Translations under genes and position numbers: made by a program
Source: an uncultured Pseudomonadales bacterium
GTDB taxonomy: Bacteria; Pseudomonadota; Gammaproteobacteria; Pseudomonadales; Cellvibrionaceae
Length of the DNA stretch: 64,000 nucleotides
Direction of reading: 5' to 3'
Assembly: GCA_947487765.1 (NCBI GenBank)
Contig: CANKXO010000007.1
Location: 22,180 to 86,179, forward strand
Notes under the pieces: model-generated
The model's database searches: none
What the model was told of the DNA's origin: nothing
The model's input: the letters and a program-made list of their open reading frames with translations, nothing else
Part shown: positions 1-64,000 of the stretch, in pieces
Layout of the letters: every line of letters begins with the position of its first letter
Numbering within the stretch: the stretch's first letter is position 1

Positions 1-1
1 T

Positions 2-253
2 GCAACTGGAATCGAAGAATCTAAGAAAATAGGTGACCTTACTGAAGGTCAAATGGATGAGTTACGTGCTGAAGTTGGCAAAGTTACCGTTGAGGGTGAC
101 TTACGTCGTGAAGTATCCATGAACATTAAGCGTTTAATGGATTTAGGTTGCTTTCGTGGTATCCGTCATCGTCGTAATCTACCACTACGTGGTCAACGGA
201 CTAAAACTAATGCCCGTACCCGTAAAGGTCCTCGTAAACCCATCAAGAAATAA
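2..253 (+). CDS. rpsM: 30S ribosomal protein S13, C-terminal part (5' end lies outside the window)
   Basis: Frame-2 translation ...[54 protein letters not shown] matches the S13 C-terminus; followed by rpsK-rpsD-rpoA-rplQ. Confidence 0.9.
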
Positions 254-301
254 TCTCTCTTGAATTTCTACTTTCACAGTAAAAAAGGTTAGGTATTTGC
301 T

Positions 302-694
302 ATGGCTAAGCCAGGTAAACAAACAACAAAGAAAAAAGTTAAAAAGACGGTGGTCGATGGCGTTGCCCATGTCCATGCATCTTTCAACAACACAATTGTA
401 ACAATCACTGATCGCCAAGGTAATGCTCTTTCTTGGGCAACTGCAGGTGGCTCTGGCTTCCGTGGTTCTCGTAAAAGCACACCATTTGCTGCACAGGTTG
501 CTGCTGAGCGCGCTGGTCAAGCTGCGCTAGATTATGGTTTGAAAAACTTAGACGTTGAGGTTAAAGGTCCAGGACCTGGCCGTGAATCAGCTGTTCGTGC
601 ACTGAACAATGTCGGTTACACTATTACTAATATCACTGATGTGACGCCCATTCCTCATAATGGCTGCCGTCCACCTAAAAGACGCAGGGTATAG
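302..694 (+). CDS. rpsK: 30S ribosomal protein S11
   Basis: [15 protein letters not shown]...[12 protein letters not shown], full-length S11 signature. Confidence 0.96.
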
Positions 695-704
695 GGGAAT
701 ATAA

Positions 705-1322
705 ATGGCTCGTTATCTTGGACCTACTTGTAAATTAGCTCGCCGTGAAGGTACAGATCTGTATCTGAAAAGCGGTGTTCGTCCTTTGGACTCAAAATGT
801 AAAATTGAAACAGCGCCTGGTATGCATGGTGTTCGTCGTGGTCGCTTATCTGACTATGGTGTTCAGTTACGTGAAAAGCAAAAAGTACGTCGTATGTACG
901 GTGTTCTTGAAAAGCAATTCCGTGGCTACTATAAAGAAGCTGCTCGTCGTAAAGGCGCAACAGGTGAAAACTTGTTACAACTTCTAGAATCTCGTCTTGA
1001 TAATGTTGTTTATCGCATGGGCTTCGGCGCTACACGTGCTGAATCTCGTCAATTGGTATCTCATAAAGCAATATTGATTAATGGTAGCACCGTTAATATT
1101 CCTTCTTATCAGGTACAAGTTAACGATGTTATCTCTATTCGTGAGAAAGCTAAAAATCAATTGCGTATTAAAAGTGCATTAGATTTGTCCGCTCAGCGCG
1201 AAGTAGAATGGGTAGAAGTTAATAATGGCAAGCTTGAAGGTACATTTAAACGTGTTCCTGATCGCGCTGATTTGCCAGCCGAAATTAACGAAAACTTAAT
1301 TGTTGAACTTTACTCAAAATAA
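705..1322 (+). CDS. rpsD: 30S ribosomal protein S4
   Basis: MARYLGP..LSRREGTDL...LIVELYSK typical S4. Confidence 0.96.
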
Positions 1323-1403
1323 TTAGCTATATTTTTATATTCGCTATTATTTATGTAAGTTTTTATAAAAGTTAAAACTAAACTATTACCGGAAAAAGTA
1401 GGT

Positions 1404-2402
1404 ATGTCTATGCAAGCTGTGAACGAATTTTTGACACCACGTCATATTGATGTAACTGAAAATTCACCCACGCACGCCAAGGTTGTGTTGGAGCCTTTAG
1501 AACGAGGCTTCGGGCATACCTTAGGTAATGCATTACGCCGTATTTTATTGTCCTCAATGCCTGGTTGCGCCATTATCGAAGTAGAGATCGATGGTGTAGA
1601 GCATGAGTACAGTGCGATAGAAGGTGTACAAGAAGATGTTATTGAGATATTGCTAAACTTAAAAGGTGTAGCAGTAGTCATGAATGACGAAGAGAAGGTT
1701 CAAGCAACTGTTTCTCTAAGCAAAAGTGGCCCTGGTGTTGTGACGGCTGGCGATATTATTGTTGATCATGGTGTTGAAATTAAAAACCCTGATCATGTTA
1801 TCGCTACTATCACAGGCAAGGTTGATCTTAACATGCATATTACCATTGCTCGTGGGCGTGGTTATCAGCCAGCTGATGCACGAGTGAGTGATGAAGAAGA
1901 AACTCGTACAATTGGTCGTTTGCAGTTAGATGCATCATTTAGTCCAGTTAAACGATTAGCTTATTCTGTTGAGAGTGCACGTGTTGAGCAACGTACGGAC
2001 TTGGATAAATTGGTACTTGATCTAGAAACTGACGGTACAATTGATCCTGAAGAAGCTATTCGTCGTTCTGCTACTATCCTGCAGCAGCAGCTTGCAGTGT
2101 TTGTTGATCTTGAGCATGAGAAGTCATCTGAGCCAGAAACGAAAGAAGTCGAAATCGATCCAATTCTTTTGCGACCTGTTGATGACTTAGAGCTAACAGT
2201 TCGTTCGGCGAATTGCTTGAAAGCAGAAAATATTTATTACATTGGTGATCTAGTTCAGCGCACAGAAGTTGAATTGTTGAAAACACCAAACTTAGGTAAA
2301 AAATCTCTTACAGAGATTAAAGATGTTCTAGCCTCTCGTGGATTATCACTAGGCTTGCGTCTAGAAAATTGGCCACCAGCCAGTTTACGTAACGAAGATT
2401 AA
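1404..2402 (+). CDS. rpoA: DNA-directed RNA polymerase subunit alpha
   Basis: [28 protein letters not shown] ... [31 protein letters not shown]; start may be 1410. Confidence 0.96.
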
Positions 2403-2486
2403 TATTGTTAAAATTGAATGTGCTAACGATTAGTTAGCCTTTATAAATTATTGCTGTGAAGCAGGAAATACGGAAGGGTTAAAGTC

Positions 2487-2882
2487 ATGCGTCATCGTCA
2501 AAGCGGACGTCAGCTGAATCGTAACAGTTCTCATCGTAAAGCTATGTTTAAAAACATGAGTATATCTCTTGTTGAACATGAATTGATTAAGACAACTGTA
2601 CCTAAAGCTAAAGAATTACGTCGTCATATTGAGCCATTAATTACTTTGGCTAAAAAAGATAATGTAGCTAACCGTCGTTTAGCGTTTAGTCGCTTAAACT
2701 CTAAAGAAGCTGTTGGTAAACTATTTAGTGACTTAGGGCCTCGTTACGAGTCACGCCCAGGTGGTTACGTACGTATTTTGAAGTGTGGTTACCGCACGGG
2801 TGATAAAGCACCAATGGCTTATGTTGAGTTGGTGGATCGTCAAACTGATGTTGCTGAAGATGAAGTGGCAACTGAAGAGTAA
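2487..2882 (+). CDS. rplQ: 50S ribosomal protein L17
   Basis: [24 protein letters not shown]... typical L17. Confidence 0.96.
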
Positions 2883-2898
2883 AAATTATCAAGTATCA

Positions 2899-2927
2899 AA
2901 AAGCCAGCATTAGCTGGCTTTTTTTTG
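2899..2927. terminator. Rho-independent terminator (bidirectional) after rplQ and after the convergent GGDEF-EAL gene
   Basis: aagccagc-atta-gctggctt stem-loop followed by a T6 tract; an A-tract precedes it. Confidence 0.8.
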
Positions 2928-2928
2928 C

Positions 2929-4791
2929 CTACAATTTATAGGATCTTTGTGAATTGTAGTTCTTGTTGTAGTTTATAAAATTATCCGCCGGTAGAGGTTT
3001 ACTGAAATAGAACCCTTGTATTATTTTGCAGCCTAAGTCTTCTAATAAATTTAATTTTTCTTGGCTATCTACACCCTCTGCGATCAAGTTAACTCCGATT
3101 TTATTGCATAGCTCAATCATGGCTTCTGCAATGGCCGCGTCTTTTGGTGAATCAATAATATCTTTCACAAATATTCTGTCGAGTTTTAAACAATCGATGG
3201 GAAATGCTTTCAAATACCCTAGTGATGAATAGCCGCTACCAAAGTCATCGATGGCTAACCGAAATCCATCTTCTTTAAGGTTTTTTAAGGCCTCTAAATT
3301 TTTAGGTGTTATATCGATAAAAGCATCTTCTGTTAATTCAAATTCTATTTGGTGTTTCTGAAGAGAGAAATTGCTACAAATTTCAGAAATGGTTTCATAA
3401 GCTTTTTGCTGACGAATAAATTTGGGCGGGATGTTGATAGAAACATGCATGTCTTCATTAACGATTCCTTGCTTCAGCCATTGTTCCCAAAGCCCTAGTG
3501 CGTTAGCGATGATCCACTCTGTTGCGGGTATGATTAAGCCTGTATCGTCGAGTGCAGGGATAAAACCATTTGGCGGTATGATACCGTAATCGGGGTGGCT
3601 CCAGCGTACTAACGCTTCAGCTCCATATAGTTTACCTGTTTGGATATCTATTTGTGGTTGAAAATAGAGTTCTAATTGGTCTTCTTCGATTGCTACTCGT
3701 AAATTCTTTTCTAAATTATTTCGAATCTGAGCGGTTACTTGTAACTCGCGGGTAAAGAAGCCAACTTGGTTACCTCCTTTTTTCTTCGCAGCGTACATGA
3801 CAATATCAGAGTTTTTCAGAATGCTTTCGGCATTAACATCTTTTTCATCGTTGGAGCTGGATACTCCGATGCTGCATGTAGTGAAAATAGGCCTGTTATC
3901 GATAATAAATGGTTCGGCAAGCGTATTGATAATTTTATTTGCAATGGCATTGACAGTACTTAAATCTTTGACGTTTTCGTAGAGAATAGTGAACTCATCG
4001 CCGCCCAATCTTGCAACAGTGTCAGTATCTCTCACACAATTTTTTAGCCTATTAGCAACCTGTATTAAAAGAGCATCACCAACAGCATGCCCCATGGTGT
4101 CATTAATTGTTTTGAAGTTATCAAGGTCAAGCAGCATGACAACAACGTGATTCTCTATGACTTGGCGTTTGGTATTTTCGAGAGCATGTTTTAATCGATC
4201 CATAAAAATGGGACGATTAGATAGCTTAGTCAGTGCATCATGATGTGCTAATAGCTGTAATTCCTTTTCTGTTTTTTTACGCTCAATAGCATAACGAATG
4301 GTGCGATCTATAATTTTTAGACTGAATTCGTCTTTATGAATATAGTCTTGTGCACCATAGTGAATGACTTCATTGATAATGGTTTCATCATGACTTCCAG
4401 TAAGGACAATAATCGGTGTGTCGCGGTTGCAACGGCGGACTTTTTCTAAGGTGTCAATGCCTGTGCTATCAGGAAGTGAAAGGTCTAAGAAGATAATGTC
4501 ATAACTATGATCTTTTAGCTTTTCAATTGCTGTAGATAGAGTACTGCTATTTTCAATTTTATAGTTTGTACGGCTTTTTCTGTGGAGTTGCTCGGTAACA
4601 AGGTGGATGTCTGCCTCGCTATCTTCAATATGTAAAATTGAGATGTGCTGGGCTGGGTCTGGTCCTTTGACCATATTTATATCGCGTGTTTCTGCCGTCA
4701 TAACTGCTCTTGATAGCTTTTTACGTATAGGTAATGCTAGAAGTATCCCTGACGAGATAGATACAGTTAAGTATAGATGAGGTTTCGACAA
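2929..4791 (-). CDS. Response-regulator receiver + GGDEF + EAL domain protein (c-di-GMP turnover)
   Basis: REC-like DIIFLDLSLPD, GGDEF motif RLGGDEFTIL, EAL motif YGAEALVRW; the annotated start is a TTG and an internal ATG near 4700 (MTAETRD...) is an alternative start. Confidence 0.85.
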   Translation of the reverse strand: MSKPHLYLTVSISSGILLALPIRKKLSRAVMTAETRDINMVKGPDPAQHISILHIEDSEADIHLVTEQLHRKSRTNYKIENSSTLSTAIEKLKDHSYDIIFLDLSLPDSTGIDTLEKVRRCNRDTPIIVLTGSHDETIINEVIHYGAQDYIHKDEFSLKIIDRTIRYAIERKKTEKELQLLAHHDALTKLSNRPIFMDRLKHALENTKRQVIENHVVVMLLDLDNFKTINDTMGHAVGDALLIQVANRLKNCVRDTDTVARLGGDEFTILYENVKDLSTVNAIANKIINTLAEPFIIDNRPIFTTCSIGVSSSNDEKDVNAESILKNSDIVMYAAKKKGGNQVGFFTRELQVTAQIRNNLEKNLRVAIEEDQLELYFQPQIDIQTGKLYGAEALVRWSHPDYGIIPPNGFIPALDDTGLIIPATEWIIANALGLWEQWLKQGIVNEDMHVSINIPPKFIRQQKAYETISEICSNFSLQKHQIEFELTEDAFIDITPKNLEALKNLKEDGFRLAIDDFGSGYSSLGYLKAFPIDCLKLDRIFVKDIIDSPKDAAIAEAMIELCNKIGVNLIAEGVDSQEKLNLLEDLGCKIIQGFYFSKPLPADNFINYNKNYNSQRSYKL

Positions 4792-4846
4792 TTTCAGGGA
4801 AATTGCCGAGATTGTAGAAAGGAGCTTTTATAGACCTAAATGTTAT

Positions 4847-7666
4847 TTATAGTAACTTTTTTAAAAACGCTCCAGTATGAGACAGTTTAACTTCACAAAT
4901 GGCTTCTGGAGTACCTTCGGCGATGATTTGGCCGCCACCACTGCCACCTTCGGGGCCTAGGTCAATAATCCAATCAGCTGTTTTAACAACGTCTAAATTG
5001 TGCTCGATGACGACAATAGTATTGCCGTGGTCGCGCAATCGATGCAGAACAGTTAAGAGTTGTTGGATATCATGGAAGTGGAGCCCTGTTGTGGGTTCGT
5101 CCAATATATAGAGCGTCTGGCCAGTATCTCTTTTAGAGAGTTCTTTTGATAACTTAACACGTTGAGCTTCACCACCCGAAAGGGTCGTTGCAGACTGCCC
5201 TAAACGAATATAAGAGAGGCCAACATCAATCAAGGTTTGCAGTTTGCGTGCAATCGCGGGTATGGCATCAAAAAACTCACGAGCATCCTCAATCGTCATA
5301 TCTAAGACTTGATGGATATTTTTCCCTTTGTAAAGAATCTCTAATGTCTCGCGGTTATAGCGTTTACCATGACAAACATCGCAAGCCACATAGACATCCG
5401 GTAGAAAATGCATTTCTACTTTAACAACACCGTCGCCTTGGCAGGCTTCGCAGCGTCCGCCTTTAACATTGAAGCTAAACCTCCCCGGCTTATAACCACG
5501 AGAGCGTGCTTCCTGTGTGCCAGAAAATAGCTCCCTGATGGGAGTAAAGATACCTGTATAGGTCGCTGGGTTTGATCGTGGCGTTCGGCCAATTGGGCTT
5601 TGGTCAATATCGACACACTTGTCAGCATGTTCCAGCCCTGTTATCTCTTTATAAGGAGCTGGCTTTAGAGTAGTTGCGCCATTCAATTCTGTTGCGACAA
5701 TGGGGTAAAGAGTCCCGTTAATCAATGTTGATTTTCCTGAGCCTGAAACACCGGTGATACACGTCATTAAGCCAAAAGGAATCGTCAGCGTTACATCTTG
5801 TAGATTATTGCCTGTGGCTCCACTTAAGACGAGCTGCTTTTCTGGATCCGCTTGGTGGCGCTTTTCAGGAACAATAATTTTCTTCTTTCCTGATAAATAC
5901 TGGCCAGTAAGCGAATGCTTACTTTTTGTAATATCCTTCAATTTACCTTGGGCGATAATCTCGCCACCGTGAACGCCCGCTCCCGGACCGATATCGATCA
6001 CGTGGTCTGCTTCACGAATAGCATCTTCATCATGTTCTACAACGATTACGGTATTGCCTAGGTCGCGTAAATGAATCAGTGTTTTCAATAGCCGCTCGTT
6101 ATCGCGCTGATGTAAGCCAATGGATGGTTCATCGAGAATATACATAACCCCAACTAAGCCCGCACCAATTTGGCTAGCTAAACGAATACGTTGTGCCTCG
6201 CCACCAGATAACGTCTCTGCACTGCGGTTCAATGTTAAATAGTTCAGGCCAACATCGTTAAGAAATCGAAACCGATCGCCAATTTCTTTCAATATTTTGT
6301 CAGCAATTTCGCCTTTGGCGCCCGTTAGTGTTAATTGCTGAAAATAATCATAGGCTTCGCCAATAGGGTAGGTGCAGATGTCGGGTAGTATTTTATTATC
6401 GATAAATACATTGCGTGCTTCTTCTCGTAATCGAGTCCCATTACAGCTGGGGCAATGTTGAGTTGACAATAGTTTGGCTAGATCTTCTCGTACTGTCTGG
6501 GATTCGGTATCCCTGTAGCGTCTCTCTAAGTTAGGAATTACACCTTCGAATGTATGTTTGCGCTTATAAGTATCGCCACGGTCATTAACATACGTAAAAT
6601 TGATTTCAGTGTCTCCAGAACCGAAGAGAATCACGTCTCTTTGTGCTTTTTTTAATTTTTCCCATGGAGTATCGGTATTAAATTTAAAATGTTTGGCTAG
6701 AGATTCCAGCATATGGAAATAATAGATATTACGTTTATCCCAGCCTCTTATAGCTCCTTCGGAGAGTGACGACTCAGGGAATTGGACAATTTTGCTTTCG
6801 TCGAAGTATTGTTTGACGCCGAGACCATCACAGGCAGGGCACGCACCTGCTGGATTGTTGAACGAGAATAATCTGGGCTCTAGTTCTGTAAGTGAATAGT
6901 CACAAACTGGGCAGGCATGTTTTGTCGAGAATATCTGATCTTCTCGCTCACCATCCATATAGCTAATTGCGATCAGGCCGCTCGATAACGTAACGCCTGT
7001 TTCAATGGATTCGGCCAGCCTGAGTTGTAAGTCATCGCGGACTTTAAATCGATCAACAACCGCATCGATTGTGTGCTTTTTCTTTTTGTCGAGTTCGGGT
7101 ACTTCATCTAAATCAACAACAAGACCATCAACTCTGACTCGAACAAAACCATCACGTCGTAACTGTTCAAAGACATGAACATGCTCACCTTTACGGTCAC
7201 GGACTATCGGTGCTAAGAGCATTAGTTTCGTGCCTTCAGGTAAGGCCAAAATAGAATCAACAATTTCACTTACAGTTTGTGCGGCAAGTGGAACGCCATG
7301 AGTAGGGCAGCGGGCTTCGCCAACGCGAGCGAAGAGCAAGCGCAAATAGTCGTATATTTCTGTAATAGTTCCTACGGTTGATCGGGGGTTGTGAGAGGTT
7401 GATTTCTGTTCGATTGAAATTGCCGGGCTTAGTCCTTCAATATGATCGACATCGGGTTTTTCCATCATCGACAGAAATTGTCGTGCGTAAGTAGAAAGTG
7501 ATTCGACGTAGCGTCGTTGCCCTTCAGCATAAAGTGTATCAAATGCTAACGATGATTTTCCTGAGCCGGATAGTCCAGTGATAACAATAAATTTATCGCG
7601 AGGAATGTTGAGATCAATGTTTTTTAAATTATGGGTGCGTGCACCCCGAACAGTAATAGTATCCAC
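4847..7666 (-). CDS. uvrA: Excinuclease ABC subunit A
   Basis: [58 protein letters not shown]... two ABC ATPase modules and zinc-finger cysteines. Confidence 0.97.
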
Positions 7667-7945
7667 AAAAACGACTCAGTGACGGAATAAACAGCGAAGT
7701 ATAATTCATTAGGGTGAATGGGGGCAGGTTGTTTCCCTCAAAAAACTACTTTTAGATTCAGTATGAACAATATATTTCAGTATTGATTATTTCTCAGTCA
7801 TTTGAATGTATAAAGCAAAGTGATCCATTATTTTGAAACAACATTAAGCAGGTTCGCTATCCTATTATTTTTCGAGGGCTGATATTCCTTAACAGCGATG
7901 CACTCGCTTGATAGAATGCCGTGTTACTCATTATTTTAGGTCGTC

Positions 7946-9145
7946 ATGTCCGCAGTAAAAACCTCAGAATCTCGTGCCGTCTTCTCTCTTGCTTCTCTTT
8001 ATATAGTCCGGATGCTGGGCTTATTTATGGTTTTGCCTGTATTGACGTTATCAGGTGGGGAATATGCAGGAAGCAATGTGTTTTTATTGGGCGTCGCTTT
8101 AGGGGTTTATGGCTTGACGCAAGCTTGTTTGCAAATCCCCTATGGCATCCTCTCAGATCGATATGGCCGTAAACCCTTAGTTGTTATTGGGTTAATCGTG
8201 TTTGCACTTGGCTCAGTAGTAGCGGCATCAGCAGAGACCATTGAAGGATTAATTATCGGGCGTGCTCTGCAAGGTGCTGGTGCGATTGCAGGCGTCATTA
8301 TGGCAATGGTGGGTGACCTCACAACCGATACCAGTCGAACCAAAGCAATGGCGACCATTGGCGCTTCAATTGGTGTTGCCTTTGCTTTATCTCTCGTGAT
8401 TGGGCCGGTGATTACGGGCTTAGGCGGGATTCGTTGGGTATTCTGGATAACACTGATTTTGTCATTTATTGGTATTGTTATTTTGGTGTGGGGAGTGCCA
8501 GCAGTGCCAGAAGGCAAATCTCGCCGACTCCTTTCTATTACAGATTTGAAAGAGGTTGCCAGTGATTTCAACTTATTCCGGCTCAATGTTGGTATCTTTA
8601 TATTGCATGCTGTACTGATGGCTTTGTTTGTGGCTATTCCTTTATTGCTTGAGTTAGTAGGTATTGCTCAACGTCAGCATGCTTGGGTTTATTTAGGTGT
8701 AATGGGCATCGCTTTTGTATTGATGGTCCCTCTGATTATTATTGGCGAACGCCAGCAAAAACTGAAATCCATCTTTTTAGGTATGTTAGTTGTAGCCGCA
8801 GTGGCATTGATAGGGTTATTCCTTGTTGCCAGTCATATGATGCTAGTACTACTGTGCATCTTATTATTCTTTATCAGCTTTAATTATTTAGAAGCAACAT
8901 TACCGTCTCTGATGAGTAAAATCGTTCCGGAGCATGCCCGAGGCGCAGGTTCTGGTTTATTTTCAACCTGTCAATTTTTGGGTGCTGCGACAGGCGGCAT
9001 TCTGGGTGGCTGGCTATTTACCCACTTTGGCCTTTCGGGCCTGATGGTGGTTTGTGCGAGTGCATTTGTGGTTTGGTGGTTGTTAGCCCTTAAGATGATT
9101 GTGCCAAAACGAACCGCTATATCTGCCGAAAATGTGGTAGCATAA
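7946..9145 (+). CDS. MFS transporter (12-TM predicted)
   Basis: hydrophobic 399 aa, GxLaDrxGrkp-like MFS motif (SDRYGRKPL). Confidence 0.8.
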   Translation: MSAVKTSESRAVFSLASLYIVRMLGLFMVLPVLTLSGGEYAGSNVFLLGVALGVYGLTQACLQIPYGILSDRYGRKPLVVIGLIVFALGSVVAASAETIEGLIIGRALQGAGAIAGVIMAMVGDLTTDTSRTKAMATIGASIGVAFALSLVIGPVITGLGGIRWVFWITLILSFIGIVILVWGVPAVPEGKSRRLLSITDLKEVASDFNLFRLNVGIFILHAVLMALFVAIPLLLELVGIAQRQHAWVYLGVMGIAFVLMVPLIIIGERQQKLKSIFLGMLVVAAVALIGLFLVASHMMLVLLCILLFFISFNYLEATLPSLMSKIVPEHARGAGSGLFSTCQFLGAATGGILGGWLFTHFGLSGLMVVCASAFVVWWLLALKMIVPKRTAISAENVVA

Positions 9146-9181
9146 CGCCCTTGTAACATTAAAAAAATAGAGGAAAATCTA

Positions 9182-9712
9182 ATGGCTCGCGGAATCAATA
9201 AAGTCATTCTTGTCGGTAATTTAGGACAAGATCCAGAGGTACGTTATATGCCTTCTGGCGGTGCTGTCACTAACGTCAGCATTGCTACCTCCGAGAGCTG
9301 GAAAGATAAGCAAACCGGTCAGCCGGTTGATCGTACTGAATGGCATCGCGTTGTATTTTTCAACCGCTTGGCTGAGATTGCAGGCGAGTACCTTAAAAAA
9401 GGCTCTCAGATCTATATTGAAGGCAAGCTGCAGACTCGTAAATGGCAAGATCAATCGGGTTCAGATCGCTACACGACAGAAATTGTTGCGAATGAATTGC
9501 AAATGCTCGGTGGTCGTCAAGGTAGCGATATGAGCGGCGGTATGGGTGGTGATCCCGGTTACGGTGCAGACCAAAGCTATGGTGGTGCCCCAATGGGCGG
9601 TGCTCCAGCGCAAAAACCACAAGCAGCGCCTCGGCCTCAGGCTCCTCAACAAGCTCCAGCACCTGCTGCACCTCAAGGAATGGATAGCTTCGATGATGAT
9701 ATACCGTTCTAG
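9182..9712 (+). CDS. ssb: Single-stranded DNA-binding protein
   Basis: [31 protein letters not shown]..., Gly/Gln/Pro-rich tail ending DDDIPF. Confidence 0.95.
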
Positions 9713-9750
9713 GATTTTCCTAGTGCTAGTATTGTAAAATTTTTATTCTT

Positions 9751-9778
9751 AAGGCCCTGTTTTTACAGGGCTTTTTTG
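9751..9778 (+). terminator. Rho-independent terminator after ssb
   Basis: gccctgt-tttt-acagggc stem followed by a T6 tract. Confidence 0.8.
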
Positions 9779-9817
9779 TATTTTTTAGGGTTGCTTGTTT
9801 AGCCTCACAGAAAATGT

Positions 9818-11203
9818 TTACCAATGCCCCCCTAAGGCTAAATAAAGGTCTGTTCGTTGATCTAGTATTAAGCGTTTTATTGTCGTTAAGTTAGATTTAG
9901 CGCCAATTAATCGTTGCTGGATGGCAAGTACATCTAGCAGATTAATTTCACCCTCTTTATAACGTAAGCTGGAAATGCGATAAGCTTCTCGAGCCTGTTG
10001 TTCAACAATGACCAGTTCTTCTTTACGTTTGTCCAATACGACACCTTGATCAAGGGACGTTTCCACTTCGTTGAAAGCGTTGAGAGCCATTTGCCCATAA
10101 GTAAATAGGGTTTGTTTCTGCTCTGCCGTTGCAGCGTCTATTTGGGCTTGTTTGGCACCGCCATCAAAAATAGAGGCGAGCAGGTTTGCACCTAGACGCC
10201 AAGTCGTATTGGCGGGGTCTAGAACGCTTGATAGTGAATTAGACGCTCCCCCTAAATTGCCGGTTAAGCTCAGAGACGGCAATCGAGCAGCTTTGGCAAC
10301 TTCCCGTTTATTAAAGGCAGCGGCAACACGGCGTTCAGCAGCAACTAAATCGGGTCGTCGTTCCAATAGTTCAGAGGGAATACCTGCGGGTGGCGCCAGT
10401 GGTGTTTTGGGTAATGATGCTCGTACTTGTAACTCCGCATTGGGGTAACGACCGAGTAGCACTTCTAAGGCCCTGGTAGCACTTCGCTGTGCGCCTTCTA
10501 GGGTAATTAACTGTTCGCGAGCACTGGCTATATCCGAGCGAGTCAATGCAAGGTCTTGAGCAGAGACAATCCCATTTTTGTACTGCACATCGACGATACG
10601 CAAGGTTTCTTCCAGTATCTCTAAACGCTCCATCGCTACGGCAATCTGACTATTGGCATCAATCAATGCAAAATAAGCTTTGGCCGTTGTGGCAGCCAAT
10701 GAGTGTTGGGTATAGCGAAAATCTGCTTGTGCAGCTCGTGCACTATTTGCGGCGGCTTGTTCGTTACTGCGAATACGTCCCCACAAATCTACCTCCCAGC
10801 TGACTTGTAAACCAATGCTTCGACTGTCGATGGGGGCAGTCGAAGCATCACGGCTTCCGGTTCGACTCCCTTCTGTTGATAATCCCGCATTCGGTAATAA
10901 TGCAGCACCTGCTTGCTTTGCTAGCGCTTGTGCACTTTCTACACCTGCGGAAGCGGCCAGTAAATTACGATTATTCGCTTGTGCTTCGCTCACCAGTGCT
11001 GTTAATACATCATCATTGAATGACTCTAACCAATTAACTGTAATGTCATTGCGATTTGCTTGGCTACTCCATTCTGAAGCAGTGAACGTCGTTTGTCCCG
11101 CAAGCTTTTCTTTAACTGCTTGTTCCGTTTGCTTTGTTGAAGCCGTACCACAACTGAGTAAGGTCACCGCAATCATAGGTATTAATACTATTTTAATCGC
11201 CAT
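9818..11203 (-). CDS. RND efflux outer-membrane factor lipoprotein (NodT/OprM family)
   Basis: lipobox LLSCG; OMF family length and repeat organisation; last gene of the MFP-RND-OMF operon. Confidence 0.85.
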   Translation of the reverse strand: MAIKIVLIPMIAVTLLSCGTASTKQTEQAVKEKLAGQTTFTASEWSSQANRNDITVNWLESFNDDVLTALVSEAQANNRNLLAASAGVESAQALAKQAGAALLPNAGLSTEGSRTGSRDASTAPIDSRSIGLQVSWEVDLWGRIRSNEQAAANSARAAQADFRYTQHSLAATTAKAYFALIDANSQIAVAMERLEILEETLRIVDVQYKNGIVSAQDLALTRSDIASAREQLITLEGAQRSATRALEVLLGRYPNAELQVRASLPKTPLAPPAGIPSELLERRPDLVAAERRVAAAFNKREVAKAARLPSLSLTGNLGGASNSLSSVLDPANTTWRLGANLLASIFDGGAKQAQIDAATAEQKQTLFTYGQMALNAFNEVETSLDQGVVLDKRKEELVIVEQQAREAYRISSLRYKEGEINLLDVLAIQQRLIGAKSNLTTIKRLILDQRTDLYLALGGHW

Positions 11204-14200
11204 CTATATTTCCTCAGCTCTGATATTAAAGAAAATACTATAGAGTACGGGCACAACAATCAGTGTTAATACCGTGGCAAACAATAGACCAAAAATTAAC
11301 ACAATCGACATGGACTTAAAAAAGGCATCCAAGTAGAGGGGAAGGACACCAAGTACGGTCGTTAGTGTACCCATCATCACAGGGCGAACACGACTCGCAG
11401 CAGAATCAATAATCGCTGCATAGCGCGCTTTCCCCCGATTGATTTCAAAATCAATTTGATCCACTAATACAATGGCATTTTTAATGAGCAAGCCAGATAA
11501 CGACAATACGCCCAATATGGCCATAAATTCCATTGGCAACCCCATAACCAGTAAACCAATAACAACGCCAATGATTGCTAACGGTACAACCAGCCAAATA
11601 ATAAGCGGTTGTCTAACTTTACCAAATAAAACAAACACCACTAACACCATAGCGAGTAAGCCCAGTGGCAAAGTAGAGGCTAAATTGTCATTAGACTCTT
11701 TAGAGTCTCCATATTCGCCATCCCATTCCAAAGTGTACCCATCAGGAAGCGAGATCGACTCAATAGCAGGCCGTAAGCGTTGATGTAAGCTGGAAGCCAG
11801 TTCACCAGGGAAAGGGTCAGATTGCGCTTTAATGGTCCAGAGTCGATCTTCTCGACGTAGTACACCATCACGCCACACAGTATTAAAGCCATCGACGACT
11901 TGTAGGATGGGTACAAATTTCCCTGTTGCTGAACTTAATACTTGAATGCTACGAATATCATCAATGCCCACGCGTTCATCTGCCGGCGCACGCGAAATGA
12001 TCGGGATTAGCTCATCACCTTCACGGTACACCCCAACTGAGCGTCCGGAAAAATTGGTTTGTAAGGCAGCCGCTAAATCTTCTCGTGAGATACCAGCCCT
12101 TCGACCTTTTACCTCTGAATATAAAGGCTCAATGATACTGACTTGTTGACGCCAATCATCTTTAACGGATAAGGCTTTACCATCTTCAATCATAATGGCT
12201 TTGGCTTGATTGGCTAATTGTCGCAGTATCACCGGATCAGGCCCCTTAAATGTGGCTTCAATTTTTGAACCGCCACCAGGGCCTAATTGAAAGCGCCATA
12301 CTTTCGCTTGTGCATTCGCGTAGTTGCTGTCGAGATACGATTGAATTTTTGGAATCAGAGCATCAATCTTTTTGTAGTCATCGACTTTAATCAGTAACTG
12401 TCCGTAGGCTTCGTTACCAGACTCAGGAGAATAAACCAACATAAAGCGAATGCCACCGGCGCCGATACTGGTTTGTATATCTGCTACCCCATCTAATTGA
12501 CTAACAAACTGTTCAACCTTCTCAATATCGTTTTGGGTGGTTGCAATATTAGCTCCTTCCGGTAGCCAATAGTCGATAACGACTTGCGGTGTTGTCGATG
12601 CGGGGAAAAAACCTTCTTTAACAAACTGAAAGCCCCACGCAGATACGAAAAATACACCAATAACGGTTGCAACCGTTAACCAGCGTACCGCAATCGCTTT
12701 TTTAACACACTGCTTATAGAGTCGAATAAAATGACTTTCGGTTTTAGTTTTATTAGATGTGCTATCCACCTCTTTAAATAGCCAGTAACAAAATAACGGC
12801 GTCAAGGTGATCGCAAACAGCCAACTATATAACAATGAAATAAGAATCACCCAAAAGAGGTGCCCCGTAAACTCTGCTGTTGAACCTGGCGCAAAACCAA
12901 TCGGTGCAAAGGCGATAATGCCCACTAGGGTACCGCCCAATAAAGGCCACTTGGTTTGTGTCACAATATCTTTGGCAATGTTTAATTTTTTTCGACCCTG
13001 TTGAACACCGATTAAAATCCCTTCTGTGACCACAATGGCATTATCCACCATCATGCCCAGTGCGATTATTAACGCGCCGAGAGAAATGCGGTGCATAGGA
13101 ATATCAGTAATACTCATGGTTGCCAGCGTTGCTGCAATAGTGAGTAATAAAATTGCCCCAATAACAACGGCAGATTTAAGCCCCATGAAAATTAATAAAG
13201 TTGCGATTACAATAATTAGAGCAACCACAACATTGACGACAAAGTCTTGTACGGCAACATCAACGATATTGCCTTGGTGATAATATTCTTGTAACTCAAT
13301 GCCTAAGGGGCGACGGCTTTCAGATGCTTGTATTTTTTTATCAACAGCTTCACTAATGGCAACAATATTACCGCCTGATTGCCCTGCTATGCCGATTCCA
13401 ATCGCCGTTTTACCATTATACCGATGGAGTAAACGGGGTGGCGTTTGGTAACCACGCCAGACATAAGCGATATCCTTTAAATAAATCAATTGTGATGAAG
13501 TGTTTTGATTACTTGTAGAAACAACAACATTTTTAATGGCTTCGACAGAATCAATACCGCCAGAAGGATCAATAGTAATACGTTGTTCATCAATAACCAC
13601 ATTACCTGCAGCTGCAATGGTATTTTGCTGCTGCAACATTTGGTAAACACTGTTGAGTGACACACCTAAACTTTTTGCATCTTCTCGTGATATTTCTACA
13701 AAGATAGCTTCTTGTTGAGCACCGCTAAGAACAACCTTGGCAACACCATCGACTTGTAATAATTCGTCTTGTAAGGATTTGGCATAACGCTTTAATTCAG
13801 CCGGGGTATAACCTTCACCTGTAATAAAATAATACAGACCATACACATCGCCAAAATCATCATTCACGATTGGCGTTTGTACTCCAGGTGGCAACGATGA
13901 TTCGGCATCTTTAATTTTATTGCGTAGCTTTGTCCAAATTAGTTGTAAATCCGCTTTGGATGGTGAAAATTCATATTTAATATCGACGGTAATTTCGGAA
14001 ACGCCAGCACGGGATTTTGACGTAATAACATCGACTTCTTGCAACTGTTTAATGGATCGTTCTAAAGGCGATGTGACTTCTTCAGCAACTTGCTTGGGGC
14101 TTGCGCCGGGATACTGGGTAATGACCAAAGCACTACGTATGGTAAATTCCGGGTCTTCAAAGCGTGGCATACTTTGGTAAGCCGTCCATCCACCCATTAA

Positions 14201-14263
14201 CATAAGTAGAATAGCGATGACACTGATCACGGTATTTTTAATTGTAAATTCTGCAATATTCAT
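11204..14263 (-). CDS. RND multidrug efflux permease (AcrB/AcrD family)
   Basis: 1019 aa, 12-TM RND topology with two large periplasmic loops; its start abuts the OMF gene stop. Confidence 0.9.
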   Translation of the reverse strand: MNIAEFTIKNTVISVIAILLMLMGGWTAYQSMPRFEDPEFTIRSALVITQYPGASPKQVAEEVTSPLERSIKQLQEVDVITSKSRAGVSEITVDIKYEFSPSKADLQLIWTKLRNKIKDAESSLPPGVQTPIVNDDFGDVYGLYYFITGEGYTPAELKRYAKSLQDELLQVDGVAKVVLSGAQQEAIFVEISREDAKSLGVSLNSVYQMLQQQNTIAAAGNVVIDEQRITIDPSGGIDSVEAIKNVVVSTSNQNTSSQLIYLKDIAYVWRGYQTPPRLLHRYNGKTAIGIGIAGQSGGNIVAISEAVDKKIQASESRRPLGIELQEYYHQGNIVDVAVQDFVVNVVVALIIVIATLLIFMGLKSAVVIGAILLLTIAATLATMSITDIPMHRISLGALIIALGMMVDNAIVVTEGILIGVQQGRKKLNIAKDIVTQTKWPLLGGTLVGIIAFAPIGFAPGSTAEFTGHLFWVILISLLYSWLFAITLTPLFCYWLFKEVDSTSNKTKTESHFIRLYKQCVKKAIAVRWLTVATVIGVFFVSAWGFQFVKEGFFPASTTPQVVIDYWLPEGANIATTQNDIEKVEQFVSQLDGVADIQTSIGAGGIRFMLVYSPESGNEAYGQLLIKVDDYKKIDALIPKIQSYLDSNYANAQAKVWRFQLGPGGGSKIEATFKGPDPVILRQLANQAKAIMIEDGKALSVKDDWRQQVSIIEPLYSEVKGRRAGISREDLAAALQTNFSGRSVGVYREGDELIPIISRAPADERVGIDDIRSIQVLSSATGKFVPILQVVDGFNTVWRDGVLRREDRLWTIKAQSDPFPGELASSLHQRLRPAIESISLPDGYTLEWDGEYGDSKESNDNLASTLPLGLLAMVLVVFVLFGKVRQPLIIWLVVPLAIIGVVIGLLVMGLPMEFMAILGVLSLSGLLIKNAIVLVDQIDFEINRGKARYAAIIDSAASRVRPVMMGTLTTVLGVLPLYLDAFFKSMSIVLIFGLLFATVLTLIVVPVLYSIFFNIRAEEI

Positions 14264-14317
14264 AATGCGCCTTGTGGAATATAGTCATATCGTAGCGAGT
14301 TAAATACGGTGGGACAT

Positions 14318-15379
14318 TCACTCCCAAGGTCGGATTGTCATACCTTCGGCAAGGTAAGCTGCTCCAGCACCAGCGATGACATCACCGGGCGACAAACCAT
14401 TTTTGACAACGAGCGTATTACCAATTCCTGACTCTAGTTCCACGGCTCGTTTGGATACGGTCATTGATTGTTGGTTAACAAGCCAAACGAATTGCTGATC
14501 GCCATCGGATAAAATCGCCGCCAAAGGTAGCGCTACACTCGCGGTCTCAACCGTGCCCGATGATTCAAGAATCATAGTGGCATTCATGCCGGGAAGAATG
14601 AGTAAGTCTTCTGGTGCAGCAAATGAAAAGGTTACTTTATAGGTTTGAGAAAGTGCATCTGCGAGTAGTGTTGCTTCTTTGAACGTCGCTTCTACTCTAG
14701 TATCCGGTGCTGCATCTAACACAACAGAGGCTTGTTTATTCTGGCGCTGCTCCACCGTGGCAATAACACTGGCGGGCAAATCGATAGACGCTTCCAATGT
14801 CGTTAAATCGATAACCGACGCAACCACTGTACCCGGTTGTACGGTTTGTAATTTTTTAACGGGAAGTTCAGCAATAGCCCCATCGAAAGGTGCACGTAAG
14901 ACAGTGTCTTCTAACGCTTTTTTAGCCGAATCCAAACTGGATTTGGCAACATCTCGCTGAGCTTTACGTTGGTCCAGTACATTTTTGGCAATGGCGTTTT
15001 CTTTGGCGAGTCGGAGTGCTCGTTGGTATTCCGTATCTGCATTCTTAAACTGTGCCTGAGCTGAATCCAAATTGTTACGGAAATCTCGTTGACGCAATTT
15101 TGCAATAATTGCACCCTTTTTAATATCCTGAGACTCGGTCACAGGAACATCTTCAATCAAGCCACCGACTTCAAACGTGAGGTTGGACGATTGAGCGGCA
15201 TCAATCACAGCGGGGTAACGATTAGATAGTCGTGAACTCGCTTCTGCCACGGTAATGAGCTTAACTGGGCGAACCACAGTTTCTGTTGTTTGATCAGCGG
15301 TTTCATTCCCGCCACAAGCTGTTAATAATGCTGCGAGCGATAGAATGGGGACATAACGGGTAAAGACTTCGATAGGCAT
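14318..15379 (-). CDS. RND efflux periplasmic adaptor (membrane fusion protein) lipoprotein
   Basis: signal + lipobox LLTACGG, coiled-coil / HlyD-like organisation, first gene of the operon. Confidence 0.85.
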   Translation of the reverse strand: MPIEVFTRYVPILSLAALLTACGGNETADQTTETVVRPVKLITVAEASSRLSNRYPAVIDAAQSSNLTFEVGGLIEDVPVTESQDIKKGAIIAKLRQRDFRNNLDSAQAQFKNADTEYQRALRLAKENAIAKNVLDQRKAQRDVAKSSLDSAKKALEDTVLRAPFDGAIAELPVKKLQTVQPGTVVASVIDLTTLEASIDLPASVIATVEQRQNKQASVVLDAAPDTRVEATFKEATLLADALSQTYKVTFSFAAPEDLLILPGMNATMILESSGTVETASVALPLAAILSDGDQQFVWLVNQQSMTVSKRAVELESGIGNTLVVKNGLSPGDVIAGAGAAYLAEGMTIRPWE

Positions 15380-15521
15380 AAGAAAAGACCTTTGTTACCA
15401 TTGTTCGAATTAAGTGTGCCGAAATTGAAAAGTTGTAATAGAACGACGGAGAGTATTTAATCAAACTATTGTTCCAAATAACTAGTACCAATTATGCTTT
15501 TAATGTCAGTCAATTGCCACC

Positions 15522-15959
15522 ATGATTAATCAACTACTGCTAGGCTCTACCATTATTGTGATCACTGTGATTGTACAGGTGGTCTTTTTTAATATCGCCA
15601 TTGACCGATTAACACGTATTGGCCGATGGTTAAGCGATTCTGCCTCTTTTTTAAAAACCTCATTTATCATGGTGATTGTCGTATTATGGACATTATTGGG
15701 TATTACTGTGAGCACGTGGATATGGGCGGTTCTTTTTAAGGTAATCGGTGCACTAGCGACATTAGATGAGGCGATTTATTTTGCCACAGTCACATTTACC
15801 ACGTTAGGTTACGGTGATATTACACTGACGACAGAATGGCGTTTGCTTTCAAGTCTTGCAGCGGTTAATGGTTTAATTATCTTTGGTTTAAATACCGCAT
15901 TTTTAGTCCAGTTTGTGGAGAAAACCAGAGGCCTACATATGAAAAAAGACAAGCACTAA
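15522..15959 (+). CDS. Minimal two-TM potassium channel (ion_trans_2 family)
   Basis: K+ selectivity-filter signature TTLGYGD between two hydrophobic helices; 145 aa. Confidence 0.7.
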   Translation: MINQLLLGSTIIVITVIVQVVFFNIAIDRLTRIGRWLSDSASFLKTSFIMVIVVLWTLLGITVSTWIWAVLFKVIGALATLDEAIYFATVTFTTLGYGDITLTTEWRLLSSLAAVNGLIIFGLNTAFLVQFVEKTRGLHMKKDKH

Positions 15960-15974
15960 CTAGAGAAAAACAGA

Positions 15975-17180
15975 ATGAACAGCTATGTAGTGGATGACTT
16001 TTTAACGTATACACTCGGCATATTAGTGTTCTTTATTGGGGTGCACGTTAATCGACGAGTTGCCTTTCTACGTAACTACAATATTCCTGAACCTGTCACA
16101 GGTGGCCTGCTCGCAACGACGTTTACGTTTCTTATTTTCTTAACTACCAATACAGAAATTCAATTTCAACTCGATACCCGCGATACATTATTGGTCTATT
16201 TTTTTACAGCTATTGGTATTAATGCGCGTTTATCCGACTTGATCAGTGGCGGTAAGCCCCTACTGATTATGCTGGTACTAACGCTCTCGTATATATTTCT
16301 GCAAAATATCGTTGGCATTGCTGGTGCGACATTGGTTGATAGCCCTTCTGCGGTCGGTGTGTTAGCAGGGTCAGCATCATTGATTGGCGGTCACGGTACG
16401 ACGATTGCTTGGGCACCCGACATTGCGGGATTGGGTGTCGATAATGCTTTAGAAATTGGTATTGCCTGTGCGACCCTAGGGTTGATTATTGCTAGCTTAA
16501 TCGGCGGGCCTATTGCGAAGTTTTTACTGTCAAAACATAAGCTGAGTGGGCAAACAGGTGAGCAACCGATGGTGGGCATTGCTTATAAAGAGGCAGATAC
16601 TGACCAAGGCTCCATTAATCACATGAACCTAATGGCCGTTGTTTTAAGTTTGCATATAGCTATTATTATTGGCTATGTGCTTAATGAACAAATTACCGCG
16701 TTAGGATTTAAACTACCGCTGTTTGTTACTTGCTTGCTGACGGGTATTGTTCTATCCAATAGCATCCCTTACGTGCTTCCCCAGCTACATTGGCCTGCTC
16801 GAACACGAGCATTAGCATTAGTCTCTGATTTTTCGTTAGGTTTATTCTTGGCAATGTCCCTCATGAGTATGCAATTATGGACTATCGCTGGTCTTGCCGG
16901 TCCATTGTTAGTTATTCTGTTATTGCAAACCATTGCAGCAGTACTCTTTATTATTTTTATTCTTTTCCCGCTAATGGGAAAAAATTATCAAGCAGCGGTT
17001 CTGAGTGCTGGATTTGGCGGTTTTGCATTAGGTGCAACACCCACTGCGATTGCCAATATGACTGCTGTTACTAAATCACATGGACCAGCGCCTACGGCTT
17101 TTCTTATACTGCCCTTAGTCGCTGCTTTTTTTGTGGATATTGCCAATGCTTTTGTGATTCGATTTGCTCTTCAGTTGTGA
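15975..17180 (+). CDS. gltS: Sodium/glutamate symporter
   Basis: NIPEPVTGGLLATTF..., AGSASLIGGHGTTIAW, GltS-type motifs and 401-aa polytopic profile. Confidence 0.85.
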   Translation: MNSYVVDDFLTYTLGILVFFIGVHVNRRVAFLRNYNIPEPVTGGLLATTFTFLIFLTTNTEIQFQLDTRDTLLVYFFTAIGINARLSDLISGGKPLLIMLVLTLSYIFLQNIVGIAGATLVDSPSAVGVLAGSASLIGGHGTTIAWAPDIAGLGVDNALEIGIACATLGLIIASLIGGPIAKFLLSKHKLSGQTGEQPMVGIAYKEADTDQGSINHMNLMAVVLSLHIAIIIGYVLNEQITALGFKLPLFVTCLLTGIVLSNSIPYVLPQLHWPARTRALALVSDFSLGLFLAMSLMSMQLWTIAGLAGPLLVILLLQTIAAVLFIIFILFPLMGKNYQAAVLSAGFGGFALGATPTAIANMTAVTKSHGPAPTAFLILPLVAAFFVDIANAFVIRFALQL

Positions 17181-17361
17181 ATAGAAAATCAGCGTTGAAT
17201 GATTAAATTTTTATGTGTTGGATAGTAATTATTAAAAGGCTTCAAGCATTGCCAAAAGTATGTTTGTTAATGCGGGTGCAAGGCCAAGAGAGCAAGAACT
17301 TATTTTTGACTATCTTAGTAAGAATGCGAAAGATGCTGTGAAGTAAATCAAGGTTTTTATT

Positions 17362-18609
17362 ATGAAATTAGTTTTTTATATTTTTTTCACGGTGCTATGT
17401 GTTTCTGGTTGCACATCCTACAGTAGTATTTCGCAAATCACAGCGATGCCAGAGCCGATAATTTATCAGCAGCAAGTGCTGCGTGATCGTCTTTATACTG
17501 ATGGAATAAGTGAAAATAATACCATCTTTTATGCTACTGATAGAGAATCATCAAGTGATCAAGATGACGGACTGTTTTATACAAATCAAAGAGGCAGCTT
17601 TATACGGGTAGGCTTAGGGAATATTTCCCCCTCTACCTTTAATGATAAAAATAAAATTAAAGTATCAGACGTTAATGAATATGGATACTTATCAACAGCT
17701 TTACCTTATGGAAAACTTAGCTCACCGGAAGAGGCAAATGAACCTGGTCTGAAAATCGCAAATCAACAATTTTCTGAAGCGGTTGATGAAAAATTAGCAG
17801 CATCAAGGCAAAAAGATATTTTTATCTATGTTCATGGATATAAGACAGTTTTTGAAAACCCATTATTAGTATCCTCAGAGTTTTGGCAATACATGAATAA
17901 CGACGGAGTATTTATTGCCTATGCTTGGCCTGCAACCCCTAAACGACTTGCTTACTTTAAAGATGTTGAAACTGCACAACTCTCTGGCCACAACTTACGC
18001 TTGTTTATTGAATACTTAGCAAAAAATACAGAGGCTGAACGTATACACATTATTGGCTATAGCGCAGGCACTCGTGTTGTGATCACTGCCACACAACAGC
18101 TTGCTTTAAAATATTATGATCAGCCTCAGCAAAAGATTAAACAAGAATTACGTATCGGAAATATTATACTTGCTGCTAGTGATTATGATCCTAGAGTCTT
18201 TGCGGCTGCTATTGGTCACGAACTGCTTAATATTCCAGAAATGATGACAGTGTATATGTCAGCATCGGATGACGCTCTGGGCTTATCACGTTTTTTATTC
18301 GGCGAAGGGCGCCTCGGCCAATTCATTGATAAATCAGCTAGTATGGCAGATCACACAAAATCTTTTTTTAATAAAAATAAAAAGCTGTATTTTATCAATG
18401 CCAGTACCGCTAAAAAAGCGGCCATTGGAAATGGTCATGGATATTACTTCAGCAGTCCTTGGGTCAGTAGCGATTTGTTACTTATTCTGAGATACGGTTT
18501 AAAGCCTGGTCTTCGTGGCTTAATTAAGCCCGAAGGGAAGCTGCATTGGATATTTACCGACAATCATCCAAATACGTTGCAAGATAAGCTTTCATGGCTT
18601 GCTGAGTGA
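17362..18609 (+). CDS. Lipoprotein alpha/beta-hydrolase (DUF900-like)
   Basis: lipobox LCVSGC; nucleophile elbow IIGYSAGTRV (GxSxG); AT-rich gene. Confidence 0.6.
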   Translation: MKLVFYIFFTVLCVSGCTSYSSISQITAMPEPIIYQQQVLRDRLYTDGISENNTIFYATDRESSSDQDDGLFYTNQRGSFIRVGLGNISPSTFNDKNKIKVSDVNEYGYLSTALPYGKLSSPEEANEPGLKIANQQFSEAVDEKLAASRQKDIFIYVHGYKTVFENPLLVSSEFWQYMNNDGVFIAYAWPATPKRLAYFKDVETAQLSGHNLRLFIEYLAKNTEAERIHIIGYSAGTRVVITATQQLALKYYDQPQQKIKQELRIGNIILAASDYDPRVFAAAIGHELLNIPEMMTVYMSASDDALGLSRFLFGEGRLGQFIDKSASMADHTKSFFNKNKKLYFINASTAKKAAIGNGHGYYFSSPWVSSDLLLILRYGLKPGLRGLIKPEGKLHWIFTDNHPNTLQDKLSWLAE

Positions 18610-18944
18610 GATGGTAAAGCGAATATACTGATCTGACGTAGCCTCTATTGAAATATGAGGTGAAAATGATCGTAATTAAGGTGGTCATTTCCAGTGGGGA
18701 TAATCGGGTGTGGATAAAAATGCAACGTTGCTTTTTTGTTAACACTTAACGTTCCCAAGGCTCCAAATTAAAATTTACATTAACCTCGTTCTCCTCTGCA
18801 AAAATCTCACAATGTGCCTGCTTAATTCTTCTTGGTAGTTCTGTTGCCTTAATTCGAACAATAAATGCTATATTTGTTATTTTTTAAAACACAAAAACAA
18901 GTGAGAATAGCAAAAACAGTAAACATGGTGATTCCGGAGAAAGT

Positions 18945-19826
18945 ATGACCCAGAAAACAATAGGTATAGTTGGTCTAGGTAGTATGGGCAGTGGTATGGC
19001 TCAGACCTTATTGCGTGAAGGCTTTGAGGTTGTGGGTACAGACGTGAATAAGGCTCAACAACAAGTAGCTCGGGACCTCGGCGTTGAGGTTGTCCCTGAT
19101 ATTCAAACATTGTGTGGTAAAACCAATACCCTTTTATTATCGCTACCTATGGCAAAGCATGTACAGACGGTGATCAAGGGCAGTGGTGGCATTATTGAGC
19201 ATGCACAAATAGATACTTTAATCATTGATACCTCGACCTCTGAGCCAGAGGTAACCCGTATGTTAGCGGCTGAGCTTACTGAACAAGGCCATCACTTATT
19301 AGATGCTCCTGTCAGTGGGGGCCCGTCTGGTGCGGCAGCAGGCACAATGGTTATGGTCGTTGGTGGGGAAAAGCATGTACTGAACCGTGCCCAACCATAC
19401 CTTAATGCCTTGAGTGCAAAAGTGGTTCATTTGGGTCCGTCAGGTAATGGTCATGTGGCAAAGCTGATTAATAACTTATTGTGTGCGGCGCACTTAGTCA
19501 CGACAGCAGAAGCCGTTGCTTTGGGCAAAAAAGCAGGTTTAGATCCTGAGATGCTTATCGCAGGGTTAAACGCAGGGTCGGGGCGTAGTGCTGTCAGTGA
19601 AGTAAATTTCCCTCGCTGGGTTTTAAATGAAGCGTTTGATTCTGGTTTTACAATGCAATTAATGCGTAAAGATATTCGTTTGGCAAAAAACCTGATGAGC
19701 GAAATGGGGTTAGAGCTACCGATGTCAGAGCAAGTGGCTGCTATCTGGGCGCAGAGTGAGGAAAACTTGCCTGACCAAGATGACTTTAATTGTATCGTAA
19801 AAAATGCTGGCTTAGAGGAAAAGTAA
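18945..19826 (+). CDS. NAD(P)-dependent 3-hydroxyisobutyrate-dehydrogenase-family oxidoreductase
   Basis: GIVGLGSMGSGMA Rossmann motif; HIBADH-like catalytic region GNGHVAKLINNLL. Confidence 0.85.
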   Translation: MTQKTIGIVGLGSMGSGMAQTLLREGFEVVGTDVNKAQQQVARDLGVEVVPDIQTLCGKTNTLLLSLPMAKHVQTVIKGSGGIIEHAQIDTLIIDTSTSEPEVTRMLAAELTEQGHHLLDAPVSGGPSGAAAGTMVMVVGGEKHVLNRAQPYLNALSAKVVHLGPSGNGHVAKLINNLLCAAHLVTTAEAVALGKKAGLDPEMLIAGLNAGSGRSAVSEVNFPRWVLNEAFDSGFTMQLMRKDIRLAKNLMSEMGLELPMSEQVAAIWAQSEENLPDQDDFNCIVKNAGLEEK

Positions 19827-19827
19827 C

Positions 19828-21366
19828 ATGACGTTTACCGTTGAAAATAATGGCGAGAAGCAAGTTGAGCAATTGCTGAATGGTTTACTAGGTGACAGTC
19901 AATTTGGTAGTTGGATTGCAGGAAAAATAGTGGTTGGTGAAGGGGAAGAAATAAAACTAACAAACCCTGCAACTGGCCACACATTTATGACGTATTGTGA
20001 TGCAGGCAGCTCAGTTGTTGATAGTGCTGCCGAAGCAGCCGTTATTGCACAGAAGCAGTGGTGGGGAATGACAGCTACTGCCCGTGGACAGCTAATGTGG
20101 AAATGCGGTTTTTTAATTCGAGAAAATTTAGAACCTCTTGCCCGATTAGAATCTGTTTCGGCTGGTAAGCCTGTTAGAGACTGTCGCATTGAAGTGACAA
20201 AAGTGGCAGAGATGTTTGAATACTATGCGGGCTGGTGCGATAAAATAATAGGGCAGGTCATTCCTGTGCCGACAAGCCACCTCAATTATACGAGGCATGA
20301 ACCTTACGGTGTTGTGACACAAATTACGCCATGGAATGCGCCCATATTTACAGCTGGTTGGCAGATTGCTCCCGCTATTTGTGCGGGCAATGCAGTGTTA
20401 CTAAAACCGTCTGAATTAACACCGTTAAGTTCTACCGTGTTAGCTAAATTAATTGAAGAGGCAGGTATCCCTAAAAGCTTGGTCAATATTGTTAATGGGC
20501 TAGGGCATACAACGGGCGCATCAGCGATTGCCCATTCAGCAACTAAAAAAGTGGTCTTTGTCGGGTCACCAAAAACCGGAGGTCTTATTGCTGCAGCTGC
20601 TGCTCAACGTGTGATTCCCTGTGTTTTGGAGTTGGGCGGTAAGTCAGCCAATATTGTCTTTGATGATGCGGATTTAGACCGAGCTGTTGTGGGTGCGCAA
20701 GCAGCTGTATTTGCAGCGGCAGGTCAGAGCTGTGTATCTGGGTCGCGTTTACTGGTTCATCGCAACGTGTATGAACAAGTTGTAGAGCGAGTGGCGTCAG
20801 CAGCCAATAAAATTCCAGTAGGTATGCCATGGTTAGAGGATACAATGGTTGGGCCTATTAATAATCTACCACAATTTACTCATGTGAATAATTTAGTGTC
20901 TGGGGGTGTTGCTGAAGGTGCAGTCATTGCCTGTGGAGGATCCCGTGCAGATATTAAAGGCGGTGAGCAGGGATATTTCTTCCGCCCGACGGTACTGGCT
21001 GAGGTTAACAATAGGATGCAAGTGGCTCAGGAAGAAATCTTTGGTCCCGTCGTTTCTGTGATTCCATTTGAGGATGAAGAAGAAGCTGTTGCCATTGCTA
21101 ACGATAGCCGTTTTGGTTTGGCTGGTGCCGTATGGACGGCAGATGTGGGGCGAGCTCACCGCATGGCCGCGCAAATTAACGCAGGTACTTTCTGGATCAA
21201 TAGCTATAAAGCGATTAACGTTATGTCACCCTTTGGCGGCTTCGGCGAAAGTGGTTACGGTCGCTCTAGTGGTTATGATGGTTTGCTGGAGTATACGCAG
21301 GTAAAAAGTGTTTGGGTCGAAACCGCAAAAGATGCCGCTATTCAGTTTGGTTATTCAGTCGAGTGA
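19828..21366 (+). CDS. Aldehyde dehydrogenase (NAD(P)+)
   Basis: ELGGKSANIVF and GQSCVSGSR catalytic Cys/Glu motifs. Confidence 0.9.
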   Translation: MTFTVENNGEKQVEQLLNGLLGDSQFGSWIAGKIVVGEGEEIKLTNPATGHTFMTYCDAGSSVVDSAAEAAVIAQKQWWGMTATARGQLMWKCGFLIRENLEPLARLESVSAGKPVRDCRIEVTKVAEMFEYYAGWCDKIIGQVIPVPTSHLNYTRHEPYGVVTQITPWNAPIFTAGWQIAPAICAGNAVLLKPSELTPLSSTVLAKLIEEAGIPKSLVNIVNGLGHTTGASAIAHSATKKVVFVGSPKTGGLIAAAAAQRVIPCVLELGGKSANIVFDDADLDRAVVGAQAAVFAAAGQSCVSGSRLLVHRNVYEQVVERVASAANKIPVGMPWLEDTMVGPINNLPQFTHVNNLVSGGVAEGAVIACGGSRADIKGGEQGYFFRPTVLAEVNNRMQVAQEEIFGPVVSVIPFEDEEEAVAIANDSRFGLAGAVWTADVGRAHRMAAQINAGTFWINSYKAINVMSPFGGFGESGYGRSSGYDGLLEYTQVKSVWVETAKDAAIQFGYSVE

Positions 21367-21419
21367 TTAATTTTTTGATGATATAAAAATGAAATATTTT
21401 GTAATAAAGGTTACATTAC

Positions 21420-22223
21420 ATGGCTGATTATGAACGTGAAATAGATATTGAAAACGTATGGGAAATAATTTTACAAGAAGCTGAGGCGGTTGCTAATGCA
21501 TTCCCTTTGGTTGCTGACTTTTACCAGCGTAGTATCCTTCAGCATAATAGTTATGATGCGGCGCTGGCATATGTGTTGGCAGAAAAATTAAGTGACCCTA
21601 TTTCGCAATCTAATTTGTCTCAAACAAATTCTTCCAAAACTAATGCCTCAACAATCAAAGATTGGCAAGATTTTTTGTTAGCCATTATGTCTGAAGCTCC
21701 TGCTATTGGAAAAGCAGCAGTGAAAGACTTAGTTTGTCAGCTAAAAAGTAATGCATCTATTAAGGACCACTATACGCCATTGCTTTATTTTGGTGGTTAT
21801 CAAGCATTGCAAAGTTATCGTTTTTCGCATTACTGCTGGAACAATAATCAACACGCTATTGCAAATTATATACAGGCGAGAGTTGTTACTTTGCATGGTG
21901 TCGATATTCATCCGGGAGCAAAAATTGGCGAAGGTATTTTTATCGACCATGCTGTCGGTATTGTCATTGGAGAAACGGCAGTTGTTGAAAATGATGTGAC
22001 GCTATTTCAAAGTGTTACTTTAGGTGGCACAGGAAAAGGCGTTGGTGACAGGCACCCCAAAGTGCGCAAGGGCGCTTTTATTGGTTCTGGCGCAGTTATA
22101 TTTGGCAATATTGAAATTGGTAAAAACGCAAAAGTTGCCGGCGGCGCTGTCGTTGTTAAACCTGTCGCTGCAAATACAACGGTTGTTGGGCCTGCTGCGA
22201 AGGTAGTGGTCCCCCCCTCATAA
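21420..22223 (+). CDS. Serine O-acetyltransferase-like hexapeptide acyltransferase (CysE family)
   Basis: SATase N-domain plus DIHPGAKIGEGIFIDHAVGIVIGETAVV...GDRHPKVRKGAFIGSGAVIFGNIEIG left-handed beta-helix. Confidence 0.75.
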   Translation: MADYEREIDIENVWEIILQEAEAVANAFPLVADFYQRSILQHNSYDAALAYVLAEKLSDPISQSNLSQTNSSKTNASTIKDWQDFLLAIMSEAPAIGKAAVKDLVCQLKSNASIKDHYTPLLYFGGYQALQSYRFSHYCWNNNQHAIANYIQARVVTLHGVDIHPGAKIGEGIFIDHAVGIVIGETAVVENDVTLFQSVTLGGTGKGVGDRHPKVRKGAFIGSGAVIFGNIEIGKNAKVAGGAVVVKPVAANTTVVGPAAKVVVPPS

Positions 22224-22261
22224 ATAAATGAAAAGTTCATTGGGAGAGGTTATTAATAAAA

Positions 22262-23152
22262 ATGAAAAAAAATCATCTTGGTATTGATCATCCGCTTGTG
22301 GCTGTACGAGATATGGATAAAGCGAGTGAAGACTTCGCTCGCATAGGTTTTTTTATTAATCCACGCCATCATCATCCATGGGGTACTGATAATCACTTGT
22401 TGATGTTTCCTGAAAATTTTATTGAATTAATCAGTATTTATGATGACAGTAAGTTAGATTTAAAAAATGAGAAAGGCTTCGCGTTTGGACGCTTTATCAG
22501 TGATTCTATTGAGCGGCGAGAAGGCATTTCTCTCGTGGCGTTACACAGTGAAGATGCCCGTCAAGATCACCAGCTTATGAATGAGCGAGGCGTTGAAAAC
22601 CAAGGCATTGTCGATTTTCGTCGTGTGGCACATCGGCCTGATGGGACTGAAGAAGAAGCCGTTGTGTCTTTAGTCATGTTAGTGAACTCTAGTTGCCCGC
22701 CAGTCTCGAACTTTTTCTGCCATCAACATAAGCCGCATCTTGTTTGGGTTAAAGAATGGATGAATCACCCTAACGGTGCTAATGGTATTGCTGCTGTGAG
22801 TTATATTGCAGACAATCCAGCTGATTTTTTACCAAGGTTTGCAGGTATCTATGGTGAGGAAGCTGTCACTCTCGATAGCGATATATTGATAGCAAAAACT
22901 GACCGAGGTGTATTCGAAGTGTTAAGCCCTGATCGGGCTAATGATCGTTTCGCTGGTGTTGGTATTCCTGTAAGTGGAGCACAGCGTCCCAGTGGGGTCG
23001 CGATTAGAGTCAGTACACATTCAATGGCACAAGCTAAATCTCATTTAGATAAAAATCAGGTTATCTATATCGAGACTGATGATGGTGGCTTGCGTATTCC
23101 TGCTCATTACGCAGGCAATACAATTTTTGAAATTTACCCTGAGTCACTGTAG
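22262..23152 (+). CDS. VOC/glyoxalase-like domain protein
   Basis: weak glyoxalase-like pattern; sits in the catabolic operon. Confidence 0.45.
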   Translation: MKKNHLGIDHPLVAVRDMDKASEDFARIGFFINPRHHHPWGTDNHLLMFPENFIELISIYDDSKLDLKNEKGFAFGRFISDSIERREGISLVALHSEDARQDHQLMNERGVENQGIVDFRRVAHRPDGTEEEAVVSLVMLVNSSCPPVSNFFCHQHKPHLVWVKEWMNHPNGANGIAAVSYIADNPADFLPRFAGIYGEEAVTLDSDILIAKTDRGVFEVLSPDRANDRFAGVGIPVSGAQRPSGVAIRVSTHSMAQAKSHLDKNQVIYIETDDGGLRIPAHYAGNTIFEIYPESL

Positions 23153-23160
23153 GAGCGACT

Positions 23161-24333
23161 ATGTTGCCAATTTCCCAGGAAGATACGTTACACCAATTAA
23201 TGCGCGAGTGGCGACGTGATCTTCATGCTCACCCTGAAACCGCTTTTGAAGAGCATCGAACCTCTGCCAAAGTCATTGAATTGCTCAAGAGTTTTGGGCT
23301 GAATGTGAGTACAGGTTTGGCCACGACAGGTGTTGTGGCAACGCTTGAAGGCAAGCAGAAAAGTAATAAAGCTATTGGCTTAAGGGCAGATATGGATGCA
23401 CTTAATTTGCAGGAGTTAAATACCTTTTCACATTGTTCGAAACATAAAGGCAAGATGCACGGTTGCGGTCACGATGGCCATACAGCCATGTTATTAGGAG
23501 CTGCTAAATATCTTTCAGAGAATAGAGATTTTGCAGGTACTGTCGTTTTTATTTTCCAGCCTGCTGAAGAAGGGGGGGCTGGCGCTAAGGTCATGTGTGA
23601 ACAGGGGCTGTTTGAACAATTTCCTGTCGATGCTGTTTATGGCATGCATAATTGGCCAGGACTTGATGCCGGCTGTTTTGCTGTTAATTCAGGGCCAGTG
23701 ATGGCAGCTACCGACATATTTGATATTACAATTACGGGTAAAGGCTGTCATGCGGGTATGCCAAACATGGGGGTGGACCCTGTGGTAGTGGCAGCACAAT
23801 TAATCAGTGCTTTGCAAAGTATCATTAGTCGTACCCTCGACCCCCTTGAATCCGGTGTCGTCAGTGTGACTCAAATGCGCGGCGGCAACGCTTATAATGT
23901 TGTACCTGATAGCGTGACGTTATCAGGCACTTGCAGAACATTTTCTGACGATGTGCAAAAACTGATTGAAGAAAAAATACGAAGGCAAGTTCAAAGTCTA
24001 TGTCATGCCTTTGATGCAGAAGGCGTATTAGATTATCGACGTGTTTATCCTTCTACGGTTAATGATAAAACGCATGCGGGCATATGTGCTGATGTGGCAG
24101 ACTCGTTAGTTGGTAGTGATTATGTCAAGCGCGATTTACCTCCTAGTATGGGTGCGGAAGATTTTTCATTTATGTTACAGCAACGGCCAGGCGCATATCT
24201 CTGGCTTGGTAACGGCTCTAGGGATGACGGTAAAGGTTTGCATAATCCTTATTATGATTTTAATGACGAAGTGCTTTCTTTAGGTGCAAACTTTTGGATT
24301 AAGCTTGTGCAATCACAATTAATGTCAGGCTAG
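23161..24333 (+). CDS. M20D family amidohydrolase (aminoacylase / hippurate hydrolase-like)
   Basis: HAHPETAFEE, RADMDAL, GKMHGCGHDGHTAMLLGAA metal-binding motifs. Confidence 0.85.
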   Translation: MLPISQEDTLHQLMREWRRDLHAHPETAFEEHRTSAKVIELLKSFGLNVSTGLATTGVVATLEGKQKSNKAIGLRADMDALNLQELNTFSHCSKHKGKMHGCGHDGHTAMLLGAAKYLSENRDFAGTVVFIFQPAEEGGAGAKVMCEQGLFEQFPVDAVYGMHNWPGLDAGCFAVNSGPVMAATDIFDITITGKGCHAGMPNMGVDPVVVAAQLISALQSIISRTLDPLESGVVSVTQMRGGNAYNVVPDSVTLSGTCRTFSDDVQKLIEEKIRRQVQSLCHAFDAEGVLDYRRVYPSTVNDKTHAGICADVADSLVGSDYVKRDLPPSMGAEDFSFMLQQRPGAYLWLGNGSRDDGKGLHNPYYDFNDEVLSLGANFWIKLVQSQLMSG

Positions 24334-24356
24334 TGATAGCTTAGGCGCTAAAAAAT

Positions 24357-25265
24357 ATGAAAGAAATTAATGAGAAGCGAGTCGCTTATCTTTACGAAGC
24401 CGTGACAATGGGGACTATTCGTGCCGCAGCAGATAAGCTAAATGTTGCGCCTTCAGCTGTCAGTCGTCAAATAACATTATTGGAAGAAGAGCTCGCCAGT
24501 ACCTTGATTGAGCGTCACCGTAAGGGTGTCACAGCAACGGAGGCGGGTGAAGTCATTTTACGTTTTTATCGCGAAGCACTTTCCAGCGAAGAAACCTGCA
24601 TTTCTAAACTACAAGCATTACAAGGCCTGCAAAGCGGTCACATTAAATTAGCGATAGGCGAAGGCTTTGTGGGTGATTTAATGTCGGGCCCTCTACCTGA
24701 ATTTTCTCGACGGTATCCCTCGCTAACCTTATCGATTAGTATGGCGGGATCGAATGAAGTGATCCGCAAAGTAGAAGAGGATGAAGCTCATATCGGTTTA
24801 TTGTTTCATCCTGCATCACATCCGAATATTCGTTCTCAAGTTATCAGCTCTCAACCCATTTGTGCGATTGTCTCTCCAGAGCATGTATTGGCAAATAGGG
24901 CTAGTGCAATTACATTGGAAGAGCTGCTGGAATATCCCGTTGCATTACTCGAATCTCAATATGGTGTACGGCAATTACTAGGCATGGCCGAATTTAAGGA
25001 ACGTATTCGTTTCCGACCAATAGTAACTTCAGATTCAATTGCTGTTTTAAAATTTTTTGTGCGTTCTAATATGGGATTCGCCTTTCTTCCTGAATTTGTG
25101 GTGGCAAAAGAAATTGAAGATCAACAGTTAGTTGCAATTAAAATAGATCAAGAAATATTGGCTGGTGGCGAGGCGCATATGATTACTCGTTTAGGTCGTC
25201 AGCTTTCGGAAGGGCCACATTGTTTATTAGAGCATTTGAGAGCTTGGATGAAGGCATTTAGTTGA
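24357..25265 (+). CDS. LysR-family transcriptional regulator
   Basis: N-terminal HTH LNVAPSAVSRQITLLEEEL plus LysR substrate-binding domain. Confidence 0.85.
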   Translation: MKEINEKRVAYLYEAVTMGTIRAAADKLNVAPSAVSRQITLLEEELASTLIERHRKGVTATEAGEVILRFYREALSSEETCISKLQALQGLQSGHIKLAIGEGFVGDLMSGPLPEFSRRYPSLTLSISMAGSNEVIRKVEEDEAHIGLLFHPASHPNIRSQVISSQPICAIVSPEHVLANRASAITLEELLEYPVALLESQYGVRQLLGMAEFKERIRFRPIVTSDSIAVLKFFVRSNMGFAFLPEFVVAKEIEDQQLVAIKIDQEILAGGEAHMITRLGRQLSEGPHCLLEHLRAWMKAFS

Positions 25266-25520
25266 GGCTTTCAAAAATATATCGCTATATTTTGTATAAA
25301 TAATAAAAATAAGCTTGAAATTTATCGTTACAAGCCTAGAATGCACATCAAATTAATTAATGCAGAGACTTTATCTTTGAAGCATTTACTCATATTTACA
25401 AATTACAGCATCGCTTCTGGGGCCGATAGTGCCCAAGAGATACGCTGTGCGTCAATATAACCTGTCTAAGTAAATATAGCTGGCAGGTTTAGCCTTCCAG
25501 TTTTAAAAAGTTATTAAAAA

Positions 25521-25557
25521 CCCGGAAGGCATAACTGCTTTTCGGGTTTTTTTATGC
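25521..25557. terminator. Rho-independent terminator (A-tract / stem / T-tract, bidirectional)
   Basis: aaaaa-cccggaagg-cataactg-cttttcggg-ttttttt. Confidence 0.6.
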
Positions 25558-26127
25558 CCGAGTTTTAAAAGTAAATGATGAGAGTAATTAGAACTTTGCT
25601 CTTATAAAGTTGTTGGTAGTTGCAATTTTGACAAATGCATAAAAATAGGAGAGTTATTATTGAAAGTTAATCAGAGGCTTAGATCGTTTATTTATAGATG
25701 AATAGTGTCATTCCACGAGTAGGGAAAATTTATTTTACAGATAAGTTTTCCTCGCTAAATTATTGTCGAATTTTTGTGAATATAGCCGCAATGGCATCGC
25801 TCGCCTATTGATTGCTAATACAATATAACTTATTGATATATAGATATTATTTCAAAAAATACTATGCCTTGTTTTAATTTTTATTACGGGCTATTGTTTA
25901 AAAAGATTTACGAAACAACACATCCAAGTGTTAACAAAAAAGAGATTTAACCATGAACCGATTACTCGGAATAAATAACCATCATACAGCTTCAGAGTGG
26001 CCATTAAAGAGTCAGCTGCTGCCGTTTAGTAATTGTTATCGTCAAAATCAAGGCGATATGAGTTTAGAGATGTAATTTGCACTTTCCTTACCGGAAGGCT
26101 GCAAGGCCAACCGGATACGTTTTTTTG

Positions 26128-26160
26128 AAACCCGATTGGCTTTGCTTATCGGGTTTTTTT
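26128..26160 (+). terminator. Rho-independent terminator; the module ccggaaggc...tcgggtttttttatgccc repeats the 25521 element
   Basis: cccgat-tggctttgctt-atcggg followed by a T7 tract. Confidence 0.55.
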
Positions 26161-26497
26161 ATGCCCTTCATGGATGAAGGGTACATCGAAAATGCAGGTC
26201 GGCTTTTGCTCCTGCAAAACCGACATTCACGCCATCCATGGCGCTTGAGCAATTTTTTGAGTGCCCAAAGATGGAAGATGAACCCATAACGCTCGAGAAC
26301 CTTTCGAGTATTAAAGGATTAATTTTACATGGCAGTATTTTAGGAAGTTACTCCACAAGGATGTTTTTTAATAGTGCAATGCCCACTTACACGGCATTAG
26401 TTTTTTAACAATTTGGTCGCTTTTTCCGGCATATAAGAAAGGTAAATACATTCTCGGTAATCTCGATGAGTCGTATTTTTTACTTATATGCCAAGTA

Positions 26498-26653
26498 TGC
26501 CCCTATCGTCTAGTTGGATAGGACGCTGGGTTTTCAATTCAGTAACGTCGGTTCGCCGCAAGCGGACCGGTCCAAAGTTATAAACTTTGGCCGTTCAAGA
26601 AACGCAAAGCATGCTTTGCTTAACATGTTTCTTTCACCCATCTAGGGGCACCA
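26498..26653 (+). ncRNA. Long tRNA-like RNA L1. The 5' part is a canonical tRNA-Glu(TTC) (acceptor, D-arm, anticodon arm, start of the T-arm); an approximately 95-nt hairpin-rich insert follows, then a 3' strand complementary to the acceptor 5' strand + A + CCA
   Basis: gccccta (26498-504) pairs 7/7 with taggggc (26643-649), followed by a-cca; anticodon loop ttTTCaa; the insert holds three clean hairpins (ccgc-aa-gcgg; cgg.ccaaagtt-ata-aactttgg.ccg; aagaaac...gcaaagc-at-gctttgc...gtttctt). Confidence 0.55.
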
Positions 26654-26663
26654 ATAATTTGTT

Positions 26664-26740
26664 ACGTCGATAGCTTAACTGGCAAAAGCTCTGGCCTCCA
26701 AAACCAGGCGATGTAGGTTCGAACCCTACTCGGCGTGCCA
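26664..26740 (+). tRNA. tRNA-Trp (CCA)
   Basis: acceptor acgtcga/tcggcgt (one G-U), D-stem gctt/aagc, anticodon loop ctCCAaa (stem has a C-A mismatch), T-arm gtagg-ttcgaac-cctac, discriminator G + encoded CCA. Confidence 0.75.
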
Positions 26741-26749
26741 AACATAAAT

Positions 26750-26909
26750 GCAGTGATAGCCCCAATAGATCGGCAGATTTTTGTTTCATTGAAGATCAGG
26801 AGAGTGCTGGTTCGACAGCTTTGTAGGAGCAAAAGTTGGACGCTTGTATAGGCGGTCGAGAAGCGATTATGCACAAGGATGTGTATAACAATTCCGGCTC
26901 ACTGCACCA
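26750..26909 (+). ncRNA. Long tRNA-like RNA L2. Acceptor-like 7/7 pairing + discriminator + CCA encloses about 145 nt, including a degenerate T-arm-like hairpin and an internal module paralogous to the one in L5
   Basis: gcagtga (26750-56) pairs with tcactgc (26899-905), followed by a-cca; internal gctg-gttcga-cagc; the block tttgtaggagcaaaagttggacgc...ggcggtcgagaagcgattatgcacaagga aligns with the L5 insert. Confidence 0.5.
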
Positions 26910-26916
26910 GTTTTAT

Positions 26917-26993
26917 TTCGGTGTGAAGCAGAGTGGTAATGCGCCTGACTGTTAATCAGGAGTTCGTTGGTTCGACCCTAGCCGCCGGAGCCA
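26917..26993 (+). tRNA. tRNA-Asn (GTT)-like (non-canonical D-arm)
   Basis: anticodon arm cctga-ctGTTaa-tcagg, T-arm gttgg-ttcgacc-ctagc, acceptor ttcggtg/cgccgga (G-U pairs), G + CCA. Confidence 0.55.
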
Positions 26994-27001
26994 ATTTTAT
27001 T

Positions 27002-27083
27002 GAGGGTGTTGAGCAGGTGGTGAGCTCAGCGGACTGTAAATTCGCCGGAAACTATGTAGGTTCGATTCCTTCCACCCTCACCA
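27002..27083 (+). tRNA. tRNA-Tyr (GTA)
   Basis: acceptor gagggtg/caccctc 7/7, D-stem gagc/gctc, anticodon gcgga-ctGTAaa-ttcgc, 10-nt variable region, T-loop ttcgatt, A + CCA. Confidence 0.8.
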
Positions 27084-27090
27084 AATTTCC

Positions 27091-27168
27091 GGGCCAATAG
27101 CATAATCGGTAAATGCCCCGGCCTCATAAGCCGGAGAAGGAGCGGTTCGAATCCGCCTTGGCCTACCA
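27091..27168 (+). tRNA. tRNA-Met/Ile2 (CAT)
   Basis: acceptor gggccaa/ttggcct, D gcat/atgc, anticodon ccggc-ctCATaa-gccgg, T-loop ttcgaat, A + CCA. Confidence 0.75.
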
Positions 27169-27186
27169 ATTAAATGATTAGTTAAT

Positions 27187-27261
27187 AGCGGTGTTGAGCA
27201 ATGGCTGCTTTCGGGTTTCATATGCCCGAGCTTGTTGGTTCGATTCCAACCACCGCAACCA
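27187..27261 (+). tRNA. tRNA-Met (CAT), second copy
   Basis: anticodon cgggt-ttCATat-gcccg, perfect T-arm gttgg-ttcgatt-ccaac, acceptor 6/7 (A-A at 1:72), A + CCA. Confidence 0.7.
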
Positions 27262-27265
27262 AATT

Positions 27266-27356
27266 GGAAGTGTGGCCGAGTGGTAAGGCAGCGGATTGCT
27301 AATCCGTACAGTGATAAATCGTTGCTGCATGAGTTCGAATCTCATCACTTCCTCCA
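27266..27356 (+). tRNA. tRNA-Ser (GCT), long variable arm
   Basis: ggaagtg...ggccgagtggtaaggc, anticodon gcgga-ttGCTaa-tccgt, long variable arm, T-arm atgag-ttcgaat-ctcat, acceptor 7/7, T + CCA; 91 nt. Confidence 0.9.
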
Positions 27357-27382
27357 AAATACTCCGGTGATGCAATTGGAAG

Positions 27383-27486
27383 GCAGGTTAAGGCTCCTGC
27401 AAAACCTGCATTCCCACCATCCATGGTGGTCACATAGCCCACTTAAAATCGGTTTGTTGCGAGTTCGACTCTCGCCGTCTGCATCA
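27383..27486 (+). ncRNA. Long tRNA-like RNA L4. Acceptor-like 6/7 pairing, a Cys-type T-arm (gcgag-ttcgact-ctcgc), a GCA-containing loop and a covarying internal hairpin; no encoded CCA. A degenerate paralogue lies at 26189-26310
   Basis: gcaggtt (27383-89) vs cgtctgc (27476-82); cctgcaaaacc loop; ccacc-atccat-ggtgg hairpin corresponds to acgcc-atccat-ggcg in the 26196-26251 copy (compensatory changes). Confidence 0.45.
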
Positions 27487-27574
27487 GTTTTTCGTGAGGT
27501 AATTCAATTAGCAGAATGCGATTTTCATAAAATCGGCGATAGTGGTGCAAGTCCACTCTTCACGACCGGTTAAT

Positions 27575-27648
27575 AGCAGCGTGGTGTAACGGTAACACAC
27601 CGGACTTTGACTTCGGTATTTCAGGTTCGAATCCTGGCGCTGTTGCCA
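27575..27648 (+). tRNA. tRNA-Gln (TTG)
   Basis: acceptor agcagcg/cgctgtt, D gtgt/acac, anticodon ccgga-ctTTGac-ttcgg, T-loop ttcgaat, G + CCA. Confidence 0.75.
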
Positions 27649-27688
27649 AATAGTATGTTGAGTAGGGTTCTAAAAATATTTAATTTTT

Positions 27689-27763
27689 GTGCGAGTGGCA
27701 GAATGATGATGCGCGGAACTGCAACTTCCGTTTACGCCGGTTTGATTCCGGCCTCGCACTCCA
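27689..27763 (+). tRNA. tRNA-Cys (GCA)
   Basis: acceptor gtgcgag/ctcgcac 7/7, anticodon cggaa-ctGCAac-ttccg, T-arm gccgg-tttgatt-ccggc, T + CCA; 3-bp D-stem as in E. coli tRNA-Cys. Confidence 0.8.
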
Positions 27764-27769
27764 AATTTT

Positions 27770-27914
27770 CTGGATATAGCACAGCCTAGTAGCGTGTTGG
27801 GTTTAACTAAAATACATCCAAGTATTTTGCCCTTCGGGTTCTTCGAAGTTCAAAACGTTCCAGACGTTTTGTGGAGCTCAAAGTTTGTGGGTTCAAACCC
27901 TGCTATCCAGACCA
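27770..27914 (+). ncRNA. Long tRNA-like RNA L3. Canonical acceptor (7/7), D-arm and T-arm + A + CCA, with an approximately 85-nt structured insert replacing the anticodon region
   Basis: ctggata/tatccag; D gcac/gtgt; T-arm gtggg-ttcaaac-cctgc; the insert contains a cc-ttcg-gg tetraloop hairpin and aaaacgt-tccag-acgtttt hairpin. Confidence 0.55.
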
Positions 27915-27926
27915 ATTAATTTAAAC

Positions 27927-28000
27927 GCGGTGTTGACCGAATGGTTAGGTACCTGCCTTCCAAGCAGAGGAAATGGGTTCGATTCCCATACACCGCTCCA
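27927..28000 (+). tRNA. tRNA-Gly (TCC)
   Basis: acceptor gcggtgt/acaccgc 7/7, anticodon loop ctTCCaa (4-5 bp stem), T-arm atggg-ttcgatt-cccat, T + CCA. Confidence 0.75.
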
Positions 28001-28008
28001 AAATTTAA

Positions 28009-28082
28009 TGAAGGTTGGCTTAGTGGCTGAGCACCGGACTTTTAATCCGGCTAGATGGGTTCGATCCCCATACCTTCAACCA
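28009..28082 (+). tRNA. tRNA-Lys (TTT)
   Basis: acceptor tgaaggt/accttca 7/7, D gctt/gagc, anticodon ccgga-ctTTTaa-tccgg, T-arm atggg-ttcgatc-cccat, A + CCA. Confidence 0.85.
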
Positions 28083-28116
28083 ATTACAATAAAACAACTA
28101 AAAGGAGATCGTATTA

Positions 28117-29312
28117 TGGCGATTAAAAAAGTATTGGCGCCGCATAAAGATCAGCGGTTGCCTGTAAAAATTTGGACGGATGATATTGATTACAGCACGC
28201 AGGCTCAGTTGAGTCGTGTAGCGAACTTACCATTCGTTTATAAGCATGTAGCAGCGATGCCTGATGTACATCTCGGAAAAGGCGCCACTGTTGGTTCAGT
28301 GATTGCAACCGATAAAGCTATTATCCCTGCAGCTGTGGGTGTGGATATTGGATGTGGAATGAATGCAGTGAGATTATCTATTAAAGCAAAAGATTTGCCT
28401 GATAGCCTAAAATTGATTCGAAACGGAATTGAATCAGTTGTACCTTTAGGTCCCGGAGGTCAACATCGTGACCCCAAAATTGCTGGTGGTCATGATATAT
28501 CAATGCGTCTATGTACTATTTTTGAAAAACACCCGAAGTTAAGTAAGCGCGTTAAAGTGAATGGGTTTGCGAAACAATTAGGAACGCTGGGCTCAGGAAA
28601 TCATTTCATTGAATTATGTTTAGATGAAAATGATGACGTGTGGATTATGTTGCATTCAGGGAGTCGTGGAGTTGGCAATAAAATCGGTATGTACTTTATC
28701 GAAATTGCTAAACGAGAAATGGAAAAATGGATGATTCACTTACCTGATAAAGACTTGGCTTATCTATCTGAAGGGTCAGAATATTATGATGACTATATTG
28801 AAGCAGTTTCTTGGGGGCAAGATTATGCGGCATTGAATCGCACGCATATGATGAATGCAGTAATGCTAGAACTACGTAAGTATTTACCTGCGTTTACAAT
28901 CACACAAGAGGCTATCAATTGCCACCATAATTATGTTGAAAAGGAAAATCATTACGGCAAAAACGTATGGGTAACGCGTAAAGGCGCAATCCGTGCGAGA
29001 AAGGATGATCTTGGTATTATTCCCGGGTCCATGGGTGATAAAAGTTTTATTGTTCGTGGTAAAGGTGAATCTGAATCATTTTGTTCTTGTTCCCATGGTG
29101 CGGGTCGACGATTGAGTCGTACTGCAGCTGCAAAAACTTTTTCCGTTGCTGATCTCGTATCAGCTACTGAAGGAATAGAATGTCGTAAAGACAGGGGTGT
29201 CATTGATGAAATTCCAATGGCATATAAGCCTATCGATAGCGTGATGGATAACCAAACTGATCTAGTGGATATAGTTCATACACTTCGACAAGTCGTCAAT
29301 GTAAAAGGCTAG
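28117..29312 (+). CDS. rtcB: RNA ligase RtcB (3'-phosphate/5'-OH RNA-splicing ligase family)
   Basis: AMPDVHLGKGATVGSV, GCGMN, GSGNHFIEL, HSGSRGVG, CSCSHGAGR; RBS aaggag 9 nt upstream of the ATG at 28117. The tracked ORF from 27885 is an artefactual extension across two tRNAs. Confidence 0.9.
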
Positions 29313-29358
29313 AAAGGACTTAGCCTTTTCTTTCACCTCTTTCCTCATTTTTAATTTA

Positions 29359-29432
29359 GCCCAATTGGCATAGTGGTCGTGCAGCTGCTTTGTAAGCAGC
29401 AGAGACAGGTTCAATTCCTGTATTGGGCTCCA
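29359..29432 (+). tRNA. tRNA-Thr (TGT)
   Basis: acceptor gcccaat/attgggc 7/7, D gcat/gtgc, anticodon gctgc-ttTGTaa-gcagc, T-arm acagg-ttcaatt-cctgt, T + CCA. Confidence 0.85.
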
Positions 29433-29441
29433 GTTTACATC

Positions 29442-29593
29442 GCCTGATTAGTTCAATTGGACTTAGAGCATCCGCCTACGACAATTTTGCAGGAGCAAAA
29501 ATTGGGCGTCTATAGAGGCGATCGTGAAACGATAATGTGCAGGACGCATATTACAAACGGGAAGATGCGGGTTCGAATCCTATTCAGGTGCCA
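29442..29593 (+). ncRNA. Long tRNA-like RNA L5. Acceptor 6/7 + G + CCA, canonical D-arm, T-arm-like gcggg-ttcgaat, and an approximately 95-nt insert paralogous to the L2 insert
   Basis: gcctgat vs ttcaggt; D gttc/gagc; insert aattttgc-agga-gcaaaaatt hairpin, atcgt-gaa-acgat hairpin; aligns with L2 (tttgYaggagcaaaaRttggRcg...ggcgRtcgNgaaRcgatWatg). Confidence 0.5.
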
Positions 29594-29601
29594 AATTTAT
29601 T

Positions 29602-29678
29602 ACTCTCGTAGCTTAATTGGATAGAGCGTCTGTCTTCGAAACAGAACGGTGTTGGTTTGATTCCAACCGAGAGTGCCA
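29602..29678 (+). tRNA. tRNA-Arg (TCG)
   Basis: acceptor actctcg/cgagagt 7/7, D gctt/gagc, anticodon tctgt-ctTCGaa-acaga, T-arm gttgg-tttgatt-ccaac, G + CCA. Confidence 0.85.
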
Positions 29679-29917
29679 ATAATTATTATTAATAAACCCG
29701 AGAATCTTTAGGTGTGGCCGTGGCAGATTGATAAATTTACCGGGAGTAAATTTAGACGCGGGAGAGAAGCGACGGCGCCCGTAGGGGTTGTAACATGGAT
29801 GTTACAAACCAATGTGCGCTTAACTTTGGCTTAAGTGCCCTTGGTTTTTGGAAAGGGGAGTTCAGGTCGCATCGGTCACCCCTAAAGGTTTTTACTAATA
29901 GAAAAGGAGGTCAAGCA

Positions 29918-30211
29918 ATGAGACTTGCTATAACGCGATCAGGTTTTTATAACGCTGATCTTTATTGCGCTGATACTCGTACAGCTAAAAGAGTGTTGCG
30001 TGAAAAAAATATTTCCATATTGGCTATCGACTATTATCTAGTTGGCCAGGGAAATGGTTGCGATATTATTGATTGGGCTAAAAGAAATGCAGTTTTGCCT
30101 AATTTTATCGTTGTTATTGAACGTAATCGCAACAAACGAGCCTTATTATCGAATACATTACGAAATATAGGTTATCGCTCTGGTGATGATACTACCTTTA
30201 TAAGGCATTAA
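29918..30211 (+). CDS. Hypothetical small protein (97 aa), alternating beta/alpha pattern (receiver/Rossmann-like?)
   Basis: RBS aaaggagg 7 nt before ATG 29918; MRLAITRSGFYNADLY...ISILAIDYYL...NFIVVIERN; the longer tracked ORF from 29795 lacks an RBS. Confidence 0.5.
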   Translation: MRLAITRSGFYNADLYCADTRTAKRVLREKNISILAIDYYLVGQGNGCDIIDWAKRNAVLPNFIVVIERNRNKRALLSNTLRNIGYRSGDDTTFIRH

Positions 30212-30250
30212 ATTTAGTTAAAGCGACCACTATGATTAATTGAGAATAGG

Positions 30251-30814
30251 ATGATGAATATTCAAATTTTGCAGCTATCGAAGTCAGGTCACCCAATGTC
30301 TTGGGTGAACCGTGAAGAAGCCGCAACACTGTATGCAAAAAATAGGGTGTTATGGGAGCTGGGTGACGAAGTTATTCCAATTGTCGGCGGTATTAATCGC
30401 TTGGGCATTCAAAGTCGCTTCGATATGGCACCAATTATTGCTTGTGATGGTGATGTGAAACAACCTCGTTTACGACCATCGTTAAGTAATCGTATGCTGT
30501 TTCGCCGAGACGATTACCGATGCTTGTATTGTGGTGTTCAGTTTAATCACGACGGATTAACGCGGGACCATATTGTGCCGCGTATTCAAGGTGGTTTAGA
30601 TCGTTGGGAAAATGTGGTTGCTGCTTGTAAACGCTGTAATCACAGTAAGGGTGGTCGAACGCCAGAGCAGGCAGGGATCAAGCTATTGGCCATTCCATTT
30701 GTGCCGAATCCGTTTGAGTTTCTGTTTTTGGCAAATCGACATATTCTGGCTGACCAGATGGATTATCTTGCGACAAGCTTTTCGTCAAAGCGAGACTGGA
30801 AAAAAGTGGCTTAA
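30251..30814 (+). CDS. HNH endonuclease-domain protein
   Basis: CLYCG...DHIVPRIQGG...WENVVAACKRCNHSKGG (HNH with zinc-ribbon cysteines). Confidence 0.8.
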   Translation: MMNIQILQLSKSGHPMSWVNREEAATLYAKNRVLWELGDEVIPIVGGINRLGIQSRFDMAPIIACDGDVKQPRLRPSLSNRMLFRRDDYRCLYCGVQFNHDGLTRDHIVPRIQGGLDRWENVVAACKRCNHSKGGRTPEQAGIKLLAIPFVPNPFEFLFLANRHILADQMDYLATSFSSKRDWKKVA

Positions 30815-30834
30815 CTATTAAGCCACCCACATAT

Positions 30835-30862
30835 TTGGAATACAGGTATTAACCTGTATTCC
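30835..30862 (+). terminator. Strong hairpin after the HNH gene (11-bp stem, weak U-tract)
   Basis: ggaatacaggt-atta-acctgtattcc. Confidence 0.5.
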
Positions 30863-30991
30863 ATACCGATGTTTATACGTATGTTGGCGAAACAGCGGCT
30901 CTGGTTCTGAATGCCAGGCTGGCACAGTCATGTTTTATGTCCTGTGTACCGATTCACTAACACGTTAAACAGTATGCTCTGAAAAAGCATA

Positions 30992-31064
30992 GTTTTTGTA
31001 GCTCATAGGGTAGAGCAATCGACTCATAATCGATGGGTAGCAGGTTCGATTCCTGCCTCAAACA
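30992..31064 (+). tRNA. Degenerate tRNA-Met (CAT)-like gene (weak acceptor 5/7, no CCA)
   Basis: D gctc/gagc, anticodon atcga-ctCATaa-tcgat, perfect T-arm gcagg-ttcgatt-cctgc. Confidence 0.4.
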
Positions 31065-31084
31065 CAGTCAGTTTTAATAAACTG

Positions 31085-31127
31085 AAGGAAAAGCCGAGAG
31101 GCTGAGGTTCGAATCCTCATTTGGTCT
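31085..31127 (+). other. Isolated tRNA 3'-half fragment (variable arm + T-arm + 3' acceptor strand)
   Basis: gccgagaggc...tgagg-ttcgaat-cctca-tttggtc with no upstream 5' partner. Confidence 0.45.
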
Positions 31128-31424
31128 ACTAAACCAAATATAAAACAAGAGGCTCATAGCAACGTAATGCTGTTATAGATTATGTTGCGTTGACATTAAT
31201 ACCGTTAATGATGGGTTAAGGTATTGCGTAGTAAATAATAAGTTTACCTCACTATCAACAGCTAAGGATGGTGTCCTAGGGATGGGGATAATCAAGAGTG
31301 ATTAGGTTAGTGTGGAGCAACCGCTGTATTTGTCTACCCATTACATTTAAGTTATTTACCGTACTCATGGCAAATGGGCCTCGCCATTATAGTCATTGGA
31401 AGAAATAAATAAGGGAGAATAATA

Positions 31425-32576
31425 ATGATTCTTTGGAAAACAATCGATATTGCGGAACATGAACGTGTATTACTTTATGTCCGTGATCAATTTAAACAAG
31501 TGCTAGGCCCAGGTCGGCATCGTGTCTCGACCTTGAAGGGAAAAGTTCGCCAGGAAACCTATGATATTACCGAAGTAGTATTCAGGCATCCTAAAGAAAA
31601 ATTTTTGCTGTCACACTACCCAGAAAAACTGGCAATGCACCTTGAGCAGTTTGACTTAAAAGATACTGAAGTGGGCTTGTTATATCGAAATGGCCATTTA
31701 ATGAATGTGTTGGCACCTGGTAGTTTATTTACAGTTTGGAAAGGTGTTGAGGATATTCGTGTTGACGTTATCGATATTAATAACCACTATCAGATAGAAG
31801 AGTCTTTAATTGGCTTATTGGGGCGAGGCATTAAAATTGGTCAAAGCCGAGAAGTCGTTAATGCGATTGCTTATGCAGAGGTAGTTGATGAGCATGTAGG
31901 TTTATTGCTGGTTAACGGTAAGCTAGAAAAGATCTTGCAACCGGGTAGTTACGGCTTCTGGAAATATAACCGTTCAATTGCGGTTAAAATGCTTGATCTT
32001 CGTTTACAAGCAATGGAGGTTAGTGGCCAAGAGATTCTGACCAAAGATCGCGTGAGTTTGCGTATTAACTTAACTGGTAGTTATAAAATTAAAGATCCTC
32101 AAATTGTTGCCTCTAAGGTGAATGATTACGCAGGTTTTATCTATCGTGAGTTGCAATTAAGTTTGCGAGAAATTGTAGGCACACAATCATTAGATGGATT
32201 GTTAGAAGATAAAGATGCTTTAAATTCTGTAATTACTCAGAGTACACGAGAAAAATTAGCGGAATACGGTATTCAGTTAATGAGTGTCGGGGTTAAAGAT
32301 ATTATTTTACCTGGTGAAATGAAGCAGATTCTGAATCGAGTAGTAGAGGCGCAAAAAGAGGCTGAAGCTAATTTGATTAAGCGTCGTGAGGAAACTCAGG
32401 CAATGCGTTCATTACATAATGCTGCCAAGATGATGGAAAACAACCCTGTGTTGTTACGTTTAAAGGAATTAGAAGCATTAGAAAGAGTGACTGGGAAAAT
32501 CGATAAGATTTCTGTCTATGGTGGCCTTGATAGTGTTCTTAATGACTTGGTAAAACTGGCGCCGGTCAAAACCTAA
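31425..32576 (+). CDS. SPFH/band-7 domain protein (cytoplasmic, duplicated N-terminal beta-domain)
   Basis: SPFH core TKDRVSLRINLTGSYKIKDPQIVASKV...QLMSVGVKDIILPGEMKQILNRVVEAQKEAEANLIKRREETQAM; no N-terminal TM. Confidence 0.7.
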   Translation: MILWKTIDIAEHERVLLYVRDQFKQVLGPGRHRVSTLKGKVRQETYDITEVVFRHPKEKFLLSHYPEKLAMHLEQFDLKDTEVGLLYRNGHLMNVLAPGSLFTVWKGVEDIRVDVIDINNHYQIEESLIGLLGRGIKIGQSREVVNAIAYAEVVDEHVGLLLVNGKLEKILQPGSYGFWKYNRSIAVKMLDLRLQAMEVSGQEILTKDRVSLRINLTGSYKIKDPQIVASKVNDYAGFIYRELQLSLREIVGTQSLDGLLEDKDALNSVITQSTREKLAEYGIQLMSVGVKDIILPGEMKQILNRVVEAQKEAEANLIKRREETQAMRSLHNAAKMMENNPVLLRLKELEALERVTGKIDKISVYGGLDSVLNDLVKLAPVKT

Positions 32577-32580
32577 AGAA

Positions 32581-32611
32581 AGCTGCTAGGTTATTTAGCA
32601 GCTTTCTTTGA
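32581..32611. terminator. Bidirectional terminator hairpin between the convergent SPFH and RT genes
   Basis: aaagctgcta-ggttatt-tagcagcttt (10-bp perfect stem). Confidence 0.6.
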
Positions 32612-32749
32612 TGAGAAGTTTACCTTTTAAATGACTGTTTCATGCAATGATGAAACAATAGCAATATCGAACATCATTTGTTATTAATGAGTTAATTTTT
32701 TTATAATTGAATGCTAGGGTTGAAGTTCATAAGATGTTTTTATTGAGCG

Positions 32750-34531
32750 CTAGCGAAAAGATACAATCAAAAATATAAGTACAGCAATTGCCGCAAAAAT
32801 CATTACGCGAGCGAAGGGTTGCATAGAATCTGTATTAGATGCATCCGATAGCCATGGTGATTGAGATTCTTTCTGTTGTTGTGACTTAGTTTCTTCCTTT
32901 TTTGTTTGTTTTTTTGCGGTCGCTATTTGTTTAAGCTCTTCTGTAGTATTCTCTTTAACAGGTGGTGCTGGTGGCTCAGCTTGCCACCAGTTTTCGCGTG
33001 GTGCTTCACCGGCAGCGGCCTTTAAGCGTAAAAGTTTATTATTTAATTTGCCAATGCGACTTGGATTAACTTGATAACTGTATTTTTGTTTTAGTTGTAC
33101 TATTTGCTTTTGTAAAGGAATGCCCTTGCTAGGGTTAACCATTGCGACAAAGTTGGCGTAACCTTCTATGGAGCACAATAAATTGCTACTGCTATTGTGA
33201 GAACGATGAGCCCAGTGCTTACCCTCTAGCCCGCTTTTGTCAATTTGATGTAGTAAGGCTCTGAAGCGCTTTAAGGTCTTGCGATCAACGCTAAGGTTAT
33301 TATTCACTACCACGCCGGTCACTTCTTGTTTTTTATGCTTGCGCATAATGCGTGTTTTTTCGGGGTGAACAATAAAACCTTCATCCTTAATAATACTATG
33401 ACAACGCCACAATAGTTTTTTTACAATGCTGTCGTCAATATTCTGTGGATTAATATCATCGCCCTTGTTGGAGCTTGCCGAAAAAGTAACATCGTCAGCA
33501 TATCGCGTATAAGTAAAGCCTAATTTTTTAGCCATCCCTTGTAAGCGAGCATCCAATTTTCTACAGATGATATTGCTAATATTAGGGCTAGTTGGCGCTC
33601 CTTGCGGTAAAAAGCGCTCTCCGTTACTAACAAACCAAGACTGACTATCTAGTTCAACCTCCTGTGTATTCGCTTCGGTGCAAAGTAAGGCTAGTACTGT
33701 TGCAATGTGTTCACTGTAACCTAGAGCTTTAAACATCCCCTTAACTCTTGGATAGCTAATTGTTGGAAAGAAGTTTTTAAGGTCGAGGTTAATAACAATA
33801 TCTTTGCCTACATGAGGCGCAGCATTGGTTACGATAGAGCGCGTGCGTACAAAGCCATGAGCGGCATCATGTAATGCCAGCGGCTCTAAAATATTGGATA
33901 AAACCCAATACTGGGCAAGTTTCAACCGTGGCATAGGGGCAGATATTAGGCGAGTTCCACCGGTTTTCTTGGTCATTTGGAAGCGTTGATAATGACTAAT
34001 CGTGCAGACATCTTTTTGGTAGACTAAAAAACGTAGCTCATTAACGGTAATGCCCATGGCTCTGGCCAACATTTGGCTGTCGTGCAGTAGTGGTAACTGT
34101 TGGGCTTGGAGTTTGTCTTCATCGCTGTTAACTTTTGATAGCCCTATCGATAAACCTTCCCCTACGAAGGTAATAAATTTCTTTTGGATGTCGTACCAAT
34201 TCTTTGCTCGTTGGTATCGTGTTTCATTGCGTTCTTTACGCTTTTCTTCTCTACGAATAAGTGCTTCTTTTTTACGCTGTTTGTGTAACTCCTTTAGTGC
34301 TTGCTCTGGGTCTTGATACAATTGCTGTTGCTTTCCTAATTCACGCAGTTGCTTTTGTAACTGCCCGCGCTTTTCAATAAAGGTTTCTGTTAGTGTTGGC
34401 TGTTCACTATTTTTTGGCCAAAACCCAAGACGTTTCATCTCTGCTAAAATATAAACTTCTTTACCACCTGTTTCGCGTACGCGCTGGTAGAGTTCTTGGC
34501 GGCTTAATTTTTTAGTGCTTTCGTCAGACAT
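32750..34531 (-). CDS. Retron-type reverse transcriptase with a long N-terminal extension and a C-terminal transmembrane anchor
   Basis: RLISAPMPRLKLAQYWVL, NAAPH (NAxxH), NLDLKNFFPTI, QGAPTSP, YADD, VTGVVV (VTG); collinear with Ec86 RT; C-terminus MIFAAIAVLIFLIVSF is hydrophobic after a Lys/Gln-rich low-complexity linker. Confidence 0.85.
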   Translation of the reverse strand: MSDESTKKLSRQELYQRVRETGGKEVYILAEMKRLGFWPKNSEQPTLTETFIEKRGQLQKQLRELGKQQQLYQDPEQALKELHKQRKKEALIRREEKRKERNETRYQRAKNWYDIQKKFITFVGEGLSIGLSKVNSDEDKLQAQQLPLLHDSQMLARAMGITVNELRFLVYQKDVCTISHYQRFQMTKKTGGTRLISAPMPRLKLAQYWVLSNILEPLALHDAAHGFVRTRSIVTNAAPHVGKDIVINLDLKNFFPTISYPRVKGMFKALGYSEHIATVLALLCTEANTQEVELDSQSWFVSNGERFLPQGAPTSPNISNIICRKLDARLQGMAKKLGFTYTRYADDVTFSASSNKGDDINPQNIDDSIVKKLLWRCHSIIKDEGFIVHPEKTRIMRKHKKQEVTGVVVNNNLSVDRKTLKRFRALLHQIDKSGLEGKHWAHRSHNSSSNLLCSIEGYANFVAMVNPSKGIPLQKQIVQLKQKYSYQVNPSRIGKLNNKLLRLKAAAGEAPRENWWQAEPPAPPVKENTTEELKQIATAKKQTKKEETKSQQQKESQSPWLSDASNTDSMQPFARVMIFAAIAVLIFLIVSFR

Positions 34532-34638
34532 CTGCCTGTCTCCCTAATATAAATAAGGATAAATGTTGAGTGTTAAAAAAATGGATAATGATAGTTGTTA
34601 CAAGAACAAATAAAGAAGAGAAGTGCGCAAGATAAAAG

Positions 34639-34868
34639 GGTGCCAGCGTGCTCAATGTTTCCTTCGTAGAGCTCTTAGTACTGGATTGATCAACTCGACG
34701 CGGCACGCCCCTACTATCGCTCATTGACTTCATGGAAGTCATACCGCAATAGCGATAGTAGGGGCTGTGCCGCCCTATGAAGATCAGGCCAGTGACGCGT
34801 GTGTAGTCTATAAACCAGAACGGCGATGCACCGCTCAAATTGCAAGGTAGATAAGTCACGCTGACACC
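34639..34868 (-). ncRNA. Retron msr-msd non-coding RNA (a1/a2 inverted repeats flanking a long msd hairpin)
   Basis: a1 ggtgtcagcgtg (minus strand, plus coords 34857-34868) pairs with a2 cacgctggcacc (34639-34650) over 12-14 bp; about 72-nt near-perfect palindrome at 34701-34772 (cggcacgcccctactatcgct...agcgatagtaggggctgtgccg with inner gacttc-atg-gaagtc). Confidence 0.7.
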
Positions 34869-34931
34869 TGTGCTAGTATAGCAGTGTTGTTAGGTTTTAA
34901 AAGAGCGCTATTAAAATTCTTCATGATCTCT

Positions 34932-36572
34932 TTAACCGTTTGCTAAGGAATATTGTTTTCTGATCGCTAATATATGTTCGCATGGCCCCATGCGCAGTAA
35001 ATTCGTTCGATAAAAATAACAGTCGCAGCTAGCCTCTTTTAAACGTTGATCGCCGTCAATTTTAATCTCAGTGTTCAAATGGTGTCCGTCATCAATGACT
35101 GTTCCTTGAATTTGAGCACCTCTTTCATTTTCTAGCTTATGATGAATTGTCACCAAGTTGGCGGCCACAAATCGAGCAGACTTTTCATCGCGCTCATTAG
35201 CAAAACGCAATGAGTCCATCGGTAAAGGTTGTTGGCTAAGTTCACGGATACGATAAACACTTCCGGCTAAATCATAAAGCACTTGCCCCTGTTGGCTATA
35301 GGCAGCCAATGCAGATTTCACTACTGACTCATCTAAATGCAGTCGTCGTGCCAGTGAGTCACTGGATTCTTGCCATGTCTCTGATAGTGCTTGGTAAACA
35401 CGTTTAAGTGTTACTTCGTCAACATCACCTCTAGGCGCTAATAGATCAAAGTTACCCATTCGTGACCAATCATTTGCTGACCAGCCCGACAAACCTAAGG
35501 TAAATGTCATATCGCCTAAATCGGCAACGTAAAAACTAGGTAAGCCATTACCTAATAGATGTACCGTAAATTTTTTGGCGATAGGGATTAAACGCTCCAA
35601 TATATGCAGGCGACGGCGCCCCCATATACGAATTGATCTAGCGTCATTTCCTGTATAAATGCTTCTGGCTAATATTAATTCTGTGCCCCATGGCTCTAAG
35701 ATAATTTTAATAGGCTCATCTGATGCCAGTTCAAATCGTATTGCCCGAGGGCCTACGCGCTCTCTTTTACGCCGCAACATATAACAAATATTGTGAATAT
35801 CCATTGGGTGCAATGTTAATGTGGTCATGGGTAAGGTCATAGCTGAGCTTACCTGTAAAAAACCACGCACCCAGCTTTCAGGAAGATCAATTTTCTTTTC
35901 GTCAAATTGTTCCTCATGGCTGGTTTGCATACTGAAACCATCGGGGTCAATTGCCAATGCTGTTTGGCGATACTCTCTTATTTTTTGAAATTCGTTGTAT
36001 AAACCTTCCGAGTAATCAATATTTGTGGTGCCGTAAGAAGTATCGGTTATATTATCAAATACGTCATAGCTACAGCTAAGTTTTCCGTAACTTGATTCAT
36101 CTTCAGAAAAACATTCAAAAAAAACTTCGTCGGGATGGACGGTAATTACTGGGTCAAGTACATACCAAGCATCCATATCGGTTTTATAAAGATGTTTGAA
36201 ATATTTGTTCTGAGCTGTATAAAAAGGCCCCATTAATGCTTGGCTTTGCTTGCTAAGTTCAGATAGTTCTTTGCGCACAAGCTCAATTTCGCCTTCCACC
36301 TGTGACTTGCGACCAATAAATTCTGCCAATAGCCGCTCTTCTTCTTCAGCTAGCCAGCGCTCGTATTCGCTGCGATCTTTTGGCTGAAAGCGCATATCAG
36401 AAATCACAACATTGTGTAGTGCCGATATCGCCTCACGAAAAGCTATTTTCTGCTTAAGCTGTCCTACAAAATAAGTAGGTAGGCGCAAACTGTCAGGCAC
36501 AAAAGATACATCTGTACTCGCTGCATTGCTCGCAACATGGCTCTGCCCATGATATCGATAACGAAATTCCAT
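34932..36572 (-). CDS. SWIM zinc-finger protein (retron accessory / putative effector)
   Basis: C-terminal CxCx(n)CxH: EASCDCYFYRTNLLRMGPCEHILAI; 546 aa. Confidence 0.7.
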   Translation of the reverse strand: MEFRYRYHGQSHVASNAASTDVSFVPDSLRLPTYFVGQLKQKIAFREAISALHNVVISDMRFQPKDRSEYERWLAEEEERLLAEFIGRKSQVEGEIELVRKELSELSKQSQALMGPFYTAQNKYFKHLYKTDMDAWYVLDPVITVHPDEVFFECFSEDESSYGKLSCSYDVFDNITDTSYGTTNIDYSEGLYNEFQKIREYRQTALAIDPDGFSMQTSHEEQFDEKKIDLPESWVRGFLQVSSAMTLPMTTLTLHPMDIHNICYMLRRKRERVGPRAIRFELASDEPIKIILEPWGTELILARSIYTGNDARSIRIWGRRRLHILERLIPIAKKFTVHLLGNGLPSFYVADLGDMTFTLGLSGWSANDWSRMGNFDLLAPRGDVDEVTLKRVYQALSETWQESSDSLARRLHLDESVVKSALAAYSQQGQVLYDLAGSVYRIRELSQQPLPMDSLRFANERDEKSARFVAANLVTIHHKLENERGAQIQGTVIDDGHHLNTEIKIDGDQRLKEASCDCYFYRTNLLRMGPCEHILAIRKQYSLANG

Positions 36573-36643
36573 ATTTTTGCCTGAGAAATTTTTCTGAAAA
36601 TTATGAATCTAATGCGTTTTTGTATAATTTTTATATAGCGTTT

Positions 36644-39600
36644 TTAAACACCCAGCGATGCAGGTTGTTTAATGGGTACCTTTTTGGCTGTTAAGGGTGA
36701 TGCTATATCTGGATACAATGATTGTAATTTAAGCATAGCTTTTATCAAAGCGGCTTTATCTTTATGTACCATAGTTAACGAAATTCGTTCCAATAAAGGC
36801 ATTACCATAGTGGCAACACTTATATCTTTTTCTGCTTCTCTTAATAAAAACAGTAGAATCCTATCTTTACAAACGCGACCCTTATTAATTTGTGATAACG
36901 CTGTTGTAAAATAAGCTTGTAATGAAAGTATATGGCTAGGAATACCCGCCGCGTATTCTTCTAAAAAACTGCTGACAAAAAGCTGTACATTATTTGACGG
37001 ATGCTGGCTTAACTTAAGCAAGTATTCTGGGCCATACTCAGCTTTAAAAAAAGATTGTAGTATTTCGCGTCCAAAGCTTTGTACGTCATCTCTGATGCTG
37101 TCGCAAATAAAAATAACAATTTCAGGGCTCCAATCTTCTTGGCTGTATTGTTGTCGAAAAAAATCAAAGCCAAAGGTTCTTGCATCGTCCCAGTTGCTAT
37201 TTAGAATTCGAAGAGCATCACGACTGTATTGTTTAATTTCATCTACATTTTTCTCGTAAGCCTGAAATGCAAACTGCCTGACAGATACATCGCTATGCTG
37301 GCCTAATATTGCCCATTGTTTGACTGAAAATATATCTGCATTACGTTCAGTTAAGGTTATGGCGCCCACTCGTTGAGCACAGATAGATTGTGCCTGTAAT
37401 AAGCGCCATAGCATATCATTGTCTAGTTTCGTTAAATGTGATTGTGCCAATGAAGTAAAAAAGGCAATTAATTCTTCATGTTGCCCAGGCTGCTCTTCAG
37501 ACTTAAATGTCAGCGCTAATAATGTATTTTCAATCTGCTCGGATCCCTGTTGAGAGTTGGTCATTAGGCGGGAAAAAATAGAAAGTAGGGAGGCGCGCTC
37601 TTGAGTATCGCCCTTGCAATACAAGCCGACTAATAAGTCTAATTGTTTGATTAAGTCTTTATCGGCTTGTTTGCCTAGTAATGCAGCACCTATCCCTCTA
37701 ACTTCGGCTGAGGATGAATCATGAATTGCCTGTAATAAGCTGTCGGGAATATCTCCATAAGATATTTTGTGTCCAAGCAATAATTTTGCACCTAATATTT
37801 TTCTGGGTACTTTCTCGTCATGAATTAAACGTTGCAAACTAGTAAGAGGGAAGTGTTTAATTGCATCATTTAGGTTCTCAAGTGCAAAATCGGCCAAATA
37901 CTCTGCATGCTTTTCGCTTAAGTTGCTGTTCTCTAAAAAGATAGAATCAACTATAGCTTGCAATAGTTTCTCAGCATTTCTACCAGAAATCTTTTGCTGG
38001 CAAACAGCCGTTTTAATGTCACTTTGTACATCACTATGAAGAATCAATAGTAGTGATGTTAATAGTGAAATATCATCATTAATTTTGAACCTTAGTAAAG
38101 ATTGCTTACCTAATACTCTAGCCTCAGTCAGCGAGCTACTTAGTAGAGCGATTAATAATTCACTACTTAAATCGTCTTGTTTAATGCGTTCGCGAACAAT
38201 TGCTAGTGCAAATTCACAAGTACTCGCATAGTTGCTGTTCAGTAAAAGAGCTAAATCTACAGGGCTGATTTTCTGGCAAAAACTCGGTTGATTTTCTAAT
38301 ATCCGACGAGCGAAAGGATGAACCAGCTCGCATCGACTTGTTTTTAATAAGCGTAGTGCATGGCTAGGCTTTTGATCCCAAAGTTCAGCAAAGCATTCGG
38401 TACGAGATCCATTTATCAAGGAAGTACCGTCGGTATTCGACTCATCACTTTTTATCCAGACGCGGCCACTAGGTGCAAGTTGATACCCTGGATGATGTTC
38501 GAAGAGGATATGATTTAAGCTTAAGAAGCTGGCAAAAGGGCCATATTCATTGCTGGATATCAACTGGCGTTGCCAATTGTCGCCACTATTATCCCAGCGA
38601 TAAACCTCTGATGTTCGAGGCTTGCTACCATGCTCATCATTAATCGCAAGCAATGATTCTGTTGCCATATCAACATAACGGAGATCACCGGCCTGTCCTA
38701 TACGCCTGAGTACTCGCCAGCTACGACGGCGAAAGTAATCTCGTGTACGATGCGAGAAGGTCAATTTTGCATTGGCCTTTTTCAGTTCTTTAGATGGTTT
38801 AATACTGCCTTCACCGGGAAGCCATGCCCAATCCCAATCATTACGAAAAAATGCGGGTGCTGTTTCTATACGCTGCGCTAATAAGCCAAATACAGACCCG
38901 TCAAGACGTAGCTCGGATGCTTTATAAATTGATCTAATGCCCCGAAAATATCCTGGGGTTAGGGGAATAATAGCCAGTTGACTTAATAATGCTTGATGCA
39001 ATATGGGGTAAGCTAGCGATAGCTGATAACAAAGTACCAATAGCTGATTAGTATTGTTAACGTTGTCACTAGCCCCATGACTGAGCAACGCGCCAAGTTG
39101 CTGATGAGCAGTGCTACTATTTCCTTCCATAACAGCAGATTTAAACTGTGCAGGAAAGTGCTGCCAATGGCTGCCTAACAAGGCTTTGCGCGATGTTTGG
39201 TCGCTGATTAATAGTTGCGATTCAAAGGCTATATGACAAACTTGTGCTTGTTTGTGTTGCCTCAAGGTTTCTAAAACCGCCTTGTGTTGCGTGGCAACCA
39301 TCCGCCCCAAGGCCCAAGCAATAGAGTAATCCTCTAACCAATGGCCTTTCTTAATATAGGGCACAATTGCATTGGCAATAGGTTCACAATCTCGGTGCCC
39401 TAATTCCCCGAGTCGCCATATCATGCGGCTGCGAGATTTAGTCTCTTTTTCATTGGGTAAATGATTGAGTATCTGTTCAATTAGTTTAAAAGGAAAGTCA
39501 TCGGAGGCAAGATTGCTAGAAGGGACGCCTGCAAGTGTAGGCGAGGTAGTAGTAGGGGACTGTTTTGCTTGTTCTCTATCCCAATAGCCTTTATTGACTT

Positions 39601-39820
39601 TGGATACAACAACACTATCAAATAGCTTCTCTGCTTTGCTAAGCTCAACAGCTTCAGGGGTTTTAGTGCCTTCTCTTAATTGATTGCCGCGACGCCCGTA
39701 TCGAAAATTAACGAGATAACGTTCATCTTTTCGGCTTGCTAACTCACATAAATCAACTTCATAAACTTTGTCGGAATTGCCTTCCTGATACACCAATCGA
39801 GATTGCTTGATTAGTCGCAT
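36644..39820 (-). CDS. Large WGR-like + alpha-helical repeat protein (MolR/DUF4132-like), retron accessory
   Basis: N-terminal KVYEVDL...YLVNFRYGRRGNQLREGTKT resembles a WGR domain; the remaining roughly 950 aa are Leu-rich helical repeats. Confidence 0.55.
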   Translation of the reverse strand: MRLIKQSRLVYQEGNSDKVYEVDLCELASRKDERYLVNFRYGRRGNQLREGTKTPEAVELSKAEKLFDSVVVSKVNKGYWDREQAKQSPTTTSPTLAGVPSSNLASDDFPFKLIEQILNHLPNEKETKSRSRMIWRLGELGHRDCEPIANAIVPYIKKGHWLEDYSIAWALGRMVATQHKAVLETLRQHKQAQVCHIAFESQLLISDQTSRKALLGSHWQHFPAQFKSAVMEGNSSTAHQQLGALLSHGASDNVNNTNQLLVLCYQLSLAYPILHQALLSQLAIIPLTPGYFRGIRSIYKASELRLDGSVFGLLAQRIETAPAFFRNDWDWAWLPGEGSIKPSKELKKANAKLTFSHRTRDYFRRRSWRVLRRIGQAGDLRYVDMATESLLAINDEHGSKPRTSEVYRWDNSGDNWQRQLISSNEYGPFASFLSLNHILFEHHPGYQLAPSGRVWIKSDESNTDGTSLINGSRTECFAELWDQKPSHALRLLKTSRCELVHPFARRILENQPSFCQKISPVDLALLLNSNYASTCEFALAIVRERIKQDDLSSELLIALLSSSLTEARVLGKQSLLRFKINDDISLLTSLLLILHSDVQSDIKTAVCQQKISGRNAEKLLQAIVDSIFLENSNLSEKHAEYLADFALENLNDAIKHFPLTSLQRLIHDEKVPRKILGAKLLLGHKISYGDIPDSLLQAIHDSSSAEVRGIGAALLGKQADKDLIKQLDLLVGLYCKGDTQERASLLSIFSRLMTNSQQGSEQIENTLLALTFKSEEQPGQHEELIAFFTSLAQSHLTKLDNDMLWRLLQAQSICAQRVGAITLTERNADIFSVKQWAILGQHSDVSVRQFAFQAYEKNVDEIKQYSRDALRILNSNWDDARTFGFDFFRQQYSQEDWSPEIVIFICDSIRDDVQSFGREILQSFFKAEYGPEYLLKLSQHPSNNVQLFVSSFLEEYAAGIPSHILSLQAYFTTALSQINKGRVCKDRILLFLLREAEKDISVATMVMPLLERISLTMVHKDKAALIKAMLKLQSLYPDIASPLTAKKVPIKQPASLGV

Positions 39821-40200
39821 AGCTTCCTTAAACTCTTTTATTTTTTGATAAACTTATTTTTTTGAGTATAGCATTATCCTAATAATGGACAAGACTACAT
39901 GGCTATATTATATCTAGAGTTTACACTCGCTCTATCGTAAAGACTATGCTTCTATATACTTCATTCACGTTTTATTAGATAGCAATTATAACCTTTACCC
40001 CTTTCCCTGACGTGATTGTAAAGTGTTAATTTCATATTTGGGTTTACGGCGGTGCTATAATTTTGGTTGCTGTGTCAGGAAGTGTCGCGTTATTTTCAAT
40101 TCTAAAGGTTATCTTGATGAATGTGTTACCTAGCCCGATGACAAATATGTAATTACTATATTTTAAACAATTTTTAAATGCTTAACTGGTAGTAAAGTAT

Positions 40201-41460
40201 ATGCAATTAAATAATAAAAAAGTTTACTTAGTTGGCGGAGCTGTCCGTGACGAACTATTGAATCGCCCAGTTTCAGATCGAGACTGGGTGGTGATTGGTG
40301 TGACTCCAGAAATGTTGATTAAGCAAGGCTATCGGCAAATCGGTAGTGACTTTCCTTGCTTTTTGCATCCTGAAACCAAAGATGAATATGCACTGGCACG
40401 TACGGAGAAAAAATCAGGAAGCGGCCATACAGGGTTTGTGTGTGATTTTAGTCCTGAGGTAACTCTCGAAGAAGATTTATCTCGGCGCGACCTCACCATC
40501 AATGCCATTGCTAAAACAGTAGAGGGTGAATATGTTGATCCTTATGGAGGCAGAGAAGATTTAGAGAATCGAATATTGCGCCATGTATCAGATGCATTTG
40601 CTGAAGACCCATTGCGTGTGTTACGCGTTGCTCGTTTTGCCGCTCGCTACGCAGAGTTAGGTTTTACGGTACACCCAAGTACATTAGCCTTAATGGCTCA
40701 GTTAGTCAGTTCTGGTGAACTATCAGAATTAACACCAGAGCGAGTCTGGAAAGAAATGTCTCGTGCATTAACAGAGCCTCGTCCTAGTGAGTTCTTTCGT
40801 GTGCTTCGTGCCTGTGGTGCTTTGTCGGTACTATTACCCGAAGTAGATTGCTTATTCGGTGTTCCTCAGCCACCCCAACATCATCCTGAAATTGATACCG
40901 GCGATCATGTAATGATGGTGGTTGATATCGCTAAAGAGCGCTTTGATTCTATTAATATCACTTGGGCTGCCTTAATGCATGATTTAGGAAAAGGGCTGAC
41001 GCCTGAAGAGGAGTGGCCCAAGCATATCCGTCATGAAATTAAAGGTGTGCCATTAGTTGAGGCTGTTTGCGAGCGTTATAAAGTTCCGCGTGATTTTAAA
41101 ACATTAGCAATGTTAGTTTCTGAGCACCATTTGCGTTGCCATAAATTATTAGAGATGAGACCAAAATCCATTATGCGCTTATTAGAAGCGCTGGATGCTT
41201 TTAGGCGGCCAGAGAGGGTTAAATATTTTGCGCAAGCCTGCGAAGCCGACGCCAGAGGTCGCTTAGGTTTAGAAGATAGAGATTACCCACAATCGTCACT
41301 ATTAATAAAATGCGGTGAAGTGGGGAAGGATATAGATATTAAGCCTTTACTGGATGAAGGCTACCAAGGCTTGAAGCTGGCGGAACAGATTCGCCGTTTA
41401 CGACTAGGGGCGATTAAGAGGTTTATGGCAAATTATCGAAAAGAAATATTAGGGAAATAA
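40201..41460 (+). CDS. cca: CCA-adding tRNA nucleotidyltransferase with HD domain
   Basis: LVGGAVRDELLNRPVSDRDWVV, TERKSGSGHTGF, RRDLTINAIA, LRVLRVARFAARY, HHPEIDTGDH, collinear with E. coli Cca. Confidence 0.9.
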   Translation: MQLNNKKVYLVGGAVRDELLNRPVSDRDWVVIGVTPEMLIKQGYRQIGSDFPCFLHPETKDEYALARTEKKSGSGHTGFVCDFSPEVTLEEDLSRRDLTINAIAKTVEGEYVDPYGGREDLENRILRHVSDAFAEDPLRVLRVARFAARYAELGFTVHPSTLALMAQLVSSGELSELTPERVWKEMSRALTEPRPSEFFRVLRACGALSVLLPEVDCLFGVPQPPQHHPEIDTGDHVMMVVDIAKERFDSINITWAALMHDLGKGLTPEEEWPKHIRHEIKGVPLVEAVCERYKVPRDFKTLAMLVSEHHLRCHKLLEMRPKSIMRLLEALDAFRRPERVKYFAQACEADARGRLGLEDRDYPQSSLLIKCGEVGKDIDIKPLLDEGYQGLKLAEQIRRLRLGAIKRFMANYRKEILGK

Positions 41461-41464
41461 TAAG

Positions 41465-42367
41465 ATGAGCAGTAAAACTCAGCATTTAATTAAACAAGGT
41501 TTACTCAAGTCTCCGCCTAAGTTTTTGGAAACCGGGGTACAGTATGAAGTGGTTATGGGCTCTATTGCCTATGGTGTTGCTGAAGATCACTCTGATATGG
41601 ATATTTATGGTTTTGCCATTCCACCACGAGACTGGGTATTTCCTCACTTAAGAGGAGAAATTTCAGGTTTTGATGAATCTGGCCCTCAATTTGAGCAAGT
41701 GCAGCAACATCATATGTTGGATAAGTCTGCACGTGGAGGTAAAGGCAAGGAGTATGATTTGGTCATCTATTCGATTATTAAATACTTTCGCTTACTGATG
41801 GATAATAACCCTAATATTATTGATTCTTTATTTGTGCCGCGCAATTGTGTGCTTTATAGCACTGCTGTTGGTGAGATGGTCCGCGAAAACCGTCATCTAT
41901 TCTTGCATAAAGGTTGTTGGGCAAAGTTCAAAGGTTATGCTTATTCACAAGTACATAAAATGCGAACAAAGGTTCCAGAAGGTGGCCGTCAAGCGATCAT
42001 TGATGAATATGGTTATGATGTAAAATTTGCCTATCATGTTGTTCGGTTACTGAATGAAGTCGAGCAAATATTAATTGAAAAAGACCTTGATTTGGCACGA
42101 AATAAAGAGCAATTAAAATCGATACGCCGTGGCGAATGGACACAGCAAGCCATTGAAGAATATTTTACTAATAAAGAAAAACAACTTGAGCAAACTTATC
42201 TGGACAGTGCCTTGCCTGCGTTACCGGATAAAGCAGCTATTAAAAAGTTATTGTTGGAATGCTTGGAGCATCATTACGGCTCATTATCTGAATGTATTGT
42301 TCAGGAAGATGAGGCTTTGATCGCTATTCGAGAAATTGAAACGATAGTGCAACGCTTGAAAAAGTAA
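41465..42367 (+). CDS. Pol-beta superfamily nucleotidyltransferase (predicted RNA-repair NTase)
   Basis: GS-x10-D-x-D motif MGSIAYGVAEDHSDMDIYGF; start is 4 nt after the cca stop (likely co-transcribed). Confidence 0.6.
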   Translation: MSSKTQHLIKQGLLKSPPKFLETGVQYEVVMGSIAYGVAEDHSDMDIYGFAIPPRDWVFPHLRGEISGFDESGPQFEQVQQHHMLDKSARGGKGKEYDLVIYSIIKYFRLLMDNNPNIIDSLFVPRNCVLYSTAVGEMVRENRHLFLHKGCWAKFKGYAYSQVHKMRTKVPEGGRQAIIDEYGYDVKFAYHVVRLLNEVEQILIEKDLDLARNKEQLKSIRRGEWTQQAIEEYFTNKEKQLEQTYLDSALPALPDKAAIKKLLLECLEHHYGSLSECIVQEDEALIAIREIETIVQRLKK

Positions 42368-42864
42368 GCCTTTATTTTTTAATTGAACCACTTTGTATTT
42401 GTTAACCTATAAAAATACTCATTAATATAGTTGTAGTTAATTTTTGTAAGGAAATGTTATAAAAATTATGAATAAAGATATTGATATATAATTTTAATAT
42501 GACTATAGTGCGCGCAGTTTTTACAAATCACCTTTAATCAATACTCTACAGGAGGCTCAAGTATGTTGTATCTAAATAATCAAATCGCATTGTTGGGTTT
42601 GTCTGTATCTTGTTCTTATAGCTAACATTTTTGTTAACGCTATAGCTATCTTTCAGATAAATCCTCTTAGCTAAACGTCTTAACTGTACGTTATAGGTAG
42701 TTTTGCGTAATTTTTTAAGCTAATTCTTGTTGGTCAAATTCTATCGACCATACATTTGCATTTTTTTATGCGGTTAGCGATTAATCTGTATCGCCTTTTG
42801 TTTCAACTCGAAAATATTTTTTGAGGGGGCAATGTCGTGCCTAAAAACATGAGTAGAAATTTTA

Positions 42865-44091
42865 ATGGACACTTATATTAAAAAAATTAATACGCTGGTT
42901 GATCGGCAGGCGAGAGTTGTTATCTTTGATGATAATTGGCTTGAAGATTCTGCTGTTGAGCAGTTGAAAAGAACAATGGAATTAGACGGCATGTTGAGAG
43001 GTATCGGTATGCTTGACCTGCACCCAGGTAAGGGGCAACCAATTGGTGCAGCGTTTGTAACGTGTAATGCCATCTATCCTCACCTTGTCGGGAGTGATAT
43101 CGGTTGTGGTATGGGATTATGGGATTTAGATATTCCAGTCCGAAAAGTTAAATTGGATAAATGGGAGAAGCAATTAGTTGGCCTTGATGAATTTTGGGAT
43201 GGATATCCAAATGATCGGTTACAGAAAAAAGATATTGATACAACTGATACTTTTTTATTATCTGAAAACGGTAAGTTAGGAACCATCGGTGGTGGTAATC
43301 ATTTTGCAGAGCTACAGAAAATTGACAGTATTATTGATTCTGTTGCGTTTAAGCAGTCAGGTCTCAATCATCAGTCTGTTAAATTACTAGTGCATAGTGG
43401 TTCGAGAGGTCTGGGCCAAAAAATTCTCAGGCGCTATGTTGATGATTTTGGCTCAAGCGCTATTTCGACAAATGAACAACCTGAACTTGGTCAACATTAT
43501 ATTCAGCAACATAACTACGCTATCAGATGGGCTGAAGTGAATCGTGATGTCATTGCAGACCGGTTCTGTGAACAGCTCAAAGCGCAGCGGAGATTGGTAT
43601 TGGATGTTGCTCACAACAGGGTTGACCCATTGGCTGAGGAATACGCTGAAGCGATGGGGTTATTAACAAAGAGGCTGCCAGGAAATGGCAACAAAAAATA
43701 CTGGATACACCGTAAAGGCGCAAGCCCAACTAATGAAGGGTTGGTCATGATACCGGGGTCTCGTGGTAGCTTGAGCTACCTTGTTAAGCCTCGTTTGTCG
43801 AATATTCATAGTCTTTCTCAAGGTGGTTTTTCATTGGCCCATGGTGCAGGACGTAAATGGAAGCGAAGTGATGTTCGAGGACGATTAGAAAGCCGCTATA
43901 AAGTAAAAGATTTGGAAAAAACAGCCTTGGGTAGTCGAGTTATTTGTAAGCAACGCGACTTACTGTATGAGGAAGCACCTCAGGCTTACAAAAATATAAG
44001 TCATGTAATAAGTGATTTGGTTGGCGCTGGTCTTGTCGATATTGTTGCAACATTTAAACCGTTACTGACTTATAAGACACGGAGGGTATAA
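42865..44091 (+). CDS. rtcB: RtcB-family RNA ligase, second copy (RtcB2-type, paired with PrfH)
   Basis: GSDIGCGMG, GGGNHFAELQ, HSGSRGLG, AHGAGRKW. Confidence 0.85.
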   Translation: MDTYIKKINTLVDRQARVVIFDDNWLEDSAVEQLKRTMELDGMLRGIGMLDLHPGKGQPIGAAFVTCNAIYPHLVGSDIGCGMGLWDLDIPVRKVKLDKWEKQLVGLDEFWDGYPNDRLQKKDIDTTDTFLLSENGKLGTIGGGNHFAELQKIDSIIDSVAFKQSGLNHQSVKLLVHSGSRGLGQKILRRYVDDFGSSAISTNEQPELGQHYIQQHNYAIRWAEVNRDVIADRFCEQLKAQRRLVLDVAHNRVDPLAEEYAEAMGLLTKRLPGNGNKKYWIHRKGASPTNEGLVMIPGSRGSLSYLVKPRLSNIHSLSQGGFSLAHGAGRKWKRSDVRGRLESRYKVKDLEKTALGSRVICKQRDLLYEEAPQAYKNISHVISDLVGAGLVDIVATFKPLLTYKTRRV

Positions 44092-44093
44092 AT

Positions 44094-44789
44094 ATGAAAA
44101 TAGTGAAAGGAGAAAATGAAAAAAATATTGCATGGTTGCAAGTAACCTCTGGTCAAGGGCCGAAAGAATGCGCTTGGGTTGTCGCACGATTAGAGCCGAT
44201 CATTTTGCAAGAGGCTAAAAAGGCTGATCTGTCTGCTGAGCGCATTGAAGCTTTGGCTTTTGATAAATTGCTACGGAAGCAAAATCTTATCGAGACTGAT
44301 GCTTATTTATCGATATTAATCCGCTTGCAAGGGAGGGGAGTCGACGAGTTTGTTCAATCTTGGCAGGGAACGATTAAATGGCAAGGCGAAAGCCCCTATC
44401 GTCCCAAGCATAAGCGATTTAACTGGTTTGTCGGTGTTGCAACACTTGCTATACCAGAGAAGCAAAACGTTGAGTTAAGTAGTTTATCTAAAGATATTGA
44501 TTTTGAATCAATGCGAACAAAGGGGCCAGGTGGGCAACATGTAAATAAAACGAATAGCGCGATTCGTGCGACGCATCGACCAACAGGTTTGCAAGTACGG
44601 GTTGAAACGGACCGTTCTCAGCATAGGAACAAGCAAATAGCATTGGAGCGTTTGCAAATGTTGCTAGCTCAAAGAGGTAGTAATGAGAAAAAATCAATAG
44701 AGCATGCACGCTGGCTGCAACACTATGATGTGAAAAGGGGCAGTCCTACACGCATATTTTATGGGAAAGGATTTACCGAAAACCATTGA
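44094..44789 (+). CDS. prfH: Peptide-chain-release-factor homologue PrfH
   Basis: GGQ motif RTKGPGGQHVNKTNSAIRATHRPTGLQV, short RF lacking full codon-recognition domains, immediately downstream of rtcB2. Confidence 0.8.
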   Translation: MKIVKGENEKNIAWLQVTSGQGPKECAWVVARLEPIILQEAKKADLSAERIEALAFDKLLRKQNLIETDAYLSILIRLQGRGVDEFVQSWQGTIKWQGESPYRPKHKRFNWFVGVATLAIPEKQNVELSSLSKDIDFESMRTKGPGGQHVNKTNSAIRATHRPTGLQVRVETDRSQHRNKQIALERLQMLLAQRGSNEKKSIEHARWLQHYDVKRGSPTRIFYGKGFTENH

Positions 44790-44917
44790 TCTATTAAAAA
44801 ACTGGAGTAATGAAATGAATAATCAACAAACCCCGTTGGGCATTTATCGAAATAAGAAGCGAATTTTTACGCCTTCCAAATGGCAGGTTGCTGTAATGAA
44901 CGAAAGAGAATACGAAG

Positions 44918-45874
44918 ATGAAACAGGAAGAGTTAAGCGAGGTGTTGGATTGCCTAGGGAATGAAAGAACACTTTTTTACTACTTTAAAGATCGCTATTG
45001 CTTAGATTTAATTGGCTGGTATATGGATAAAACAAAAAGTCGGTCATTGTTGATTAGGGATTTAAATAAAAGCGGCTTGAAAAATATTCTTCAGAAACCA
45101 GTCATGAGAGAGATTATTAAAAATTGCGGCCATGGTTTTTTGACAAAAGAAATCATAAAAGCCTTCTGGTTCCATGACTTTTTAACGTTCACTTTAACAT
45201 TGGATCATTGGGGAGAAGGGGATAGAGGTTATGACCAAACCTCCAGAAACCAAAAGAATTTAGTGTTGCAGCTGAATTTTGACAATAAACATACGAGTGA
45301 ATATCAGCGTTTATTAAAGCCTGACGACCACTATGGGCCTTTTGAGTGCTGGTGTCACCCTGTTAGGCAGGATGCTAAAAAGACGATGTCGTGGGTAAGA
45401 ATGGATTTCGACTTTACAACCAATGAAGCGCTAATCGAAGAGGTTCAAAATGATTGGTTGCGACAGGCAAATGGAGGATTAACTCGTGTTAAAAAAAGTT
45501 TATCGAGAAAATCAACGCTTAAGCCAGGTGATATTGTTAGCGGCATTCATTGTGAATATAAAGACTTGGAATATTATGTTGAAGAAGTACTGAAGCCTTA
45601 TCGAAAGCTATGGGCAGAAGCTTCTATGCTGGCAGCCATACAATTTATACGTAATGAGTTAGGTATTAATACGATTTACTATCATAGCTTCAGTACAGGT
45701 AATAAGTTGAAGAAGGTTTATGGTTTGCCACCTAGATCAATGTATACACAATTGCCTAAAAAATTTGGTTTTGAATTGACTGAAGAAGCACCTGAGTTTT
45801 TAGCAAGAGATAAACATGCTAAGCGTTACATTAAGGCCATTGAAAACCCGCGATGGTATCGTATGGCGTTATAA
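44918..45874 (+). CDS. Hypothetical protein (318 aa) downstream of prfH
   Basis: intact ORF with no recognisable motif by eye. Confidence 0.5.
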   Translation: MKQEELSEVLDCLGNERTLFYYFKDRYCLDLIGWYMDKTKSRSLLIRDLNKSGLKNILQKPVMREIIKNCGHGFLTKEIIKAFWFHDFLTFTLTLDHWGEGDRGYDQTSRNQKNLVLQLNFDNKHTSEYQRLLKPDDHYGPFECWCHPVRQDAKKTMSWVRMDFDFTTNEALIEEVQNDWLRQANGGLTRVKKSLSRKSTLKPGDIVSGIHCEYKDLEYYVEEVLKPYRKLWAEASMLAAIQFIRNELGINTIYYHSFSTGNKLKKVYGLPPRSMYTQLPKKFGFELTEEAPEFLARDKHAKRYIKAIENPRWYRMAL

Positions 45875-45907
45875 GTGCATTAAACAACCTAATTAAGGAG
45901 AAATGCT

Positions 45908-46087
45908 ATGAATACTTACAATGAAAATCAAAAGAGCTTTCGAGGTCACTAGCAAACGACGTAAAGGTTACCCTTCAGAAACACAGGTTATGAAGGGAGA
46001 CCGCGTGGTTCACGGAGACAAAGAGCTCATCGAAAAGCTGGGCAGGAATGACCCTTGCCCTTGTGGCTCCAGGAGGTTATTTTAAAA
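45908..46087 (+). pseudogene. Frameshifted SEC-C-motif (CPCGS...KKCC) small-protein remnant
   Basis: frame [15 protein letters not shown]; frame B ...[40 protein letters not shown]. Confidence 0.5.
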
Positions 46088-46251
46088 AGTGCTGTCTTAA
46101 ATCAGGTTGCTTTTGACGGTGCCAATCGTGATTACTACTACCGTTAGCGAATACTCTCCGCCTCCATTTTCGTGGAAGTGGAGAGTGAATAAAAGTTTGA
46201 GATGAGAGTAACAAGGTATACTTTGTCAACATGTTCCTAATTGATAAAATG

Positions 46252-47946
46252 CTAGACCGCTATAGAACTATCCAGTATTTCTTGTGGCAGTGTAAACCAG
46301 CGCAGTTTTTCAGCTGCATCTGATAGCTCTAAACAGTATGTGTTTTCAGTGCGATTTTTTTTAGATATTTCTTTTTCAGCAGCAACAATATATTGTTCAA
46401 GTAATGCTGTATCTTGCGATGGTAATTGTGTTTCCTCTTGATCTTTTAGCGATAAAAAATTAATAAATTTCAAATGGCCATTTAATTCCATGGCTGAGTT
46501 TTGATAGCGCCATACACCATTGACGAAGTTATAATAAGGTAAAAGTTGCCATCCATGCTCTGCTACTAATTCTATTGCCCGTACGATGTATTCAAACGTT
46601 GGTTCATCAATAAAGTAATTGAAATTAACTCGTACCCAGCCTGGGCGTAAAATTATTTCTCCTTTTAGTAACTGTTTTTCCAGTGCGCGACTATATTCCA
46701 TCGTCATTCCTAGTAGTGTGTGCCCGTAAGGGCCAGCACAGGAGCAACCTCCTCTTGCTTGAATGCCAAAAAAATCATTCAGTAACGCGACGACAAAACC
46801 ATAGTGAAGGTCTTTCCTTTGATGCTTTATGCGAAGAGAGGCGATGGATAAACGAGGTAACTCAGGGTTGCCGAGAATTTCTATGTTGTCGCAACTTGAC
46901 CAGCGAGCTATAGCTCTTTCAATAAAATCCTTCTCACGATGCTCAATATTTCCTGTGCCAACCTGTTGTTGTAATTTGAAAACAAGCCCTGCTCGAATGG
47001 ACTCAACAATTGCTGGAGTGCCACCTTCTTCACGTCGTTCAGAGTCATTAATATATTGATGATCTTCTGGTGTGACATACATTACTGTGCCGCCTCCTGG
47101 CATAGCGGGTACGCGGTTTTTTAGCAGCTGTTTTTTTACCGCCAATATACCAGGTGTGCCCGGACCTCCTATAAATTTATGAGGGGAGATAAATACAGCA
47201 TCTTTGCTGGTCTCTTTTGATGTTGACATAGTAATGTTTACATAAGGCGCTGCTGCTGCATAATCCCAAAAAGCAAATGCGCCATAGCGATGCAGTAATT
47301 GAGAAACACTATTCGTATCTGTTTTAATGCCTGTCACGTTTGAGGCAGCTGAAAAACTGCCTATTTTAAAAGGTCTATCTTGATAGCGTTGTAACTGTGC
47401 TTCCAGTGCATTGATATCCAAAGTACCCTCTTTATCAAGAGGGATGCTCACCAGTGTTGCGATAGTTTCTCTCCAAGGTAATTCATTGGAATGGTGCTCA
47501 TAAGGTCCAATAAATATTACGGGGCGACCCTCTAAAGGGATATGTTGCTCGAGTTGATAGCGGTCGTTTAAGTCGGCCGGCAGGCGTAAGTTGAGGATAT
47601 CGATAAGCTTGTTAATCGCGGCTGTGGCACCGGAGCCACAGAAAATAATATCGTAATCCTCATAGGCATTAATGGCTTTGCGAATTTCCTGTCTAGCCTC
47701 TTCTCGATATGTAGACGTTTGAGCACCGGTATAAGAGGTCTCCGTATGAGTGTTGGCATAATAAGGCAGTACGTTTTTCTGAATAAAATCTTCTATCATT
47801 TTCAGGGAACGACCCGAAGCAGTGTAGTCAGCATAGACTAAGGGTTTGTTTCCAAAAGGGGTTTTAATTAGTTGATTATTGCCAATAACATCTTCTCGAA
47901 TAGATTGGACGAGTTGTTCATTACACATAAGCTTGCACCACTTCAA
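46252..47946 (-). CDS. Class-V aminotransferase / cysteine-desulfurase-like PLP enzyme (long form)
   Basis: 564 aa, class-V fold pattern (SFSAASNVTG..., SPHKFIGGPG). Confidence 0.75.
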   Translation of the reverse strand: MKWCKLMCNEQLVQSIREDVIGNNQLIKTPFGNKPLVYADYTASGRSLKMIEDFIQKNVLPYYANTHTETSYTGAQTSTYREEARQEIRKAINAYEDYDIIFCGSGATAAINKLIDILNLRLPADLNDRYQLEQHIPLEGRPVIFIGPYEHHSNELPWRETIATLVSIPLDKEGTLDINALEAQLQRYQDRPFKIGSFSAASNVTGIKTDTNSVSQLLHRYGAFAFWDYAAAAPYVNITMSTSKETSKDAVFISPHKFIGGPGTPGILAVKKQLLKNRVPAMPGGGTVMYVTPEDHQYINDSERREEGGTPAIVESIRAGLVFKLQQQVGTGNIEHREKDFIERAIARWSSCDNIEILGNPELPRLSIASLRIKHQRKDLHYGFVVALLNDFFGIQARGGCSCAGPYGHTLLGMTMEYSRALEKQLLKGEIILRPGWVRVNFNYFIDEPTFEYIVRAIELVAEHGWQLLPYYNFVNGVWRYQNSAMELNGHLKFINFLSLKDQEETQLPSQDTALLEQYIVAAEKEISKKNRTENTYCLELSDAAEKLRWFTLPQEILDSSIAV

Positions 47947-48105
47947 TACGGTTACTAATGTGGAATAGTGTAGGTTAAGGCGTGGAAAACAATGTGCCTA
48001 TTTTTATGATTTTTGGTTTTATGTTGGCATTTTGTTCCTTAATTTGTTTAAATTTTGAGAAATTATTTCTATTTTGGTGTTTTTAACTATTTTTTTGTTT
48101 TTTAG

Positions 48106-48588
48106 GTGGGTGCTATGTCTACACGTTGGGGAAAATATGATCGACAAATTCTAGAGCTTCTACAGCGGGATGCATCGCTATCAGTGGGTGAGGTGGCTGA
48201 GCGAATTGGTGTATCAAAATCTGCCTGTTGGCGACGAATACAAAAGTTAGAGCAAGAGAATGTCATTAGAGAAAAAGTGGCATTGCTAGATCAAGAACAA
48301 CTTAACTTACCCCTTACCGTTTATATTGTTGTGCGGACAAACCAGCACAATGATCAATGGTCACAGCAATTCCAAGAGGTTATAGATTCTCTCCCTGAAA
48401 TCCTTGAAGCATACCGTATGAGTGGTGATCTCGATTACCTGATTAAGGCGGTGGTGACTGATATGCCTGGATATGACAGGCTCTATAAAAAAATTATTAA
48501 AGCCAATTTGTTTGATGTAAGTTCTAGCTTTGTGATGGAAACGATGAAAAGTACTACACAACTTCCTTTAAATTATCTTAAAACTTAA
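48106..48588 (+). CDS. Lrp/AsnC-family transcriptional regulator
   Basis: HTH LSVGEVAERIGVSKSACWRRIQKLE plus RAM domain. Confidence 0.85.
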   Translation: MGAMSTRWGKYDRQILELLQRDASLSVGEVAERIGVSKSACWRRIQKLEQENVIREKVALLDQEQLNLPLTVYIVVRTNQHNDQWSQQFQEVIDSLPEILEAYRMSGDLDYLIKAVVTDMPGYDRLYKKIIKANLFDVSSSFVMETMKSTTQLPLNYLKT

Positions 48589-48754
48589 ATAAAAAAATAT
48601 ACCCTCTCTCAATATCACCTTTCTAATATCCTGCTTTTTACACGATTGTTATTGACATCTTTTTTTTGTTGTGAAACTATTTAAACATTAAATAGTTTAA
48701 TGAAAAAATAATTACAAAAAATTCTCGATACACTTTACTGATAGTGGGTGACCT

Positions 48755-49540
48755 ATGAGCCTTCAGGCTGAAGTTTCTCCTGTATCACGATTTAATGATG
48801 CTGGCCGTGCCCCGCTTTTATTAGTATGTGAGCATGCATCAAACTTTATTCCGGCGGAATTGGATAACTTACAACTTTCTGATGAAGTGCTGCATAGCCA
48901 TGTAGCGCTTGATCTTGGCGCATTCGATCTTGCGAAAAAAATAAGTGATTTATTAGATGCTCCATTAATCACAAGCGCTATATCCCGGTTAGTGTATGAC
49001 TGTAATCGTTCGTATGGTCTGGCTGATACGATTCCAGAGCGTAGCGAAGCGTTTCAGATCCCAGGCAATCGACACTTGAATAGCACTGACTCTAGAGATA
49101 GATACAATAAATATTATGTGCCATTTGAGGAAGCAATTTCTAGTCGCTTATTGGTATTTTCTAAGCCACCTATATTACTGACTATTCATAGTTTTACTCC
49201 AGTATATTTAGGTGAAGAAAGAGCAGTGGATATAGGGATTATTGACGACGAGGATGAGCGCTTTAGCTTTGAAATGATTAATGTGGCTCGAAAGCAGCCC
49301 CATTTTTGTATAGAGCATAATCAACCCTACGGTAATGGAGATAACACAACCTACACGTTGTCATTGCACGGTGTTAAAAATGGTTTTTTGAATGCCATGA
49401 TTGAAGTAAAAAATAATTTACTAGAAACAATGGATCAACGTAAAGAAATGGCTTTGTTGCTTGCAAAAATAATATCCGAGACTGCCGAAAAATTCGATTA
49501 CGTTATACCAATAAAGGTCGATGATGCTAGCGATCATTAG
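48755..49540 (+). CDS. N-formylglutamate amidohydrolase-family hydrolase
   Basis: LLLVCEHASNFIP, YDCNR, LLTIHSF FGase motifs. Confidence 0.75.
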   Translation: MSLQAEVSPVSRFNDAGRAPLLLVCEHASNFIPAELDNLQLSDEVLHSHVALDLGAFDLAKKISDLLDAPLITSAISRLVYDCNRSYGLADTIPERSEAFQIPGNRHLNSTDSRDRYNKYYVPFEEAISSRLLVFSKPPILLTIHSFTPVYLGEERAVDIGIIDDEDERFSFEMINVARKQPHFCIEHNQPYGNGDNTTYTLSLHGVKNGFLNAMIEVKNNLLETMDQRKEMALLLAKIISETAEKFDYVIPIKVDDASDH

Positions 49541-50030
49541 AAAGTATGTTTTATTTGTCGAAGCGATTAACTATCGTGTTGGTCGCATTGTTATGTACGG
49601 TATTTTTGTCATGGTTGGTGTTCTTTTGTGGTCATCAATATCGAAAACATTTTTCCTACCTTCACTTTGGACATTGGAAACCGCTCAGTTTCTAATGGTT
49701 GGGTACTATATGTTAGGTGGTGCCTATTCTCTTCAGCTGGGCTCAAATGTTCGAATGGATCTCTTTTATTCAAATTGGTCTGTAAAGAAAAAAGCATGGT
49801 TTGATGCAATTACTATCTTATTCCTTATTTATTTTCTCGGAGTTTTACTGTGGGGAGCGATTGATAGTACTCAATATGCAATTCAATATGGAGAGCGAAG
49901 TTATTCCAGTTGGCGCCCTTATATGTGGCCGATAAAAGTGACTATGTGCACTGGTATCATTTTAATGCTACTGCAATCAACCTGTGAACTGATTAAAGAT
50001 ATTGCAACCATTCGTGGAGTGGAACTTTAA
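49521..50030 (+). CDS. TRAP transporter small permease (DctQ)
   Basis: 4-TM 169 aa, overlaps the following DctM start. Confidence 0.75.
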   Translation: MMLAIIRKYVLFVEAINYRVGRIVMYGIFVMVGVLLWSSISKTFFLPSLWTLETAQFLMVGYYMLGGAYSLQLGSNVRMDLFYSNWSVKKKAWFDAITILFLIYFLGVLLWGAIDSTQYAIQYGERSYSSWRPYMWPIKVTMCTGIILMLLQSTCELIKDIATIRGVEL

Positions 50031-51352
50031 TGCCGTATGAAATGATTGCACTACTGATGTTTTCTTCAATGATGTTGATGTTGCTGACAGGACAAAGAGT
50101 ATTTGGTGCTATCGGTGCCGTTGCTGCAATAGCGGGTGTGACTCTCTGGGGAACTGGTGGGTCAGATATCCCATTCGCATCCGCTATGAAATTAATGAAG
50201 TGGTATCCATTGCTGACTTTGCCGATGTTTATTTTTATGGGGTACATTTTATCGGAGTCAAAAATTGCAGATGACCTCTATAAAATGTTCCATGTTTGGA
50301 TGGGAAATGTTCGCGGCGGTTTAGCAATTGGCACCATTGGTTTGATGGTGCTTGTATCTGCTATGAATGGTTTGTCTGTTGCGGGAATGGCCATTGGAGC
50401 CACTATTGCGCTGCCAGAATTACTTCGCAGAAATTACGACAAGCGTATGGTAACGGGGGTGATTCAGGCGGGCTCTTCTCTCGGTATTTTAGTGCCGCCT
50501 TCAGTTGTCTTAGTGCTGTATGCCATGATTGCTAGACAACCTGTAGGGCAGTTATGGTTGGCAGGTATTGTGCCTGGTCTAATGATGGCAGGATTATTCA
50601 TTGCGTATATTGCGATTCGATGTCACTTGCAGCCTGAGTTAGGCCCAACGCTGTCAAAAGAAGAGCGCGACGTCCCTCTGTCAGAAAAAATTCGCTTACT
50701 CGGCGCAGGCTTTTTGCCGATATTGATCTTCGCTGCGATGATGGTGCCCTTTGTTAATGGTTGGACAAGTTTAGTTGAGAGCTCTGCTATTGGAGCGATG
50801 ACCGCTTTTTTGGTGGCGGTAATAAAAGGGCGCATGACACGCCTTGTTTTTGAAACATCCGTGCGCCAGACGTTAGCGATTTCTTGCATGTTTATGTGGA
50901 TTATTCTGGCCGCACTAGGTTTTGGTGCAGTGTTTGATGGTTTAGGTGCAGTTAAAGCAATCGAAGAATTGTTTACCGGTCAACTTGGCCTAGATCCTTG
51001 GACGATTTTAATTCTAATGCAATTGTCGTTTATTTTAATGGGTACTTTTTTAGATGATACGGCAATGTTGGTGATTGTTGCTCCATTGTATGTACCATTG
51101 GTTGACTCGTTAGGCTTTGATCTGATTTGGTATGGTGTGCTCTATACCATTACGACACAAATTGCTTATATGACCCCACCTTTTGGTTACAACTTATTTT
51201 TGATGCGGGCTATGGCGCCCCCTGAAATAAATATGAAAGATATTTACAGCTCAGTTTTTCCCTTTGTTATAGCCATGATCTTCGCGCTAATGTTGGTAAT
51301 GATATTTCCGCAGATCGCTCTATGGCTACCCGAATCTATTTACGCACGTTAA
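50030..51352 (+). CDS. TRAP transporter large permease (DctM)
   Basis: 440 aa polytopic, DctM-like. Confidence 0.85.
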   Translation: MPYEMIALLMFSSMMLMLLTGQRVFGAIGAVAAIAGVTLWGTGGSDIPFASAMKLMKWYPLLTLPMFIFMGYILSESKIADDLYKMFHVWMGNVRGGLAIGTIGLMVLVSAMNGLSVAGMAIGATIALPELLRRNYDKRMVTGVIQAGSSLGILVPPSVVLVLYAMIARQPVGQLWLAGIVPGLMMAGLFIAYIAIRCHLQPELGPTLSKEERDVPLSEKIRLLGAGFLPILIFAAMMVPFVNGWTSLVESSAIGAMTAFLVAVIKGRMTRLVFETSVRQTLAISCMFMWIILAALGFGAVFDGLGAVKAIEELFTGQLGLDPWTILILMQLSFILMGTFLDDTAMLVIVAPLYVPLVDSLGFDLIWYGVLYTITTQIAYMTPPFGYNLFLMRAMAPPEINMKDIYSSVFPFVIAMIFALMLVMIFPQIALWLPESIYAR

Positions 51353-51414
51353 TTAAAATTGGCGGTGAGTAGAGTAGTAGTAGCGATTTATGAATAAACC
51401 AAGCGGAGTAATTT

Positions 51415-52476
51415 ATGACTATCAATGAAAAGAGTACGAGAAGAAAGTTTTTAAAAACAGCGGGCGCTGGTCTTGCGGGTGCTGCAATAATGGGGGCGCC
51501 AGCGGTACATGCAGCAAAAAAATCAACGATTAAATGGAGAATGCAAACTTACGCAGGAGCATCTTTAGCCGCGCATGTAATTAAACCTGCTATTGAGTCT
51601 TTTAACAAAGTTGCTGGTGGAGAGATGCAAATTGAATTGTATTACGGTGATCAATTAGTGCCTACTGGTGAGTTGTTCCGCGCCATGCAAAAAAGCACCA
51701 TTGATGCAGTTCAATCAGATGATGATTCTATGGCATCGCCAACAGAAGTGACTGTATTTGGTGGGTATTTTCCTTTTGGTAGTCGTTATTCTCTTGATGT
51801 CCCTGTTTTATTTAATCAATATGGTTTGAATGAAATTTGGGATGCGGAGTATTCTAAAGTAGGCATTAAACATATTTCTGCCGGTGCGTGGGACCCTTGC
51901 CATTTTGCAACCAAAGATCCTATTCGCAGCCTTGCTGATATGAAAGGCAAGCGAGTGTTTACCTTTCCAACTGCTGGCCGTTTTCTTAAACAATTTGGTG
52001 TGGTGCCCGTAACATTGCCTTGGGAAGATATTGAAGTAGCCGTGCAAACGGGCGAGCTGGACGGTGTTGCCTGGTCAGGCATTACTGAAGACTATACTGT
52101 TGGTTGGGCAGATGTGACTAATTACTTTTTGACAAATAATATATCGGGGGCATGGGCTGGCTCTTTCTTTGCAAATATGGATCGTTGGAATTCGTTGCCT
52201 GATAGAATGCAAGAGTTATTGAAAATAACGATGGATAGCTCGCATTATTACCGTCAATGGTGGTATTGGGGTGGAGAAGCATCCTTACGTGTCAACGGAA
52301 CAAAAATGGAGTTGACAACGATACCTGATGAAGAGTGGGCAACTGTTGAAAATGCAGCGGTTAAATTCTGGGATGAAATTGCTAAAGAATCCAAAACAAA
52401 AGAAAAAATTGTTAATATCTTTAAAAAATATAACGAAGATATGAATAAGGCTGGGCGGCCATATCGGTACAGTTAA
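51415..52476 (+). CDS. TRAP transporter substrate-binding protein (Tat signal)
   Basis: RRKFLKTAGAGLAGAAIMGAPAVHA twin-arginine signal; DctP-like. Confidence 0.75.
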   Translation: MTINEKSTRRKFLKTAGAGLAGAAIMGAPAVHAAKKSTIKWRMQTYAGASLAAHVIKPAIESFNKVAGGEMQIELYYGDQLVPTGELFRAMQKSTIDAVQSDDDSMASPTEVTVFGGYFPFGSRYSLDVPVLFNQYGLNEIWDAEYSKVGIKHISAGAWDPCHFATKDPIRSLADMKGKRVFTFPTAGRFLKQFGVVPVTLPWEDIEVAVQTGELDGVAWSGITEDYTVGWADVTNYFLTNNISGAWAGSFFANMDRWNSLPDRMQELLKITMDSSHYYRQWWYWGGEASLRVNGTKMELTTIPDEEWATVENAAVKFWDEIAKESKTKEKIVNIFKKYNEDMNKAGRPYRYS

Positions 52477-52568
52477 TTACCTTTTAATCCGTAAAAAGGC
52501 GCATTTTGCGCCTGCTTTTGGGCACTATTGGCTATGTTGCATGGTAGAAATAAATAACAGAGAAAATA

Positions 52569-53939
52569 ATGATGACTGGTTTACTTTCGTTTGAAGAATT
52601 AAAACAACAGGTTAAACAAGGCGCTATCGATACTGTTATTGTCGCTTGCCCAGATATGCAAGGAAGGCTTATGGGTAAGCGTATGCAAGCGGAGTTTTTT
52701 GTTGAGACTGCATGGGAAGAAACGCATTGCTGTAATTATTTGCTCGCAACGGATTTAGAAATGAATACAGTAGATGGATATGTTTCCACAAGCTGGTCTG
52801 CTGGTTATGGCGATTATGTGATGCGCCCAGATATGGGGACGTTACGTAGGCTGCCATGGCTAGAGGGAACGGCAATGGTTCTGTGTGATTTTCTGGATCA
52901 TCATGACCATTCTTTTATTCCTCATTCCCCGAGAGCTATCTTAAAGCGCCAAGTTGAGCGGCTTGAAAAGTTAGGCTTTCGATCTGCTGTGGCGACTGAA
53001 TTGGAGTTTTTTGTTTTTGACGAAACCTATAGCCAAATGCGACATGGCAATTATCAAAAAATGACAACGATCAGCCCTTATAATGAGGACTACCACATCT
53101 TTCAGACAACCAGAGAAGAAGGATTAATGCGGCAGATTCGTAATGGGCTGCAGGGAGCGGGTATTCAAGTAGAAAATACTAAAGGCGAAGCGGCTGCCGG
53201 GCAGGCTGAAGTTAATGTGCGTTATAGCGATGCGATTAATATGGCCGACTCACACAGTATTATAAAAAATGCGGTGAAGGAAATCGCCTTCTTAAATGAT
53301 AAATCAGTAACTTTTCTAGCCAAGTGGAGCCATAACACGGCAGGTTCGTCGAGCCATATTCACCAATCTTTAGTATCTCTAAAGGGGGATTCCGTTTTTC
53401 AAGATAGCAATGGTCAGTATGGTATGTCCGATACTATGAAGCATTATTTAGCGGGGTTATTAAAATATGCTGATGACAATACATATTTTCTAGCACCTTA
53501 TGTTAATTCCTATAAGCGATTTTCAGAGAGTACATTTGCGCCAACAAAAGCAATCTGGTCGCTCGATAATCGAACGGCAGGATTTCGTATTGTAGGGGAA
53601 GGTACATCCGCTGTGCGTATTGAGTGTCGTATTGGGGGTAGTGACCTTAACCCTTATCTGGCAATTGCTGCACAACTGGCAGCTGGTATTGCGGGTATAG
53701 AACAAAAGCTCGAATTAGAAGATGAATTTGTCGGTGATGCTTATCAATCTGAACAGGCTCGCAGTATTCCTATTAATTTAGTAGCGGCAACCAAGGCATT
53801 AAAATCGTCATCGATGTTACGTGATGCGTTTGGCTCTGAAGTAATTGATCATTATGTTAATGCTGCAGAGTGGGAGCAAAAAAGCTTTGAGCAAGTGGTT
53901 ACTGACTATGAAGTGAAGCATGGGTTTGATCAGGCATAA
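52569..53939 (+). CDS. Glutamine-synthetase-family gamma-glutamyl-amine ligase (PuuA-like)
   Basis: GS catalytic-domain pattern, 456 aa. Confidence 0.75.
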   Translation: MMTGLLSFEELKQQVKQGAIDTVIVACPDMQGRLMGKRMQAEFFVETAWEETHCCNYLLATDLEMNTVDGYVSTSWSAGYGDYVMRPDMGTLRRLPWLEGTAMVLCDFLDHHDHSFIPHSPRAILKRQVERLEKLGFRSAVATELEFFVFDETYSQMRHGNYQKMTTISPYNEDYHIFQTTREEGLMRQIRNGLQGAGIQVENTKGEAAAGQAEVNVRYSDAINMADSHSIIKNAVKEIAFLNDKSVTFLAKWSHNTAGSSSHIHQSLVSLKGDSVFQDSNGQYGMSDTMKHYLAGLLKYADDNTYFLAPYVNSYKRFSESTFAPTKAIWSLDNRTAGFRIVGEGTSAVRIECRIGGSDLNPYLAIAAQLAAGIAGIEQKLELEDEFVGDAYQSEQARSIPINLVAATKALKSSSMLRDAFGSEVIDHYVNAAEWEQKSFEQVVTDYEVKHGFDQA

Positions 53940-54022
53940 GCTTGAGAGGCCGTTTAGCTGCCAAATTAATTGTTATGATGAAATATGTGAATAAAAGAGA
54001 AATAAAGGCATGAAAGAGAGTA

Positions 54023-54907
54023 ATGAAAGATAAATCAATTTCTGATAACGATAGTGTTTTCAATGCACTCAAACAAGTTTCTGATTCCTTAACTCGTTCA
54101 GAACGAAAAGTAGCGAATGCTATTTTAGAAAACTACCCAATATCAGGTTTGGGATCCATTACCCAGATCGCAGATAAGTCTGGAGTGTCTTCGCCAACGA
54201 TTGTGCGATTGGTAAAAAAAATTGGTTTCAATGGTTTTTCAGAATTTCAGAATTCACTACGAAATGAATTAGAAGCTAAAGGTACAGGGCCTATAGCAAA
54301 GCACGATGTGTGGGCGCAAAAAGCACCAGAAAGTCATATTTTAAATCGCTTTACCGAAGTGGTTATTGACAATATTCATAAATCATTAAGGCAAATAGAA
54401 ACAGAAAGTTTTGATGCCAGTTGTAAGCTGTTATCTGATACGAATCATTCTTTATATATTATTGGTGGTCGAATTACCCGTTCTTTAGCGGATTATCTCT
54501 ATCTGCATATGCAGGTTATTCGTAAAGGGGTAACTCATATCAGGCCGATTTCTAATTCCTGGCCACATTATATGCTCGATATTGATGAGGGCGATGTGGT
54601 TGTTATTTTTGATATTCGCCGTTATGAGAATAGTACCTTGAGGCTTGCTGAAATTGCTCATGAAAGAGGCGCAAATATTATTCTTTTTACTGATCAATGG
54701 CGCTCGCCGGTAGAAAAATATTGTCACTATTGTTTTAGTGCAAAAACGGAAGTGCCATCAGCGTGGGACTCAACGGTAGAAATAATGTTGTTGATAGAAA
54801 TATTTGTTGCCGCTGTTCAAGAACTTATCTGGCCAGAGACACGTAGACGGATGGAAGATCTTGAAGATCTATTTGATCGTACACGTTTTTTTCAAAAGTT
54901 CAGTTAG
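54023..54907 (+). CDS. MurR/RpiR-family regulator (HTH + SIS)
   Basis: SGVSSPTIVRLVKKIGFNGFSEFQ plus SIS domain. Confidence 0.8.
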   Translation: MKDKSISDNDSVFNALKQVSDSLTRSERKVANAILENYPISGLGSITQIADKSGVSSPTIVRLVKKIGFNGFSEFQNSLRNELEAKGTGPIAKHDVWAQKAPESHILNRFTEVVIDNIHKSLRQIETESFDASCKLLSDTNHSLYIIGGRITRSLADYLYLHMQVIRKGVTHIRPISNSWPHYMLDIDEGDVVVIFDIRRYENSTLRLAEIAHERGANIILFTDQWRSPVEKYCHYCFSAKTEVPSAWDSTVEIMLLIEIFVAAVQELIWPETRRRMEDLEDLFDRTRFFQKFS

Positions 54908-54922
54908 TTTTAGTGAGTTGTT

Positions 54923-56332
54923 TTGCATTATGGAAAATTATTAATTATGACAATTATTCAATGTATATCACCGGTCGATAATAGTCTCTATGTAGAACGT
55001 CAAACAGCTAGCGCTGAAGAGATTGAAAAAGTTCTAGATGCTGCTGTTCTGGCGCAAAAAAAATGGAAAAATATGCCCATTAAGGAGCGTCAAGCTCTAT
55101 GCAATAAAGCTGTCGATGCTTTTGTGAGTATGAAAGAGGATATTTCTGAAGAATTAACATGGCAAATGGGGCGGCCTATCTCTCAAGCAGCAGGTGAAGT
55201 CAGCGGCTTTGAAGAGCGGGCTCGTTATATGATTGATATCGCAGAGGATTCGCTTGCTGATATCAGACCTTCCGAAAAAGAAGGCTTCAATCGTTATATT
55301 AAGCGCGAGGCATTGGGCGTTGCTTTTATCATTGCGCCTTGGAATTTCCCTTATTTAACATCGGTAAATGCCATTATACCTGCATTGTTAGCGGGTAATA
55401 CTGTGATACTTAAACATTCGGCACAAACTCCATTATGTGCAGAACGGTTAGAGCAAGCCTTTGTGACCGCAGGGTTTCCCCTAGGTGTTTTTCAATATTT
55501 ACATTTAAGCCATGTTGATACTGAAGCTGTTATTCAGTCTCCTAAAATAAATTTTGTTGCGTTTACCGGATCGGTTCCTGGGGGGAAAATGGTTGAACGC
55601 GCAGCAGTTGGTCGTTTTATTGGTGTTGGTCTTGAATTAGGCGGGAAAGACCCTGCTTATGTAAGAAAGGATGCTGATCTGCAATATGCGATAGAAACAA
55701 TTACGGATGGAGCAATATTTAATACGGGGCAATCTTGCTGTGGTATCGAACGTGTTTACGTTGATCAATCAATTTATCAGGTATTTGTTGATGGCGTCGT
55801 TTCTCTGGTTAAGCAGTACAAATTTGGCAGGCCGGAAAATCCATCGACTAACCTTGGACCGATGGTCAAAGCGAGTTCAGCTGAATTTGTACGTAGTCAA
55901 ATAGATGAAGCAATTGTAGCCGGTGCAAAATCGTTGGTTGATGCAAACAGTTTTGATGCGGATCAGCTTGGTTTGCAATATCTTGCTCCTCACGTGTTGA
56001 TTGATGTTGATCACTCTATGCGTATTATGAATGAAGAGACCTTTGGCCCAGTGATTGCCATTATGTCTGTTAGTAGTGATGATGAAGCTATTCGTTTAAT
56101 GAATGATAGTGAGTTTGGTCTAACTGCTGCCGTGTTTACACAAGATGAGCAAGCGGCTATTGAGATTGGTAATCAAATTGAAACAGGTACGTTGTTTATG
56201 AATCGTTGTGATTACCTTGACCCTGCTTTGGCATGGACCGGCGTTAAAAATTCGGGGCGCGGTTGTACACTATCGTCAGTTGGCTTTGAAAGTATGACAA
56301 GACCTAAGTCATATCACTTGAAGAGAGTATGA
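54923..56332 (+). CDS. Aldehyde dehydrogenase
   Basis: LELGGKDPAYV, GQSCCGIER; alternative start at 54947. Confidence 0.85.
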   Translation: MHYGKLLIMTIIQCISPVDNSLYVERQTASAEEIEKVLDAAVLAQKKWKNMPIKERQALCNKAVDAFVSMKEDISEELTWQMGRPISQAAGEVSGFEERARYMIDIAEDSLADIRPSEKEGFNRYIKREALGVAFIIAPWNFPYLTSVNAIIPALLAGNTVILKHSAQTPLCAERLEQAFVTAGFPLGVFQYLHLSHVDTEAVIQSPKINFVAFTGSVPGGKMVERAAVGRFIGVGLELGGKDPAYVRKDADLQYAIETITDGAIFNTGQSCCGIERVYVDQSIYQVFVDGVVSLVKQYKFGRPENPSTNLGPMVKASSAEFVRSQIDEAIVAGAKSLVDANSFDADQLGLQYLAPHVLIDVDHSMRIMNEETFGPVIAIMSVSSDDEAIRLMNDSEFGLTAAVFTQDEQAAIEIGNQIETGTLFMNRCDYLDPALAWTGVKNSGRGCTLSSVGFESMTRPKSYHLKRV

Positions 56333-56335
56333 AAA

Positions 56336-57487
56336 ATGAATGCAAATTGGAATTACCCAACGAACGTTCGTGCCGGCGCTGGCAGAATTAATGAATTAGT
56401 CAATATTTGTCAGGAGCTAAACATACAAGCCCCTCTGTTTGTGACAGACCCTGGCCTGGCTATAATGCCAATGGTGATGAATATTATTCGTGACTGCGAA
56501 GAAGCTAATTTAGCGATTGGAATGTTCAGTGATATTAAACCAAACCCAACGGGGCAAAATATTAATGATGGCATTGCTGCTTATCGTGCAGGAAAGCATG
56601 ATGGTGTTATTGCATTTGGGGGTGGTAGCGGAATAGATGCGGGTAAAGCGATTGCGGTTGTTGTTAATCAAACGTGTTCAGTTTGGGATTTAGAGGATAT
56701 TGGTGATAATTGGTTGAATGCAGACCCGGATAGAATCCCACCGATTATTGGTATTCCAACCACAGCAGGAACCGGTTCAGAAGTTGGGCGAGCATCGCTT
56801 ATCATTAATGAAGATGAGCGCAAAAAAGCAATTATTTTTCATCCCAAAATGTTGCCCACTTGCGTTATTTTAGATCCAGAGTTAACCATTGGTTTGCCTC
56901 CTGTTTTGACAGCGGCAACAGGAATGGATGCTCTCTCTCATAATTTAGAAGCCTACTGCTCGCCAAGTTATCACCCGATGGCTAAAGGCATTGCGATTGA
57001 AGGTATTCGTCTGGTGAAAGACTATTTGCCCACCGCTGTTGCAGATGGTGTAAATATTGATGCACGGACACAAATGATTGTTGCGTCATCAATGGGTGCG
57101 ACTGCTTTTCAGAGAGGGTTGGGTGGAATGCATGCGCTTGCTCATCCCTTAGGTGCTATATACGATGCTCACCATGGCATGTTGAATGCTATTTTGATGC
57201 CTTATGTATTAAAAGCAAATTATAAAGCAATTGATTCAGACATTGCTAAACTAGCACAGTATCTTGATCTTGATGCAACTTTTGATGCCTTTCTTGAATG
57301 GATTTTATCGATAAGGCAAGAGATAAAAATTCCCCATGCGCTGTCTGCAATTATTCCTGAGGACTCTCGCCTTGCTGAAATTGGTGAAATGGCTGTGCTC
57401 GATCCTTCCGCTGGCACCAACCCGATTGCGCACGATGTCGCTACGTATACCCGCATTGCTCAAAATGCTTATAATGGAAGCTTGTAG
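56336..57487 (+). CDS. Iron-containing alcohol dehydrogenase
   Basis: GGGSGIDAGKAIA, His-rich metal site GGMHALAHPLGAIYDAHHG. Confidence 0.85.
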   Translation: MNANWNYPTNVRAGAGRINELVNICQELNIQAPLFVTDPGLAIMPMVMNIIRDCEEANLAIGMFSDIKPNPTGQNINDGIAAYRAGKHDGVIAFGGGSGIDAGKAIAVVVNQTCSVWDLEDIGDNWLNADPDRIPPIIGIPTTAGTGSEVGRASLIINEDERKKAIIFHPKMLPTCVILDPELTIGLPPVLTAATGMDALSHNLEAYCSPSYHPMAKGIAIEGIRLVKDYLPTAVADGVNIDARTQMIVASSMGATAFQRGLGGMHALAHPLGAIYDAHHGMLNAILMPYVLKANYKAIDSDIAKLAQYLDLDATFDAFLEWILSIRQEIKIPHALSAIIPEDSRLAEIGEMAVLDPSAGTNPIAHDVATYTRIAQNAYNGSL

Positions 57488-57509
57488 AATAATTTAACGG
57501 CTCCAGCTA

Positions 57510-57998
57510 ATGACTCCAGTATTTGTGTACGGAACCTTGAAACAAGGGTTCCCTAATTTTCATGTTAATAAAGGCACGCGGGTTGCCGGTATTTTCTATA
57601 CTAAAAATTGTTACCTGTTTTATTTGGTTGGTGAGCGTCATACACCGTGGTTAATCTTTGATGAAAATAAAGGTTATCAGGTGAGGGGGCAGCTATATAT
57701 GGTTGATGATGAGACGTTGGCTGGTATGGATATCTTGGAAGGGATTGGTCAACCTGATGGTTATCAAAAGATACAGATTCCTATCATCCCTGAAAAAAAC
57801 AGTTCAAAAGAAAAAATTTCACAAAAAAGCGTTTTGAACAACGGTGTTGTAGCTGAGACAAAGAGCGAAATTTTTGCAACGGTGTATGTGAAATCAATAG
57901 AGCAATTAAAAAATGCGGATATTCAGCTAGGGCCACTTAAAGAATATGAAGTTAAGCATACATTGCTCTATAAGCCTCGTAGTACCTTAGTTGGATGA
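57510..57998 (+). CDS. Gamma-glutamylcyclotransferase (AIG2/GGCT-like)
   Basis: VFVYGTLKQGFPN N-terminal signature. Confidence 0.7.
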   Translation: MTPVFVYGTLKQGFPNFHVNKGTRVAGIFYTKNCYLFYLVGERHTPWLIFDENKGYQVRGQLYMVDDETLAGMDILEGIGQPDGYQKIQIPIIPEKNSSKEKISQKSVLNNGVVAETKSEIFATVYVKSIEQLKNADIQLGPLKEYEVKHTLLYKPRSTLVG

Positions 57999-58883
57999 GT
58001 TGTCTAAGGCGTTAAAAATTTCTAAAACGGCAGGGTGCTTCAATCGCCTTTCTGGTGAAATAGCGTAATAATTATCTTTTATTGTTTCGGTATTTCCGAT
58101 GGCGATAACATTGTATTGGCTAACAATGTTTTTTTCGATAATCGTTGGGCCTATAAAGATCCCATAACCTGCTTGTGCAAAGGATTTGAGCATGGCACTG
58201 TCATCAAACTCGGCAACAATCTGCGGTATAATATTGTGCTGCTCAAACCATGCCAGCAAACTTTGCCGAATAACAGAACGTTTCCCTTGTAGTAAAAAGG
58301 GTTGACCTGATAAGCTTTCGGGGAAATTTTTTTTACATGATTTAGCTAATGACGGCGGAGCAAAAAAGGTAAATCCACTCTCTGTGAGGTTGTGATTATA
58401 GGCTTTAACTTGGCTGCTCGGAGGAAGTGGTTGATCTGAGATAATCATATCTAGTTTGTCGATGGCAAGGTCGGCTAACAAACTCTCTTGTTCGCCTTCG
58501 TGGCAAATTAACTTAATTGGGCCTGCCATCGCCAGAACAGGTTGTAATAATTGGCAGGTTAAAATTTTAGGAATAACATCAGTGATGCCAACATGAAATT
58601 TTTGCCATGTCGAGTGTTGCTGTGTTTTGAGTACATTTTTTAGTTCATCTCCTAGTTGAAATATCTCGTCCGCATATTCGTAAATTAATCGCCCCATTTC
58701 TGATAAGTACAATCGCTTACCTTTTCGCTCAAATAACTCTGAACCTATTTGTGTTTCAAAACTACTGATTTGGCCGCTAATGGTTTGTGGTGTCAAATGC
58801 AGTCGATCGCTTGCCTTGCTAATACTGCCATCTTTGGCGACAGCATAAAAATAATATAAGTGGTTGTAATTAAGCTTTGACAT
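57987..58883 (-). CDS. LysR-family transcriptional regulator
   Basis: N-terminal HTH YFYAVAKDGSISKASDRLHLTPQTISGQI. Confidence 0.85.
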   Translation of the reverse strand: MSKLNYNHLYYFYAVAKDGSISKASDRLHLTPQTISGQISSFETQIGSELFERKGKRLYLSEMGRLIYEYADEIFQLGDELKNVLKTQQHSTWQKFHVGITDVIPKILTCQLLQPVLAMAGPIKLICHEGEQESLLADLAIDKLDMIISDQPLPPSSQVKAYNHNLTESGFTFFAPPSLAKSCKKNFPESLSGQPFLLQGKRSVIRQSLLAWFEQHNIIPQIVAEFDDSAMLKSFAQAGYGIFIGPTIIEKNIVSQYNVIAIGNTETIKDNYYAISPERRLKHPAVLEIFNALDNSSN

Positions 58884-59022
58884 AGCATTTTCTCAGTTAT
58901 TCGATTTTTTCGATGTATAAGGCAATATTATTCGAATTTACTTGATTTATGCAAATGGTATATAAAGGTGATCGTAAATAAAAGTGAGCTCCAACCAATA
59001 GTCGTTTCATCACATTCTAAGC

Positions 59023-59544
59023 ATGAACTTAACTAGAGAGGTCAATATTATGCAGATAGCTATTTATTCAAACGATTTTGCCATTACAGAGGGTATTAGA
59101 GAGCATATTAACCGTAAATTACGTTTTGCTCTGGCGCGAGTGAGGTCTCATATTAAATCAGTCTCTATAAGGCTGGGCGATATTAATGGCCCTAAAGGCG
59201 GAAGAGATAAGCGCTGCCTCCTAACGGTATCTATCAGTAATACTCAGGAATTAGTGATTTATGATGTTCAAGTCGATATGTACCACGCCATCGATAATGC
59301 GCTAAGTCGATTAAGCCGCGTCGCGGTGAGAAAAATCGATCGTCTACAAAAACGAAAAAGGCAAGCAATGAAAATGATTCGATCAAGAGAACCTCAAGAA
59401 GATGATATGCAGCTCAATCATAACGATATTGAACCCTATTACTATGACCGGCTACAGGGGGAAGAAGGCTTGCTGCAGCATGACAGCTATGGGCAGGCTC
59501 TAGAGGAAATGGATCAAGTCACTGATAAAAAAACGCAACAATAA
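59023..59544 (+). CDS. Ribosome hibernation factor / RaiA (HPF) family protein with C-terminal extension
   Basis: MQIAIYSNDFAITEGIREHINRKL...YHAIDNALSRLSRVAVRKIDRLQKRK beta-alpha-beta-beta-beta-alpha pattern of HPF; likely start at 59050. Confidence 0.6.
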   Translation: MNLTREVNIMQIAIYSNDFAITEGIREHINRKLRFALARVRSHIKSVSIRLGDINGPKGGRDKRCLLTVSISNTQELVIYDVQVDMYHAIDNALSRLSRVAVRKIDRLQKRKRQAMKMIRSREPQEDDMQLNHNDIEPYYYDRLQGEEGLLQHDSYGQALEEMDQVTDKKTQQ

Positions 59545-59580
59545 ACGAAAGTTTATATAAATACTGTAGAGAGGTTTACT

Positions 59581-60267
59581 ATGTTGAATTCTAATTCTCA
59601 TCAAGAGACTCAGATAAAAAGTGCTGTTTATGATGTTTCTTATGAGCCCGCATCGAAAGTGTTGCGTAATACCTACGCTTTGTTATCGATGACATTGTTG
59701 TTTAGTGCTGTTGTGGCAGGCATCACGGCTTCACTTAACTTACCGCATCCAGGCTTGATTATTACTTTAGTTGGGTATTTCGGATTGCTGTTTTTAACCA
59801 CTAAATTCCGCAATAGCGCAAAAGGCATACTCTGTATTTTTGCTCTAACAGGTTTTATGGGGTACACCATCGGCCCTATTGTTAATGCTTATCTCAGTAT
59901 GAGTCATGGTCCACAGTTAGTGATGATGGCAATGGCATCAACTGGGCTCATCTTCTTGTCTCTCTCAGCCTATGCTCTCATGAGTAAAAAAGATTTCAGT
60001 TTTATGGGGTCTTTTTTAATGGTCGGTATTTTAGTTGCTTTCCTTTTGGGGCTGGGCGCATTGCTTTTTGATGTATCTGGGTTGTCTCTAGCTGTTTCGG
60101 CAATGTTTGTGTTATTGATGAGTGGGCTTATCCTGTACCAGACTAGCCAAATTATTCATGGTGGCGAGACGAATTACATCATGGCGACGACCACATTATT
60201 TGTCTCTATCTTTAATCTGTTTACCAGTCTTCTGCACTTGCTTGGTTTTATGGGGAGTAGCGAATAG
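59581..60267 (+). CDS. Bax-inhibitor-1/YccA-family membrane protein
   Basis: 7-TM 228 aa, BI-1 pattern. Confidence 0.75.
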   Translation: MLNSNSHQETQIKSAVYDVSYEPASKVLRNTYALLSMTLLFSAVVAGITASLNLPHPGLIITLVGYFGLLFLTTKFRNSAKGILCIFALTGFMGYTIGPIVNAYLSMSHGPQLVMMAMASTGLIFLSLSAYALMSKKDFSFMGSFLMVGILVAFLLGLGALLFDVSGLSLAVSAMFVLLMSGLILYQTSQIIHGGETNYIMATTTLFVSIFNLFTSLLHLLGFMGSSE

Positions 60268-60369
60268 AAAGCATTAAATGATACCCTTTTGCCCATGTCA
60301 GATCCCTCTCGTCCTGACATGGGCTTTTTTACGCCTGAAAATTCATTATAGAAGTAGATAAAAGCAAAT

Positions 60370-61305
60370 ATGGATCCCATTATATTATTCTTCTTGTTCG
60401 GCATTCTTGCCGGAGTTGCCCGCTCTCCGCTACGTCTACCAAGCCAAGTGTACGACTTTATCACTCTAGTTTTATTAATATCTATTGGGTTAAAAGGCGG
60501 TGTAGAGCTTTCTAAGTTATCCTTTTCAGCTCTTCTTCCACAAATAACAACTGTCTTGTTAATGGGGTTTATCTTACCTCTAGTCGCTTTTCCCATCTTA
60601 TTTTCAATGGGGCGATTTAAGCGGGCAGATGCTGCATCAATTGCGGCGCATTATGGCTCTGTCAGTGTCGGTACTTTCGCCGTGGCGGTTGCGTATATGA
60701 GTTCCCAAGCAATACCTTTTGAGGAACATGTTGCATTATTTGTCGTCTTGCTTGAAATCCCCGCCATTCTTGTTGGTATTGTGTTAGCAAAAGGCTTAAA
60801 TAGTGAGACACATTGGGGAAAGATTGCCCACGAAGTTTTTTTGGGCAAAGGTGTTATTCTATTAGTTGGCGGGCTTATCATTGGTTGGATTGCCGGTCCT
60901 CAAGGTGTTGCTTCGATAGAACCTCTATTCTTTGATTTATTTAAAGGAATTCTGGCGCTATTTTTATTGGAGATGGGGCTGATAACTTCTAGCCATCTTA
61001 GTAGCTTAAAAAAGCATGGAGTATTTTTGGTGTGTTTTGGAATAATCATGCCAGTGGCTTCTTCAGTTGTTGGTGCCTTAGCTGGTGTGTTCCTCAATCT
61101 GTCGATAGGTGGCACGGCAATTCTAGCGACACTTGCCGCAAGTGCGTCTTATATCGCCGTGCCTGCGGCTATGCGCATTTCTGTTCCTGAAGCGAATCCT
61201 ACGCTGTCGTTAACCGCATCTTTAGGTATTACTTTTCCGTTTAATATCGTATTTGGCATACCGCTCTATTATTATTTGAGTGGATATCTTCATACTATCA
61301 TTTGA
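60370..61305 (+). CDS. SbtA-like (DUF897) sodium-dependent bicarbonate-transporter-family permease
   Basis: polytopic 311 aa followed directly by a PII-like gene. Confidence 0.5.
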   Translation: MDPIILFFLFGILAGVARSPLRLPSQVYDFITLVLLISIGLKGGVELSKLSFSALLPQITTVLLMGFILPLVAFPILFSMGRFKRADAASIAAHYGSVSVGTFAVAVAYMSSQAIPFEEHVALFVVLLEIPAILVGIVLAKGLNSETHWGKIAHEVFLGKGVILLVGGLIIGWIAGPQGVASIEPLFFDLFKGILALFLLEMGLITSSHLSSLKKHGVFLVCFGIIMPVASSVVGALAGVFLNLSIGGTAILATLAASASYIAVPAAMRISVPEANPTLSLTASLGITFPFNIVFGIPLYYYLSGYLHTII

Positions 61306-61342
61306 TCGCCATCGATAGCTTAATTTAGGAGGCAACTGTTCA

Positions 61343-61660
61343 ATGAATACGCTTAATCCACAATCATCCGATCATCAGTTACTCACGATTATTACGGAGG
61401 CTGTATTAGAAAGTACGCTTGTTGAAGAAATAGAGAAGCTGGGTGCGAATGGCTATACCATTATGGATGTGCGAGGCAAAGGCCATAAAGGCGTGCGCAA
61501 TGCTGGATGGGATGCCAATGCCAATATTCGTATTGAAGTCATTTGCGGTAGTGACGTTGCTGAGTCCATTTCTGTTTATTTAAAAGAAAAGTACTATAAC
61601 GATTATGCGATGGTCATTTTCACTGTTGATGTGAACGTTATGCGGCCCGAAAAATTCTAA
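61343..61660 (+). CDS. PII-like (SbtB-like) small regulatory protein
   Basis: 105 aa, GYTIMDVRGKGHKG PII-like core. Confidence 0.55.
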   Translation: MNTLNPQSSDHQLLTIITEAVLESTLVEEIEKLGANGYTIMDVRGKGHKGVRNAGWDANANIRIEVICGSDVAESISVYLKEKYYNDYAMVIFTVDVNVMRPEKF

Positions 61661-61717
61661 GGTATACTTTTCTCCTCTATATCTTCATCTTAAATCACAT
61701 ACACCTAAACGGATCTA

Positions 61718-62563
61718 ATGAAAAAAACAATACTAGTCACCGGTTGTTCCAGCGGCATAGGCAAATGTGTCGCCTATGGTTTACGTGATAAAGGGTATGT
61801 TGTCTATCCTACCGCGAGAAGGGCAGACGATGTACAGCAACTAATTGACGATGGTTTTGACGCAATTCAACTGGATTATGCCGATAGCGAGAGTGTCCAA
61901 AGTGCTTTTGCATCATTAATGCAAAAAACAAACAACGAGCTATATGCTGTGTTTCATAACGGCGCTTATGGGCAGCCAGGTGCAGTAGAAGATCTCACAA
62001 GAGAAACCTTAGAAAAACAATTCTCTACCAATGTGTTTGGTTGGCATCAGCTAAATAATTTACTCTTGCCCATTATGAGAAAACAAAGCTATGGGCGAAT
62101 ACTGATAAACAGTTCTGTGCTGGGTATTATTGCGTTTCCTATGCGTGGTGCATACAACGCCTCTAAATTTGCCTTGGAGGGTTTGTTTGACACATTGCGT
62201 TTGGAGTTGAAAAACACGGGTATTTTTATTTCCTTAATTGAACCAGGTCCCATAACCAGTGATTTTAGAAAAAATGCTAAAAAGGCATTTGAAAACAATG
62301 TGTATACTAATAAGGCTGTAATGGAAAAAAGCGCTCATAAAAATCATTATCAGCAAGTGTTAGAGCGACTCAATAAAGAAGGTCATGTTGACCCTTTTAC
62401 CTTACCGCCCGAAGCTGTACTCAAAAGAGTCGAACATGCTCTTACTAGTTCGAGGCCAAGTATTCGGTATCCTGTGACTTTCCCTACTTATTTTTTAGGT
62501 TTTTTAAAAAGAATCTTGCCTCATCGTTGTTTGGATTGGGTACTGTTAAAAGCCTCTAAGTAA
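61718..62563 (+). CDS. SDR-family oxidoreductase
   Basis: TGCSSGIGK, YNASKFAL (YxxxK). Confidence 0.85.
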   Translation: MKKTILVTGCSSGIGKCVAYGLRDKGYVVYPTARRADDVQQLIDDGFDAIQLDYADSESVQSAFASLMQKTNNELYAVFHNGAYGQPGAVEDLTRETLEKQFSTNVFGWHQLNNLLLPIMRKQSYGRILINSSVLGIIAFPMRGAYNASKFALEGLFDTLRLELKNTGIFISLIEPGPITSDFRKNAKKAFENNVYTNKAVMEKSAHKNHYQQVLERLNKEGHVDPFTLPPEAVLKRVEHALTSSRPSIRYPVTFPTYFLGFLKRILPHRCLDWVLLKASK

Positions 62564-62963
62564 AATACCTAATAAAAAGCATAAGCGAATATAACGGATA
62601 GTTAATAAAACGGCTGTTGTGTTGTGCTCTATTGGTTTATCGCCTGTAAATGTTTGCCTATAACTATTTTTATAGGTGAATCCTTCTAGAAATTCCAAAT
62701 TGCTATTCCCTTGGTTATATCAAAGAACGTGCTCGTTGAGATGCTGTTTGGGGAGGTATAGACTACTCGCATATCAGATTGAATACGCGAAAGTGCCCAA
62801 CAAATTTTCTTTGTGTGTCAGGTTGCCAGAAAAATAATAGTACCTGACAGCACTCAATAACTTTGTTTGTATTCGTTGTTTGGTTAATGTCTATTCTATT
62901 AATAGTTTATAAAACATATTTATAACAATAGTAACGCTACATAAAATATTTAAGGAGTGAACG

Positions 62964-63965
62964 ATGAAATCACTAAAATTAATAGCTCTTGCATCTGCAA
63001 TAGCGCTTGTCGCATGCGGTAAGTCTCCAGAACCAAAAGCTGAACAAGCAGCAGCACCACAAGAATCCCAAGCGCGATTTGTCACAATTGGTACGGGTGG
63101 TGTCACAGGGGTTTACTATCCAACAGGTGGTGCCATTTGTCGCTTAGTTAATCAAAAACGCAGTGAACATGGTATTCGGTGTTCTGTAGAGAGTACGGGT
63201 GGTTCGGTTTATAACATTAATACGATTCGCGGTGGCGAGTTAGATATGGGTGTGGCCCAATCTGATTGGCAGTATCACGCTTATAATGGAACCAGCAAAT
63301 TTAAAGATGCAGGTGCGTTTAAAGACTTGCGCGCAGTCTTTTCTGTTCATGCTGAGCCATTCACCGTTGTTGCTAGAGCGGATGCAGGTGTGAAAACATT
63401 CGATGACCTAAAAGGTAAGCGTGTTAATGTTGGCAACCCTGGTTCTGGACAACGCGGAACAACTGAAGTGCTATTGGATGCACTAGGCTGGACATTAGAT
63501 GATTTTTCTCTGGCATCAGAATTGAAAGCCGCTGAGCAATCGAAAGCCTTATGTGATAACAAAATTGACGCCATGGTATATGTAGTAGGGCACCCAAGTG
63601 GCTCTATCAAAGAAGCAACCACATCATGTGATAGTGTACTTGTTGAAGTCTCGGGTTCTGCTGTTGACGGTTTAGTGAATGACAATAGCTTCTACCGTAA
63701 AGCAACCGTTCCTGGTGGCATGTATTCTGGTAATGCAAATGATGTAGCAACCTTTGGTGTTGGTGCAACCTTTGTGTCTTCTGCTGCTGTTCCAGACGAT
63801 GTTATCTATGAAGTAGTTAAAGCAGTCTTCGAAAACTTTGAAGCATTTACAAAGTTTCACCCTGCGTTTGCTAACTTGAAAAAACCAGAAATGATTAAAG
63901 ACAGTCTTTCTGCTCCATTACACCCTGGCGCTGCTAAATATTATAAAGAAGCCGGTTTAATGTAA
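62964..63965 (+). CDS. TAXI-family TRAP solute-binding lipoprotein
   Basis: lipobox LVACG; [29 protein letters not shown] signature. Confidence 0.8.
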
Positions 63966-64000
63966 TCGTTGTTCAAAACAAGCCAGCATTTGCTGGCTTG

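What the first reader, a model, noticed from the sequence alone, without database searches (positions are those of the whole stretch)
34932..39820. Retron accessory pair: SWIM zinc-finger protein + 1058-aa WGR/helical-repeat (MolR/DUF4132-like) protein
Two large same-strand genes directly upstream of the retron ncRNA/RT are separated by 70 nt. The 546-aa protein ends in a textbook SWIM motif, CDCYFYRTNLLRMGPCEHILAI. The 1058-aa protein opens with a WGR-like beta-domain, YLVNFRYGRRG, followed by about 950 aa of leucine-rich helical repeats. A SWIM + DUF4132/WGR pair is a conserved duo of unknown function. As far as I recall, a retron class with a SWIM-type accessory protein plus a large repeat protein exists only as a bioinformatic category, without a mechanism. 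Neither protein shows a nuclease, ATPase or NAD-ase motif by eye, so the effector activity is unclear. Possibilities are a nucleic-acid sensor or translation-targeting module, which would connect to the tRNA and ribosome-repair genes nearby.
Basis: partly seen in the sequence, partly recalled or inferred. Interest (0 to 1): 0.75.

Follow-up and report, generated by a model that had tools for sequence, protein, structure and literature searches.

The report
Type XIII retron accessory gene pair
These two genes are the standard accessory pair of a type XIII retron, a catalogued bacterial reverse-transcriptase system whose mechanism is unknown, and structure prediction suggests the "SWIM" partner contains a PCNA-like DNA-clamp fold, which gives a testable idea of how it handles the retron's DNA.

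Summary
Two same-strand ORFs (1058 aa, 36644-39820; 546 aa, 34932-36572) lie directly upstream of a retron ncRNA (34639-34868) and a 593-aa RT (32750-34531).

All three proteins match the PADLOC type XIII retron models over their full length: WGR_XIII 1030 bits, SWIM_XIII 771 bits, RT_XIII 623 bits. This is the class Mestre et al. defined in 2020, which includes Mx162. The locus is therefore a new member of a known class, not a new system.

- **Conserved cassette:** the order WGR/HEAT, SWIM, ncRNA, RT recurs across many phyla. Of 44 related loci with full flanks, 36 have the RT within 8 kb.
- **Neighbours:** the tRNA and RNA-repair genes nearby are not conserved partners.
- **MolR/DUF4132/YehQ:** this label is not supported.

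What may be new:
- The SWIM protein is the most conserved component (median 57% identity, against 31% for WGR/HEAT).
- The RT carries a C-terminal membrane anchor.

I found no published mechanism or solved structure for type XIII. The model I propose, an msDNA-bound clamp/wHTH/SWIM core with a variable WGR-HEAT sensor, is inferred and not shown.

The parts
36644..39820 (-). Accessory gene 1: 1058-aa WGR + HEAT/ARM alpha-solenoid protein (PADLOC WGR_XIII; Mestre cluster 216 type)
39581..39820 (-). WGR domain (aa 1-80) of the 1058-aa protein; candidate nucleic-acid end/junction-binding module
   Evidence: Pfam PF05406, residues 12-85, 23.1 bits against cutoff 22. It is the most conserved block of the protein: 19 of the 51 invariant columns in alignment A2 fall in aa 1-79.
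34932..36572 (-). Accessory gene 2: 546-aa protein with coiled coil, PCNA-like clamp fold, winged helix and SWIM zinc finger (PADLOC SWIM_XIII; Mestre cluster 114 type)
   Evidence: ORF. PADLOC SWIM_XIII 1.3e-232, 771 bits, full length. More than 5000 homologues. AF2 model pLDDT 75.5.
35478..36164 (-). Predicted PCNA-like two-lobe DNA-clamp fold (aa ~137-365); contains the conserved acidic residues formerly read as a DEDE motif and four helices that each carry basic residues
35229..35453 (-). Winged helix-turn-helix domain (aa ~374-448)
34974..35027 (-). SWIM zinc finger C516-x-C518-x12-C531-x-H533
   Evidence: Read directly from the sequence. All four ligands are invariant in alignments A1 and A3.
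34639..34868 (-). Retron ncRNA (msr-msd), bounded by inverted repeats a1 (34857-34868) and a2 (34639-34650)
   Evidence: 12-nt inverted repeat, 11 of 12 Watson-Crick plus one G-U. MFE -106.9 kcal/mol, z -6.95. The same architecture occurs in the SWIM-RT spacer of 25 other loci: a1/a2 repeats of 10-16 nt with different sequences, conserved motifs, and compensatory changes in the long hairpin. No Rfam family matches.
34679..34793 (-). Long imperfect hairpin within the ncRNA; presumed msd template giving a long duplex msDNA stem
   Evidence: MFE structure. Perfect 15-bp core at 34751-34765 / 34707-34721. The hairpin is conserved with compensatory substitutions across loci. The msd assignment is by analogy with other retrons.
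34875..34883 (-). Extended -10 promoter-like element TGCTATACT, 6 nt upstream of a1
   Evidence: Read from the sequence. It was not reported by the consensus scan because no -35 is present. Function is inferred.
32750..34531 (-). Retron reverse transcriptase, 593 aa, clade 10 / type XIII, with an N-terminal extension (~aa 1-140) and a C-terminal linker plus hydrophobic tail
   Evidence: PADLOC RT_XIII 8.8e-188, 623 bits, against 323 bits for the next model. Pfam RVT_1. YADD and VTG motifs are present in the translation. Nearest solved structure is the Ec86 RT, 9e-44.
32753..32818 (-). C-terminal hydrophobic, transmembrane-like segment of the RT (aa ~572-593, FARVMIFAAIAVLIFLIVSFR)
   Evidence: Translation. 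Related RTs in L001-L009, L011-L014, L024 and L072 (L010 has no tail) have equivalent tails, with a 19-aa Kyte-Doolittle maximum of 2.2-2.7 in all but L003 (1.5).
39865..39892 (-). Sigma-70-like promoter candidate upstream of the WGR/HEAT gene (TTGTCC-16-TATACT with TG)
   Evidence: Consensus scan. This is a pattern match only.

Best explanation
The two genes are the accessory module of a complete type XIII retron, arranged as WGR/HEAT gene, SWIM gene, msr-msd ncRNA, RT.

Shown here:
- All four parts are present and intact.
- The cassette is inherited as a unit across many bacterial phyla.
- The 546-aa protein is predicted to be built from a coiled coil, a PCNA-like two-lobe clamp fold, a winged helix and a SWIM zinc finger.
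- The 1058-aa protein is a WGR domain on a roughly 950-aa HEAT/ARM solenoid with no enzyme fold.
- The SWIM/clamp protein is the slowest-evolving component and WGR/HEAT the fastest.

Inferred mechanism:
1. The RT makes an msDNA with a long duplex stem.
2. The clamp/wHTH/SWIM protein binds that DNA. It may do so as an oligomer organised by its coiled coil, using the conserved basic residues on its four predicted helices. This would form the invariant core of a nucleoprotein complex.
3. The WGR domain of the partner binds a DNA end or the RNA-DNA junction. Its fast-evolving solenoid would act as scaffold and as the surface that meets phage factors.
4. In this gammaproteobacterial lineage the RT tail tethers the complex to the inner membrane.
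5. Infection that alters, competes for or degrades the msDNA would free the clamp protein. The freed protein could engage chromosomal or phage DNA and block replication, or could act through the conserved E153/D158/D186 site. Either outcome would give abortive infection.

The output step is the least certain part. I put identity as a type XIII retron module at about 0.95 and the msDNA-bound clamp model at about 0.3-0.4.
For: **Identity**
- Full-length PADLOC matches to WGR_XIII, SWIM_XIII and RT_XIII.
- The Mestre et al. definition of type XIII matches feature by feature.
- The ncRNA has a1/a2 repeats and a long hairpin, conserved with covariation in 25 other loci.

**Co-inheritance**
- Of 44 related loci with at least 7 kb on both flanks, 36 have the RT, 40 have WGR/HEAT, and 32 show the same order and strand.
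- Relatives at ~30% identity also sit next to an RT.

**Clamp fold**
- Foldseek probability 1.00.
- The secondary-structure order of aa 250-361 is beta-alpha-4 beta-alpha-3 beta, which from my recollection is the order of a PCNA domain.
- R199 and R319 are >= 90% conserved, and the WGRRRL and SWxRGFLQV helices are retained in the family consensus.

**DNA-binding modules and lack of enzymes**
- wHTH, SWIM and WGR are present.
- No enzymatic fold appears in the HEAT protein.

**Core versus variable component**
- Median identity is SWIM 56.7%, RT 49.9% and WGR/HEAT 31.1% across the same 42 loci.

**Membrane tether**
- Hydrophobic C-terminal tails occur on RTs of the related gammaproteobacterial loci.

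**Clamp not needed for synthesis**
- Clade 10 RTs are among the best RT-DNA producers in E. coli without accessory genes (PMC10849725). This fits a post-synthetic role for the accessory proteins.
Against: - The clamp fold rests on one AF2 model (pLDDT 75.5, from 33 fairly similar sequences). No sequence-level similarity to clamps supports it.
- Ring formation, msDNA binding and the geometry of the basic helices could not be examined.
- Lobe 1 is strongly acidic (7 K+R against 22 D+E).
- Lobe 1 carries near-invariant Ser/Thr/Asp/Glu loops (FSxDESxY, GTTNID). These look more like a ligand or catalytic site than a passive clamp.
- No toxic effector domain is identified, so the abortive-infection output is a guess.
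- Anti-phage activity of any type XIII retron was not found in the literature searched.
- Mestre et al. report partly vertical inheritance and suggest that some retrons may have non-defence roles.
- 8 of 44 loci have the SWIM gene, usually with WGR/HEAT, but no RT within 8 kb.
Confidence: 0.45

Rival explanations
1. The SWIM protein is a nuclease effector derived from a DEDE (IS256/Mutator-like) transposase, as Mestre et al. proposed. It is held inactive by RT-msDNA and cuts DNA when released, and the HEAT protein is only a helper.
For: The motif Dx7Dx4Ex32Dx38E (D140, D148, E153, D186, E225) is present and invariant among close homologues. It matches the published pattern. E153 is invariant, and D158 and D186 are >= 90% conserved family-wide. 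Mutator-type transposases carry SWIM fingers (my own knowledge). Nucleases are common retron effectors (abstracts listed).
Confidence: 0.15
2. The type XIII cassette is not primarily an anti-phage abortive-infection system. The clamp-like protein, the WGR/HEAT protein and the msDNA would serve a domesticated cellular role in DNA metabolism such as repair, replication restart or end handling.
For: The SWIM/clamp protein is 55-66% identical across Gammaproteobacteria, Cyanobacteria, Planctomycetota, Bacteroidota, Acidobacteriota, Myxococcota and Clostridia, which is unusually conserved for an immune protein. Mestre et al. report a moderate correlation with host 16S and suggest that some retrons may be domesticated. 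PCNA, 9-1-1 and WGR are DNA-repair modules in other contexts (established knowledge). No toxin domain was found.
Against: Distribution is patchy and the genomic neighbourhood differs in every relative examined, as expected for a mobile accessory cassette. Every retron type characterised so far in the papers found is a defence system. WGR/HEAT evolves quickly (31% median identity), consistent with an arms race.
Confidence: 0.2
3. The clamp-like protein is a processivity factor for the RT, needed to synthesise the unusually long msDNA of this class.
For: The PCNA-like fold. From my own knowledge, the named type XIII retrons (Mx162, Sa163, Ne144; listed) have among the longest msDNAs. Here the msd hairpin spans about 115 nt.
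Against: Clade 10 RTs expressed in E. coli with only their ncRNA were among the highest RT-DNA producers (PMC10849725). The hypothesis does not explain the WGR/HEAT, wHTH or SWIM modules.
Confidence: 0.05
4. The pair is an RT-independent WGR/DUF4132 + SWIM (MolR/YehQ-like) module that lies next to the retron by chance, or a translation/tRNA-targeting module linked to the neighbouring tRNA array and the RtcB, PrfH and CCA genes.
For: E. coli has a locus combining WGR (YehF), DUF4132 (YehH/YehI) and SWIM (YehQ) proteins without an RT. Here the cassette lies between a 14-tRNA array with RtcB and a cca-RlaP-RtcB-PrfH cluster. 8 of 44 related loci lack an RT within 8 kb.
Against: There is no homology to YehI, YehF or YehQ beyond the SWIM finger and no DUF4132 hit. 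36 of 44 full-flank loci, and all three ~30%-identity relatives examined, have an adjacent RT. The neighbour genes gave only four stray hits in 80 loci: two weak HNH matches, one cca-like and one PrfH-like. The cca gene is the ordinary housekeeping equivalog (621 bits against cutoff 451).
Confidence: 0.04

Closest known systems
Retron type XIII (RT clade 10; Retron-Mxa1/Mx162, Mxa2/Mx65, Sau1/Sa163, Nex2/Ne144) as defined by Mestre et al. 2020
   Same: It has the same three protein families by full-length HMM, the same gene order, the SWIM CxCx12CxH finger, the central acidic motif, a WGR-like + HEAT/ARM partner, and a distinct long-hairpin ncRNA beside the RT.
   Different: Nothing at class level. 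This gammaproteobacterial branch adds a transmembrane-like tail to the RT. Here the two accessory genes are 71 nt apart, against about 10 nt apart or overlapping in relatives. My fold assignment for the SWIM protein (clamp-like) differs from the published transposase-derived nuclease reading.
PCNA / 9-1-1 / beta sliding clamps (DNA clamp fold)
   Same: A predicted two-lobe clamp fold of about 230 residues with four helices that carry conserved basic residues.
   Different: There is no detectable sequence similarity. The fold is embedded in a larger protein with coiled-coil, wHTH and SWIM modules. Lobe 1 is highly acidic with near-invariant polar loops. The cassette's three genes match no ATPase family, so no clamp loader is evident. 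Ring formation is untested. This is a resemblance of fold, not a claim of family membership.
WGR domains of PARP1/2/3 and bacterial WGR proteins
   Same: An N-terminal WGR domain above the Pfam threshold, with the motif retained as Y-G-R. In PARPs this domain reads DNA breaks and 5' ends (established knowledge).
   Different: There is no PARP catalytic domain. The domain is fused instead to a roughly 950-aa HEAT/ARM solenoid. Nucleic-acid binding has not been tested.
E. coli yeh locus (YehF WGR, YehH/YehI DUF4132 'MolR', YehQ SWIM, with MoxR/VWA genes)
   Same: WGR, helical-repeat and SWIM proteins are combined in one locus.
   Different: No homology beyond the SWIM finger. There is no RT or ncRNA in the yeh locus, and no MoxR or VWA genes here.
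Mechanistically solved retrons (types I-A Eco7, I-B Eco8, I-C Eco2, II Eco1, III-A3 Eco11, VI, IX Kva2)
   Same: The general logic is an RT-msDNA complex paired with accessory proteins. The RT core is homologous to Ec86 RT (9e-44).
   Different: Those systems have recognisable enzymatic or toxic effectors such as nucleases, an NDT-like protein, a PRTase-like protein, HEPN or a small toxin. None is recognisable here.

Membership tests
Retron type XIII (Mestre et al. 2020) | RT belongs to clade 10 (RT_XIII) | tested here: met
   PADLOC RT_XIII 623 bits, covering residues 3-552; the next-best model (RT_other) scores 323 bits.
Retron type XIII (Mestre et al. 2020) | Linked cluster-114-type protein with a winged helix and a C-terminal SWIM finger CxCx12CxH | tested here: met
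Retron type XIII (Mestre et al. 2020) | Central acidic motif Dx7[D]x4Ex30-32Dx37E | tested here: met
   D140-x7-D148-x4-E153-x32-D186-x38-E225, invariant in 33 close homologues. The last spacer is 38 rather than 37.
Retron type XIII (Mestre et al. 2020) | Preceding gene encodes a WGR-like + HEAT/ARM repeat protein (cluster 216 type) | tested here: met
   WGR_XIII 1030 bits. Pfam WGR and HEAT_2. Solenoid model.
Retron type XIII (Mestre et al. 2020) | Adjacent ncRNA with a1/a2 repeats and the class-specific structure | tested here: met
   a1/a2 repeat and long hairpin, z -6.95. The architecture and sequence motifs are shared with 25 other type XIII loci. I did not compare it directly with the published consensus drawing.
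Retron type XIII (Mestre et al. 2020) | Production of branched msDNA | not testable with these tools
   This needs RNA/DNA analysis. The RT catalytic YADD motif is intact.
Anti-phage defence system | Protects against phage when expressed | not testable with these tools
   I found no experimental report for type XIII.
DNA sliding clamp (PCNA / 9-1-1 / beta) | Two-lobe DNA-clamp fold | tested here: met
DNA sliding clamp (PCNA / 9-1-1 / beta) | Detectable sequence homology to known clamps | tested here: not met
   Profile searches of PDB sequences with A1 and A3 return no clamp. I therefore do not file it as a clamp-family member, only as clamp-like in fold.
DNA sliding clamp (PCNA / 9-1-1 / beta) | Closed or C-shaped oligomeric ring with a basic inner surface around duplex DNA | not testable with these tools
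   No multimer prediction or model coordinates were available. The only indirect hint is conserved basic residues on the four helices.
MolR / DUF4132 family | Pfam DUF4132 domain or homology to YehH/YehI | tested here: not met
   No DUF4132 hit on this protein or among the precomputed Pfam hits of its 120 best homologues. BLASTP finds nothing. hhalign probability 0.2%.
YehQ-type SWIM proteins | Homology beyond the zinc finger | tested here: not met
   Only 32 columns around the SWIM finger align, at probability 10.7%. BLASTP is not significant.
DDE/DEDE transposase-derived nuclease (IS256/Mutator-like) | RNase H-like catalytic fold carrying the acidic residues | tested here: not met
WGR domain (PF05406) | Score above the Pfam gathering threshold | tested here: met
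   23.1 bits against 22. Many homologues carry precomputed PF05406 hits.

The most novel reading that the evidence does not exclude
The SWIM subunit of type XIII retrons is a true DNA clamp. It assembles through its coiled coil around, or along, the long duplex stem of the msDNA. Together with a WGR-HEAT end/junction sensor and a membrane-tethered RT, it forms a DNA-end or DNA-entry surveillance complex. This would be the first use of a sliding-clamp fold as a core component of a retron or bacterial immune system, and a mechanistic handle on Mx162, the first retron discovered. Its output would be clamp re-targeting to replicating DNA, or a catalytic site grafted onto the clamp fold.
Probability: 0.25. 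Interest if true: 0.8.

Novelty: new member of a known kind. Interest (0 to 1): 0.5.

Why it matters
Type XIII is one of the most widespread retron classes. It was the third most abundant in a 2026 metagenome survey and had the broadest phylum range there. It contains Mx162, the first retron ever found.

No mechanism or solved structure for type XIII turned up in my searches. The mechanistic and structural retron papers I found cover types I-A, I-B, I-C, II, III-A3, VI and IX.

This locus adds nothing new at class level. The structure-based reading of its accessory proteins does change the working hypothesis, from a transposase-derived nuclease to a DNA-clamp-like msDNA-binding core. The evidence is a PCNA-like fold in place of the proposed transposase-like nuclease, a generic HEAT scaffold with a WGR head, an extremely conserved clamp/SWIM subunit against a fast-evolving HEAT subunit, and membrane-targeting tails on the RT.

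That hypothesis names specific residues to mutate. If confirmed, it would also be useful for retron-based genome-editing tools that use the highly productive clade 10 RTs.

Tried and rejected
- **Rfam scan, 30-46 kb, E-value mode.** It found only a tRNA and no retron ncRNA family.
- **Phage origin of the region,** suspected because of the 14-tRNA array. There is no DNA match to 50,697 phage records in near or distant mode. The flanking genes are ordinary metabolic and housekeeping genes, so this is a bacterial chromosome.
- **Functional link to the neighbours** (RtcB x2, PrfH, RlaP, cca, HNH, SPFH). They are not conserved near the cassette in 80 loci or in the closest relatives.
- **MolR/DUF4132/YehQ homology.** Rejected.
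- **Sequence-level support for the clamp fold.** PDB profile searches found none. hhalign of lobe 1 against lobe 2 found no internal repeat (probability 0.1%). The fold claim therefore rests on the AF2 model alone.
- **RT processivity-factor idea.** Disfavoured by the census paper.
- **Exact-sequence look-up of the window's SWIM protein.** Not on record, so the source organism was not identified. The best hits, at 66-72% identity, are a Tara Oceans metagenome contig, Hahella and Pleionea.
- **Literature searches** for a type XIII mechanism, a clamp in retrons, or a WGR+SWIM+RT combination. Nothing was found beyond Mestre et al. 2020 and survey papers. One search was swamped by fish-swimming papers, and one apparent hit was irrelevant.
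- **The 111-aa ORF overlapping the ncRNA (34524-34859).** No family hit; treated as spurious.


Full report
**1. Observation**

The ORF list shows three consecutive minus-strand genes:
- a 1058-aa ORF at 36644-39820;
- a 546-aa ORF at 34932-36572;
- a 593-aa ORF at 32750-34531.

The first two are 71 nt apart. The 400 nt between the second and third hold no credible ORF. The 546-aa protein ends in C516-D-C518-x12-C531-E-H533, a SWIM finger. The 1058-aa protein begins with a WGR domain (Pfam PF05406, 23.1 bits, cutoff 22) followed by HEAT-like repeats.

**2. Identity**

Against PADLOC-DB the three proteins match the dedicated type XIII retron models over their full length:

| Protein | Model | E-value | Bits | Coverage |
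|---|---|---|---|---|
| 1058 aa | WGR_XIII | 0 | 1030 | profile 1-971 of 973 |
| 546 aa | SWIM_XIII | 1.3e-232 | 771 | full length |
| 593 aa | RT_XIII | 8.8e-188 | 623 | next-best RT model 323 bits |

Mestre et al. 2020 (PMC7736814) define type XIII by these features:
- RT clade 10, with Mx162, Mx65, Sa163 and Ne144 as named examples;
- a protein with a central Dx7[D]x4Ex30-32Dx37E motif, a winged helix and a C-terminal SWIM finger CxCx12CxH;
- usually a preceding WGR-like + HEAT/ARM protein;
- a class-specific ncRNA.

All of these are present here. The acidic motif reads D140-x7-D148-x4-E153-x32-D186-x38-E225.

The spacer between the SWIM gene and the RT contains the ncRNA:
- a 12-nt a1/a2 inverted repeat (34857-34868 / 34639-34650) 206 nt apart;
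- a 15-bp perfect hairpin core;
- a fold of -106.9 kcal/mol against -72 ± 5 for shuffles, z = -6.95;
- an extended -10 element, TGCTATACT, 6 nt upstream of a1.

Rfam has no matching family.

**3. Is the linkage real?**

The SWIM protein family is large. More than 5000 proteins were retrieved by the word-indexed search. An exhaustive search found 1182 50%-identity clusters at E <= 1e-3.

A scan of one genome per species returned at least 572 loci, and I examined the best 80. tBLASTn with the three window proteins gave these results:
- Among the 44 loci with at least 7 kb on both sides, 36 have the RT within 8 kb and 40 have the WGR/HEAT gene.
- 32 of the 44 show exactly the order WGR/HEAT, SWIM, RT on one strand.
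- The SWIM-RT spacer is mostly 280-600 nt.
- In 25 of these spacers there is a perfect 10-16-nt inverted repeat, mostly 200-235 nt apart, with a different sequence in each lineage. This is covariation.
- An alignment of 26 ncRNAs shows shared motifs: CCUUGCA after a1, a GGUGGAUCGCC hairpin, CACGCGUCACUG, GAGUUGA and UUCGAAGG. The long hairpin keeps pairing through compensatory changes.

Three family representatives at only ~30% identity are also RT-adjacent. One has the alternative order RT, HEAT, SWIM.

Eight full-flank loci have the SWIM gene, usually with WGR/HEAT, but no RT within 8 kb. They include cyanobacterial and Bacteroidota genomes. So RT-less arrangements exist but are the minority.

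**4. What the pair is not**

- **MolR/DUF4132.** Neither this protein nor the precomputed Pfam hits of its 120 best homologues include DUF4132.
- **The E. coli yeh locus.** I fetched it as L081. YehI, YehF and YehQ show no BLASTP similarity to the window proteins. Profile comparison gives 0.2% probability for YehI. For YehQ only the 32-column SWIM finger aligns, at 10.7%. The yeh locus is an analogy of domain content, not a homologue.
- **A phage.** The window is bacterial chromosome, with no phage DNA match and metabolic genes on both sides.
- **A partner of its neighbours.** The cassette sits in a ~21-kb stretch between a LysR gene (24357-25265) and an aminotransferase gene (46252-47946). 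That stretch holds 14 tRNA genes, two RtcB ligases, PrfH, RlaP, an HNH protein, an SPFH protein and the housekeeping cca gene. None of these accompanies the cassette in the 80 related loci (four stray hits) or in the two closest relatives with context. The proposed link to tRNA or ribosome repair is therefore positional coincidence.

**5. Anatomy of the two proteins**

*SWIM protein.* An AF2 model from 33 homologues (pLDDT 75.5, pTM 0.65) gives these regions:

| Residues | Predicted element |
|---|---|
| 1-40 | N-terminal beta-strands |
| 42-131 | long helices (coiled-coil-like) |
| ~137-365 | mixed alpha/beta region |
| 374-448 | winged helix |
| 474-516 | beta-sheet |
| 516-545 | SWIM finger |

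The strand-helix order of residues 250-361 is beta-alpha-4 beta-alpha-3 beta. From my recollection this is the order of a PCNA domain; I did not check it here. The region holds exactly four helices (189-195, 232-244, 256-268, 320-328). Each carries or abuts conserved basic residues: K197/R199, R236, R267-R270, and R319-R321 with R327.

No sequence method sees this fold. That would explain why the 2020 analysis read the acidic motif as transposase-like. In the model those acidic residues lie in clamp lobe 1. Lobe 1 is strongly acidic (7 K+R against 22 D+E), whereas lobe 2 is basic (17 against 11).

Across 45 representatives at 27-51% identity:
- the invariant residues are P141, V145, E153, G181, W364, G429, R443 and the four zinc ligands;
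- S156, D158, S160, Y162, T182, T183, D186, R199, W317, G318 and R319 are at least 90% conserved.

The polar cluster FSxDESxY / GTTNID could be a ligand or catalytic site. I could not inspect its geometry.

- the WGR domain;
- a basic block around residues 292-375 (R296, K300, R360, R364, R366, R369);
- the C-terminal ~130 residues.

**6. Evolutionary asymmetry**

Across the same 42 complete loci, median identity to the window proteins is 56.7% for SWIM, 49.9% for the RT and 31.1% for WGR/HEAT. The SWIM/clamp subunit is 55-58% identical between Gammaproteobacteria and Cyanobacteria, Planctomycetota, Acidobacteriota, Myxococcota, Bacteroidota or Clostridia. The partners in the same loci are far more diverged. 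Recent transfer therefore cannot explain this level of identity. It points to dense constraint on the SWIM subunit and rapid change in the HEAT subunit. I infer from this that the former is the invariant core and the latter the specificity or sensor surface.

**7. RT tails**

The RT here ends in a low-complexity linker and a hydrophobic segment, FARVMIFAAIAVLIFLIVSFR. The RTs of the related loci L001-L009, L011-L014, L024 and L072 have one or two such segments. RTs from Acidobacteriota, Planctomycetota, Myxococcota, Bacteroidota and Clostridia instead end in a conserved K-K-x-W-W-K-[LFIV]-[FW] peptide after a similar linker. Cyanobacterial RTs have neither.

The simplest reading is two alternative membrane-association devices. 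A clamp-docking peptide is a less likely alternative, because tail-less cyanobacterial systems keep the SWIM and HEAT genes.

**8. Mechanism**

Shown:
- a complete, conserved four-part cassette;
- DNA- and nucleic-acid-binding modules (clamp-like fold, wHTH, SWIM, WGR);
- no recognisable toxin or enzyme;
- RT-DNA synthesis by this RT clade does not need the accessory genes (PMC10849725).

Inferred:
- The clamp/wHTH/SWIM protein binds the long msDNA duplex, possibly as a coiled-coil-organised oligomer.
- WGR/HEAT binds an end or junction and provides the variable surface.
- The RT tail places the complex at the membrane.
- Infection that perturbs the msDNA releases an activity that arrests the cell. 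That activity could be clamp re-targeting to DNA or the conserved acidic/polar site.

I put about 0.95 on the identity and 0.3-0.4 on the msDNA-bound clamp model. The output step is open. The rivals are listed separately with their tests: a transposase-derived nuclease, a non-defence DNA-metabolism role, an RT processivity factor, and an RT-independent or translation-linked module.

**9. Comparison and novelty**

The locus passes every sequence-testable criterion for type XIII, so it is a new member of a known kind. I found no paper giving a mechanism, phenotype or structure for type XIII. No type XIII component is in the PDB by sequence.

The clamp-like fold, the conservation asymmetry and the RT membrane tails are, as far as these searches go, unreported. 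They rest on prediction and comparative data only.

**10. Verdict**

The finding is real and correctly recognised as a retron accessory pair. The MolR/DUF4132 and tRNA-repair ideas are wrong. The class is already catalogued, so the locus itself is ordinary. Moderate interest remains because the class is widespread, historically important and mechanistically blank, and because the fold assignment gives concrete experiments.

Noticed in passing
window 26664-31065 (+): There is an array of 14 tRNA genes in about 4.4 kb: Trp, Asn, Tyr, Met x4, Ser, Gln, Cys, Gly, Lys, Thr and Arg. An RtcB-family RNA ligase gene (~28206-29312) lies inside the array. The mechanical ORF start at 27885 overlaps tRNA-Gly and tRNA-Lys and is probably too far upstream. 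The ligase's best NCBIfam match is an intein-containing RtcB model, far below that model's cutoff.
   Followed up: partly
window 40201-45874 (+): This is an RNA-repair cluster next to the retron. It holds the housekeeping CCA-adding enzyme (621 bits), an RlaP-family nucleotidyltransferase, the RtcB2-PrfH pair (release_rtcB / release_prfH) and an unassigned 318-aa ORF. The cluster is not conserved beside type XIII retrons elsewhere.
   Followed up: partly
window 32753-32818 (-); RT C-termini in L001-L080: Type XIII RTs carry lineage-specific C-terminal tails after a low-complexity linker. The related gammaproteobacterial loci have transmembrane-like segments. Acidobacteriota, Planctomycetota, Myxococcota, Bacteroidota and Clostridia have a conserved terminal K-K-x-W-W-K-[LF]-[FW] peptide. 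Cyanobacteria have none. This suggests membrane association of the RT.
   Followed up: partly
L001-L080 versus window 32750-39820: Conservation is very uneven within one cassette. Median identity is 57% for the SWIM/clamp protein, 50% for the RT and 31% for WGR/HEAT. The SWIM protein is still 55-58% identical between distant phyla.
   Followed up: yes
L022, L028, L030, L040, L044, L053, L055, L060: These loci have a SWIM gene, usually with WGR/HEAT, but no RT within 8 kb on either side. They include cyanobacterial genomes (Trichodesmium, Moorena, Calothrix) and Bacteroidota. L028 has two WGR/HEAT paralogues upstream of the SWIM gene. I did not check whether a distal RT exists.
   Followed up: partly
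window 30251-30814 (+) and 29795-30211, 31425-32576: A small stand-alone HNH endonuclease has its best matches to the HNH domains of IscB/Cas9d and PtuB. It is flanked by an unassigned 138-aa ORF and followed by a tRNA-Met gene and an SPFH/Band-7 protein. No defence system was called.
   Followed up: no
window 34639-34868 (-) and the SWIM-RT spacers of 25 loci: The type XIII ncRNA shares short sequence motifs across phyla: CCUUGCA after a1, a GGUGGAUCGCC hairpin, CACGCGUCACUG, GAGUUGA and UUCGAAGG. No Rfam family covers it, so a covariance model could be built from this alignment.
   Followed up: partly
window 36573-36643 (-): The spacer between the two accessory genes is 71 nt and AT-rich here. 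In relatives the genes are about 10 nt apart or overlap. Its significance is unknown.
   Followed up: no

What the first reader, a model, noticed from the sequence alone, without database searches (positions are those of the whole stretch)
40201..42367. Island-borne CCA-adding enzyme translationally coupled to a pol-beta nucleotidyltransferase
A full-length class-II CCA enzyme with an HD domain sits in an accessory island; the organism presumably has a core cca elsewhere. The gene 4 nt downstream encodes a 300-aa protein with the GS...D.D pol-beta NTase signature, the superfamily of class-I CCA enzymes and minimal NTases. The pair could rebuild or modify tRNA 3' ends (after CCA-targeting nuclease damage, or on the tRNA-like RNAs of this island), or tag RNAs.
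Basis: partly seen in the sequence, partly recalled or inferred. Interest (0 to 1): 0.55.

Follow-up and report, generated by a model that had tools for sequence, protein, structure and literature searches.

The report
CCA enzyme plus RlaP-like RNA-repair pair
The two genes are real: an E. coli-type CCA-adding/repair enzyme followed 4 nt later by an RlaP-family RNA 3'-end nucleotidyltransferase, sitting inside a mobile, phage-like island of tRNA and ribosome repair genes, a kind of system already predicted by comparative genomics and partly tested in the lab.

Summary
40201-41460 encodes a 419-aa multifunctional CCA addition/repair protein (NCBIfam equivalog 621 bits, cutoff 451; all head and HD motifs intact). 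Four nt downstream, 41465-42367 encodes a 300-aa Pol-beta nucleotidyltransferase. That protein is a divergent member of Pfam RlaP (RNA-ligase-associated Pol-beta), a family recently shown to add 1-2 nucleotides to RNA 3'-OH ends.

The pair lies in an RNA-repair island: a tRNA array, RtcB1, an HNH endonuclease and Band-7 upstream, and RtcB2-PrfH downstream. A type XIII retron has inserted between band7 and cca.

In 78 bacterial loci the 300-aa protein is next to a canonical RlaP in 44, and next to a Cca or a Cca-type HD domain in 10-12. In 76 phage contigs a Cca-like gene lies within 7 kb in 8. Several unrelated Cca lineages are involved.

Most likely role: the Cca HD domain unblocks damaged 3' ends, then the two nucleotidyltransferases restore lost nucleotides and the CCA tail. 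This is inferred, not shown.

Whether the genome has a second, core cca could not be tested. The finding is a new member of a known kind, of moderate interest.

The parts
40201..41460 (+). cca: multifunctional CCA addition/repair enzyme (class-II NTase head, RNA-binding neck, HD phosphohydrolase)
   Evidence: NF008137 621.5 bits against a cutoff of 451. Motifs GGAVRD, DRD, RRD, EDPLR and HD are all present.
41465..42367 (+). RlaP-like nucleotidyltransferase ('RlaPL'), a divergent 300-aa paralogue of canonical RlaP
   Evidence: Pfam RlaP 69.6 bits and phrog_388 152.7 bits. hhalign against canonical RlaP gives 75% probability, E 2.5e-5, over the NTase core. D44, D46 and D98 are invariant in 88 sequences. 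The AF2 model (pLDDT 91.5) shows an N-terminal NTase domain plus a C-terminal helical domain.
42368..42864 (+). Conserved non-coding leader of rtcB2-prfH: sigma70-like promoter 42481-42509, SD AGGAGG 42550-42555, 20-codon uORF 42563-42625
   Evidence: The region is 70-83% identical at DNA level to L002, L003 and L013. The SD and the uORF length are kept in L004 and L005. There is no remnant of the canonical RlaP gene that occupies the preceding position in L003 and L013.
42865..44091 (+). RtcB2 (release-factor-H-coupled RtcB RNA ligase)
   Evidence: TIGR03073 423 bits (cutoff 271.8) and NF007153 487 bits (cutoff 407).
44094..44789 (+). PrfH (peptide chain release factor H)
   Evidence: TIGR03072 207.6 bits (cutoff 166.65). 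It starts 2 nt after the rtcB2 stop.
44918..45874 (+). Conserved 318-aa protein of unknown function that follows prfH
   Evidence: Present after prfH (or after RlaP in L006) in 7 loci. No significant Pfam, NCBIfam, PHROG or PADLOC hit; the only PDB sequence hit is a weak UvrC match (E 0.0064).
31425..32576 (+). Band-7/SPFH protein, the gene directly upstream of cca in relatives
   Evidence: In L002 it ends 58 nt before cca.
32564..40228 (-). 7.66-kb insertion carrying a type XIII retron: RT 32750-34531, 111-aa ORF 34524-34859, SWIM 34932-36572, WGR/HEAT 36644-39820
   Evidence: PADLOC RT_XIII 623 bits, SWIM_XIII 771 bits, WGR_XIII 1030 bits. Absent from L002, where 96 bp separate band7 and cca.
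26497..31135 (+). tRNA array (14 tRNA genes plus insert-bearing tRNA-like genes) with RtcB1 28116-29312, a cREC-like ORF ending at 30211, and HNH 30251-30814
   Evidence: The cREC hit is weak (E 0.0015, below cutoff).

Best explanation
cca and the RlaP-like gene form the 3'-end healing and nucleotide-restoring module of a horizontally mobile, phage-like island that repairs the translation apparatus after ribonuclease attack. The proposed steps are as follows. (1) Ribotoxins such as colicins, CDI toxins and anticodon nucleases cut tRNA or rRNA, leaving 2',3'-cyclic phosphate ends, and some trim further nucleotides. (2) The HD domain of Cca removes the cyclic or 3' phosphate to give a 3'-OH. (3) The RlaP-like enzyme adds back one or two lost nucleotides, and the Cca head rebuilds the CCA tail. 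(4) Where a break must be sealed, RtcB1 or RtcB2 ligates it; PrfH frees damaged stalled ribosomes; the tRNA array supplies spare tRNAs. Status of the steps: steps 1 and 4 and the two enzyme activities are shown for homologues in other organisms. That they act here, and act in this order as a pair, is inference from gene linkage.
For: Family assignments: assign Cca, RlaP, RtcB2 and PrfH, and one search places the Cca and the RlaP-like protein in phage NTase families. RlaP biochemistry: it needs an RNA 3'-OH, adds 1-2 NMP, prefers the broken-tRNA 5' half, and its authors note that its product is incompatible with RtcB's need for a 3'-phosphate (PMC12776372). The E. coli-type Cca HD domain removes 2',3'-cyclic phosphate (PMC6961547). 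RtcB2-PrfH repairs colicin-E3-cut ribosomes (PMC9304027). Linkage of the RlaP-like protein in 78 bacterial loci: canonical RlaP is adjacent in 44, mostly with -4 to +20 nt spacing. Other recurrent neighbours are RtcB/RtcA/RtcR, Hen1, Band-7 and PrfH. Cca is adjacent in 10 of 78 bacterial loci and lies within 7 kb in 8 of 76 phage contigs. The Cca lineages involved are unrelated: the gamma clade is 55-95% identical to the window protein, a Deltaproteobacterium 29%, a Planctomycete 32%, and phages 28-39%. In two genomes (L007, L069) the partner is only a Cca-type HD domain with no NTase head, which points to the phosphoesterase as the linked function. The best cultured-phage homologue sits beside an aminoacyl-tRNA hydrolase, a metallophosphoesterase and five tRNAs. 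Identities of Cca and the RlaP-like protein fall together across loci (95/95, 86/89, 84/90, 80/83, 76/82, 71/78, 65/75%). In an NJ tree all RlaPL-linked Ccas fall in one clade apart from the core Ccas of Halioxenophilus, Microbulbifer and Pseudomonas.
Against: There is no experiment on this subfamily. It is only distantly related to the characterised Pseudomonas RlaPs (25% identity over 80 aligned columns). Cca is a neighbour in only about 10-15% of loci, so most members work without it. CCA addition to nicked tRNA is about 1000-fold slower according to PMC6961547, so Cca may serve only true 3' termini. After RlaP extension the end is a 3'-OH, which RtcB cannot join, so how the pair feeds the ligases is unresolved. 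The NJ tree has no support values, and one member of the 'island' clade (P0172) lies in a non-island context.
Confidence: 0.6

Rival explanations
1. This is simply the organism's only, housekeeping cca. Repair genes have gathered next to it, and it has no island-specific role.
For: It passes the equivalog model for the ordinary enterobacterial-type Cca. No second Cca from the 4.38-Mb chromosome of the closest relative appears in the best 120 hits of two searches. Core Cca of a related genus is 65% identical, not far below island-linked ones. In other genomes the island sits beside rpoD, about 6 kb from the core cca cluster, which makes capture of a core gene plausible.
Against: Island-linked Ccas from different families cluster together and co-vary with the RlaP-like protein. 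Islands lacking Cca exist in Microbulbifer (L005); other Microbulbifer genomes have a separate core-type Cca, not tested in that strain. In L025 the island and a core cca coexist. The searches list only the best 120 hits, and Cca evolves fast, so absence of a second hit is not informative.
Confidence: 0.15
2. The pair matures the island's own RNAs. Cca adds CCA to island tRNAs that lack it, and the RlaP-like enzyme finishes the ends of the insert-bearing tRNA-like transcripts.
For: 2 of the 14 island tRNA genes lack an encoded CCA: Met 27493-27567 and Met 30992-31065. Several tRNA-like genes carry inserts of about 55-90 nt. tRNA arrays accompany the RlaP-like gene in many bacterial and phage loci.
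Against: 12 of 14 tRNAs encode CCA, and any host Cca could serve the other two. Most RlaP-like loci have no tRNA array within 10 kb. This reading is not exclusive of repair.
Confidence: 0.1
3. The 300-aa protein is a defence or toxin-type nucleotidyltransferase rather than a repair enzyme. It would be a signal-making enzyme like Hailong HalB, or a tRNA-blocking MenT/MNT-HEPN type.
Against: There is no PADLOC hit. TM-scores are low (0.33-0.52) and identity is 8-12%. No HalA-like or antitoxin partner is present. The retron is a recent insertion absent from L002. Conserved neighbours are RNA ligases, RtcA, Hen1 and canonical RlaP.
Confidence: 0.05
4. The 300-aa protein is an antibiotic or other small-molecule nucleotidyltransferase.
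Against: There is no sequence-family match to any resistance NTase in Pfam or NCBIfam. Structural identity is 2-12%. The family is abundant in large phages and is tied to RNA-repair genes.
Confidence: 0.02

Closest known systems
E. coli Cca (multifunctional CCA addition/repair protein, class-II NTase plus HD domain)
   Same: Same domain order and all catalytic motifs. Above the equivalog cutoff.
   Different: Lies in a mobile repair island, tightly coupled to an RlaP-like gene. Belongs to a clade of island-linked copies 58-65% identical to core enzymes of related genera. Whether it is a second copy is unknown.
RlaP (PF10127): PfRlaP and PaRlaP of Pseudomonas, PMC12776372
   Same: Pol-beta NTase core with GS, DxD and a third Asp. 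N-terminal NTase domain plus C-terminal helical domain. Linked to RNA ligase genes.
   Different: A separate subfamily: 300 aa rather than about 255. It has an insert of about 20 residues in the NTase domain and only 25% identity to canonical RlaP over the core. It falls in a different PHROG (388 against 14344). It usually sits beside a canonical RlaP rather than replacing it. No activity data exist.
RtcB2-PrfH ribosome rescue and repair operon (PMC9304027; PMC6514570)
   Same: The same two genes in the same order, 500 nt downstream, above the TIGR03073 and TIGR03072 cutoffs.
   Different: E. coli has a bare two-gene operon. Here it carries added genes: Cca, the RlaP-like NTase and a 318-aa protein. 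PMC6514570 mentions an uncharacterised Pol-beta NTase accreted to PrfH-RtcB, said not to be specifically RlaP-related; it may or may not be this family (not checked).
RNA-repair gene sets of jumbo phages (tRNAs, RNA ligases, RlaP, CCA-adding enzyme; PMC7824862)
   Same: Same combination of parts. The RlaP-like protein is 43-73% identical to proteins on phage contigs of up to 578 kb, some with Cca directly upstream and tRNA arrays nearby.
   Different: Here the set is chromosomal and bacterial, and is joined to RtcB2-PrfH and Band-7.
Long tRNA arrays with a conserved HNH gene and co-regulated rtcB in cyanobacteria (PMC8421152)
   Same: A tRNA array with an HNH endonuclease and RtcB. In that work it is proposed to help survival of translational stress.
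   Different: A gammaproteobacterial host; the ligase is inside the array. That paper does not mention Cca/CCA-adding enzyme (the one 'CCA' text match is a culture-collection strain name), a nucleotidyltransferase or PrfH.

Membership tests
Multifunctional CCA addition/repair protein (NF008137; class-II tRNA nucleotidyltransferase with HD domain) | Whole-protein score above the curated equivalog cutoff | tested here: met
   621.5 bits against a cutoff of 451, covering 2-405 of 409 model positions.
Multifunctional CCA addition/repair protein (NF008137; class-II tRNA nucleotidyltransferase with HD domain) | Head-domain catalytic and templating motifs (GGxVRD, DxD, RRD, EDxxR) and the HD motif | tested here: met
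   GGAVRD at 12, DRD at 26, RRD at 95, EDPLR at 135, HHPE at 227, HD at 260. The motif definitions are from my own knowledge of class-II enzymes.
Multifunctional CCA addition/repair protein (NF008137; class-II tRNA nucleotidyltransferase with HD domain) | Adds C-C-A to tRNA and hydrolyses 2',3'-cyclic phosphate | not testable with these tools
   Needs an enzyme assay.
RlaP (Pfam PF10127) | Score above the Pfam gathering cutoff | tested here: met
   69.6 bits against 23, E 4.5e-19, but covering only profile positions 19-209 of 249.
RlaP (Pfam PF10127) | Three conserved acidic residues of the Pol-beta NTase site, plus GS | tested here: met
   G32, S33, D44, D46 and D98 are invariant in 88 sequences and align with the ESGS...DSDYD...LD motif of canonical RlaP.
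RlaP (Pfam PF10127) | N-terminal NTase domain fused to a C-terminal helical domain | tested here: met
   The AF2 model (pLDDT 91.5, pTM 0.85) has strands and helices in residues 25-132 and then helices 134-299. This matches the description of the PfRlaP crystal structure. No RlaP structure is in the PDB copy for direct superposition.
RlaP (Pfam PF10127) | Gene linked to RNA ligase or other RNA-repair genes | tested here: met
   RtcB2 lies 500 nt downstream in the window. RtcB, RtcA, RtcR, Hen1 and PrfH recur in the 78 loci.
RlaP (Pfam PF10127) | Same subfamily as the characterised Pseudomonas enzymes (canonical RlaP of about 255 aa) | tested here: not met
   The profile-profile match reaches only 75% probability and 25% identity over 80 columns. 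The proteins fall in different PHROGs. Canonical RlaP scores 249 bits on the Pfam model against 69.6 here.
RlaP (Pfam PF10127) | Adds 1-2 NMP to RNA 3'-OH | not testable with these tools
   Needs an enzyme assay.
RtcB2-PrfH module | Both proteins above the TIGR03073 and TIGR03072 cutoffs, with adjacent genes | tested here: met
   423.1 bits against 271.8, and 207.6 against 166.65. The genes are 2 nt apart.
Antibiotic nucleotidyltransferases (ANT(4'), Lnu/LinB, AAD) | Sequence-family match to a resistance NTase | tested here: not met
Hailong HalB and other defence NTases | Match to a defence-system model, plus a partner effector gene | tested here: not met

The most novel reading that the evidence does not exclude
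The RlaP-like enzyme and the Cca HD domain form a dedicated, ligase-independent pathway for deep repair of tRNA acceptor ends. The HD domain would unblock a cyclic-phosphate end left by a toxin that cuts inside or beyond the CCA. The RlaP-like enzyme would restore the discriminator or stem nucleotides that Cca cannot add, and Cca would then rebuild the CCA. This would also supply the missing end-healing step that the RlaP authors flagged as unresolved. A related possibility is that the 300-aa protein works as a heteromer with canonical RlaP, its neighbour in 44 of 78 loci.
Probability: 0.2. Interest if true: 0.6.

Novelty: new member of a known kind. Interest (0 to 1): 0.35.

Why it matters
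RlaP enzymes have only just been given an activity, and how their 3'-OH products fit with cyclic-phosphate damage and with RtcB is an open problem. This locus and its relatives show that a large, uncharacterised RlaP subfamily exists. It comprises 413 clusters at 50% identity with E <= 1e-30 and is common in big phages. It repeatedly recruits a Cca, or just the Cca HD phosphoesterase, from unrelated lineages. That gives a concrete hypothesis testable with purified proteins for the order of end healing and nucleotide restoration. It also gives a compact natural operon for studying how bacteria and phages survive tRNA- and ribosome-cutting toxins. It does not reveal a new kind of system.

Tried and rejected
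1. Exact-sequence look-ups of the window's Cca and NTase found no record, so the source genome could not be fetched.

2. A second cca was sought by matching contig lengths in two homologue searches. One used the island Cca as query and one a Sessilibacter Cca. Only the island copy of the 4.38-Mb relative appeared, but the lists stop at 57-58% identity, so this is inconclusive.

3. The first structure model (18 sequences) was poor in the NTase domain, and its fold search was meaningless. It was redone with 88 sequences.

4. Sequence searches of the PDB with the NTase, its profile and the canonical RlaP profile found nothing, so the PfRlaP structure is not available for comparison.

5. A pseudogene remnant of canonical RlaP in the 497-nt gap after the NTase gene was looked for and not found.

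6. Rfam scans of 39800-46300 and of the tRNA array found no known RNA family beyond tRNAs. A YrlA match at 24 bits against a cutoff of 69 was dismissed.

7. The 318-aa protein gave no significant hit in any library searched; the only match was a weak PDB sequence hit to UvrC, E 0.0064.

8. The key comparative paper (Burroughs and Aravind 2016, NAR) is not held in the library. What it says is taken second-hand from papers that cite it.

9. Base composition gives no island signal.
Full report
**Observation**

The first, 40201-41460, is a 419-aa protein with a PolyA_pol head, the PolyA_pol_RNAbd neck and an HD domain. It scores 621.5 bits on NCBIfam NF008137, 'multifunctional CCA addition/repair protein', whose equivalog cutoff is 451. 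GGAVRD, DRD, RRD, EDPLR and the HD dyad are all present. Its stop codon is followed by TAAG and then the ATG of 41465-42367. That 300-aa protein has GS(x10)DxD, as reported. A third acidic residue, D98, is invariant with D44 and D46 in 88 homologues.

**What the 300-aa protein is**

- It is above threshold for Pfam PF10127, RlaP ('RNA repair pathway DNA polymerase beta family'): 69.6 bits against a cutoff of 23. It also matches phage family phrog_388 at 152.7 bits.
- It is not a canonical RlaP. A profile-profile comparison with canonical RlaPs from related loci aligns only the NTase core (75% probability, E 2.5e-5, 25% identity). The alignment shows an insert of about 20 residues.
- With 88 sequences AlphaFold gives a confident model (pLDDT 91.5, pTM 0.85). 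It has an N-terminal NTase domain and a C-terminal helical domain. This is the architecture described for the PfRlaP crystal structure.
- At 50% clustering the subfamily has 413 representatives at E <= 1e-30, and 4976 at E <= 0.001.

**Surroundings in the window**

- Downstream lies a conserved 497-nt leader, then RtcB2 (TIGR03073 423 bits), PrfH (TIGR03072 208 bits) and a conserved 318-aa protein with no recognisable domain.
- Upstream on the same strand lies a tRNA array of 14 genes plus insert-bearing tRNA-like genes. It contains a second RtcB, a weak cREC-like ORF, an HNH endonuclease and a Band-7 protein.
- Between band7 and cca, on the other strand, sit an RT, a SWIM protein and a WGR/HEAT protein. 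These are a type XIII retron by PADLOC (623, 771 and 1030 bits).
- Comparison with the 95%-identical relative L002 shows that window 24314-32563 and 40229-46147 are collinear with it. The intervening 7.66 kb, 32564-40228, is an insertion; L002 has 96 bp there.
- The window is therefore chromosomal DNA of a Cellvibrionaceae-like gammaproteobacterium carrying an RNA-repair island with a retron dropped into it.

**Distribution**

A scan of species-representative genomes found 253 relatives of the 300-aa protein and returned 80 loci at 57-95% identity. They come from Gammaproteobacteria, Desulfobacterales, Acidobacteriota, Planctomycetota and others. The counts below are for the 78 of those loci that could be analysed.

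- Canonical RlaP. The commonest neighbour is a canonical RlaP (256 aa, 249 bits on the Pfam model). It is adjacent in 44 loci, usually overlapping by 4 nt or within 20 nt.
- Other repair genes. RtcB, RtcA, RtcR, Hen1, Band-7, HNH, PrfH and the 318-aa protein recur. tRNA arrays accompany several loci.
- Missing canonical RlaP in the window. The next-closest relatives, L003 and L013, read Cca, RlaP-like, canonical RlaP, RtcB2, PrfH, 318-aa. The window and L002 lack the canonical RlaP, with no remnant left.
- Cca in bacterial loci. A Cca is adjacent in 10 loci. Eight are from a clade of marine gammaproteobacteria with 55-95% Cca identity. One is a Deltaproteobacterium with a 29%-identical, Bacillus-type HD-bearing Cca. 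One is a Planctomycete, where the partner is an HD-only protein. In L007 too the partner is only the Cca-type HD domain.
- Phage contigs. The family appears in 76 phage loci, many on contigs of 150-580 kb. Eight have a Cca-like gene within 7 kb, two of them directly upstream, and tRNA arrays are frequent.
- Cultured phage. The best cultured-phage match, Rhizobium phage RHph_I1_18, has the gene next to an aminoacyl-tRNA hydrolase, a metallophosphoesterase and five tRNAs.

Repeated recruitment of unrelated Cca lineages, and of the bare HD domain, is the main evidence that the linkage is functional rather than accidental.

**Is this Cca an extra copy?**

This could not be settled.

- For an accessory copy:
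  - In an NJ tree, all Ccas known to share a contig with the RlaP-like gene fall in one clade. The core Ccas of Halioxenophilus (queC-cca-nadA context), Microbulbifer and Pseudomonas lie outside it.
  - Cca and RlaP-like identities fall in step across loci.
  - Islands without Cca exist (L005, L025, L068).
  - In L025 the island lies downstream of rpoD and a core cca sits 6.3 kb beyond, in the order rpoD-dnaG-yqeY-tsaD-plsY-folK-SDR-cca.
- Against, or neutral:
  - The tree has no support values.
  - One clade member is in a non-island context.
  - The difference between island-linked copies (down to about 65-70% identity) and a related core enzyme (65%) is small.
  - No second Cca from the relative's 4.38-Mb chromosome showed up in the best 120 hits of two searches, which stop at 57-58% identity.
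- The rpoD-proximal insertion site seen in three genomes (L004/L082, L025, L068) suggests how a core cca could have been captured.

**Mechanism**

- Shown elsewhere:
  - Pseudomonas RlaPs add one or two NMPs to RNA 3'-OH ends. They prefer the 5' half of a broken tRNA and cannot use 3'-phosphate ends.
  - The HD domain of E. coli-type Cca removes 2',3'-cyclic phosphate, and Cca repairs CCA tails.
  - RtcB2 and PrfH rescue and reseal colicin-E3-cut ribosomes.
  - Jumbo phages combine tRNAs, ligases, RlaP and CCA-adding enzymes.
  - Long tRNA arrays with HNH and rtcB respond to translational stress in cyanobacteria.
- Inferred here:
  - The HD domain makes the 3'-OH that the RlaP-like enzyme needs.
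  - The RlaP-like enzyme and the Cca head then restore trimmed nucleotides and the CCA.
  - For 3'-terminal damage this needs no ligase.
- Unresolved: how an extended 3'-OH end would be handed to RtcB, which needs a 3'-phosphate. The RlaP authors raise the same problem.
- Transcription: the cca-rlaPL pair is probably transcribed separately from rtcB2-prfH. The latter has its own conserved sigma70-like promoter, a strong SD and a 20-codon upstream ORF.

**Verdict**

However, the locus is a member of an already recognised class of RNA-repair islands. The new points are incremental. There is a distinct, widespread RlaP paralogue subfamily. It habitually pairs with canonical RlaP. It recurrently associates with Cca or a Cca-type HD domain.

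Noticed in passing
window 42368-42864: The leader of rtcB2-prfH is conserved at 70-83% DNA identity in relatives. It holds a sigma70-like promoter (TTGATA-17-TATAGT, 42481-42509), a strong SD (AGGAGG, 42550-42555) and a 20-codon upstream ORF (42563-42625, MLYLNNQIALLGLSVSCSYS). The SD, the ORF length and a Tyr/Phe-Ser-stop ending are kept even in distant loci (L004, L005) where the peptide differs. It may be a translation-sensing leader for a ribosome-repair operon.
   Followed up: partly
window 32564-40228 (- strand genes 32750-39820): A type XIII retron (RT, 111-aa ORF, SWIM, WGR/HEAT; PADLOC 623, 771 and 1030 bits) is a 7.66-kb insertion between band7 and cca. It is absent from the 95%-identical relative L002.
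   Followed up: yes
window 26497-31135: The tRNA array has an RtcB gene inside it and several tRNA-like genes interrupted by inserts of about 55-90 nt (for example 29441-29592, 26497-26658, 26750-26912). Two of the inserts resemble each other by eye in the sequence read (not aligned). Two tRNA-Met genes (27493-27567, 30992-31065) lack an encoded CCA. No Rfam family other than tRNA matches.
   Followed up: partly
L004/L082, L025, L068: Related repair islands sit directly downstream of rpoD and a tRNA-Met in three other genomes, apparently a preferred insertion site. In L025 the core cca lies 6.3 kb beyond rpoD in the cluster rpoD-dnaG-yqeY-tsaD-plsY-folK-SDR-cca.
   Followed up: partly
L007 9178-9945; L069 11259-12206; L003 7429-7995; L013 7419-7985: Stand-alone Cca-type HD-domain proteins without the nucleotidyltransferase head lie next to or near the RlaP-like gene.
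   Followed up: partly
L152-L155, L158, L160, L161 (phage contigs); representatives P0277, P0284, P0286 and others: Many homologues of the RlaP-like protein are split, or are enlarged near residue 170. Phage genes are interrupted by 0.2-1.2 kb. Many representative proteins are about 350-360 aa or 650-745 aa with two matched stretches. This suggests introns, or mini- and full-size inteins, at one conserved site.
   Followed up: no
window 44918-45874: A 318-aa protein follows prfH in seven loci. It has strongly conserved motifs (NLVLQxNF, HPV, LIEExQxDW, YYHSFxTG) but no significant match in Pfam, NCBIfam, PHROGs, PADLOC or PDB sequences (only a weak UvrC hit, E 0.0064). It is split into two ORFs in L004/L082.
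   Followed up: partly

What the first reader, a model, noticed from the sequence alone, without database searches (positions are those of the whole stretch)
42865..45874. RtcB2-PrfH ribosome-repair module followed by a conserved-looking unknown 318-aa gene
PrfH is a release-factor homologue with GGQ but without canonical stop-codon recognition, and it lies immediately after a second RtcB. This pairing is characteristic of the module reported to rescue ribosomes whose 16S rRNA was cut by colicin-E3-type ribotoxins and to religate the rRNA. The 318-aa ORF 130 nt downstream has no recognisable motif and may be a third component or the cognate toxin or sensor.
Basis: partly seen in the sequence, partly recalled or inferred. 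Interest (0 to 1): 0.6.

Follow-up and report, generated by a model that had tools for sequence, protein, structure and literature searches.

The report
RtcB2-PrfH ribosome repair plus new partner
The window carries the known two-gene system that rescues and re-ligates toxin-cut ribosomes, followed by a third gene from an undescribed protein family that sits next to RNA-ligase and ribosome-rescue genes in many unrelated bacteria, so it is probably a missing accessory part of such repair systems.

Summary
RtcB2 (42865-44091), PrfH (44094-44789) and a 318-aa ORF, "U318" (44918-45874), lie on the + strand. RtcB2 and PrfH pass curated NCBIfam cut-offs, and PrfH matches solved PrfH structures. That module is already known.

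The new part is U318. It is a real, compact family (about 870 clusters at 50% identity, ~300-335 aa, no fusions) with no Pfam, NCBIfam, PHROG or PADLOC model.

In 79 species-level loci it has an RtcB within about 6 kb on the same strand in 52:
- RtcB2-PrfH-U318 in ~20 loci, in two separate U318 clades.
- RbfA-like-RtcB1-U318-small basic protein.
- HNH-(Band7)-U318-ArfB-RtcB1, often behind long tRNA arrays.

U318 genes also carry an SD-preceded upstream ORF overlapping their start: 46 of 79 versus 3 of 225 other genes.

My reading is that U318 is an RtcB-linked accessory, probably an enzyme, of translation-apparatus repair. Its chemistry is unknown. The "third component" idea is supported; "toxin" or "sensor" is not.

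The parts
42865..44091 (+). rtcB2: PrfH-associated RtcB-family RNA ligase, 408 aa
   Evidence: PF01139 at 224 bits. NF007153 at 487 bits and TIGR03073 at 423 bits, both above cut-off. The motifs DIGCG, GGGNHF, HSGSRG and HGAGR are visible in the translation. 39-83% identical orthologues precede prfH in about 20 loci.
44094..44789 (+). prfH: release-factor homologue H, 231 aa, with GGQ, without RF domain 1, without the CgPrfH-type C-terminal tail
   Evidence: TIGR03072 at 207.6 bits, above the 166.65 cut-off, aligning to RF2 positions 111-311 only. Best PDB hits are PrfH 9mor (E 1e-41) and 7sa4. The alignment stops at residue 206 of the 231-aa CgPrfH.
44815..44964 (+). Candidate leader/upstream ORF (49 codons, MNNQQTPLGIYRNKK...), preceded by GGAG and overlapping the U318 start by 47 nt in another frame
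   Evidence: Its first ~9 codons are conserved with third-position changes across relatives. An ORF of this kind overlaps the start of 46 of 79 U318 genes versus 3 of 225 other genes in the same loci, with consistent geometry. No stable RNA structure and no Rfam match.
44918..45874 (+). U318: member of an undescribed RtcB-associated protein family, GNAT-like core without the acetyl-CoA P-loop motif
41465..42367 (+). Context: RlaP-family nucleotidyltransferase (RNA-ligase-associated Pol-beta NTase)
   Evidence: PF10127 at 69.6 bits. The Cca-RlaP pair also lies upstream of U318 in L001-L005, L008 and L073.
40201..41460 (+). Context: multifunctional CCA-adding/repair enzyme
   Evidence: NF008137 at 621.5 bits, above the 451 cut-off.
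26664..32576 (+). Context: tRNA array (14 tRNA genes) interleaved with RtcB1 (28149-29312), a 138-aa ORF, an HNH gene (30251-30814) and a Band-7/SPFH gene (31425-32576). The same gene families flank U318 directly in other genomes.
   Evidence: The window's RtcB1 is 58-64% identical to the RtcBs adjacent to U318 in about 30 loci, and its HNH and Band7 genes match those beside U318. tRNA arrays lie upstream of HNH-Band7-U318-RtcB in L022, L024, L038, L039, L042 and L073.

Best explanation
The region is a three-gene unit. Its first two genes are the known RtcB2-PrfH module. By homology to the E. coli system, PrfH recognises a ribosome whose 16S rRNA was cut in the decoding centre and releases the nascent peptide. 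RtcB2 then re-ligates the 16S rRNA.

The third gene, U318, belongs to an undescribed family that is a dedicated partner of RtcB ligases and of GGQ peptidyl-tRNA hydrolases (PrfH or ArfB). I propose it is an accessory enzyme of the RNA-repair step acting on the same substrate, the damaged or re-sealed small subunit or a tRNA. It would use a GNAT-like transferase fold with a non-canonical donor site. Its likely role is to modify or prepare the repaired site, or otherwise make RtcB repair productive.

Its synthesis appears to be gated by a short upstream ORF that overlaps its start codon. That would tie its expression to the state of translation.

Shown here: gene identities, conserved synteny in several independent arrangements, fold, invariant residues, and enrichment of the upstream ORF. 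Inferred: co-transcription, a role in the same pathway, enzymatic activity, and the regulatory role of the upstream ORF.

Sub-probabilities:
- RtcB2-PrfH identity: 0.95.
- U318 functionally linked to RtcB-based repair: 0.75.
- U318 is an enzyme: 0.55.
- U318 is a group transferase using the GNAT-like cleft: 0.3.
- The upstream ORF regulates U318 translation: 0.5.
For: Family assignments above curated cut-offs.

U318 has an RtcB within about 6 kb in 52 of 79 species-level loci, and all 55 RtcB ORFs are on the same strand. The gene directly upstream is RtcB in 21 loci and PrfH in 18. Two RtcB types only 25-29% identical to each other are involved.

Two different GGQ hydrolases are involved: PrfH in about 20 loci, and ArfB (NF006718, 146 bits against a 100-bit cut-off) in 8. 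An RbfA-like protein recurs in 12 loci.

The PrfH arrangement occurs in two distant U318 clades and in different phyla. By my own rough estimate, not a computation, chance would give less than one RtcB-adjacent locus in 79.

The structure model is confident and has a GNAT-like core. About 17 near-invariant polar or aromatic residues lie on the central strands and following helices: Q107, R110, H147, R161, D163, E174, E175, Q177, D179, H256, K265, Y276 and others.

No + strand terminator is predicted between prfH and U318. The upstream ORF is enriched (46 of 79 against 3 of 225, Fisher p 3e-29) and overlaps the start as ATGA in three Desulfobacterota loci.

In Anabaena, the gene families that make up this island (tRNA L-array, HNH, slipin/Band-7, RtcB, and GNATs) form one translational-stress regulon (PMC8421152, PMC10272220).
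Against: All evidence for U318's role comes from gene context and a predicted fold. There are no experimental data.

About 19 of 79 loci show U318 without RtcB, PrfH or ArfB nearby, for example Zooshikella, Microbulbifer and Teredinibacter. Some of these are short contigs.

Published work finds RtcB2 and PrfH sufficient in E. coli and calls the operon two-component (PMC9304027, PMC9223846). U318 is therefore not essential to the core reaction and occurs with only a minority of modules.

The GNAT link exists only at fold level, with moderate Z (at most 8.7) over at most 143 of 318 residues. No GNAT HMM or profile hit was found and the acetyl-CoA motif A is absent.

Loci are not phylogenetically independent, so the Fisher p-value for the upstream ORF overstates significance. 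My ORF calls in the loci are naive.
Confidence: 0.6

Rival explanations
1. U318 is a small-molecule detoxifying acyltransferase, for example one acting on an aminoglycoside-like or other ribosome-targeting compound. It would be grouped with repair genes only because all respond to translational stress.
Against: The acetyl-CoA motif A is absent from the whole family and no GNAT HMM matches. The very tight, co-oriented adjacency to RtcB, often within 25-100 nt, and to PrfH or ArfB in several arrangements argues for a shared macromolecular substrate rather than mere co-regulation.
Confidence: 0.12
2. U318 is a non-catalytic adaptor or chaperone. It might activate RtcB in the manner of archease, or hold the cut 16S rRNA ends or the 30S subunit for ligation.
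For: The association is with the ligase rather than with any one rescue factor (52 of 79 loci with RtcB against about 29 with a GGQ factor). It co-occurs with an RbfA-like 30S-binding-type protein. Some members have an ~80-aa Lys/Arg-rich N-terminal extension typical of RNA or ribosome binders. The canonical cofactor motif is missing.
Against: About 17 near-invariant charged or polar residues (His, Asp, Glu, Arg, Lys, Tyr) across 337 members look more like an active site than an interface. There is no similarity to archease.
Confidence: 0.15
3. U318 is a toxin or effector, for example a GNAT-type tRNA-modifying toxin or the 'cognate toxin' suggested by the first reader, and the neighbouring genes counteract its damage.
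For: GNAT-fold toxins that acetylate aminoacyl-tRNA exist and are countered by peptidyl-tRNA hydrolase (my own knowledge, not checked here). In RtcB1-type loci a small conserved basic protein (s82) follows U318 and could in principle be an antidote.
Against: U318 is twice the size of GNAT toxins and lacks their acetyl-CoA motif. There is no RHH antitoxin upstream, and in the window the upstream gene is prfH. There are no secretion, Rhs, CdiA or colicin domains. It is absent from plasmids, phages and viral contigs. s82 is absent from the window-type loci.
Confidence: 0.05
4. U318 is functionally unrelated to repair. It is a hitch-hiking neighbour kept by synteny within a variable genomic island.
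For: About a quarter of loci show U318 with none of the repair genes nearby. The window island also contains an evidently unrelated insertion, a retron type XIII set.
Against: Linkage recurs in at least four different gene orders, with two RtcB types and two GGQ hydrolases, across Pseudomonadota, Desulfobacterota and MAGs labelled Bacteroidota and Patescibacteria, always on the same strand.
Confidence: 0.08

Closest known systems
E. coli RtcB2-PrfH ribosome rescue and repair operon (Tian et al. 2022, PMC9304027; Maviza et al. 2022, PMC9223846; PMC13166195)
   Same: Same two families above curated cut-offs, same gene order and tight coupling (2-nt spacing), GGQ present, RF domain 1 absent.
   Different: The published system is described as a two-gene operon. 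Here and in about 20 other species a third conserved gene with its own leader ORF follows prfH. The host is an uncultured marine Cellvibrionaceae-like gammaproteobacterium (nearest loci), and the module sits in a larger RNA-repair and tRNA island.
PrfH-CT subfamily (Capnocytophaga gingivalis PrfH, PMC12829566)
   Same: Same length (231 aa), and CgPrfH is the best PDB match.
   Different: The window protein aligns only to residues 6-206 of CgPrfH. Its extra length comes from an N-terminal extension and an internal insertion, not from the basic C-terminal tail that defines PrfH-CT. It should therefore behave like the EcPrfH type.
Accessory genes of RFH-RtcB systems listed by Burroughs & Aravind 2019 (PMC6514570): TPR protein, Pol-beta NTase, ZnR plus charged-helix protein, charged helical protein
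   Same: [quoted passage not shown] An RlaP NTase is present upstream in the window.
   Different: None of the four described accessories fits U318, which is an alpha/beta GNAT-like protein with no zinc ribbon and no TPR. I could not read their supplementary lists or the 2016 paper, so an unnamed listing cannot be excluded.
Long tRNA-array (L-array) operons and the TrcR translational-stress regulon of Anabaena (PMC8421152, PMC10272220)
   Same: A tRNA array of 14 genes with an HNH gene and RtcB. Slipin/Band-7 and GNAT genes belong to the same stress regulon in Anabaena.
   Different: Here the components are physically clustered in a proteobacterium, together with Cca, RlaP and RtcB2-PrfH. No TrcR-like repeats were found. 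U318 is not mentioned in those papers.
GNAT acyltransferase superfamily (RimI/RimJ/RimL, aminoglycoside acetyltransferases and others)
   Different: No sequence-level relationship. Motif A (Q/RxxGxG/A) is absent. The protein is about 318 aa, with an extra N-terminal region that has no structural match and a ~50-residue helical insertion.
Pnkp/Hen1 RNA repair (repair plus protective 2'-O-methylation). This is an analogy only, from my own knowledge and a mention in PMC12776372.
   Same: An RNA ligase system accompanied by a second enzyme that modifies the repaired RNA.
   Different: No homology. Whether U318 modifies RNA at all is untested.

Membership tests
RtcB2 (PrfH-associated RtcB, TIGR03073 / NF007153) | Score above the curated HMM cut-off | tested here: met
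   NF007153 at 487.4 bits (cut-off 407); TIGR03073 at 423.1 bits (cut-off 271.8).
RtcB2 (PrfH-associated RtcB, TIGR03073 / NF007153) | RtcB catalytic and metal-binding motifs, including the GMP-accepting His in HGAGR | tested here: met
   DIGCG, GGGNHF, HSGSRG and HGAGR are visible in the translation. The motif definitions come from my own knowledge of RtcB.
RtcB2 (PrfH-associated RtcB, TIGR03073 / NF007153) | Encoded immediately upstream of prfH in one operon | tested here: met
   The stop at 44091 and the prfH start at 44094 are on the same strand. The same order holds in about 20 loci.
RtcB2 (PrfH-associated RtcB, TIGR03073 / NF007153) | Ligates 16S rRNA cut at A1493/G1494 in the 30S subunit | not testable with these tools
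   This is a biochemical property shown for EcRtcB2 (PMC9304027).
PrfH / RFH (TIGR03072) | Score above the curated HMM cut-off, and best match to solved PrfH | tested here: met
   207.6 bits against a 166.65 cut-off. 9mor at E 1.2e-41 and 7sa4 at E 6.2e-40 rank ahead of all RF1/RF2 chains.
PrfH / RFH (TIGR03072) | GGQ motif present; N-terminal RF domain 1 absent | tested here: met
   GPGGQ is in the translation. The 231-aa protein aligns to RF2 profile positions 111-311 only.
PrfH / RFH (TIGR03072) | Peptide release only on ribosomes damaged in the decoding centre | not testable with these tools
   Shown for EcPrfH (PMC9304027).
PrfH-CT subfamily (dual-activity PrfH) | Conserved basic C-terminal tail beyond the EcPrfH core | tested here: not met
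   The alignment to CgPrfH ends at its residue 206 of 231, and the window protein ends 3 residues later.
GNAT acyl-CoA N-acyltransferase superfamily (for U318) | GNAT core fold | tested here: met
GNAT acyl-CoA N-acyltransferase superfamily (for U318) | Acetyl-CoA pyrophosphate-binding motif A (Q/R-x-x-G-x-G/A) | tested here: not met
   No position carries the motif in more than 17 of 337 family members.
GNAT acyl-CoA N-acyltransferase superfamily (for U318) | Detectable sequence or profile similarity to GNAT families | tested here: not met
   No GNAT Pfam hit in 28 members at E <= 10. No PDB profile hit. hhalign against RimI gives probability 0.8%.
GNAT acyl-CoA N-acyltransferase superfamily (for U318) | Acyl-CoA-dependent acyl transfer | not testable with these tools
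   Needs biochemistry.
GNAT-type toxin-antitoxin toxins (TacT/AtaT-like) | ~170-aa GNAT with an acetyl-CoA motif, paired with an upstream RHH antitoxin | tested here: not met
   U318 is 318 aa and lacks motif A. The upstream gene is prfH or rtcB. The family description comes from my own knowledge.
ArfA (for the small protein s82 that follows U318 in RtcB1-type loci) | Match to an ArfA profile or to ArfA chains in ribosome structures | tested here: not met
   No Pfam hit. The PDB profile search gives only uL4 at E 3.1.
L-array tRNA operon island | Long tRNA gene array with linked HNH and rtcB genes | tested here: met
   14 tRNA genes at 26664-31065, with RtcB1 and an HNH gene interleaved. The definition follows PMC8421152.
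L-array tRNA operon island | TrcR-type repressor and direct-repeat operators | tested here: inconclusive
   No shared motif among the island's intergenic regions beyond AT-rich 11-mers. I did not search for a TrcR homologue.

The most novel reading that the evidence does not exclude
U318 catalyses a previously unknown chemical step in repair of the translation machinery. One possibility is acyl or aminoacyl transfer, from a non-CoA donor such as aminoacyl-tRNA, onto the re-ligated 16S rRNA or tRNA junction or a nearby ribosomal component. This would protect it from re-cleavage, as Hen1 does in Pnkp/Hen1 repair. Its synthesis would be switched on by a leader ORF that senses impaired translation. 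RtcB-based ribosome repair would then be a three-step rescue, re-seal and modify pathway in many environmental bacteria.
Probability: 0.2. Interest if true: 0.85.

Novelty: new variant of a known kind. Interest (0 to 1): 0.66.

Why it matters
RtcB2-PrfH is currently the only known system that reverses ribotoxin damage to the ribosome, and it is modelled as two proteins.

A conserved third protein travels with two kinds of RtcB and with two kinds of GGQ release factor (PrfH, ArfB), and it has its own translation-coupled leader ORF. This suggests that the repair pathway has an unrecognised step or control point in many bacteria. The family has no model or name in the libraries searched here, and it offers a direct experimental handle.

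The work also ties PrfH-type ribosome repair physically to long tRNA arrays, HNH, Band-7, Cca and RlaP genes in one island. That supports the idea of an integrated rescue kit for the translation apparatus.

Tried and rejected
1. PD-(D/E)xK nuclease idea for U318, from weak REase_II / RE_SinI hits (E 0.03-0.04). Rejected: the scores are sub-threshold and the predicted fold is GNAT-like.
2. s82, the small basic protein after U318 in RtcB1-type loci, as ArfA. I recalled a resemblance, but Pfam and a PDB profile search do not support it.
3. An RNA attenuator or riboswitch in the prfH-U318 spacer. The MFE is no better than shuffles (z +1.6), there is no convincing consensus structure, and Rfam finds only tRNAs in 25-47 kb.
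4. A shared operator motif among the island's intergenic regions. Only AT-rich 11-mers were found.
6. Mobile-element origin. No U318 relatives in PLSDB plasmids, INPHARED phages or IMG/VR.
Uninformative.
8. AFDB fold search. The library was unavailable.
9. Exact-sequence look-up of the window protein to name the source organism. It is not on record, and the cluster carries no name.
10. Burroughs & Aravind 2016 and the 2019 supplement. Neither is held.
Full report
**1. Observation**

The + strand carries three consecutive ORFs exactly as described:
- RtcB family, 42865-44091, 408 aa.
- A release-factor homologue, 44094-44789, 231 aa, starting 2 nt after the previous stop.
- A 318-aa ORF, 44918-45874, after a 128-nt spacer. 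I call this U318.

The first ORF matches PF01139. It exceeds the curated cut-offs of NF007153 (487 against 407 bits) and of TIGR03073 'release_rtcB' (423 against 272 bits). Its translation shows the RtcB motifs DIGCG, GGGNHF, HSGSRG and HGAGR (the motif definitions are from my own knowledge).

The second ORF exceeds the PrfH equivalog cut-off (TIGR03072, 207.6 against 166.65 bits) and aligns only to RF2 profile positions 111-311. It contains GPGGQ. Its best PDB matches are the two solved PrfH proteins, 9mor and 7sa4, ahead of all RF1/RF2 chains. It lacks the basic C-terminal tail of the dual-function PrfH-CT subfamily: the alignment ends at residue 206 of the 231-aa CgPrfH (PMC12829566).

A first RtcB, 25% identical, lies at about 28149-29312, so 'second RtcB' is correct.

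The RtcB2-PrfH part is therefore a standard member of a characterised system (PMC9304027, PMC9223846, PMC13166195).

**2. The 318-aa gene is a real, undescribed family**

U318 has no significant hit in Pfam, NCBIfam, PHROGs, PADLOC or PDB sequences. This holds for the single sequence, for a family profile, and for 28 members scanned permissively.

It has 780 homologues in a 5.8-billion-sequence collection, all unnamed or 'hypothetical'. It has 872 cluster representatives (465 at E <= 1e-30) among 1.84 billion. Nearly all are 300-335 aa, so it is a single-architecture family without fusions. A few members carry an ~80-aa Lys/Arg-rich N-terminal extension.

The family is absent from plasmid, phage and viral-contig collections. 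Named hosts are mostly marine or sediment Gammaproteobacteria (Cellvibrionaceae, Microbulbifer, Zooshikella, Thiodiazotropha, Beggiatoa-like, Woeseiaceae, Methylococcales) and Desulfobacterota.

**3. Linkage test**

I fetched 79 species-level loci, searched them with the window's proteins, and clustered all neighbouring ORFs.

- RtcB is the most frequent neighbour. It is present in 52 of 79 loci, and all 55 RtcB ORFs are on the U318 strand.
- PrfH follows in 20 loci, plus one truncated contig.
- The gene directly upstream of U318 is RtcB in 21 loci (gaps 24-305 nt) and PrfH in 18 (gaps 81-229 nt, with one at 651).

Several distinct arrangements exist:
- (A) RtcB2-PrfH-U318, as in the window.
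- (B) RbfA-like protein-RtcB1-U318-small basic protein 's82'. The RbfA-like protein scores 32.8 bits on PF02033, just below the gathering score.
- (C) HNH-U318-ArfB-(Band7)-RtcB1. The ArfB scores 146 bits on NF006718 against a 100-bit cut-off, and a divergent HTH gene is present.
- (D) HNH-Band7-U318-RtcB1.
- (E) U318 alone.

The RtcBs of arrangements B-D are 58-64% identical to the window's own RtcB1 and only 26-29% identical to RtcB2.

In a neighbour-joining tree of U318, arrangement A appears in two separate clades. One is the Cellvibrionales-type clade containing the window. The other is a Desulfobacterota clade nested among RtcB1-associated members. The tree is midpoint-rooted and has no bootstrap support values.

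U318 is thus linked to prfH elsewhere, so the refutation criterion fails. Its primary association is with RtcB ligases, and it pairs with two different GGQ peptidyl-tRNA hydrolases. With one or two RtcB genes per genome, chance would put RtcB within a ~12-gene window in well under one of 79 loci. That figure is my own estimate, not a computation.

About 19 loci show none of these partners.

**4. Structure**

The canonical acetyl-CoA motif A (Q/RxxGxG/A) is not conserved anywhere in 337 family members.

About 17 residues are essentially invariant, including Q107, R110, H147, W159, R161, D163, E174, E175, Q177, D179, W232, G261, K265, Y276 and H256 (97%). They lie on the central strands and the helices that follow. 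By my inspection, the segment 'PPRSLYxxLPxxFGF' resembles GNAT motif B with its catalytic Tyr, and H256 sits at the end of the strand that carries the general base in some GNATs. This is inference only.

I therefore describe U318 as having a GNAT-like fold but do not file it as a GNAT acetyltransferase.

**5. A conserved leader ORF**

The prfH-U318 spacer contains GGAG followed by an ATG ORF of 49 codons (44815-44964). It overlaps the U318 start by 47 nt in another frame.

Among gammaproteobacterial relatives its first ~9 codons are conserved (MNNQQTPLG or Mx[YF]FxxP[LI]G). The changes fall at third codon positions, and the rest of the ORF is not conserved. A stand-alone U318 (L014) has the same motif, so the ORF belongs to U318 rather than to prfH.

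I counted SD-preceded ATG ORFs of at least 25 codons that overlap the start of the downstream gene out of frame. They occur at 46 of 79 U318 genes against 3 of 225 other genes with comparable upstream gaps in the same loci (Fisher p 3e-29). The loci are related, so this p-value is an overestimate, but the feature occurs in all arrangements.

In three Desulfobacterota loci the upstream ORF's stop overlaps the U318 ATG as ATGA. The alternative frames of U318's 5' end are not depleted of stop codons. No stable or conserved RNA structure and no Rfam family is present in the spacer. No + strand terminator is predicted between prfH and U318.

I infer translational coupling or control of U318 by this leader. 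How it works is unknown.

**6. Wider context**

The three genes close a long + strand island:
- 14 tRNA genes (26664-31065), interleaved with RtcB1, a 138-aa ORF, an HNH gene and a Band-7/SPFH gene.
- The CCA-adding enzyme (40201-41460) and an RlaP nucleotidyltransferase (41465-42367).
- RtcB2-PrfH-U318.

In L073 the same families are contiguous: tRNAs-HNH-tRNA-Band7-Cca-RlaP-RlaP paralogue-U318-RtcB1. In L022 and L024, 20 tRNA genes precede HNH-Band7-U318-RtcB1.

Long tRNA arrays with linked HNH and rtcB genes are known as L-arrays. In Anabaena the array, HNH, slipin/Band-7, rtcB and GNAT genes form one regulon induced by translational stress (PMC8421152, PMC10272220).

This context fits U318 acting in repair of the translation apparatus. 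It leaves open whether the substrate is 16S rRNA or tRNA.

**7. Explanation and rivals**

Best explanation: the known PrfH and RtcB2 rescue-then-religate pathway, plus U318 as an RtcB-linked accessory. U318 is probably an enzyme using a GNAT-like cleft with a non-canonical donor, and it is expressed under the control of a leader ORF. Overall confidence is 0.6, with sub-probabilities given in the structured field.

Rivals:
- A non-catalytic adaptor or activator (0.15).
- A small-molecule detoxifying acyltransferase that is merely co-regulated (0.12).
- An unrelated hitch-hiker (0.08).
- A toxin (0.05).

'Toxin' and 'sensor' have no support.

**8. Comparison with the literature**

The experimental papers treat rtcB2-prfH as a two-component operon and mention no third gene.

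Burroughs & Aravind (PMC6514570) list four accessory genes around RFH-RtcB: a TPR protein, a Pol-beta NTase, a zinc-ribbon protein with a charged helix, and a charged helical protein. None matches an alpha/beta GNAT-like protein. I could not read their supplement or the 2016 survey, so an unnamed prior listing cannot be excluded.

No paper in the searchable library links ArfB with RtcB in an operon.

**9. Verdict**

The RtcB2-PrfH call is correct and already known. The added value lies in the third gene. It is a compact, rare and strongly conserved family that travels with RtcB, PrfH, ArfB and an RbfA-like protein, has a GNAT-like fold lacking the CoA motif, and carries a conserved overlapping leader ORF. 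I rate this a new variant of a known kind, a three-component RtcB repair module, with interest 0.66.

All functional statements about U318 rest on gene context and a predicted structure, so experiments are needed.

Noticed in passing
window 26664-31065 (+): An array of 14 tRNA genes: Trp, Asn, Tyr, four with anticodon CAT, Ser, Gln, Cys, Gly, Lys, Thr and Arg. It is interleaved with RtcB1 (28149-29312), a 138-aa ORF with no family hit (29795-30211), an HNH gene (30251-30814) and a Band-7 gene (31425-32576). It resembles the 'L-array' tRNA operons described in cyanobacteria. Arrays of up to 20 tRNAs precede HNH-Band7-U318-RtcB in L022, L024, L038, L039, L042 and L073.
   Followed up: partly
window 32750-39820 (-): A complete retron type XIII-like gene set on the opposite strand: RT (32750-34531; PADLOC RT_XIII, 623 bits), a SWIM protein (34932-36572; SWIM_XIII, 771 bits) and a WGR/HEAT protein (36644-39820; WGR_XIII, 1030 bits). 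In the 85%-identical relative L001, Band7 abuts Cca directly. This ~7.5-kb cassette therefore looks like an insertion of a defence system into the RNA-repair island. I did not search for a retron ncRNA.
   Followed up: partly
L029, L031, L044, L053, L054, L058, L064-L066, L076, L079 and others, directly after U318; e.g. L079:11096-11344: A small conserved basic protein, 's82', of about 55 conserved residues with the motif RNPxAxSPLLRKGGxHxKSKxGxR. It follows U318 in about 18 RtcB1-type loci and has no family assignment. A resemblance to ArfA was tested and not supported.
   Followed up: yes
L062:192-638 and 11 other loci, upstream of RtcB1-U318: A ~148-aa protein with weak but consistent similarity to ribosome-binding factor RbfA (PF02033 at 32.8 bits against a gathering score of 34.7; TIGR00082 at 26 bits). 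It precedes RtcB1-U318. This hints that the RtcB1-type systems also act on the 30S subunit.
   Followed up: partly
L008 (Candidatus Endobugula sertula) 7951-8814 and 10001-10942: Two U318 paralogues (55% and 63% identical to the window protein) lie about 1.2 kb apart, after RtcB2-PrfH.
   Followed up: no
L004, L067 (U318 split); L010, L034, L048 (RtcB split): In several MAG loci U318 or RtcB appears as two adjacent ORFs. These are either frameshift assembly errors or pseudogenes.
   Followed up: no
L002:6790-7557, L003:4876-5643, L073:8865-9632: A second RlaP-like nucleotidyltransferase (255 aa, motif GSRAWGF...DSDxD) sits between RlaP and the RtcB/U318 genes in some relatives. The window has a 497-nt AT-rich gap (42368-42864) at that position, with only promoter-like matches.
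   Followed up: partly
proteins P0190, P0196, P0228 (also P0234, P0259): Some U318 family members have an ~80-aa N-terminal extension very rich in Lys/Arg (for example ...KPRKKKKRKKNKFPLPE). This could be an RNA- or ribosome-binding tail, or a mis-called start.
   Followed up: no
window 46252-47946 (-) and 48106-48588 (+): Downstream of U318 lie a convergent 564-aa class-V aminotransferase / cysteine-desulfurase-like gene and an Lrp/AsnC regulator. Both are syntenic in L001 and L003 but not in more distant loci, so they are probably unrelated to the module.
   Followed up: partly
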